From Macrostomum lignano (lineage: Eukaryota): 44,851 nucleotides of DNA. Made by a program: the position numbers and the translations under genes. The stretch's first letter is position 1. Each line of letters begins with the position of its first letter. Below, piece by piece: positions 1 to 44,851 of this stretch. Where the stretch lies: assembly GCA_002269645.1 (NCBI GenBank), contig NIVC01004472.1, positions 1 through 44,851 on the forward strand. The letters run 5' to 3'. The notes beneath the pieces were generated by a model, which was given only the letters and a program-made list of their open reading frames with translations, made no database searches and was not told where the DNA came from.

Positions 1-3000
1 AGAATACAAGCTGTCGTTGTGCGACGGATACCACTCCTGATAGGTGAAGGGCTCACCGCTGCTCCAAATAAAGTCCTGAAATTTTTAATCAAAGAAAACT
101 TTATTGACAGAAAAGCAAGGTGCGCCAAGGTACGCTTAACCAAATTTCAAAATTTGTCTGTCTGACTTACATGTACATTTCTGGAGACGTTCCTATTGGT
201 TAACAACGTCCAGCAAGATGAACCGCCGGTCTGACTAATGGCACATTTCTGAGCAGAGAACGCGTGACTTTTTACCTGAAGGCCAATGTAGACGAACATT
301 TCTTCGGATGAGTACACCGTCTCACGCCAGGAGTTGTTCTGCAGTATCAGTTCCATTAAGTCCCGCATCTCGGCATGCGAGTTGATGCTCACAAGGTTAC
401 CGCCGAAAGATCGGCAGTTACTTTCAGCTCTGTCCCAAGAGATTGGCTCTGCACTCTTAAACAATTTGTAGCACGAGTCTGACCGGTGATGCCAGTCTTC
501 GGAACCAGGCACTGGGCAAGCGTCAGACGAGGGCTTTGACGATTGTTTTATTAGACGAAATCGGATTGAGAACCCCTGGTATCGGGGCTGAAGGGAGGCC
601 TTCATCGAGTTGTATGAAATCTTATTTGCCTGAAACATGATGTAGATCTCGTTTGACGAAAGCGTGTAAAGGTACGAGCCGCTGTGGCTTTTGCATTGGT
701 TAAGCCGTGCTTGAACTCGAGCTGAGACGCGTTCCATTATAGTGAGAAAACTGTTCGAACAAATGTCCAAATCAAATGTACTGAATTTGAATGAATAGTA
801 GCTGGATACGTTTACTGGACTGGTGTAGTTGAAAAACCACACTATTGGTTTTTCGTACTTTTCGTAGGGAAAAGGAAAACCTGGACTCTCGATGATGCCG
901 CATTCTTGCTCTACGGTGCTCTGGAGTGGCCTACCGATAGTGCCAATGTCGTTGTATGGAATGCGAGCCCGACACTCTGACTCCAGGTGCAGGGTCCAGA
1001 AGGTCGCGCAGAAGTCGCAGTCGGACTGCAGTGTCACCTCCGTATAATAGCGCTCATTAGCATACCGACGACGAATTGAGACGACCGACTCGCAATTGAA
1101 TTTTTTCATCAACGTTACTGTGCCATTTTCATGCTGCTCCGTTAGCGCCATCAGATTCGAGCTAGTAAACTTTGAGAAAGCAAGGAGTGGCTCAGTAGTA
1201 GTGATCTCTACAGTCTTGTTTCGCTTGCTGGCCACCTGCACCTCCGAAATAATACTCAAACATTCCTTGTAGTAAAACTCCTTGCGCGACTCAACTTCGC
1301 TGAGATCGATCATCTCGCACGGATAGGCGCCAATGCTATAGGTAAAGACATTTTCGCCCTGCCAGTCGTTGTCCTCAACATCCAGATCGTGGAAATAGTA
1401 CAGCAAAAAGTACACCTCGCTCCCCTGGCTAAGAACAGACACAGGCAGCGAGCTGGCGGAACAGAATGGGCCAATTTTTTTCTCTCCGATTGTTAAAGCG
1501 TCACGTTTCACCACGAACAGGCCCGTTTTGTTGCAGCTCTCGTCGCTGTATTTTCTGTCAAGGTCAAACGATGTAATATTCCAATAAACATGGCTAATAC
1601 CGTGAGTGCGAGGCGCGCCGATAAGCATTTGAGAAGTATGCAGCTGCATTGATAATTTTTGCATGTGGTCGATTAGATCAGAGTTTTTCAAATAGAACTC
1701 AGCTCCCTTACTAACGGGCAAATCCAAGTGCCCAGCGTAAATTTCCAAGTCTTCTGTGAATACTTCCAAGCGCACCGACTTTTGAAGCTTGTCACCAAAT
1801 GTAGCCACGTAGATCATCATCTCGAACGATTGGGTACTGATTGAGCCGGTCATTGTAACCGGGTCTAGAGGCACCGAATAGACATAACGTTCTTGAATGC
1901 CTAAAAGCTGTGACGGTGTTGTGCACAGGAACCTGTCAGAGAAGTAAACCATGGCTCCTGTTGATGTTGACACGGACGTTGTATTATCAAATAGTGATAC
2001 AGTCACCGTCGCGCTGAGCCTTCTACCAACTTCGGTGCGAAATTTAAACTCGTAGAAAGTGACAACAATATCGTCGGTTTGTTTGAGAGAGTAGCTGCAG
2101 CGTTGGTTCGGCTCCATTTCGTGTACCAGGATGCTCAGCGGTCGCTCCTGCGCATGGTAATAGTACGGCTGTCGTAGGGTTACCCAAAACCGTTCGTTAA
2201 TGCTGAAGTACTGAAAACTGAAGATCCCAGTTAAACGACTAAGGTCGTTGACGTAACGCACTCGCACCTTGTTAGCATTGATAATAAACTCTGGCCCGCT
2301 TTGAATTCCGCACATCGCTTTCGTATTGCTCGCATTCTCCGGCGCGTAATCGAATTCAAACTCCAGCCGGTCGTAGATGCAATTTGGTCCGGAATAGGGC
2401 AGACGAAATCGTTGAAATTCAATTCGAAGTACGTCGTCATGATTGACACCATTAATAGTCACCACGCAATCGCTTGATGAATTGGTGTGCAAAGCGGTCA
2501 CCTGCTGCGTGGTAGCTAGCATGTTGGGCTCGCCCTTGCACTCTAGTTTTATTGTTTCAGCCAACTGAGCCATGAAGCCCACTTTCTGAATCACGTGATC
2601 CGACACGAAGTTCAACCTGATACTGCCGGATTTACTAATGAAAGCAAAGTCGGAGCTGACGTTGATGTTGCCGCATCGATTGCCGCAGCATCGGACGCTG
2701 TAACTGGCATCGACAGCGTCCTCAATGATCAGATAGTCACGTATGCATCCTTCGGAATCTTCTATGTAGAATTTGCCAGAATTGAAGGTCAAAACTAGTT
2801 TTGAACCTGGCGTTACAGCTTTGATAACCTTCTGACAATGTCTGTTGGACGGATAAAAGTTCAAATTTCCTGGATCGACTGGTGTCCGTAACAGCAGGCT
2901 AGAGTAGCTCGCGTCATCAGGAATAACGCACATATCGACGCTGGAAAATATGGTGATGCGTTTTACTGAGCTGCTGTTACAAGTACCACTCGCAACTTTC
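1..3000 (-). CDS. Multi-CUB + C-type lectin extracellular protein or receptor ectodomain. Large exon ~3000..276, intron 275..76, next exon 75..<1; the gene runs off the left edge
   Basis: ORF 147..3041 has CUB motifs (KLVLTFNSGKFYIE...CIRDYL; FRLPYSGPNCIYDRLEF; CGIIESPGFPFPY...FSTFDLDICSNSFL) and a CTL start (CYKLFKSAEPISWDRAESNCRSFGGNLVSINS...YIGL). Donor CAG|GTAAAA at 276/275 and acceptor TTTCAG|GAC at 76/75 join in phase 0 to give YIGLQ|DFIWSSGEPFTYQEWYPS, completing the CTL core. The 5' boundary of the large exon is approximate. Confidence 0.85.
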
Positions 3001-3384
3001 ATAAGAAATCTAATGGTGACAAAGAATAAGCGAAAGCGCAATGCTACTTTTTAAACTGCTATTTGTAAATTAAATCACATCAAATGGGGTTTTAATGTAA
3101 ATAATAAATTTTCAAAATAGGAAGGAAATGTAACATTTCTTGATTTTTTGCTTTTTTGATCTCTATTAATATTCTGTAAACCCGTACAACATTTCGAAGT
3201 CCACCGACATTTCCGAAGAACCTGACGTTGATAGAAGTTGATGGCAAATGGACACTGATTGCACACTATGCTGATGGATGCCAGCGTTAGCAATATTAAG
3301 ACAAAGTTACTTTTATTTCGCAACTTACTTATCCTTTTCTCATCGGTTTTAGATACTTTTGACTAACGCCGCTTGACCATCTGC

Positions 3385-3850
3385 GTACCGACAAAGTACT
3401 CATTTGCCATTGCCGTCGAATTGTTGTACGAAAAATCTATGTCGATAAACTTCTGGTACCATATATTGGAACAACTACTTGAAGTAGAAAAAAACATTCT
3501 TTTGTCTTCATACAGCATGTATTAAGAAATTAACAGTTTTATAGCTTAAGTTAAAGTTCTTAAAAGAAAATTTATGTAAATTGCATGACAACTACGAATC
3601 ACCCCTGTTGTTTTTGAGTGAAAAAATCCAGTAAAAATCAGTAAGACACTTACTGATCGTTCTTGCCGTCAATCAGTAGGCTACTAGAGCCATTAAACTG
3701 GTTGCCAAGCCAACGCAGTTCCTTGTCCAGCGCTTCAGAGTCCATAGTATCCAATTTGGCTGCATTCATTAATGGTGCTTCTGGTAGTTGAAGAATCAGA
3801 AATAGTAAAATAAACATTTTCGCTGCTACGTCAATGCCTTTGAAGAGCAT
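3385..3850 (-). CDS. Probable upstream exons of the CUB/CTL gene, with a signal-peptide-like start
   Basis: MFILLFLILQLPEAPLMN...GKNDH reads up to a GTAAGT donor at ~3652. A second open segment CSNIWYQKFIDIDFSYNNSTAMANEYFV follows a TAG/AAG acceptor at ~3478. The link to the large exon is not resolved. Confidence 0.4.
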
Positions 3851-4803
3851 TTTTAGCTGCTCAAAATCAATTCACTGCGTCGAAACAGCTCAGTGATTTT
3901 CAACAGCCGCTTGTAGTTATAAATGGAACCAGAACTATACTATTTTGCATTTTGGTCACGCCTTGACGAAAGATATCAACTGATTATTTATCTTCCCTCC
4001 GAATGCATTCCACTGAAGCTCTCGTCTGGCATCCCGCTTCTGCATTGGCAAAGAAGGGTTTGAGCCGCGCTTATCGGCCAGAAACTGTGATTTCTGATAA
4101 AAACCAATTGCAAACCTTACAGTCAACTTCTTCCTGGGCCTGGAGTGGCCTTCTATTCACGCTCTTTTATCAAAATTTGTTATACTCTGTTGCCACCATG
4201 TGCAAATACAAACCATAGCCGTTTAGTAGTTCTATTTTATCAAAGAAGCAACTACTTCTTACTTTTCTACTTTAAGTAGCACTTCTCTCAAACATTGCTC
4301 TGTAAAGGAATTTAAAGACAAAGTTAAATTTACATCTAACTTGGAGAAAGTAATTATCACGATAAATAATTTACAACTATCTGGCATATAAAAAGGTTAT
4401 GCAAGTCCGTTGTGTCTTGTTCGAAAATGAACCAGGGAGCCGGAGCCAGAGACAGAAGCATGAAGTGAATGGGAATATCATCAAACCTATAATTTACGGA
4501 TAAAAGTACTGACAGGCTATTGCAAATTGGGTTGGAAATTATTATAGCGTTTCGCAGACTAGCAAGGCTTGCTGTAACACGATTTAAATGTGTAAAGGCG
4601 TGCATTAAACGCTAAAAGCGTGCTTAAACGGCTCGTCATCGCGTATTCGCTAGAGTCATTTAATACACAAGAAATATATATCGGATTACATTAATACTCA
4701 AAAATTGTTTTTTTCTGGCTTCAATGTCTATGGTTCCAAAAGCACGGACAAACAGTGTAACTAGAGTACGCCCATAGACAGCATATAATTCATTCTAATC
4801 TAG

Positions 4804-5225
4804 TATAGTATTTGTCATGCTATCTCAGCCTAGAGACATCCAAACTCAGCCAGCCCATCTCAACAGTGCGATTTTTTACGTAAGCCAGTCAAGTTTTACC
4901 ATAGACATGCTTCTTAAGGCCATGCTATCTCAGCCTGGGACATGCAATCTCAGCCACTTTTCAGATTCTTACTGACTTTTCTTGCTGCGTTCATTCATTG
5001 CTGTTTGTTGCCATTTCATGTCACGTTACAGAAATGATAGCATTGAGATCTGTTTGCAATTGAAATCTATATTGGCTGAGATTGCATGTCCCAGGCTGAG
5101 ATAGCATGGCCTTAAGAAGCATGTCTATGGTAAAACTCGACTAGCTCGAGCCAAAAAACGCATTGCGGAATGGGGCTGGCTGAGTTTGGATGTCCCTAGG
5201 CTGAGATAGCATGACAAAAGCTATA
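4804..5225. mobile_element. MITE (~420 bp) with ~145-bp terminal inverted repeats
   Basis: tttgtcatgctatctcagcctag...ttttaccatagacatgcttcttaaggccatgctatctcagcctgggacatgcaatctcagcc (4811-4955) is mirrored by its reverse complement at 5073-5218. TA dinucleotides flank the likely ends. Non-coding. Confidence 0.85.
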
Positions 5226-5460
5226 ACAACAACCACAACAACAACAATCAGGGTCTTTATCAGGGTCTCTAGAAGTCAGCGTCTTAGGGCACGCTTCTGG
5301 GCTTGCAAGAAGACCGCCGGCAGGGTGTCTGCAGCGTCAGTAACATGATATTTTGGCCTGCCAGCTGGAGTCGCCGACGGCACAACAGGTCGCTTGGACG
5401 GAACAGGCCAGCGCGACGATACAGTGTCGCATTGGTGACATGCTCGTCTTGTAAGAATCA
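5226..5460 (-). mobile_element. 3'-terminal fragment of a non-LTR retrotransposon (RTE/CR1-like RT C-terminus) with a (GTT)n tail
   Basis: Minus strand reads DEHVTNATLYRRAGLFRPSDLLCRRRLQLAG...LLTLQTP...QKRALRR*, the C-terminal signature of LINE ORF2 proteins as I recall them from Macrostomum. It is followed by a ttgttgttg tail at 5226-5248. Confidence 0.75.
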
Positions 5461-5743
5461 GTTGGATCCTCTACGGGCTCACAATAGTCTATTCGCTGAA
5501 TTTGAATTTAGAGTTGGGTGATGATGCAGACAGTGTAGACGGAAGCTGCTGTGGTGGACTTCGCTATTGTTGACAAATCAAATTCAGCTTTGTTGCTTGT
5601 TGAAAACTTGCTTGAGTGAAGCTAAATCTAAAACCAAATTATTAATCACAGACTCCTATGGACGCAATTGACAGTGTTATAATAATAATAATACGATGGT
5701 TTTCCATCGTATTAACGTCACGCAACTGGTGCTCAGTGCTGCC

Positions 5744-5746
<3 letters not shown>

Positions 5747-5782
<36 letters not shown>
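5747..5782. repeat. (CT)n microsatellite
   Basis: Pure tc run. Confidence 0.95.
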
Positions 5783-5784
<2 letters not shown>

Positions 5785-6832
5785 CTTTTTTGACTGGGCC
5801 AGCTTGCCACGACAAAAATATTGATAGAAAAATATAATGCTTGATTGATTGTTTCCGAACGTGTCAGCAGTTCAAACAGCTAGCGTGGCAGTACCCCAAA
5901 TATCTGGCACGCAAGCTTTGCATCAGTCAGTTAGTCAGTGAGGTTTCCCTGTTTGCTTGAAATCCTGGCACCTCCAGTAGTTGCTTGCTTCACGCTTGAC
6001 TCCAAACGAAGTAGAAAAAATCTGTTCAAAGGTTTGACTGCTCGAGATAATTGAGAATAAAGAGATAAAAGCAGATAAATCAAATAGTTTAAGAAACAAC
6101 TCACAATCTAATTTCTTGCAATTATTCATAAGCACAATATTTATATTAGATTGTGTAATAAGATTGCAGATAATCATATGCAATGCAATGCTCAGTCCAG
6201 ATTATAATATAATCATAATAAATAAGCACGAAATGCTGTTGTATTATGGAGCTGCAATATGGGTCAGAAATATCGGGTTACCTTGGTACGTGCCCGGAGC
6301 AAGACCAAGCGCCCCGAAAGCAGAATTTATGGAAGGGTACAGAAAACGCGTAAACAGTAATTTCCCTTCTTCTCGACAGAGACAGCGCATACCTATCGTC
6401 GCTATAGGATTACACTGCACTGACTTGGTTAAAGCGGTGGAGAAGCGAGAAAGAAAGTGGAAGAAAGAGAGCGGAAGAGGCGAAAGTTCAGATTCCATAA
6501 CTCCGTTAAAAATCTTTGTCCCCTGGCCCCACCACACATGCCCATTTGGTACTTCGATAAATCGGTTGGCCCTGAAGCTTTCAGCTGTTAAATGCTCTAT
6601 TAGTACTTTTTTGACGCAGTTGAAGTGAACCGAAAATATTTATTGAGGTCAAGGTTTTTTCCAACGAAAAAATTCTTGCATTCTTTTCTAATTGCTATGC
6701 GTACTCTTAACACTTAAAAGTGGATTGATTAAGAATCGAACATGCCTGACTTGGATGTTAAGTACACGAGAGTTATTAAACCACATAATTGTATCAGAAT
6801 GCAAAACTTGGCAATCCAATAGTCCCATCAGG

Positions 6833-6966
6833 TGTCAGGAAGGTCGCAAACGTGTGAGAGTCGGACAGTCATATTGAGTGTCAGGAAGGTCGCAAACGTG
6901 TGAGAGTCGGACAGTCATATTGAGTGTCAGGAAGGTCGCAAACTTGGGAGTAAGACAGTCATATTT
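6833..6966. repeat. 46-bp tandem repeat, ~3 copies
   Basis: tgtcaggaaggtcgcaaacgtgtgagagtcggacagtcatattgag starts at 6833, 6879 and 6925. Confidence 0.9.
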
Positions 6967-7551
6967 ATTTGTCAAAATGCACACGTTATAGTCAAGAACT
7001 CAAAAATATAAAAAGTGCAGCAGTTAGAGATAAATGCATTACAGAGCCAAAAAAAGATTTTGTTCAGACTGCGGAGTAGAAATCAAGCTTTGCTTTTCCG
7101 CATCAATGACTAAAATAATTAAATAATTATACCTACAGACAGAGAGTATATCCGCGACCTAAATTTAATTTTGTACAATCTAAAACATAATTATTATATA
7201 AAAATTGGCACAAGAAAGAGCTGGGAGAGACACTGATGCTCTGAACGATAGACAGTTTCGACTTTGGGAGGTGGCGGATCCCCCAATTCTCTGCACAAGA
7301 GACGAAAATTGGCTTTGTGGGTGTTGGGTGGAACTGAGGGATGAAGATAATTGCATTTCGCATCATTGCTGCATCCTGAGAAAATAAGACAAATGAGAAT
7401 GAACTATTGGATATATAATTGTATTATATATAGAGCGGGTTATATAAATTTATGCATGTATCCCAGACACGTAGCTTGGACATTTTGGAGAAAAGTGCAA
7501 ACAGCATTCTTCCCTAAGCCAAGGAGGACTTTAAAACCAGAATCTGGAGTA

Positions 7552-7930
7552 GGCGCCAGCACCAAGGGGCGCCAGCACCAAGGGGCGCCAGCACCAAGGG
7601 GCGCCAGCACCAAGGGGCGCCAGCACCAAGGGGCGCCAGCACCAAGGGCGCCAGCACCAAGGGGCGCCAGCACCAAGGGGCGCCAGCACCAAGGGGCGCC
7701 AGCACCAAGGGGCGCCAGCACCAAGGGGCGCCAGCACCAAGGGGCGCCAGCACCAAGGGGCGCCAGCACCAAGGGGCGCCAGCACCAAGGGGCGCCAGCA
7801 CCAAGGGGCGCCAGCACCAAGGGGCGCCAGCACCAAGGGGCGCCAGCACCAAGGGGCGCCAGCACCAAGGGGCGCCAGCACCAAGGGGCGCCAGCACCAA
7901 GGGGCGCCAGCACCAAGGGGCGCCAGCACC
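7552..7930. repeat. 17-bp GC-rich minisatellite, ~22 copies
   Basis: Unit ggcgccagcaccaaggg, nearly invariant. Confidence 0.97.
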
Positions 7931-8410
7931 ATTTACAGACTGTCTGTAAATGGAAGTTGGGGAGAATACTGGGTAATCTAGGTCGTAGTTCTTGATCTTC
8001 TTGTGTTTCTCCGTTATGACTAGATGATCCGCTAAATCTCCTGACTAGGCTGGGGGATTTGCAACAAGTCAATTCGGCACCGACCATGATTTTTTTCGGC
8101 AATATTTTGTCAGCCTCGGGCGGCAGATGATGAATTGGGGCTTTGGTTTGAACCTATAGATGCTTCGTTGGCTGCCTCCCGAATCCTGACAGGCAATTTC
8201 GGTTCCAGAAAAAAAAGGTAAAAAAAACAGACGACACGAAGTTGGTTTCACAGTGCAGTGCTTTTTGGAAGCCGAATAATGATGCAGTCCACTGTCTGCA
8301 GATCGCTTTTCTCTTTCAGGCTTTACAGAATTGCTATTGTGCTTTCTGGTGCAAAAATGTGGATAGTTATCTGAGCCTGGCGCATGAAAGCAAAGAAATT
8401 AATGGGCTTA

Positions 8411-9907
8411 CCTTTACCAGATATTGGTGTCCCTTTACCAGATATTAGTGTCCCTTTACCAGATATTGGTGTCCCTTTACCAGATATTGGTGACCCTTTA
8501 CCAGATATTGGTGTCCCTTTACCAGATATTGGTGAACCTTTACCAGATATTGGTGTACCTTTACCAGATATTGGTGTACCTTTACCAGATATTGGTGTCC
8601 CTTTACCAGATATTGGTGAACCTTTACCAGATATTGGTGTACCTTTACCAGATATTGGTGTCCCTTTACCAGATATTGGTGTCTCTTTACCAGATATTGG
8701 TGTCCCTTTACCAGATATTGGTGACCCTTTACCAGATATTGGTGTCTCTTTACCAGATATTGGTGTCCCTTTACCAGATATTGGTGTCTCTTTACCAGAT
8801 ATTGGTGTCCCTTTACCAGATATTGGTGTCCCTTTACCAGATATTGGTGTCTCTTTACCAGATATTGGTGTCCCTTTACCAGATATTGGTGACCCTTTAC
8901 CAGATATTGGTGTCTCTTTACCAGATATTGGTGTCCCTTTACCAGATATTGGTGTCCCTTTACCAGATATTGGTGTCCCTTTACCAGATATTGGTGTCTC
9001 TTTACCAGATATTGGTGTCCCTTTACCAGATATTGGTGTCCCTTTACCAGATATTGGTGTCCCTTTACCAGATATTGGTGACCCTTTACCAGATATTGGT
9101 GACCCTTTACCAGATATTGGTGTCCCTTTACCAGATATTGGTGTCCCTTTACCAGATATTGGTGACCCTTTACCAGATATTGGTGTCCCTTTACCAGATA
9201 TTGGTGTCCCTTTACCAGATATTGGTGTCCCTTTACCAGATATTGGTGACCCTTTACCAGATATTGGTGTCTCTTTACCAGATATTGGTGTCCCTTTACC
9301 AGATATTGGTGTCCCTTTACCAGATATTGGTGTCCCTTTACCAGATATTGGTGTCTCTTTACCAGATATTGGTGTCCCTTTACCAGATATTGGTGTCCCT
9401 TTACCAGATATTGGTGACCCTTTACCAGATATTGGTGTCTCTTTACCAGATATTGGTGTCCCTTTACCAGATATTGGTGACCCTTTACCAGATATTGGTG
9501 TCTCTTTACCAGATATTGGTGTCCCTTTACCAGATATTGGTGTCCCTTTACCAGATATTGGTGTCCCTTTACCAGATATTGGTGTCTCTTTACCAGATAT
9601 TGGTGTCCCTTTACCAGATATTGGTGTCCCTTTACCAGATATTGGTGTCCCTTTACCAGATATTGGTGACCCTTTACCAGATATTGGTGTCCCTTTACCA
9701 GATATTGGTGTCCCTTTACCAGATATTGGTGTCCCTTTACCAGATATTGGTGTCCCTTTACCAGATATTGGTGTCCCTTTACCAGATATTGGTGTCCCTT
9801 TACCAGATATTGGTGTCCCTTTATCAGATATTGGTGTCTCTTTACCAGATATTGGTGTCCCTTTACCAGATATTGGTGTGCCTTTACCAGATATTGGTGT
9901 GCCTTTA
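8411..9907. repeat. 21-bp minisatellite, ~71 copies
   Basis: Unit cctttaccagatattggtgtc with variants gtgac, gtgaa and gtctc. Confidence 0.97.
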
Positions 9908-10350
9908 GCATGCTAATTTAGATGACGTTGACTTTTACCAACCTAGAAATTATCAGTAAAAGTTTTTTATTAGAGATCCCCGCCATTGAACTTTCAGAAA
10001 ATGCAGGATACGATAACTTTACTTCAACTCTTTCTTCAGAATAACCGCGCTCACTATGCAGGCACAAGCCAGGGCTGTTCTGTTTATCCAGAATTGATTG
10101 AAAGATAATTTCTCTTCGCTTTTCTTTATGCCCGCCGCCTCTTTTAGATCGATACACTGCATGTCTTTTGTTGTGGCGGAAAAAAACCTCTGCGGACCTT
10201 GAATAGCTGGAATACAATCAAGCAATGAAGATTAAGGTTAAGGTATAGGTATAGCCTCGAAAGAACTCTAATGATAACTTTTTCTAGCTAGATAAAACTT
10301 CAAAAATTAACTGTACAATCTCCTGCGTCGAAGAGACGATGAGAAAAGTA

Positions 10351-10541
10351 GTAACAACGAGAACAACAAGAACAACGAGAACAACAAGAACAACGAGACA
10401 ACAAGAACAACAAGAACAACGAGAACAACAAGAACAACGAGAACAACAAGAACAACACGAACAACGAGAACAACAAGAACAACGAGAACAACAAGAACAA
10501 CGAGACAACAAGAACAACGAGAACAACGAGGACAACAAGAA

Positions 10542-10572
<31 letters not shown>

Positions 10573-10694
10573 AAGAACAACAAGAACAACGAGAACAACG
10601 AGAACAAAAAGAACAACGAGAACAACGAGAACAACAAGAACAACAAGAACAACAAGAGCAACAATAACAACAAGAACAACAAGAACAACAAGAA

Positions 10695-10725
<31 letters not shown>

Positions 10726-10766
10726 GAGAACAACAAGAACAACAAGAACAACAAGAACAACAAGAA

Positions 10767-10797
<31 letters not shown>

Positions 10798-10820
10798 AAG
10801 AACAACAAGAACAACAAGAA

Positions 10821-10851
<31 letters not shown>

Positions 10852-11130
10852 GAGAACAACAAGAACAACAAGAACAACAAGAACAATAAGAACAACAAGA
10901 ACAACTAGAACAACGAGAACAACAAGAACAACAAGAACAACGAGAACAACAAGAACAACAAGAACAACAAGAACAACACGAACAACAAGAGCAACAAGAA
11001 CAACGAGAACAACAAGAACAACAAGAAAAACAAGAACAATAAGAACAACTAGAACAACTAGAACAACGAGAACAACAAGAACAACAAGAACAACGAGAAC
11101 AAAAAGAGCATCAAGAACAGCAAGAACAGC
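10351..11130. repeat. AAC/AAG-rich 9-bp repeat
   Basis: gaacaacaa / gaacaacga units. Confidence 0.95.
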
Positions 11131-12329
11131 AGGAATAACCAGAACAAAAAGAACGAAAGTAAAAAGGCGGAAAAAACGAACAACAAGACCAAAGCAAAAG
11201 CAGAAGACCAAAAAGAAAAACGAGTCACGTTGGCTAAAAAAATTGCTTTCAAACGCTCTCTCGATGAGTACAGTGTAAAGAAAAGCACTTTCTATGCGTA
11301 CAGTTTTTCACTTAGGCTTAGGAAAATATTTGATGGCACTCGCAGCCGAATGAGAGCACCTCTCTGCTCTTCTCTCCTTTCCTTCTCTCTCTATAGTATG
11401 AGCACTTCTTTGGCTAGGAGTGGAGAGTGATAGAAAACTACTTAAAATAGATCGAAAGAAAACACTACGCCTTCTGGTGAAGAGTAAATATCGGATTAGT
11501 TTGTTATAAAAATGGTATAAATATTATCGTGTCCCTACATCGATACTGGCTGTGAAACTCTCTCGGCTAAAAGCACAGCTAAAACCCCATCTGATTCACA
11601 TCCCTCTCCAGGATTCGAGCCGCTCTGTCGCTCACTTGGCCAGGATTTCTTTAATAGTAGCGAAAAGGTAGGGAAGGGGATCTCTTGCAGCGTGTGACAG
11701 AGGCAGCTGGAGGGAAGCAGTTGGGGGGGGGGGGGGGTTGCAGCGACCTCCCAGGCAACATCCCGCAAATCTACGTGGGAGAGGGAGATTTTCGGATGCC
11801 AGTCTTCTTCAAACCAATTCTGCCAGTGCTTATGCGGGCTTAATACATTTTACCAAAGCCTGTTAATTTGTCTGGCAGTCAGTTGAATCCCTCCGGGTCC
11901 GCAATACTGCGCGGCCAAGCGTCTCCTCGCAACTTTCAAAAATTGTGTCTGGCGGATTTTATTTTGCTTCGACATATGCAGCTAACTATAAGCTCTGCTT
12001 CCCATTGTAATTTCCCGTCCCATGTTCGGTGGGGCGAAAATTCCCAAGTTACTGCTGCAACTACGGATAACGTGTTAGGTCTGCCTCAACTGTATAACTC
12101 GGATCCTCGCCCTGCTACGGCTGATGCGACACTGAGACAAGTAATTCATGTAGCTTTATAAGAGCTAGATAGATTAAAGTAAGCTAAGGAAGATTACGAA
12201 GGATTTAGTAAGGAGTGTACGGCTCGTAGAAGGTTAGACTAAGAGGGTGAAGAGGGTTAGACACCGAAGACGAAGAGTATTAGGACAGAAAGGCTGAGAG
12301 GGTTAGACACAAAAGACAGAGGAAGTTAG

Positions 12330-12597
12330 ACAAAGAGGCGAATAGGGTTAGACACAGATGCGAATAGGGTTAGACACAGAGGCGAATAGGGTTAGACACA
12401 GATGCGAATAGGGTTAGACACAGAGGCGAATAGGGTTAGACACAGATGCGAATAGGGTTAGACACAGAGGCGAATAGGGTTAGACACAGAGGCGAATAGG
12501 GTTAGACACAGAGGCGAATAGGGTTAGACACAGATGCGAATAGGGTTAGACACAGAGGCGAATAGGGTTAGACACAGATGCGAATAGGGTTAGACAC
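12330..12597. repeat. 22-bp minisatellite
   Basis: Unit gcgaatagggttagacacaga(g/t), ~12 copies. Confidence 0.93.
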
Positions 12598-13260
12598 TGA
12601 AGGCAGAGAGGGTTTGACAGGGTTGAACACAGTGGAAGAGAGGAGGCAGAGAGGGTTTGACTGAGTTGAACACAGTGGAAGAGAGGAGGCAGAGAGGGTT
12701 TGACAGGGTTGAACGCAGTGGAAGAGAGGAGGCAGAGAGGGTTTGACAGGGTTGAACACAGTGGAAGAGAGGAGGCAGAGAGGGTTTGACAGGGTTGAAC
12801 ACAGTGGAAGAGAGGAGGCAGAGAGGGTTTGACAGGGTTGAACACAGTGGAAGAGAGGAGGCAGAGAGGGTTTGACAGGGTTGAACACAGTGGAAGAGAG
12901 GAGGCAGAGAGGGTTTGACAGGGTTGAACACAGTGGAAGAGAGGAGGCAGAGAGGGTTTGACAGGGTTGAACACAGTGGAAGAGAGGAGGCAGAGAGGGT
13001 TTGACAGGGTTGAACACAGTGGAAGAGAGGAGGCAGAGAGGGTTTGACAGGGTTGAACACAGTGGAAGAGAGGAGGCAGAGAGGGTTTGACAGGGTTGAA
13101 CACAGTGGAAGAGAGGAGGCAGAGAGGGTTTGACAGGGTTGAACACAGTGGAAGAGAGGAGGCAGAGAGGGTTTGACAGGGTTGAACACAGTGGAAGAGA
13201 GGAGGCAGAGAGGGTTAGACGGGGTTGAACACAGTGGAAGAGAGGAGGCAGAGAGGGTTA
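12598..13260. repeat. 43-bp minisatellite, ~15 copies
   Basis: Unit gaggcagagagggtttgacagggttgaacacagtggaagagag. Confidence 0.95.
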
Positions 13261-13728
13261 GAAAATTTTTCTAAAAGCATAGCTAGCGACAAGAGAACCA
13301 ATCCTGGGAACACGGCTCAAAGCATGCATGCATAATCGATTCGCTCATTCCGACCGGCCCCTAGCTCGGTGTCTAAGCTATCACTCACCGCGCATTCATT
13401 TGCAGTAGTGAATAATATGCAGTATAGCTACCGCTGGCCCAGGGGCCCTGGATTCGCACCTATAGATACTGTATTATTGCAAACGGTGAGGGTACAGCCA
13501 GGGGCCTCAGGGCCCAGGGCCTCAGCCAGTCAGAGTCAGGAGAGGGAGGGAGCGAGAGAGAGACGTAGGCAATGGGGAGGGGGAGAAAGTGCACCCTATA
13601 TAATTGATTCGCCCGGCCGCGCTATATACATTTCCGTCTCAACACTCAATACACGTTGCCCGCTCCGGTTAGTTCAACAAATATCAAAGTCGGTCTGTTG
13701 AAATTCATCGTTACTACAGAAGCAAAAC

Positions 13729-15169
13729 ATGCCTAGCTGGAATCTAAAACTGTCGCTATGTTTTGGCCGTAGGCCCGATACGCGTATTAAAAAATCGAAA
13801 AACAAAACGATCGGAAAGACGCCAACAACCAAGACAGTTACAGCGACTGAAAACGCAACTACGAACTGTCCACAGTGTGGTTGCTCTCTAACGGAGCACC
13901 TGAACAGTTATCTGCAGCAGCAAAGTCAGCAGGATTGTACAGGAATTCCTATTAATCCTTGGTCGACGGTAAGAATGCAGAAAAGTGTCGACTCTGGCAT
14001 CTGCGAGGAGCTCAGCGGAGGTTCAGGCGAACGGGCAGGAAGTTCGGGTTGTCAACTGCCTGCTGCCGTTAATGTCGTCGACGAAGCGGATGCCGAATCT
14101 GACGCAGCCGCTGACCTGGAGGTCTCAAATATTGTTAATAGCAGTCGTCAGCAATTTCGTCAACGCCGTCCCGTTGTTTAAGGCGTCGCTCTGAGAGGCT
14201 TCGTGCCGCCGCCAACAGCGAATAGTGGTTGGCACGCTTCGGCCACTCTGGCTACACTGCCGCGCGACTCGCCGAGTTCCAGCGTGGCTTGTCTGGCTCG
14301 GTCGGACAGTGACGACTCTGTGGACGAGCTCGACAAAGTATCGTCGGGACAGAGACAGGAGGTAAAGCACGATGAACAACGGTCGAAAATGGGCAGGTGA
14401 GCAGTGTGAATGTCTTGTTGTTGCTTCTCCAGGCCTCGATAATGAAAAGCAGTCATGACCATTCAGTTATAAGCAGACAGACGCACACAGGGTACGCTAT
14501 CGCTAAACCATAGACATCTGCACCGATACAAGTGCAAATAAGCTAAATCTAATGCTAAACCATAGACATCTGCACCGGTACAAGTGCAAATAAGCAAAAT
14601 ATAATGCTAAACCATAGACATCTGCACCGGTACAAGTGCAAATAAGCAAAATCTAATGCTAAGCCATAGACATTTGCAACAGTTCAAGAAAGCATCTGAT
14701 GATAATGCTATCTTTCTTGGTTGCAGAAATATTAATAGATGAGAAATAGGCTCAAAGTCTTAGACGATTAATACTTTCTAAAAAACTGGTCAAATAGAGA
14801 ACCGTATTATTTCTAATGTTATTTCTATTGTTACGAGTATTTCTAATGTCTAAGGCACTGACCACATTTTATTAATATTGGGCCGTACTTAATAAATGAA
14901 ATTAAAAGCCAAACCAAGAAACGTGACTTTCTTCTTTTAACCCATGAAGTTATTCTAGACCGCAAAGCAGATGGACCGTCCATCAGCAACAGCAGAAGCA
15001 ACAGCAGCAGCATCAGCAATATCACCAGCTGTTGCGCGAACAGAAGCGAACAGCACTGCTTTGGGCGATGGCTTCTGTCAGGGACCGGCTGGAGAAGGAG
15101 ATGGAGCGGCTGCTGGAGGCAACCGCCGACGACCTCGTCGCCATTGGCAACGAAAACGAATCCAGCTAG
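13729..15169 (+). CDS. Two-exon gene of unknown function (exons 13729-14396 and 14959-15169) with an in-frame TAA at 14179-14181; possible pseudogene
   Basis: TATATAA at 13597 and ATG in an aaaacATG context. ORFs 13729..14181 and 14203..14400 are in the same frame. Donor AG|GTGAGC (14397) and acceptor TTCTAG|A (14958) are both phase 2 and give ...SKMGR|PQSRWTVHQQQ...LLREQKRTALLWAMASVRDRLEKEMERLLEATADDLVAIGNENESS*. AATAAA at 15244. Confidence 0.65.
14502..14680. repeat. 52-bp intronic tandem repeat, ~3.5 copies
   Basis: gctaaaccatagacatctgcaccg...aaatctaat at 14502, 14554, 14606 and 14658. Confidence 0.9.
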
Positions 15170-15989
15170 TTTTTAACCAACTTCGACTGACTGATTCTAT
15201 GAAAGTTTCTGCTTTGATTTTTTGACTGAATTTATTTAGAATTAATAAAATTATAATTGTCAAAAAAACGTTCTATTTCACAAATATTTATTCATCAACT
15301 TTTTTGCAAACTTGTCAATAATCTCATTATATTATGATGAATTTTTTTGTTTTAATTTTCAGAAAAATTTTTGCACCTATAGTGATCCACCAACTATCTG
15401 CCTGTGCTTACTGCTGTAAATATTGTTGAATTCACAGTCAATATCTAGCTAGATATTTGTAATAGCTGTTTATTTACTGTTTCGCTGCTTTAATGTCTGT
15501 ATTTCAAAACTTAAATGCACTTTTTTCGACAAACTTTTCAGTTAGAAGGATGCTTTTATTCTAATAGTCTGTCTTTCTAAATATTCGATATTTCGTGAAA
15601 AAAAAACTGTTTTCGATGATTTAGATTTGCTAAATTTCATTACTAACAATGTTTTTTTCTGAAAATCAGTAAATACATATTTAACAAGACTTTCATGCAT
15701 TAACTTCATTATGAGAGGAAACTTCATCGAGAAATTTTATCTGAACGATTAATCTTTGAAAGACGATATATTGCTCCAATTGCAGTACAAGACAAACATA
15801 TTTTGGTAGAGACCACTTGGGATTATGCGCTTTGTACTAATACGTGTAACTGGCTGCTTATATACATGTACATGTATACTCTGACAATAACATGTTTTAT
15901 ATCCGGCATTCTCGTTGTCCAGTTCGAGCCGGCCTCTCTCCGCTGCAGTCACTACGTATCGTGCAGAAACTGCAGGGTTTTCAGAATTC

Positions 15990-16376
15990 TGACGCAAAAA
16001 ACGCAAATTAGACTACTATCTGAAAATGAAGTAAGTAGTATATGAAAACGCTATCCTAAGCGTGATATACATGGCAATATGTAGTCGTAATAATCCATGT
16101 GCTCATATATGTACATTAATTCCATGTACATTAATCCCTATCTATCTCAAATTGGATATGTACATTAATCCCATGTACATTAATCCCTATCTATCTCAAA
16201 TGTCCATGTCTATCCCCAATTCTATATGTACGCTGTATGTGCATTAATCTACATGTACAGTGTCATCCCCAGACGGCCCGCGCGCGCGCACCAAAATTAC
16301 AACTCGAAACCCTACTACATGTACAGTTGTACAATCTCATCCAAATGAGTCAACTAATTGTGTAGCTCACAACGTA
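15990..16376 (+). repeat. Left copy of a ~380-bp long-range inverted repeat (partner at 35054-35428)
   Basis: Manual alignment to the reverse complement of 35054-35428 shows about a dozen substitutions plus 4-bp and 8-bp indels. Confidence 0.93.
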
Positions 16377-17431
16377 AATGTATATTTCCAAGGTACATTC
16401 TCAGACAGATTTGAATAATACTGGTCGGAGTCTATATGTACATCGATAGCCTCTATACTCATATCCGCTACATACCCCAAAAATTAGGTATGTACATTTT
16501 CACCCTCGGAGACTGTAGGTTTGAATATGCTGATAATTTATTCAAAATCACTTATAAAATACACATACTTTCATATAGAGGCGGGCCTGTACAAACTCTC
16601 GCCAAGCGATGGGGTGGAGGTTGCGTCATCCAAGCCTCTCCCCAAGCCAGACCCCAAATGCAGGACTGTGTTGAAGCAGTGCTTTATATTTCTATATTGA
16701 CAGTGCGGATGATACAAGACGCTTCGTCACGCTTTAATTGGTAATTATCAACTGCTACTGCTGTACGGTATATCCTCACCCCTCGAAGCTCCTATACTGA
16801 ATGTTGAATCACCCTTTAACTCGGACCATAGTCAAAATTCAACCCAAGACTGTTCGAAAACAGCCACCCCTCCGATGTTCACCAGACTCGTCTTCACAGC
16901 GCAGACCCCATAGCAAATCGAACTAAATTTTAACACTCGCCCCTGTTCTCTCTGTCCCCCTTCTAAATGCCAAGGAATTTCGACCCTCTCTCCATTTTCA
17001 GTGTACAGACAGATCTATCCACAGCACAGACCCTATATCAAACTTCATTCAGCAAAACCCCTCTCTTCTCCGATTACGTCATCCATACCCCTATAGAAGC
17101 AGTTAGCAAGAAACCAACTTTTAATGCACACATCAACCCCACGAATCTGAGCAAATCCGAGTCCGCCAACCTCTACCTGCATTGACAAATCCCAGCTGCA
17201 TTTGTAGATGTACACAGCCTATGAATCAGTGTCTCCACCGCATGCAATTCTGATTTACTTGATCCTAAACTTTGTAAATTGTATAAGTTACCCTTGCGTT
17301 ATACTAGAAGTAGTGAAGTCCACATATTTAAATACGTGAGGCTATTCAATTCTGCCTCTCCGCCTCCCCATGCCTTCTCACTTCAAGCTTTCAGACTTGG
17401 TCTTTGAGATGGTCGGTTTAATCTGTTAGAA

Positions 17432-18363
17432 GCAGGAATGAATCATGCACTGACCTCTCCATACAAAGTAAAGTTGGAATTTCAAACAAGAAATTTGGTT
17501 ATTTTGAAAGCTAAATGACTAGAAAAGCACATTTTTCATTAAAATGCAGCTTTTCACAGTTTTTTTACGATTTTAACCTTGAAATGCAGACTTTGTTGAT
17601 CAAAATCAGTAGTTTCATCACTAGAAACCATACTTTCAACAGCTAATTTGTCCAAATGTCGTTTTCAACTTGACCTTAGACTGCTTTTAAGCAGGAATGA
17701 ACCCCAAACAAACATCCACAAGCCAGCCCAAATCATCCAAAGACATGGCTGTTGAAGCCTAAATTGCTAGAAATGCGCATTTTTTCATAAGAAAATACAA
17801 TTTTTCACCATTTTTTATGCATTTTTACGTTAAAATGCAGACTTTGTTGATCAAAATCAGTAGTTTCATCACTGGAAACCATAATTTCAACAGCTAATGT
17901 GTCCAAATGTCGTTTACAACTTGACCTTAGACGGCTTCGAAGCAGGAATGAATCCCGCACGAACATCCACAAGCCAGCCCAGAATCAACCAAAGACGGCT
18001 ATTGAAGCCTAAATTTGTATAGAAATGAGCATTTTTTCATAAGAAAATACAATTTTTCACAGTTTTTACGCATTTTTTACGTTAAAACGCAGACTTTGTT
18101 GATCAAAATCAGTAGTTTCATCACTGGAAACTTCAACAATTAATTTTCCCAAATGCCGTTTCAACTTTACTTGAGACGGCTTCGAAGCAGGAATAAATCC
18201 CACACGGAAGTCCACAAGCCAGCCCAGCCCAAGAAATAGTTAATGGAGGCTAAATTACTAGTAATGCAATTTTTTTCATGAAAAACACGAGTTTTCCTCA
18301 TTTTTCGATTTTTACCGTTAAAATGCTTACTTTATGGATCGAAATCTGCCATTTTATCAATAG
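17432..18363. repeat. Diverged ~250-bp tandem repeat, ~4 copies, interrupted by the LTR
   Basis: The anchor gcaggaat occurs at 17432, 17691, 17942 and 18187, with a shared aaaatgcagactttgttgatcaaaatcagtagtttcatcact block. The unit resumes as cataatttcagctaat after 20572. Confidence 0.88.
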
Positions 18364-18367
18364 AAAT

Positions 18368-20568
18368 TGATGTAACCGCCTTGTCGCCGGTCCGCTCCGT
18401 TGAGAGACGAACGCATGACTAGAGGGGCAATGACCGTAGGCTGCCTATGACCGGGCAATGGCCTGACGGACCTCCAGCACCAGACTGTCCCGCCCACATG
18501 ATTGATAGCTTTGGTAGCGCTTCGTGACCAGAGGGCCAAGGACCCACATGGACCCCACCTGTAGCCAAGGTGCAATAGTTGGTCACTCGGTCATAGTATG
18601 ACCGAGTGGCTGCCACCACTCTATGTGACCTGGCGCACCTGGATCTTTCTACCAGACCTCTCGAGGCTAGAGCCCCGCCTGGGATGGTTACCAGGAGATT
18701 TAGGCTAACAGGGGAGACACATGCAGCCGAGTACAGGGACTCTGCTTGGGGCATGATCGGGAACTCTGGGCTCAACCTGGAGGATTTCTCAGCAGGGGAT
18801 CCTTTGTGGCTGTGAGCGAGGCTAACTTGCGACTTTGATTACTAAGAGTAGTATGAGACGAACATGTACTGTCTATAGTTTAGATTGCTCAGGGCGAAGG
18901 GACGCGTCAGCATGGGGTTGCAACCTTCCTACTGCCATTCTGTGCCAAGACTCGCTAATCCCTCTACTGCACGCACACGCGGCCCCGCAGCACGCACTCA
19001 CAGGCGGGCTGTGCACGGGGAGAGGCGATTAGCTTACCCAAACTTCCTTATGCTTTGCCACCCCGGGAGAAAGGCTTAGCAAGCCATGAGTGAAATGATG
19101 GTGAAAGAGTGAATAATGATGGGATTAGTTAATAGTTAATAATTAGGCCCTTAGGCAAATAATCAGGCAATTAGGCGGCTTCACTATTGAGTAAAATACA
19201 GCAAAAAGTACGGTATCACAATTGGCTCAGCTCTCTAATCAGACAATGGAAAATAGGCAAACCCCGGATAAGCAAGGTAATTAGAGCACAAATTAGTAAC
19301 AGGAACTTACCGGCAGCTGCACAGAGAGAGAGCGGCGGAGTGACCGAGGGCGGCTGTAGGCTGCAGTCAGGCAGACGGTGAAGCGGCGATGCGCTGAAGC
19401 AACGAGGCGCTGATGTAGATCAGGCGATGCTGATGATGCTGGGCGGTATCAGACCGCTGGCCGATAGGCGAGCTCACTTGGGGAGCTAAGGATAACTTGG
19501 CGGTAACAGACCGCGGACCGGCAGGGATTCGTCTTATAGACGAATGGGTCAGAACTCAATCTGACAGCAAGTCCACAGTAGGACGAGGAGCCGAAAAGGT
19601 GAGGATTCTCATGCCGAAATCGCTTCCTTTTATAGACCTCACAGCCGCCTCTTCAAGGTCGTTACCATGGCTCCCTCTCTCTGATTGGCTGCCGGCAGAA
19701 TGACGTCAGAATGAGTCATGATGAGAAGCATGAGACCGGCATAGCAACATGAGAAATCGGGAAATTGCGCAATCCGGAGGTGGGGTGGGGGGATAATTGG
19801 CGCAGCGGGTGGTCGCGAAAGTGTTGCGCAAGCAAACATTGAGAACAATAGGGCTGGGGTCGAGAACAAAGGAATTGGAAACCGGGGATAATTGGGGAGA
19901 ACTGAGAACAATGGAAAAGTAAACATTGGGGAAAAGGTGATAATTAGGTGCGAAAACGAGAACAAAAGAAAGAGAAAATCGGAGAAAATGTGATAATTGG
20001 TGGGGGTCGAGAGAACAAAAGAATCAAAAACGAGAACAATAGAAGCGGAGGTGGGGTGGGTGTCGCATGAGAAATTTTGGGAAGGAGAACAATAGCGTGA
20101 GAAAAGGTTGCGCAAGAGAGGGGGATGAGTCATCGATGAGTCACCGAGGGGGAGAAGGGGTCACACGACTTGCGTCACCGTTTGGGAGTTTGAGAGGGGA
20201 TGGGGAGACGGTGAGCACACAAAATACTGTAAGTAGACACAGGGAAAGGGGGGACAGCGCCGGAAAAGAGTGCAGAGGGAGACAAAAAGAGGGGGGATAG
20301 GGAAAGTACGGGAAGAATAGGGCGGAAAACAGAAGAGATAGGGTAGAGGGGGAGATACAGAGAGGGGTGGGGAGCTCCGGAAAGGAAGGTGTGGCGGCAG
20401 GGGAGACGGAACCAAGGCAGCGGGAGGGGTGCAGCAGAGCGGGAGTCTCCAGGCCTGGTCGGAGACCTGGCCGAGTCTCGACAGCTCTGTGCAGGGGGTG
20501 CACGGGATAGGAGGCACTTTCGAAAAAGTTCCCATGCCCTATCCCGCGACCAGAGCGTGGTTACATCA
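18368..20568 (-). mobile_element. Solo LTR (~2.2 kb), Gypsy-like
   Basis: Termini TGATGTAACC...GGTTACATCA (TG...CA, 10-bp inverted), with direct 4-bp TSD AAAT at 18364-18367 and 20569-20572. Joining the flanks restores the ~250-bp repeat unit. Orientation inferred from the promoter. Confidence 0.8.
19627..19718 (-). promoter_or_regulatory. Pol II core promoter inside the LTR
   Basis: Minus-strand TATAAAAG (19634-19627) with a CCAAT box 50 bp upstream (attgg 19684-19688), CRE TGACGTCA (19701-19708) and AP-1 TGAGTCA (19712-19718). Confidence 0.7.
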
Positions 20569-21667
20569 AAATCATAATTTCAGCTAATAAACCATCAAAA
20601 ATGCTGTTTTGTCATTCAAATAGGCATGTACATTGTCCAAGAAGCTGGGGAAATATTCTATAGACACTGTAAAAATTGGGGCTAAAAACACAGTCTGCTA
20701 TTACCCTATTAAACTTAAAGTTTTCAGAATTCAATTGATTTCGATTACTACATCATGCCATTGATGCTATTTTAAACGTTATTCTCAGTTCTGAAGCTCA
20801 CAACAGCCTCTTTTAGATGCACTGAATCGGTTTTGTTGCATACTTTGCATGTTGATTCACCCTTCAATTCAACGATTCTCCGCTATACATTCTAGCCATA
20901 TTCAAAATTCAACCCAGGACTATTAATGTTCGCCAATATGGAGAGAACAACACCTACCCAAGCCTCACCAAGGCAATTCTTTACTACCGCGTAAATGCCA
21001 TAACTGACTCTCTGTCCCTATAACCCCAGGTCCATCCCTAAACATTACGTAAACAGAAGTAGAAAACTCTGTCTCTGATTTGGCTTGCGACAGGGGCTGT
21101 CACCTTTATTACTCTTTGATGGATATTTTGGATGATGGCAAGAGCTTTTCATCGACTATTACTCTTCCCCGAGCCTCTGTCAATCGGATGCTTTGCACAC
21201 AAGCCCCATTTCACCCAGGTTATTAAATTGATACCGCGATTTTTAACAACCATTTTCTCGCAGAGACCGGCGGGCCTTAAAAACCACAGAAGTCATCTTT
21301 CATATTTTTCATCTGTATTTAGCTATTATTGGTCCGCCAAGGTATTGTCTTTTGAATAAACACCGTTTTCTATCCGATTTAAGTCGAAAAGACATGCTGC
21401 AAGAGGAAGCTGTCTTCTTCTTTGAGAGACTGTACTCTGGCGGAGCAGCAGTTTTCACTCCTGCGAGAATGCTGGTTGGGTGGCTCCGCTCAGATCCAAT
21501 AAAATACCGCATGAGAAAAGAATTGGTGGGGTATTTTCGACCCCCAACTTTTCTATACCAAATGCGGAACCGAGTGTACAATCGTACACTAATCTAGAAA
21601 ATATAGACCCGGGAAAGAAAATCACGCACACCTCTCGTGCCCCTACCCCATCCTCCCTCTTGCGGGG

Positions 21668-21675
21668 TATATAAA
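21668..21675 (+). promoter_or_regulatory. TATA box upstream of a CAG-rich exon
   Basis: ggggTATATAAAGcggg in a GC-rich context. Confidence 0.55.
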
Positions 21676-21948
21676 GCGGGTGAGAGCTGCTGCTGCAGCA
21701 TCAGCAAAAGCAGCCAGCAGCAGCAGAAGCCACAACAGCAGCATCAACTGCTTCAACAGCATCAGCCTGCAACAGCGGCAACACAGCAGCAGCATCAGCA
21801 CAGCTAGCAGCAGAAGAAGCAACAACAGCAGAAGTCACAACATCAGCAAACGGCAGCAGCATCAGAAACCGCAAGCATCAGCAGTCACAGTCGCAATCAC
21901 AGCAGCATCAGCCGCAATCGCAGCAGCAACAGCAGCAGCAGCAGAAGC

Positions 21949-22014
21949 ATGGCATCAAAACGTTCGGCCGCTGAAGCAGCAATTTCAGCCTTGTGGGGGC
22001 GAGCAGGCCCCCCA

Positions 22015-22083
<69 letters not shown>

Positions 22084-22232
22084 CAGCATCAGCCTCACCA
22101 TCAACCTTCTTCGCAGGCTGGGGCGCATCTAGCGCCCCCGTCCCTTGCAGCCCAGCTGACATCGAGACGTGCGGTGCAGAGAGAGAGAGAGAGAGCATCA
22201 GCCTCCGGCCGCAAAGAGGGGACGCCCGCTAG
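21949..22232 (+). CDS. Putative first coding exon with a polyglutamine tract; downstream exons not identified
   Basis: agcATGg start, MASKRSAAEAAISALWGRAGPP-Q(n)-HQPHHQP..., (CAG)n at 22018-22089, ending at a consensus donor AG|GTGAGT (22233, phase 2). Confidence 0.45.
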
Positions 22233-22626
22233 GTGAGTCTCTGCGTGTGTAAAACTATATGCTTTTAGCATTTGCAAAATCTGAATTCAGAAAAATAGGG
22301 CTGTATAATTGCTTTAGCATTTGTGTGATTTGCAAATTTTTTCGCTAGTTGAAATATGGGCTTTCTTTGAAACCACAGCTTTTCATCTTTAGCATTCACT
22401 AGCAATCTACGCCCCCCGTTGGGGAGCCAAAAAAATGCAATACACGTTTTTTTAATAAGCTACATGTATCCTTGAAATCTTAAAAAAATCTCCTGTCAAA
22501 CCTTGTAAGCCTTGACATGCCAGTAATTCCCCCCCCCCCACAAGCTTTAACATATCAACTTCCCCCCTTGACATCTCAGCAATGCCCCCAATAAGCCTTG
22601 GAAATCTAAAAATATCTGTCAACCTT

Positions 22627-22693
22627 CTAACCCTAACCCTAGCCTACCCTAACCCTAACCCTAACCCTAACCCTAACCCTAACCTAACCCTAA
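22627..22693. repeat. Interstitial telomere-type (CCCTAA)n tract
   Basis: About 10 ccctaa units with a few variants. Confidence 0.92.
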
Positions 22694-23589
22694 AGCATTG
22701 AAATTTCAGTATTTCTCTCTAAGAGTCATTATAGCACTACAGCATTATAGCGATTCCCTGCAAGCCTCGACATCGTAGGGATTCCCAAATGAATCTCTTA
22801 ACTTCGACATGAAGCTTCTTTTATTTTTTACATTACGCTTTTTTTATCAGCGATCCCTCCCCTGAGGAGGCATCAAATAATGTAATAAAAAGTTTTCAAT
22901 AAACTTCATGTAGCTTCTGACTTTAGCCTTGAAATCTCATTTATACCCCCGTGAGCCTTGACATCTCAGCTATTCCCCCCGTAAGCCTTGACATGTCAGC
23001 GATGGCCCCCATAAACCTTGAAATCTAAAAAATCCCCTGTTATTCTGTTAACCTTGAAACCCGATAAAAATATAACCCTCAGCCCACACCTGACCTAAAC
23101 CTAACTTTAACCCAACATAAAGCCTTGAAATCTCAGCAATTCTTCTCCCCTAAGCCTTGACATTTTAGTGATTCCTTCTTTAAGAATCACAGCACTATAA
23201 CAATTTCCACCAAGCTTTGACATTGTAGCAATTCCCAAATGAATCTTTTAACTTTGAAATGACTTTTCTTTTATGTATACATAGTGCTACTTTTATTTTT
23301 TACATGAATCTTCTTCTATCAGCGCCCCCCAGTGGCGAGCCAACAAAGAATGCAATAAAAAATTGAGTAAAGTACATGAACTTTGAAGTAGCTTCTGACT
23401 TTTGCTTTGACATCTCAGAACCCCCCCCCCCCGTAATCTCAGTTATTCTCTGAGAGCCTTTACGTCTCAGTTTTTCTCCCCAGCACAGCATTATAGCTGC
23501 ATTAAATTTTTACATGACACCCTTCATGTCTGACATGACGCTTCTTTTATTGTACCATGATGCTTCTTAATTTTTTAAATGACACTTTC

Positions 23590-25505
23590 ATTAGTCTTTA
23601 AATGAGGCTTCTATGATTGTTTACATGACGCTTCTATGATTGTTTACATGACGCTTAAATGATTGTTTACATGGCGCTTCTACGATTTTTTACATGACGC
23701 TTCTATGATTGTTTACATGACGCTTATATGATTGTTTACATGACGCTTCTACGATTTTTTACATGACGCTTCTATGATTGTTTACATGACGCTACTATGA
23801 TTTTTTACATGACGCTTCTATGACTTTTTACATGACGCTTCTATGATTGTTTACATGACGCTTCTACGATTTTTTACATGACGCTTCTATGATTGTTTAC
23901 ATGACGCTACTATGATTTTTTACATGACGCTTCTATGATTTTTACATGACGCTTCTATGATTGTTTACACGACGCTTCTATGATTGTTTACATGATGCTT
24001 CTATGATTTTTGATATGACGCTTCTATGATTTTTAAATGACGCTTCTACGATTTTTTACATGACGCTTCTATGATTGTTTACATGACGCTTATATGATTG
24101 TTTACATTGCGCTTCTACGATTTTTTACATGACGCTTCTATGATTGTTTACATGACGCTACTATGATTTTTTACATGACGCTTCTATGACTTTTTACATG
24201 ACGCTTCTATGATTGTTTACATGACGCTTCTACGATTTTTTACGTGACGCTTCTATGATTGTTTACATGACGCTTCTATGATTGTTTACATGACGCTTCT
24301 ATGATTGTTTACATGACGCTTCTATGATTTTTACATGACGCTTCTATGATTGTTTACACGACGCTTCTATGATTGTTTACATGATGCTTCTATGATTTTT
24401 TATATGACGCTTCTATGATTTTTAAATGACGCTTCTATGATTTTTACATGACGCTTCTATGATTGTTTACATGACGCTTCTATGATTGTTTACATGACGC
24501 TTCTATGATTGTTTACATGACGCTTCTATGATTGTTTACATGACGCTTCTATGATTTTTAAATGACGCTTCAATGATTTTTTACATGACGCTTCTATGAT
24601 TTTTTACATGACGCTTCTATGATTGTTTACATGACGCTTCTATGATTGTTTACATGACGCTTCTATGATTTTTAAATGACGCTTCAATGATTTTTTACAT
24701 GACGCTTCTAAGATTTTTTACATGACGCTTCTATGATTTTTTACATGACGCTTCTATGATTTTTTACATGACGCTTCAATGATTTTTTACATGACGCTTC
24801 TATGATTTTTTACATGACGCTTCTATGATTGTTTACATGACGCTTCAATGATTGTTTACATGACGCTTCTATGATTGTTTACATGACGCTTCTATGATTT
24901 TTAAATGACGCTTCAATGATTTTTTACATGACGCTTCTATGATTGTTTACATGACGCTTCTATGATTGTTTACATGACGCTTTTATGATTTTTTTAAATA
25001 ACGCTTCTATGATTTTTAAATGACGCTTCAATGATTTTTTACATGACGCTTCTATGATTTTTTACATGACGCTTCTATGATTTTTAAATGACGCTTCTAT
25101 GATTTTTTACATGACGCTTCTATGATTTTTAAATGACGCTTCAATGATTTTTTACATAACGCTTCTAAGATTTTTTACATGACGCTTCTATGATTGTTTA
25201 CATGACGCTTCTATGATTGTTTACATGACGCTTCTATGATTTTTAAATGACGCTTCAATGATTTTTTACATGACGCTTCTAAGATTTTTTACATGACGCT
25301 TCTATGATTGTTTACATGACGCTTCTATGATTGTTTACATGACGCTTCTATGATTTTTAAATGACGCTTCAATGATTTTTTACATGACGCTTCTAAGATT
25401 TTTTACATGACGCTTCTATGATTGTTTACATGACGCTTCTATGATTGTTTACATGACGCTTCTATGATTTTTAAATGACGCTTCAATGATTTTTTACATG
25501 ACGCT
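23590..25505. repeat. 22-23-bp minisatellite array (copy 1)
   Basis: Unit acatgacgcttctatgatt(g/t)ttt, ~80 copies. Confidence 0.96.
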
Positions 25506-25584
25506 TTTTTTTAAAAAGTCTTTTAGTTTTCCTGACGTTGAAAAGCTTTAATTAAAAAAATTATACTCTATGAAAATTCGAACC

Positions 25585-25640
25585 AATTCGAACCAAACTG
25601 CATTTAGCAGTTAAGTTTGTACACCTCTAGGCTAGCTCTC
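25585..25640 (-). promoter_or_regulatory. tRNA-derived A/B-box (Pol III-type) module, copy a
   Basis: Minus strand TAGCCTAGAGGT...ctgctaa...GGTTCGAATT. Confidence 0.5.
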
Positions 25641-26486
25641 ATCGTTTTGATAACATCAAATTTTGCACTTATTTAATTCAACACTTTAAAATCCAAGCAT
25701 AGAGTAAATCACACGAAGCAGTTATGACATAATCAGTTTCTCAGTCAGTCAGTATCAGTTAACAATATGGTTACGCAATTTAAATCAAGTCTGGTGCTAC
25801 GCTTCCACACTGCATTTTCAATTCAAGTCGGAGCTACAATTCAGATATGATGCAATCTATTTCAGAATCAGAATTCAACCAGTCAGTTTTTTCTCTAGCA
25901 TTCTTACAATGCATTTCAAGTCGAAAAGTTTGCTTGACCTTTGCAAAAAAGCATGTTTTTCGAATATTTAATGCCTTTAGCATCGAGCAATTTCTTAGCC
26001 ACGATGCATGTACAGTCACGGGAAAATTTCTGATCGAACAGTGCAAGTTCGAACAAAATCTGTCCAGCCATTTTTTCTCTAATCGATCACATAGATAGAT
26101 AGATAGACACAGACAGACCATTTTTAGTATATAGGACTAGCAATCTAGCGCCCCCCTTCGGGGTGGCCAATAAGCAAGGGACGAATCCTTTAAAGTGAAA
26201 AAAAATTCTTAGGGAGGGGGCTAGGAATCGAATTCTCATTTTAATTCCAGGCTTATGTACCAATAAAACATGTTTGTGCAGAATTTTATAACAGACATTG
26301 AAATTCAACCATACTTGCCTTCTTTCAGAGCTACTTCTACCAGTATGCTTCAGTACGCTACCAGTACCCTTGTAAGCCTTGACATGTCAGCAATCCCTCC
26401 CCACAAGCCTTAACATATCAACTCCCCCCTTGACATCTCAGCGATGCTCCCATAAGCCTTGAAATCTTAAAAAATCTGTCTACTTT

Positions 26487-26526
26487 CTAACCCTAACCCT
26501 AACCCTAACCCTAACCCTAACCCTAA
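26487..26526. repeat. Interstitial telomere-type (CCCTAA)n tract
   Basis: Six perfect ccctaa units at the homologous position in copy 2. Confidence 0.92.
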
Positions 26527-27489
26527 AGCATTGAAATTTCAGTAATTCTCTCTAAGAGTCATTATAGCACTACTACAGCATTATAGCGATTCCCTGCAAG
26601 CCTCGACATCGTAGGGATTCCTAAATGAATCTCTTAACTTCGACATGAAGCTTCTTTTTTTTACATTACGCTTTTTCTATCAGCGATCCCTCCCGTGAGG
26701 AGCCAACAAATAATGTAATAACTTTTTTCCAATAAACTACATGTAGCTTCTGACATTAGCCTTGACATCTCATTTATTCCCCGTGAGCCTTGACATCTCA
26801 GCTATAGATAGATAGATAGATAGATTCCCCTCGTAAGCCTTGACATGTCAGCGATGCCCCCATAAACCTTGAAATCTAAAAAATCCCCTGTTAACCTTGA
26901 AACGCGCTAAAATCTAACCCTCAACCCAAACCTGACGTAAACCTAACTTTCACCCAACCTAAAGCCTTGAAATCACAGCAATTCTTCTTCTCTAAGCCTT
27001 GGCATTTAAATGATTCCTTCTTTAAGAATCACAGCACTATAACGATTCCCTCCAAGCTTTGACATCGTAGCAATTCCCAAATGAATCTTTTAACTTTGAC
27101 ATGACTTTTATTTTATGTATACATAGTGCTCCTTTTATTTTTACATGACTCTTTTTCTATCAGTGCCCCCCCACCGTGGCAAGCCAACAAAGAATGCAAT
27201 AAAAAAACTTAAGTAAAGTACATGTACTTTGAAGTAGCTTCTGACTTTTGCTTTAACATCTCAGAAACCCCCCTGTAATCTCAGTTATTCTCTGTGAGCC
27301 TTGACGTCTCAGTGATTCTCCCCAGCACAGCACTATAGCTTCATTTAATTTTTATGACACTTGTTTCATGTCTGACATGACGCTTCTTTTGATTTTTACG
27401 TTACGCTTCTTTTATTCTTCCATGATGCTTCTTAATTTTTTAAATGACACACTTTCATTAGTTTTTATATGAGGCTTCTGTGATTTTTT

Positions 27490-28740
27490 CATGACGCTTC
27501 TATGTTAACATGACGCTTCTATGCTTGTTTACATGACGCTTTTATGATTGTTTACATGACGCTTTTATGATTGTTTACATGACGCTTCTATGCTTGTTTA
27601 CATGACGCTTTTATGATTGTTTACATGACGCTTTTATGATTGTTTACATGACGCTTGTATGATTGTTTACATGACGCTTCTATGATTTTTTACATGACGC
27701 TTCTATGATTGTTTACATGACGCTTGTATGATTGTTTACATGACGCTTCTTTGATTTTAACATGACGCTTCTATGATTGTTTACATGACGCTTCTATGAT
27801 TTTTACATGACGCTTCTATGATTTTTACATGACGCTTCTATGATTGTTTACATGACGCTTCCATGATTGTTTACATGACGCTTCTATGATTTTTTATGAC
27901 GCTTTTATGATTTTAACATGACGCTTCTATGATTTTTTACATGACGCTTCTATGATTGTTTACATGACGCTTGTATGATTGTTTACATGACGCTTCTTTG
28001 ATTTTAACATGACGCTTCTATGATTGTTTACATGAAGCTTCTATGATTTTTACATGACGCTTCTATGATTTTTACATGACGCTTCTATGATTTTTTCATG
28101 ACGCTTCTATGATTTTTACATGACGCTTCTATGATTGTTTACATGACGCTTCTATGATTTTTTACATGACGCTTCTATGATTGTTTACATGACGCTTCTA
28201 TTTTTGTTTACATGACGCTTCTATGATTGTTTACATGACGCTTTTATGATTGTTTACATGACGATTCTATGATTTTTACATGACGCTTCTATGATTTTTA
28301 CATGACGCTTCTATGATTGTTTACATGACGCTTCTATGACTGTTTACATGACGCTTGTATGATTGTTTACATGACGCTTCTATGATTTTTTATGACGCTT
28401 TTATGATTTTAACATGACGCTTCTATGATTTTTTACATGACGCTTCTATGATTGTTTACATGACGCTTGTATGATTGTTTACATGACGCTTGTGTGATTT
28501 TAACATGACGCTTCTATGATTGTTTGCATGACGCTTCTATGATTTTTTATGACGCTTTTATGATTTTACATGACGCTTTTATGATTTTAACATGACGCTT
28601 CTATGATTGTTTACATGACGCTTCTATGATTTTTACATGACGCTTCTATGATTTTTACATGACGCTTCTATGATTTTTACATGACGCTTCTATGATTGTT
28701 TACATGACGGTTGTATGATTGTTTACATGACGCTTCCATA
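27490..28740. repeat. 22-23-bp minisatellite array (copy 2)
   Basis: Same unit, shorter array. Confidence 0.96.
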
Positions 28741-28796
28741 ATTTTTTTTGTCTTGGCGTTAAAAAGCTTTAATTAAAAAAAACTCTTCTCTCTAAA

Positions 28797-28856
28797 AATT
28801 CGAACCATCGTCCCTGCATTTAGCAGTTTAGTCTGTTTACCTCTAGGCTAGCTCTC
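28797..28856 (-). promoter_or_regulatory. tRNA-derived A/B-box module, copy b
   Basis: Minus strand TAGCCTAGAGGT...ctgctaa...GGTTCGAATT. Confidence 0.5.
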
Positions 28857-28899
28857 ATGAATTTTAGTCATTACCCCTAAATAGAAAATATTCCCAAGA

Positions 28900-29125
28900 C
28901 AGCAAGCATCCCCCCAGTAGCAAGCATCCCCTAATACTCCTAGCAAGCATCCACCCAGATAGCAAGCATCTGCAGATAGCAAGCATCTGCAGATAGCAAG
29001 CATCTTGCAGATAGCAAGCATCTTGCAGATAGCAAGCATACCCCAAATAATGTAGAAGCATCCTTCCAGATAGCAAGCATCCTGCACATAGCAAGAATCC
29101 CTAAATAGCAAGCATCCCTGGATAG
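28900..29125. repeat. Short gcaagcatc-based tandem repeat
   Basis: tagcaagcatc(t)gcaga units of 17-20 bp. Confidence 0.85.
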
Positions 29126-29139
29126 AAATAATCCTATAC

Positions 29140-30975
29140 ATGTAGCCAAGCTTATCAAGCGCAGTAATCCTTGGCTATCGAGTGCAGTAATCCTTGGTTT
29201 ATTAATAGCAATAATCCATGGCTTATCGAGTGCAGTAATTCTTGGTTTGCCAAGTGCAGAAGGTAATCCTTGGTTTATTAATAGCAATAATCCTTGGCTT
29301 ATCGAGTGCAGTAATCCTTGGTTTATTAATAGCAATAATCCTTGGCTTATCGAGTGCAGTAATTCATGGTTTATTAATAGCAATAATCCTTGGCTTATCG
29401 AGTGCAGTAATCCTTGGTTTATTAATAGCAATAATCCTTGGCTTATCGAGTGCAGTAATCCTTGGTTTATTAATAGCAATAATCCTTGGCTTATCGAGTG
29501 CAGTAATCCTTGGTTTATTAATAGCAATAATCCTTGATTAATCAAGTGCAGTAATCCTTGGTTTGCCAAGAGCAATAGTCCTTGGTTTATTGAGTGCAGT
29601 AATCCTTGGTTTATTAATAGCAATAATCCTTGGCTTATCGAGTGCAGTAATCCTTGGTTTGCCAAGTGCATAATCCTTGGTTTATTAATAGCAATAATCC
29701 TTGGCTTATTGAGTGCAGTAATCCTTGGTTTATTAATAGCAATAATCCTTGGCTTATCGAGTGCAGTAATCCTTGGTTTATTAATAGCAATAATCCTTGG
29801 CTTATCGAGTGCAGTAATCCTTGGTTTATTAATAGCAATAATCCTTGATTAATCAAGTGCAGTAATCCTTGGTTTGCCAAGAGCAATAGTCCTTGGTTTA
29901 TTGAGTGCAGTAATCCTTGGTTTATTAATAGCAATAATCCTTGGCTTATCGAGTGCAGTAATCCTTGGTTTATTAATAGCAATAATCCTTGGCTTATCGA
30001 GTGCAGTAATTCATGGTTTATTAATAGCAATAATCCTTGGCTTATCGAGTGCAGTAATCCTTGGTTTATTAATAGCAATAATCCTTGGCTTATCGAGTGC
30101 AGTAATCCTTGGTTTATTAATAGCAATAATCCTTGGCTTATCGAGTGCAGTAATCCTTGGTTTATTAATAGCAATAATCCTTGATTAATCAAGTGCAGTA
30201 ATCCTTGGTTTGCCAAGAGCAATAGTCCTTGGTTTATTGAGTGCAGTAATCCTTGGTTTATTAATAGCAATAATCCTTGGCTTATCGAGTGCAGTAATCC
30301 TTGGTTTATTAATAGCAATAATCCTTGGCTTATCGAGTGCAGTAATCCTTGGTTTATTAATAGCAATAATCCATGGCTTATCGAGTGCAGTAATCCTTGG
30401 TTTGCCAAGTGCAGTAAGTAATCCTTGGTTTATTAATAGCAATAATCCATGGCTTATGAGTGCAGTAATCCTTGGTTTATTAATAGCAATAATCCTTGGC
30501 TTATCGAGTGCAGTAATTCATGGTTTATTAATAGCAATAATCCTTGGCTTATCGAGTGCAGTAATCCTTGGTTTATTAATAGCAATAATCCTTGGCTTAT
30601 CGAGTGCAGTAATCCTTGGTTTATTAATAGCAATAATCCTTGGCTTATCGAGTGCAGTAATCCTTGGTTTATTAATAGCAATAATCCTTGGCTTATCGAG
30701 TGCAGTAATCCTTGGTTTATTAATAGCAATAATCCATGGCTTATCGAGTGCAGTAATCCTTGGTTTGCCAAGAGCAATAGTCCTTGGCTTATCGAGTGCA
30801 GTAATCCTTGGTTTGCCAAGAGCAATAGTCCTTGGTTTATTGAGTGCAGTAATCCTTGGTTTATTAATAGCAATAGTCCTTGGTTTATTAATAGCAATAA
30901 TCCTTGGCTTATCGAGTGCAGTATTCCTTGGTTTGCCAAGAGCAATAATCCTTAGCTTATCGAGTGCAGTAATCT
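29140..30975. repeat. 48-bp (24+24) dimeric minisatellite
   Basis: atccttggcttatcgagtgcagta + atccttggtttattaatagcaata. Confidence 0.96.
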
Positions 30976-31047
30976 AAGTGTTTTTATTTAGTCCTTTAAT
31001 AAAAGCTTTTAATAAAAAAATTTACACTACTACTTTTAAACTACTTA

Positions 31048-31106
31048 GATTCGAACCCAGGTCGCTGCATTAGCAGTCTGGTCTGCTCAGCTCTAGGCTA
31101 GCTCTC
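31048..31106 (-). promoter_or_regulatory. tRNA-derived A/B-box module, copy c (best preserved)
   Basis: Minus strand gagagcTAGCCTAGAGCTGagcagaccagaCTGCTAAtgcagcgacctgGGTTCGAATC: A-box-like, anticodon-loop-like CT-GCT-AA, and B box. No 3' acceptor stem. Confidence 0.55.
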
Positions 31107-32544
31107 ATCGAAGTTATCAGTGAATTTGTACCACTTATATAATTCAACACTCACACCAAGTCAGGTAGAGTAAAAAGTCACGCGAAGCAGTTATGACATA
31201 ATCAATTTCTTAGGCAAGTCAGTACCAGTGTCTATGAAAGCTAACAATATGGTTACGTAATATAAATTCAGTACTGCACTATACTTTCACACTCAAAGCT
31301 GTGACGCAATTCAATTGAGTGTCAAATTCAGCCAGTACACAGACGATAAATAAAGTGTATTGTGATGCAATCTATTTCAGAATCAGAATTCAACCAGTCA
31401 GTTTTTTCTCTAGCATTTTTACAGTGCGTTTTAAGTCGAAATAGCTGCTTGAACTTTGCAAAAAAGCATGTTTTTCGAATATTTAATCCCTTTAGCATCG
31501 AGCAATTTCTTAGCCACGATGCATGTACCGTCACGGAAAAATTTCTGATCGAATGGTGCAAGTTTGAACAAAATCGGTTGAGCCATTTTTGCTAAAATCG
31601 ATCACACACACACACATACACACACACACATACCGACAGACCATTTTTAGTATATGGATTTTGGCTTAAAATTTCTGACTTCCTCTTGACATAGATGTTG
31701 AAGTAAAGGGAGGAACTGGATTTCTCAAATTCAGGCCTGTTGAAATAACAGAGTTTTAGAGAATATCCGCAGCAGCAGTATAGCCAGATAATGCCTGTAG
31801 AGGATAGTCATAAAATTTCAGGGGTTATGTGACTAATCCTTGAACTAGAGAGAAGCAAAAACAGCAATCCTGCGGCGAGCGCGAACGTGACTCAGCGGGG
31901 GGCGGGCCGGTATTCTGGCGGCAGTGATAAAATCAACCCCCCGATTTTTGGGCTCAGCATGATGATGTAATCACCGCTGCAGTTGACAGTAGGGGTTTTG
32001 GCAGCAATAAAACTTGGCTGCTACAGTGAGGGTTATTAATCAGACATTTATGACAGCTTTAAGAATCCAAAAGCGGCGCGCGGTGTTGTTGCTAGGTGTC
32101 AAGGAGGCACAATGGAGGCACGTGCTGATAGGTGGTTTTCTTAAATTATACAATGTCTGCTGCGGCAGGATCAGTGTTATCAGGGTCATCAATCAAACAT
32201 TTTTGACAGCCTAAAATTCGAAGCGGGGGTCAATCAACCCCACATTTCTTTTGTTGCTACGTGTCGGAACGTGTCGAGTTGGGGTTTTTACAACTCACCG
32301 ATTTTTGTTGCTTGGGCTGGGGCGATAAAATTGCTGCTGCTGCAGGCAATCAATCAAACGTTTTTGACAGTTGTAAAATTCCAAGCGGTCAGAATTTTAG
32401 TCACCATGCGCATTTTATTGCAGATTTGGCTCAATTTCAACCCCCGCCCCAGCCCGACACTGTCGAAGGCGATGGTAAGGAGTTGATTTTATTTCATGAG
32501 TCATACACCCACCGCCTCTCGCAATTCTAATTTCAAAACCCTAA

Positions 32545-34686
32545 AATTTTTCCGGCTTCATTGCGCGTCTTGGCGGGGCGAAAACCCTGCCTAAATTTAA
32601 AGCTAAGGGGGTAGAATATGTGGTATCGTTCACCCCAGTATCGTCATCGTCCAATGACATTCGAGCCATATTCGCCGAATTAATCTCTGTGCTCTGCAGT
32701 GACCTGCACGCAAATGATTTTGTTTCGGCCAAGTTGACTGCCGACAACATGATGTTGACGGTTAATGTTCCGCCCGTCCGCCGCAGCCGCTTCACTGCAG
32801 AGCTTGTTTTCAACTTTAAATTGTTTTTGCTCAAGGCCTGGGTCCCGCGGGGCGGCTGCGGCAGCCTGGATGCGGAGGAGAAACACATCCAGGCTCGCCA
32901 TTCAATTGGGCGCAACTATGTCGACATCGCCAACCACGACAAGCGGTGCCTCATCCGGGCGCTAGTGGTGGCCAAGGCCTTTGCCGATCTGGAGGCCAAG
33001 GCCATTACTAGACAGGCTTGGCGGACCATCAAGGCTGACTCCCCAATGCAGAAGAAGCTGACTGGGGAGCTTCAGATTGCCGCCAAATTGTATTCGGTGA
33101 GTAAAAAATATTCTTGCACATTTTAATTTGCATTTTTATTAATATACAAATGTTTTAGTCTTTATCAACCATTGCACAGGCCGGGCCTTTTGGGGTTGAC
33201 GTGCTCCCCCAACTGCTCGCGGTCCTGAACGCCCAGTACACCCTGCCTGGCAGCACAGTGCTCAATCTACACCTAATTGGCGACCACTTTAACGCGGTGT
33301 GCAAGGTGCCGCCATTTTTCGGAGCCCGCCGCTACTGTGACCGCTGCCAGCAGGCGTACGACTGCAAGTCTAGAGAGCACAAGTGTGCCGACACCTGCCC
33401 TCAATGCAAAGTGCCTGGCGCCAATTGCAAGAACCTGCAGCGTGACTACAAACGCTGCCCAGACTGCGGGTTAAAATGCTATAACAGGCAGTGCTTCAAG
33501 AACCACCGCCAAAAGAACCGGGCCGGCAGGTCGCGCTGCGACTCCACCCGTGTATGCGCTAATTGCGGGTATTGCGAAGAACTAAAAGCCGGCCAGAAGG
33601 AGCCGGAGCACAAATGCGGCCACGTCAAGTGCCCGCTGTGTAAACAGTACGACGAGGCCGGCTCGCATTTGTGCTTCGTCAAGGCTCCCAAAGTGAAAGC
33701 TTCAACTATGCCGTACGTGTTCTACGATACGGAAACGTACACGGATGATGAGAAGCAGCATCACGTGCATCTGGTGACTGCCGTCACGTGTTGCGAGACC
33801 TGTTCCGGCCGGGCATTTCCGCGCGAGACTTGCCGCCTCTGCAATGGCCTGCATAGCACTGCCAATTGTCTGACTGGCCGCGATCTGGGGAAGGAATTCT
33901 CCAATTGCGTCAGCCACTCAGACTGCGCCTGCCAAATGGCCGATTTTGTGGCTGTGGGCCCGGCCTCGCTGAATGCTTTTTTCGCCTGGCTAAGCACCAC
34001 ATTCCGAGGCGGCGCCATTGTTGTTGCGCATAATGCATCAGGCTACGATTCGTTTTTATTGCTTGGCGCTCTACTCAACGGCCTGGCCAAGAAGCGGCCC
34101 CAAGTACTGTTCCAGGGCAGCCGGCTAATGAGCATGACGGTTGATAAATTGGTATTCAAAGATTCGCTAAATTTTATACCAATCCCAATCCGGCGAACGG
34201 GCCATTTACTGCGACACTGACTCGTAAGTATTGCTCTTTTAGAATTGATTACATGTAAATAGTTAGCAATTATCTCGTTTTTCTCTCTCCCCCACACACA
34301 GGGTCGTTTACCGGCATTCCGAGGGCCAATGGGAGCCGCCCCATGGCACGAGCCTCGGAATGTGGACCGATGAGGTGCCTGCAGGCAGCCGGATGACCGA
34401 CTTTGTAAGTGGAGGGCCAAAGCTCTACACTTACATTGTTGAGGATGCGGCCAGTGTCCGGAGCCAGGTCTTGAAATGCAAGGGCATTCGCCTGACTCCG
34501 GAGATTCGGGAGCGTAGCGACGACATGCGCAATGCCCTGCTGCACGGTGGCTCTCTGCAGCTGCCGCAGTTTCAGTTCAGGCGCGACAAGGCGTCTTGTA
34601 CCATACACACTGTTAGTATGGACAAGACGTTTCAGCGCGTCCTGACAAAACGTGTGTACGGGGCCGGCAGCCGACCTTATGGCTAA
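32545..34686 (+). pseudogene. polB: Polinton/Maverick-type protein-primed family B DNA polymerase (pPolB): intron-containing, internally deleted. Exons ~32545-33096, 33180-34223, 34302-34686
   Basis: N-terminal IANHDKRCLIRALVVAKA and AGPFGVD, Cys/His-rich region, ExoI YVFYDTET, ExoII VVAHNASGYDSFLL, LVFKDSLNFIP, motif C GERAIYCDTDS|VVY, LGMWTDE, DFVSGGPKLYTY, KCKGIRL and the C-terminal KRVYGAGSRPYG*. Introns 33097-33179 (GTGAGT...CAG, phase 0) and 34224-34301 (GTAAGT...CAG, phase 2) splice in frame. Motifs A and B are absent. AATAAA at 34713. Confidence 0.9.
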
Positions 34687-35053
34687 AAATAATGTGGTCT
34701 TAGCGACTAACTAATAAATGTCTTGTTAAATTTGACAGAGTAAAATCTATTTATTGTTGTACATATTTTGCATGTTAAATTAATGAAGAGTTACAGACTA
34801 CTATACAAATGTACATAAAGCATTTTTGTATTGTATACAGCGAAATTGCCAATGTAAAAATCTATTGTACATATTTTGCGTGTCAAACTTGTTTAAAATC
34901 ATTTTAAAATCATTTTAATTTTAAAATCAGAAAATTATTGAAAAACAATGTAAAATTTTCTGTATATTCTATTTGCTGGTAATGTTGTACATAAAATATT
35001 TCCTGTAATATGCTACTGATTTAATGTAAATATATATTTGTAAATAGTTTATA

Positions 35054-35428
35054 TACGATGTGAGCTGTACAATTAGTTGACTCATTTGGATGAGATTGTA
35101 CATGTAGTAGGGTTTCGAGTTGTAATCTTGGTGCGCGCGCGCGGGCCGTCTGGGGATGACACTGTACATGTAGATTAATGCACATACTGCGTACACATAG
35201 AATTGGGGATAGACATGGACAATTGAGATAGATAGGGATTAATGTACATGGGATTAATGTACATATCCATTTTGAGATAGATAGGGATTAATGTACACGG
35301 AATTAATGTACATATATGAGTACATGGATTATTACGACTACATATTGCCATATCACGCTTAGGATAGCGTTTTCATATACTACTTACTTCATTTTCAGAT
35401 AGTAGTATAATTTGCGTTTTTTGCGTCA
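35054..35428 (-). repeat. Right copy of the long-range inverted repeat
   Basis: Reverse complement of 15990-16376. Confidence 0.93.
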
Positions 35429-35467
35429 AAACATCGGAAAATCAACCGTTAAAGGCGCGATACGTAG

Positions 35468-35742
35468 TCGTGACCTAAATCTGTATCTGGGGGGCCGTGA
35501 CCTAAATCTGTATCTGGGGGGGGGTCGTGACCTAAATCGGTATCCAAGCTTGGTCATGACCAATTATGAATCAGTTTCCGGGGTCATGACCAATTATAAA
35601 TCAGTATCCGTGGTCGACGTCATGACCAATTATAAATGAGTATCCGTGGTCATGACCAATTATAGAATCTATTCTGACCTAAATCATTAATCATTTAGTC
35701 ATGACCTAAATCAGAAGCTAGCTAGCTGGGGTCATGACCTAT
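35468..35742. repeat. Cluster of short TGACC-core repeats
   Basis: gtgacctaaatc x3, gtcatgaccaattata x4, tgacctaaatc x2 and ggtcatgacct. Confidence 0.8.
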
Positions 35743-35958
35743 AAATCAATATCGGGGACAATTTTATGCATGTGCATGTAATTGATTTTCTGATTCTGCA
35801 CCTACATATGTAAATCAGTACCTGGGACAAGTCGCTTGTGGAGCTGCATGTACATTAAACGTCAGAATTAATTGGTACATGTTAAAACATACGGTACATG
35901 TATTTACAGCTGCCAATGCACGCACTAACAATCCCACGCCGACACAGTTGCTGACGCC

Positions 35959-38900
35959 TCAAATCTTGGTGTCGCTCAGCAGGTAGATCGAGCTGTACAG
36001 CGGCGGCGGGCTCGACTCGGTTCGACCGTCGTCAACGTCGATGCTGCCTGGCTCAGCGCCGTGCAGGTTGACGAATTCGCGATGGTGACGGCCATCGTCG
36101 GTGTTCGCCGCCGCGTTGTGGTAGGGCCGGGCGGCCTCAAACCGGATGTTACCATTCCATGGAGTCGGGGGAGCCGATTTGTGAGCCGCGGCCGCCGAGA
36201 AGAAGCCGCCGGCCCGATTGTCGTCGTCGGCGTCGTCGTCAACGCTGGTCTCAAAGGCGGCCGGATCGAAGGCCGGATTTTCGCTGCCAATTCCGTAGGC
36301 TGGAGGCGTCGGCGGCAGGTGGCGGAAGCGGAGCCGGTGGGCGCGCAGCACCGCCTTTTGGTGGCTGGCCGCGTACCTGTTAGTTGGCCGGGTTTTGATG
36401 GGGGATTTTCTATTGAAGTCTTTGAATTTTTTAGAAAGCCAATTTCTTAAAAAATTACTCTGTTGTATATTATATAGTTGTGTATCTATCAGTGAAAGTT
36501 TCATTTTCCAATTGTTTTCTTCTTATTTCATAGTCATGAAATGTGCAATCCTTGTTTTTGTGACGAAGAAATGGACTTTTTCCTATCTCCACAGTGTATT
36601 TTTTCTGGGAAATTGGCCTCCTAAAAATTATACGATCTTTGAGTTTTACGTTTTGTTATGCTACGCTAGTAAAGTGGTCCCTGTAACTGCCCTTCAGTCA
36701 GGAACTGCATGCCTTCTTCGCTCGATTTGAGCCCCTTATGCTGCACACCCATTCCCAGTTGGATTACGACAGCCTTCTACTCTTACCCGTCCAACGCTGC
36801 TGCCACCGCGGCCGACGAGCCGCCGAAAGAGGCCGACGGCGTCAACGACGGAGCCAGCGGCTGGCGCTCTCGCACGAACGGCCGCCTGGCCGCCTGGAAG
36901 CAGCGCGCCGCGGCGGCGCCCAGCGCCAGCGCCAGCAGCACGGAGCCGGCGGAGACCACGGCGATGAACCAGGCCTGCTGGGTCACCGGATTGGACGACA
37001 CCGAGGCGACACCCGGCGACGGGATGGTGGCTGGCGGCGCGGCAACGAACTGCTTGGCCGAGACGCTCAGGTAGATGACGGGACTGGCCGCCCTGCCAGC
37101 CTCAGTTTGCAATCGGAGCTCAACAGCGTAAAACTCCCTCTGCTGCGACACCTGGTTGAATGAGTACTCAGTTGCCTTGGTGACGACGGCCTGCACCGAG
37201 TCCAGTAGAAGGGTGTAGCTGAGAACTCGGCCATTCACTGCGAAGCTGCCGCTCCAGTCTATGGTGATGCGTGCTCCGCTGAATGTCGCGGTTGGCAAGT
37301 TGGTGTACAGCGGGGCTGCGATGGAGGATGGGTTCGGCTTTGTGACAGTAAAATGGCTGTGCTTTTTATCGGCATCCCGTGACATACACTGGTGCTTTGG
37401 AGGGGCGCAAGTAGCCAAGTGAGATGCCAGTGTACGAAGTGATCTCCGTCAGCACCGGAAGTTTAGCAGAGCGACTTGTGAATTACCGAAGCCCACTACC
37501 TGATACCACTAAAACCCACCACCTGACACTACTAAAACCCACCCCCTGACACTACTGAAACCCACTACCTGACACTACTAAAACCCACCACCTGACACTA
37601 CTAAAGCCCACCACCTGACACTACTGAAATCCACTACCTGACACTAAAACCCACCACCTGACACTACTAAAGCCCACCACCTGACACTACTGAAACCCAC
37701 CACCTGACACTACTGAAACCCACCACCTGACACTAAAACCCACCACCAGACGTTAACAAAACCCAACGACCGACACTAACAAAACACATGGACAGACACT
37801 AACAAAACCCTTGGACAGACACTAAAAAAGCCATCAACAGACACTAACAAAACCCATGGACAGAAACTATCAAAACCCATCGACAGAAACTATCAAAACC
37901 CATCGCCAGACACTATAGACCCCCAGTGTGTCAGACATCTAAGCGAATGAAGAGTTCAAGAACAACTTACCGGATGACAGAGTAGTCACATTTGTCCAGA
38001 CTCGTTCCGCGCTCTCGTATCTCTCGTTGACTATCACCTCTCGGAAATGGTAGGTCGTGAACGGCGAAAGACCCGAGAACTTGAGTACTCCATCGTCGTT
38101 CCGATTGTCTTGGTCGCAAATTCCGGATGCTGTGCAGGGGCTGCCCATCACGACTTGCCGACTGTAATCAATTTTAATCGATTTTAAGAACAATCACGAT
38201 TTTGTAGACTTGTTATTGGGTAGTTGTTCTCAGTACGTGAGGTGTTTGTTGTAGGGGGGATAGGAAATGATCAGCTATCCGTGGGTGGTTGTTGCAGGGG
38301 TAGGAAATGATCAGCTATCCGTGGGTGGTTGTTGCAGGGGTAGGAAATGATCAGCTATCCGTGGGGTGGTTGTTGCAGGGGTAGGAAATGATCAGCTATC
38401 CGTGGGGTGGTTGTTGCAGGGTAGGAACTGGTTCAATTGGCGTTGATAGTTTATTTAAAAAAGGAAGGAACGATGAGAAAAGATAACGATGGCACCTTAA
38501 CTAAAACATGACGATCCTTATGAAGCGTTACTACATACTTAAAGATGCTCACCGCAAAATGGGTCCATTAGGTGCAATGGGGTCCTGCCATTGCAGCTCA
38601 ACATAGTCCGCAGTTACGTTAGCAACTAGCAGGGGCCGGAGTCCCTGCGGCACGCCTACCGTGGTTCGAACTGGCACTCTGGAACTGTTCTGACAGCCAG
38701 GCGATGTGCAGACAGCAGCCTGGACACTGTACTCAGTGTACGGCGTCAATTCGGTAAGCGTGTTGACCAAGATTTTGCCATTAATCACTTCCGAACCGTT
38801 CAAGTAGATTTTTATCGCATTTACAAAGCCGTTTAATGTTTTGGCCTCCGGCTGCTGTATCTGAGTCAGAATTGTCGTATTGGTTGTGCCCTGGATGGGA

Positions 38901-41900
38901 AGTGGGAAAGGATTGTCGGATTAAGTCTGCTCTCGATGACTGATCCCCCTCGATCTCGGCGACTGATACCACTCTGATCTCGGTGACTGATCCCACTCTG
39001 ATCTCGGTGACTGATCCCCCTCTGATCTCGGTGACTGATCCCACTCTCTGCCTGCTTTGGCATGCAAAGTCCGCAACAACGGTCTATGCTCACAAGTATC
39101 AGTGGCGGGAAAACATCCTCTGGAAGCGCCTCCTTTGTGCGCACCAGAGTCCAGGTACTGGCAGCACCGACTGACAGGCTGTTGAAGCTGGTGACTCGGT
39201 ACTGATAATAGGTGTACGGCTTCAGGCTGCTTGTGTTCTCGCGATACTGCAGCTCCGTCCCGACGTACACGGTGACGGCGCTGCCGAAATTGTCGCTGTC
39301 GGTTGAATCGGCCACCTCCTGCCGTCGTTGCAGCTCGTAGCGCCGGATGACGCCGAACGGGTAGACGGGCGGCGACCAGGTGACCACCACGCCGGCGTGC
39401 GCGTTGCTGGCGTCGCCAAGAGCGACGGCCGTCGGCGCCAGCTGGTTTTGCGGAGTCGCTTCGCCAGTGGCGAGGGCCAACGTCTCGGAGACGCTGCAGC
39501 CGCCGGCTGTGCAGGCTTTGACTCGGACACCGTAGAACGTGTAGGGCGTGAGACCGGACAAGCTGGCCTGCAGAGTAGAGCTTGAGTAGGCTGGGAACAA
39601 GGTAGTACCATTCAGCAGCAGGGTGTAGTTCAGTATCTGGCCATTGGGCAGACTCGGCGGTTTCCAGGCTATGCGAATTTCCGTTGCGGTCACTGCAAGC
39701 AGATTTGGCGCCAATAGACCCATGGGCGCGCCGGCCTGAGTGCTGGCGGTGGCGCCGGGGCTGTAGACAGTGCCCTTGCTGTTGCTGGCGGCCACAGTAT
39801 AGGTGTACTCTGTCCCCGCAGTGAGGCCAGAGTCGATATAGTTCCTGGAGCTGGCTGGCAGGGTCTGAATGATTGCGCCATTGCGGCTCAGCTGGTACTG
39901 GATGATGAGACCGTTCGGTTGGTCCGACTGACCCCAGCTGACCTCGATGCGGCTGGAGTCCAGCACCATCAGACCGGGCGGGCGCATGTTCATGGGCACC
40001 GACTCGTCCGTGCGCATATTGACATCCTCGCTGGCTGAGCAGCCGCCTTTCGAACAGACAAGCAGGCGCACCTGGTACAGAGTGTACGGCGACAGTCCAG
40101 TAAGTGTTGTAGTCAAGTTCAAGCCGTTGTACACCGGCACGGAGTTGAGGTGCAGCGTGTACAGCACGATATTTCCGTTGGGCATCGCTGGCGGAGACCA
40201 CTGGACCGATAGCGCCGTGGAGGACGCACTTTTCAGAATCGGCGGTTCCACGGAGGCTGGCGGAGCTTCCAAAGTGCGCTGGAAGGTGTAGTTGCTTGTG
40301 GAGCAGGGATTGGTTTCAGCCCGGTTGCAGGCTCCGATGTTGTACGCGTACAGTGTGAACGGCATCAGGTTTCTATCCATGTAGTGCCACGTGTTGAAGC
40401 CGGTGACGGTTGCCAATAGAGTATCGTTTCGATAGATCAGGTATCTGGTAATGTTACCGTTTGGCTGGCTCGGCGCTTGCCAGGTAACATTTAGCTGACT
40501 GTAGTCCGAGGCCACAAGGCTTAGTACGGGCGGTTGCAGCTGAGCTGGGCTCGCCTCCGGAGTGAAAATTCTGGCCGTTGCGCTGATTGCACAGCTGGCG
40601 CTGTTGCACGCCTCGATCGAGTAGAGATACGACTTTGCCGGCTCCACTGTAGTGTCTTTAAACGTAAACCTTTTGACGGTTCCGTCCGTTACATTTACAA
40701 CGCCAACCAGTAGCCTATCGGAGACTGACCGTTTTCTACGGACTGATCCCGCCATCTGCACCTGGCGACGGTAGATGTTATAACTGATTATCTTTCCATT
40801 CGGTTGCACGGGAGGAGACCAGCTAAGAAGCACCGATCTGGCGGTAGTTTCATTGAAGTCCGGACTTGGCTGGCTAATTGGCTGCACTTCCGCGGTGTTC
40901 ACTAACTGGACGGGCGATTTAGCACAGCCCGCAACGGTGCAGGCTTCCAGGCAGACATTGTAGAACGTGTATGGTGTCAACGGGCGCCATTGAAAGCCTT
41001 GCGTTAGCCCTTCGTAGATTTTGTTGTACTTTGAATCGGTCACCTGATAGATGGCGTAGAGAGTAATGATGCCGTTCGGTTGCCTGGGAGTGGGCCAAGA
41101 AAGTTGAACTCCGCGACCGTCGCTGTATCGAGAAACGGTAAAATTGGACAAGCCGGCTGGGGAACTTTGCTCCGTTTGAATTTGAAACCAACTGCTGGAC
41201 CCGGCGCCCTTGTTGTTAATAGCGGTCACCCGGACCTGGTACGGTGTGTAGGGCAGCAGGCCGCCAACGATGCTGGTTCTTTTGCTGCCGTCAACGTAGA
41301 CGTTTTCAATAGCGTAGCTTATCGTAGGGTCCAGCGACATGCGTTGAAAGTCGAGGCGGTATTGAATAATGAAACCGTTGGGAACGGTCGGTGGTACCCA
41401 GGTAACTCTAGCTGAGAATGGACCCAGCACGCTGACATCAGGTAAAACCAACCTCTGCGGCAGGTCTTCTAGCGTGAGCACCGTAGACCAATTACTGCCA
41501 GTCATGCCCACTGAGTTCATTACAATCACCTGGTAGTCAAACGAAGTGTATGGCGTCAAGTCGGGGCTATAGTCCAGATACTCTGTAGTTGCCGGACTCA
41601 AAATTGCCGCCGTCTGAATCACCGTACTTCCTGTGAGGCGTCGCGTTATTCTGTAGCTGGTGATCACCCCGTTCGGTCTTTGAGGCGGCTTCCAAATTAC
41701 TTTTATAGTGTTTTGATCAACGGCCATCAGGAACGGGGAATAAATTCTGTTCGGCACGCCCTCAAGAGTTTTCACGCTGCGCATGGGGCCCAGGCTGCAG
41801 CTGTACGTTGAAGACTTGGTGCAGGCCCCTATAGCTAAGCTGTATTTTGTGTACGGCTCGAGCTTATCGATGGAGGCTGAGAACTTCACTGAGTAGCCAA

Positions 41901-44819
41901 TTTCAAACACGACGCCGCGTTCGCTCACCACTAGCACCTTGTAATTGTCTATTGCTAATTCGTCTGGTAGTTTAGTCCACGACACGTCGATCTGAGTGGA
42001 CGAGACGCGGCAATACTAGTGATGACACTGTAATTTTTTGGTGACGACGCTGGCAAGATGACAGAACTCCAGGAGCTGTTACCTGACCCGGCCGATGTGT
42101 AAGCCTCTAAGAGAAACTCGTAGGTTTCTCGGGCAATAAGGCCAGAGACGCTGACGTTTTGTCTCGAACCATCAATTGCGGCAATGTTAACGGGAATGTT
42201 CGGCCCGGACGTGCGGACCTGGTAGATCTTGTACTGTAAAATATTGCCCTTCGGTTCGCTGGTTTCTGCCACACGATCAGCACTGACGTGGGCGATGAGA
42301 TCACAATACTGGGCTGATGAATTCCAGCGGGAACGCCGTCCTTTGTAGTGGCCTCTGCATACGTACTATTCAGGCACCCCTGCGCAGTGCAGCAGCCCAG
42401 CACTATTGAGTATCTCGTGGCAGGTGTTAAATCCGAATAGGTGAACTCTGTGGAAAATCCGCTGTACACTTTCCGTTGATTTCTTAAGTCGTACAGATCA
42501 TAATGACTAATAATACCGTTAGGCGAAGTAGGTGGCGACCAGGACACTTTGAACTCCGTGTCAGACTGCGCAAGTATTATTGGTGGGTTGAGTCCTACAG
42601 GTACGCCTGAGCTGTGGCCACTTTCACCTGAAAACAATGTTTTAAGTTAGAGAGGATTTGTTATGAGAGAGTTAAATAATGCAAAAAGGCAAGGATCGTT
42701 AACCTGGACCACTTTGAAAGCTTACAGGAACTGAAACTGTACATCCACCTAGTGTACAGGCTTCGAGAGTGTACATGTACACTCTGTACGGCTGTATTGT
42801 CACCGTGTCCGTGAATGAGTTCTGCAACCCATTGTAAACTTCTAGCAGAGCGGTGGCACTTTCATCCTGCCTCTTGATGCTGTAAATTGTGATCGGCCCG
42901 TTGGTCTTGCCCGGCTCGCTCCATTGAATGTAGATGGCATCCAGACGGCTTGGTTGGACTGTCGGCGGCGTCACCTGTTCCGGCGGGGCCTGCAAGGTGC
43001 TCGCCGTCTTGTTCGCACTTGTGACTGAGCCAGCAGTGTTCATTGCAGTCACATAGTACGAGTAGTTTGTGTATGCTTTTAGGCCTGTGTCTGAAGTTAT
43101 GAAAAATATATTCAATATCTAATTGATCTAAGTTACCAAGGCTTGCATCATTTTTGTCATGCATGATTTTATATTCATAGTTACGATCTGTTTGACAGTT
43201 TATAATACTCCATGAACATTGTTATAATTTTAAACCATTCAAAATATCCGCCAAAATTTACCTAAAAACTCGAGGCTAGATCCGGAGTAGACAACGCTGT
43301 ACTCTGACCAGCAGAGACTCTTGCCTTGCTTTTTAGTGTTGATTTAGCCTCGGGTCTTACATAGGTAAGGCACTCGGAAGTGTCCCATGGAAACACGCAG
43401 GAATCGCACATAGAAGTGCCATTGTAAGACCTGGGACACGTGAGCCCTTGCCGCAGCCCGCTCCGCATAGAGCTGGTCGCGGTCTGCGCAGACCCGGGTG
43501 TTCGCATCGAAGCCCCGGCCGTTGCAGCAGGCGTGCGACGAGTCAATCAGCGAGGTGCCGCAGCAGGTCCGTCCCGACGTCAGCTTTTCCTGCGCTGACG
43601 AATAGAAGTAGGCCATCACCTCGCCTCGCCAGCTGTCCTTGCAGCATCTGCTTGTGTTACTCTCCAGGTACTGCATACCGCAGCAATCCTTGCCAGCCTC
43701 TGGATAGAAAGCGATCCCGGATGTGCTGGTTCCGCAACATCGCATTGTTGATGGCATTATTTGATTGCCGCAGCACTGCTGACCATTCTTGCTGTACAAT
43801 TTGTCTGAAATTTTAAAGTGATTGCTTTTGTTGGTTCTTTGTAGTTGTTTCAACTATTCGTTACTTAATGCCGTTTATCCCAAATGAGCTCTGGAATACG
43901 GTTAATCCTACTGACTATTTGTAAAGACGATTTTATACGTAGTCAATGGTGCAACTTACTATTGCAGCAAATCTGATCGCTGCTGTTGCTGGAATGCGGA
44001 ACGGAACTGCAACAGACGTCTCCAAATCCAATATTCTCGCGGTTCTCCTTGCCATCCGGACAGCAGACATGTCCGTCGCTGACCTCCAGCTACTTGTTGT
44101 TGCAGCAAACATAATTGGCCTTGTATGAATAGAACTTATCACCGCAGCAAACGTCGGTTGGGAAATTCCGTCTTGGAACGTAGTTGGAATTGCAGCACTC
44201 CATGTAGGGGTCTCTTGCGTAGAGCCTTCCAGAACAACAGGCGTTGGTTGTTGCGTTGTAGCACACTTGATCGCAGAGTGACCAGCCAATCGGCAGGCGA
44301 TGTACTGGCAGTGGTTCACGCTGTTCAAGTAGCAGTCCTGGTGAACACTGCGGTACAACTGATAGTTGCGTATGACTCCGTTTGGCGACGAGGGCATTGT
44401 CCAGACAATTTTGAGGCTGCTGCTGCTGGCTGGTAGCACCGCTGGCGCCGAGATGCCCTCCGGAGGAAGCTCCTTGGTCGAAGCTTCCGTGCTGTTGCTT
44501 TTCAGGCAAGCAAAAATTGTGCAAGCCTCTACCTGAAAAACCAAACCGTGGTATTGCGCTTTTATGGAGCAAGTACGTTTTTAGACTTAAAGAACTCAAA
44601 ACCTTTTTATCAGCTTACCGAAACGAAGTACAAAGTAAACGGTTCAGGTCGGTAAGCAGATAGGAGCCCTCCGTCGACATGCCAGTGTCGATTTGTTTGT
44701 CGTTGAGGTAAATGTAGTAGCGGATTATCTGACCGTTTGTTACGATTGGAGCCGAGAAGTACACGCGAATTGCGTCAATGCTGACTGTTTGTAGTCTCGG
44801 TGGTGGCAGCCCGATCGCA
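35959..44819 (-). CDS. USH2A: Usherin, 3' portion (FN3 array, Cys-rich region, TM helix, cytoplasmic tail). Exons 44819-44619, 44532-43960, 43804-43262, 43090-42726, 42627-39094, 38890-38553, 38161-37971, ~37475-36787, 36409-35959; contains frameshifts and a TAG in this assembly
   Basis: Tandem FN3 repeats (W.PP..PNG.I..Y, L.PYT.Y, ACT..GC..S) and the usherin-specific CC-repeat region (CCGNQIM...CCGMQY...CCNGRGF). TM segment WFIAVVSAGSVLLALALG...RPFVRERQPLAP resembles human WFIVLMAMLGLILLAIFL...PYIRERPPLVP. C-terminal PDZ ligand LSDTKI* resembles human FTDTHL*. Canonical, phase-compatible splice sites except the uncertain acceptor near 37475. Confidence 0.93.
37490..37920. repeat. ~23-bp intronic minisatellite, degrading to the right
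   Basis: cctgacactactaaaacccacca units. Confidence 0.9.
38255..38425. repeat. ~40-bp intronic tandem repeat, 4 copies
   Basis: ggggtaggaaatgatcagctatccgtgggtggttgttgca. Confidence 0.9.
38935..39048. repeat. 24-bp intronic tandem repeat, ~4.5 copies
   Basis: gatctcggtgactgatcccactct at 38952, 38976, 39000 and 39024. Confidence 0.9.
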
Positions 44820-44851
44820 CTGTAAAAATGCGCACTTTGTGCTAGAAACTT

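Follow-up and report, generated by a model that had tools for sequence, protein, structure and literature searches.

A deleted Polinton-derived element of Macrostomum lignano and its family of DNA polymerases split by introns in catalytic motifs

Polintons (Mavericks) of vertebrates and nematodes are described, in the parts of the reports available, as elements with a protein-primed DNA polymerase (pPolB), long terminal inverted repeats (TIRs), 6-bp duplications of the target site (TSDs) and trinucleotide-repeat ends of the form (AGT)2//(ACT)2, (AG)3 or (AC)3A (PMC8097293, 10.1101/2022.07.12.499685). In the same excerpts intact Polintons are intronless: those of vertebrates have no introns (PMC8097293), and in nematodes the core genes are intronless and introns occur in cargo only (10.1101/2022.07.12.499685). 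The absence of introns is assumed in the accessible text of other studies (PMC10120064, 10.1101/2022.05.02.489867), and surveys, as far as the excerpts describe them, rely on prokaryotic gene finders or demand five core proteins (PMC8097293, PMC10120064, 10.1101/2022.05.02.489867, PMC10748475). A strict definition of Polintons, in the portion available, includes integrase (PMC5499653). Four further systems resemble the family described here, each as characterized in partial text: pPolB2 polymerases with a VSR insertion (PMC10748475) or Beta PolB (PMC8502044); dinoflagellate introners, which are young transposon insertions, mostly post-integration and under-represented in genes (PMC12166617); inteins at positions I-III of archaeal and viral PolB (PMC549080); and partial elements seemingly reliant on functions in trans, namely polB-less Polintons (10.1101/2025.02.07.637071) and integrase-less PLVs (PMC11296320).

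The family that we describe shares with Polintons the protein-primed PolB, long TIRs, 6-bp TSD and trinucleotide-repeat ends. Its elements are ~9.5 kb, however, against the 13-25 kb given for Polintons in the text available, and they end in ACTAC..GTAGT; the 5'-AG-type end motif is absent, both ends being ACTACT in family B and ACTACG in family A. Their polymerase has six introns, and no Polinton integrase, capsids, packaging ATPase or protease was found in them. The polymerase has the VSR-like domain and phi29-like fold of pPolB2 and Beta PolB, and a conserved N-terminal Cys/His pair that may correspond to their OTU-like domain, but it is isolated (<=38% identity), intron-split and outside any virion-encoding element. 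Its introns are spliceosomal and lie within a Polinton-like element, as do introners; unlike introners they are fixed in the core replicase, diverged between subfamilies and spliced. Like inteins they are intervening sequences at the polymerase active site, one of them (intron C) 8 nt downstream of the YGD|TDS intein site (PMC549080), but they are short, non-coding and GT-AG, encode no nuclease, and occupy positions near, not identical to, those of inteins. With replication genes only, and no integrase or virion genes, the family forms the mirror case of polB-less Polintons and integrase-less PLVs. The literature searched on Polintons, introns, inteins and Macrostomum, seen in part, gave no account of introns fixed in a Polinton polymerase and none of Polintons in Macrostomum; fixed pPolB introns were also unreported in the available parts of PMC12220804, PMC9683012, PMC6431247, 10.1101/2024.03.25.586562 and 10.64898/2026.07.28.741278.

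The window, by which we mean the whole 44,851-nt stretch of Macrostomum lignano DNA analysed, contains near its left end a 967-aa ORF with CUB and C-type lectin domains (147-3050, minus strand). At its right lies a large host gene of FN3 repeats (35959-44614, minus strand) with 10 fn3 stretches in one ORF, a gene that we take to resemble usherin. An element bounded by TIRs occupies 15951-35468, its right end ~500 bp from the last ORF of the FN3-repeat gene. The initial annotation had described a spliced pPolB gene here, without two introns that lie farther upstream, a first exon at 21949-22232 (10 kb upstream) and the bounding TIRs. The features are as follows.

15951..16391, plus strand: left terminal inverted repeat, starting ACTACG; ~92% match to the right end, and matching the ends of other family-A elements
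21949..22232, plus strand: pPolB exon 1 (MASKRS..., poly-Gln); homologous exon in other family-A copies, equivalent first exon in family B
22233..32423, plus strand: intron 0a, GT..AG, predicted from sequence
32424..32474, plus strand: mini-exon 2, 51 bp; its 3' junction is spliced in run X1
32475..32554, plus strand: intron 0b; its 69-bp equivalent is skipped in run X1
32555..33096, plus strand: exon 3, N-terminal region with the conserved putative OTU-like Cys
33097..33179, plus strand: intron 1, 83 bp, phase 0, GTGAGT..CAG, 24% GC, KLYS|AGPF
33180..34186, plus strand: exon 4, 5' part, with the putative OTU-like His, a Cys-rich region and exonuclease I and II motifs
34186..34191: deletion breakpoint, ~1.84 kb missing
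34191..34223, plus strand: exon 6 remnant, ending in YCDTD
34224..34301, plus strand: intron C, 78 bp, phase 2, inside motif C, GTAAGT..CAG, 35% GC
34302..34686, plus strand: last exon, C-terminal polymerase part; 119 genome matches
34713..34718, plus strand: AATAAA, candidate poly(A) signal
35038..35468, minus strand: right terminal inverted repeat, ending CGTAGT; no TSD at the site

The two introns of the initial annotation, 1 and C, are real: each is GT..AG, has an equivalent position in both subfamilies and is flanked by exons of 54-59% GC. Intron C interrupts the Ser codon of DTDS and contains stops in all three frames. The AATAAA just past the stop codon (34684-34686) was likewise read correctly. 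The claim that three ORF pieces splice into one pPolB failed, as YCDTD sits in another frame than the middle ORF because ~1.84 kb is missing at 34186/34191. A twin locus (G000:C3173) matches the window over 31658-34186 and 34191-38430 at ~97% and has ~1.84 kb extra between the two blocks, as does every other copy compared; in 29/29 other loci compared with the window, the match to the last part starts at 34191 or later. The window copy is therefore a deleted pseudogene, having lost exonuclease III, the VSR-like domain, motifs A and B, and introns A and B. Furthermore, exon 1 is out of frame with its donor, the acceptor of intron 0b is non-canonical, and exon 3 has 16 codons fewer than at the twin locus. 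Intron 0a, ~1.2 kb in the family-A copy compared, is enlarged by a 9.26-kb repeat-rich insertion (22399-31657) that is absent from the twin locus and consists mostly of 23-bp and 48-bp tandem arrays. Judged from its sequence, the window gene is a broken copy and not a working gene. A Pfam search of its three ORF pieces gave no match, bearing out the earlier remark that ORF scans fragment such a gene; PF03175 matches the family exon by exon, including the full exon 4 of another copy.

Undeleted copies with motifs A and B and the same intron positions, for which the initial annotation had proposed a search, were found. Scoring of 129 candidates for the last exon gave 119 matches, counts that duplicate contigs inflate; 27 are full-length at 93-100% (family A, window included) and 40 are full-length at 66-69% (family B). 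Database proteins that share 92-99% identity with the family exons are named as Macrostomum lignano, and the spliced models in UniRef and GenBank are labelled only as DNA polymerase or hypothetical protein. At ~65% DNA identity, families A and B have in common the positions of six introns (0a, 0b, 1, A, B and C), of which 0a and 0b were read in one copy per family. Intron A (DV|VSLYP, phase 0) lies in motif A, intron B (phase 2) in the Ser of KIFLNS in motif B, and intron C (phase 2) in the Ser of DTDS in motif C. Motifs A and B are also where intein sites I and II are located.

In a census of 26 copies (10 A, 16 B), 73/73 introns found at A, B and C were GT..AG under a pattern that admitted only GT/GC and AG/AA ends. 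They measured 65-121 nt and fell into all three mod-3 classes, and exons kept their length, with the A-B exon in frame in 21/24 copies and the B-C exon in 23/23. The recurrence of positions in both subfamilies, with intron lengths varying freely and exon lengths fixed, is beyond chance. Between the families, the interiors of introns A and B are no more alike than shuffles, and intron C is borderline. Exon-wise dN/dS was 0.078 (A-A), 0.051 (B-B) and 0.154 (A-B); the exons are under purifying selection. Using 165 full-length homologues out of 207 non-Macrostomum proteins, we found that the spliced database model fits without gaps at A in 162/165, at B in 164/165 and at C in 116/165, homologues being variable downstream of C. 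A weak search of the genome, with 42 of 363 candidates scored, returned no intron-free pPolB2.

We next consider splicing in four sequencing runs, none recorded as RNA: three, each from a different study, whose RNA nature is a guess, and a deep one that carries no label. Their contigs, not reads, were aligned to a family-A copy at 88% likeness. Joints skipping introns A and C were seen in runs X1, X5 and X6, those skipping intron B in X5 and X6, and that skipping intron 0b in X1. Intron 1 was skipped in one low-depth contig of run X6 with one mismatch, and intron 0a had no joint in any of the four runs. The joints coincide with GT-AG boundaries. Both spliced and unspliced forms at intron C were present in X1. 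The DNA-like run X13, which covered all 30 bins, had none of these joints and only unrelated ones. In the GenBank protein ALD16274.1, a database entry, the A, B and C junctions are joined. Five of the six introns are thus likely removed from RNA. For the two introns of the initial annotation, both types of junction are joined in likely-RNA contigs; these come from family members and do not prove transcription of the window copy itself.

The predicted fold of ALD16274.1 (family B; mean pLDDT 81.7) is closest to phi29 polymerase (E 1e-22), and its alignment profile matches Vsr endonuclease structures (E 0.003), with an HGCxxHGC motif present. In the family-A database model, the motif A, B and C residues match 165/165 homologues and the exonuclease catalytic residues nearly all of them. 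An N-terminal pair is conserved as well (Cys in 152/165 homologues, His in 156/165), which is consistent with an OTU-like protease domain; there was no Pfam OTU match. The best identity outside Macrostomum is 38%, and the family forms a long isolated branch whose nearest outside relative differs between two trees with low support. These features place the polymerase with the VSR-bearing pPolB2 (PMC10748475) and Beta PolB (PMC8502044), as those groups are defined in the text available.

Family-B elements span 9.4-10.1 kb; their TIRs measure ~0.9 kb and reach 99.5% identity, and they terminate in ACTACT..AGTAGT. Family-A elements are ~9.5 kb without inserts and end in ACTACG..CGTAGT. TIR length across elements is about 0.25-0.95 kb, and in some family-A copies the TIR has been extended over the 3' end of the polymerase gene (L099:778-1680). 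A perfect 6-bp TSD was present at 15/15 family-B-type elements with both ends matched (16 tried), and a TSD in 6/10 family-A stretches, one a trivial poly-C; none flanks the window copy, its twin locus or some further copies of family A. Empty alleles were found at both sites tested, on two other contigs with a single target copy each. The element has been recently mobile. Derivatives without the polymerase, with the same ends, also show TSDs. One of them (L269:4274-9991, in G000:C1944), 5.7 kb long with family-B ends, sits inside the integrase gene of a full Polinton with TSD TACTTT, and a truncated family-B copy (G000:C271) adjoins another Polinton. With one clean insertion and one abutting copy among the scanned flanks of ~20 family-B sites, targeting of full Polintons is a lead only.

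Concerning gene content, the integrase, ATPase, protease and capsid genes that might have accompanied full copies were not found: 11 elements searched with profiles of integrase, two capsid types, ATPase and protease, made from 26-45 local sequences, gave no convincing match, and tblastn found none of these in 9 elements. The integrase profile gave only matches of E 0.02 and 0.4, both within the polymerase gene by position; an integrase split into very short exons could escape such a search. A PC4 control profile matched 6/11 elements. The PC4-like gene is cargo, with ESM Atlas giving PC4 leads below 0.9 only, and some family-A elements are without it. A dUTPase-like cargo gene was seen once, as an ORF 43% identical to a Pfam-confirmed dUTPase; this family-A copy (L101-L102, in G000:C1263) has both dUTPase-like and PC4-like genes, and some other A copies are without them. 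By sequence likeness, then, the two would be swappable replication cargo. A 376-aa family-B ORF had no ESM Atlas match and no convincing family; it is low-complexity, with no tblastn match in the family-A copy compared. As an element without integrase is not a Polinton by the strict definition, we classify it as a Polinton-derived replication-only element with a spliced polymerase. The earlier proposal, that these are endogenous elements of Polinton type and form a lineage with a pPolB dependent on nuclear splicing, is supported.

The genome also has full Polintons, with single-ORF polymerases of 1125-1478 aa in other clades; at least three further polymerase types are of this kind. Their capsid gave 73 genome matches and their integrase over 100 (115), the integrase search having scored 114 of 2318 candidates from one seed. 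Full Polintons have 6-bp TSDs, and 8/8 integrase- or capsid-type elements with readable terminal repeats end in AGTAGT..ACTACT, of which the family's ACTAC..GTAGT is the reverse. No ACTAC-ended element with integrase was found in 8 integrase neighbourhoods, the C1704 family, 20 TIR/PC4 loci and several capsid loci. A genome search with Pox_A32 gave 0 matches and is uninformative because a real Polinton ATPase scores only E 0.012. AGTAGT-ended Polintons that have integrase and capsid and a lost or shortened polymerase were also observed (L261-L262, L263-L264 and L257-L258); these are the complement of the replication-only elements.

The intron-split trait is, by sequence, not unique to the Macrostomum lineage. 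When 132 loci taken from viral, metagenome and MAG collections were scanned exon by exon, 9 proved to have AT-rich GT-AG inserts of 61-80 nt (L129, L152, L181, L193, L217, L218, L227, L229 and L234; sequence only). Eight others (L137, L138, L146, L206, L210, L133, L215 and L226) were dropped as not intron-like. In each positive control 2/3 motif introns were recovered, and the patterns used for collection themselves ran across motif A or B, which makes the 9 loci a floor. In L193, three intron-like inserts occur at positions 578, 984 and 1596, that is, in the VSR motif, just past motif A and in motif B. L217, L218, L229 and L234 share introns in pPolB on contigs binned in a bacterial MAG; they are eukaryotic Polintons. 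Many other MAGs in the collections also contain Polinton-type contigs. Loss of the virion module is not a precondition for introns, since L218 retains ATPase and protease.

We consider the window to contain a deleted copy of a ~9.5-kb Polinton-derived element with a host-spliced polymerase, likely self-copying and likely integrated by the integrase of full Polintons, at a probability of roughly 0.7. The absence of a detectable integrase or capsid gene makes it likely that integrase is borrowed from full-size relatives, and self-replication by protein priming with integration in trans is what we would expect. An excised linear copy would be replicated from its ends by protein priming, perhaps assisted by the PC4-like single-strand-binding protein and, in one copy, by the dUTPase; Polinton integrase supplied in trans would then insert the copy. 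Loss of the virion module would confine the lineage to the nucleus, where introns may cost little, and, more weakly, introns in motifs A, B and C may persist since imprecise loss or sliding there would kill the enzyme. Survival bias of this sort in a nucleus-bound lineage is tentatively our favoured account of the motif-centred introns. The main objection is the mismatched termini, no helper with matching ends having been found; copies of family A without a TSD, and others without the PC4-like gene, also count against the explanation. The same element could be served by another helper, namely a non-Polinton DDE enzyme, an unsampled ACTAC-ended Polinton family or a cryptic protein of the element itself, for instance that of the 376-aa ORF. 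The difference from all eight readable full elements, the narrow integrase search and the lack of a convincing family for that ORF leave room for such a helper, but the 6-bp TSD and trinucleotide-repeat ends are Polinton-like (in the available text of PMC8097293), the ORF is low-complexity and unmatched in family A, and derivatives without the polymerase move too; we hold it possible, though unlikely. That the inserts are decay products or translated segments could be suggested by the window copy being a pseudogene. Their stops, three length classes and positions common to 65%-identical families, the gap-free fits at A and B and the spliced joints speak against this; the joints refute it unless the runs are DNA and intron-free copies exist, of which X13 shows none, and we give this reading next to no weight. 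The initial annotation had also offered a host-domesticated polB family, to which host-like introns, a poly(A) signal, purifying selection and transcription would be suited. TIRs, TSDs and empty alleles show that this is not a domesticated gene; copies lie in TIR-bounded elements at many sites, many are broken, and insertion into another Polinton is seen, so that this view, already largely refuted, is very improbable.

As to why introns lie where they do, one alternative by analogy with inteins is an arms race, in which homing-type nucleases, perhaps the VSR-like or HNH nucleases of pPolB2, would cut the motifs of rivals, repair would make introns, and an intron would confer immunity. Placement has features that such a process might leave: 3/6 Macrostomum introns lie in the top 0.2-3.3% of conserved windows (P ~7e-4, at a threshold set post hoc); of 13 distinct positions across lineages, a stretch of 9 codons at motif B contains 4 (P 0.006); and conservation averages 0.70 versus 0.58 at detectable positions (P 0.001; 0.02 without Macrostomum). 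Intron-bearing rows are scattered on the tree, their common ancestor spanning 280/283 rows and deep support being weak; the polymerase contains a VSR-like domain, and intron C lies close to the YGD|TDS site (PMC549080, available text). Nevertheless, the detector favours conserved sites, which was only partly corrected, 5/13 positions show ordinary conservation, and the sequence in which two placed N-terminal introns sit is poorly conserved; the same cluster could arise by sliding of introns or by survival bias, and nuclease activity is supposed from VSR-like sequence. We regard the arms race as doubtful. Slightly more doubtful is its combination with the helper-dependent life cycle: that replication-only satellites with polymerase and helper genes, reversed termini and no integrase or capsid live on full Polintons, and that their introns, convergently gained at catalytic motifs as in several unrelated lineages of Polintons, are a eukaryotic counterpart of inteins, made by and guarding against the nucleases of rival elements. 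Alternatively, the introns might act as a splicing switch by which the active enzyme is confined to one tissue or stage, the germ line for example. Retention of intron A, B or C would break the enzyme, and X1 has both forms at intron C, but the splice sites are ordinary and strong and the unspliced contigs may be pre-mRNA or DNA, making a switch improbable.

Macrostomum lignano is a laboratory flatworm for which RNAi and transgenics are available. Splicing in likely RNA, selection and recent movement in so tractable an animal make two questions testable: how a virus-like element becomes a nucleus-bound, helper-dependent transposon, and why new introns land in catalytic motifs. ORF-based screens would score such elements as dead or miss them. 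If the intein-like reading were true, Polinton polymerases would offer a tractable way to watch introns being gained de novo, and an entire layer would be escaping virus surveys based on ORFs.
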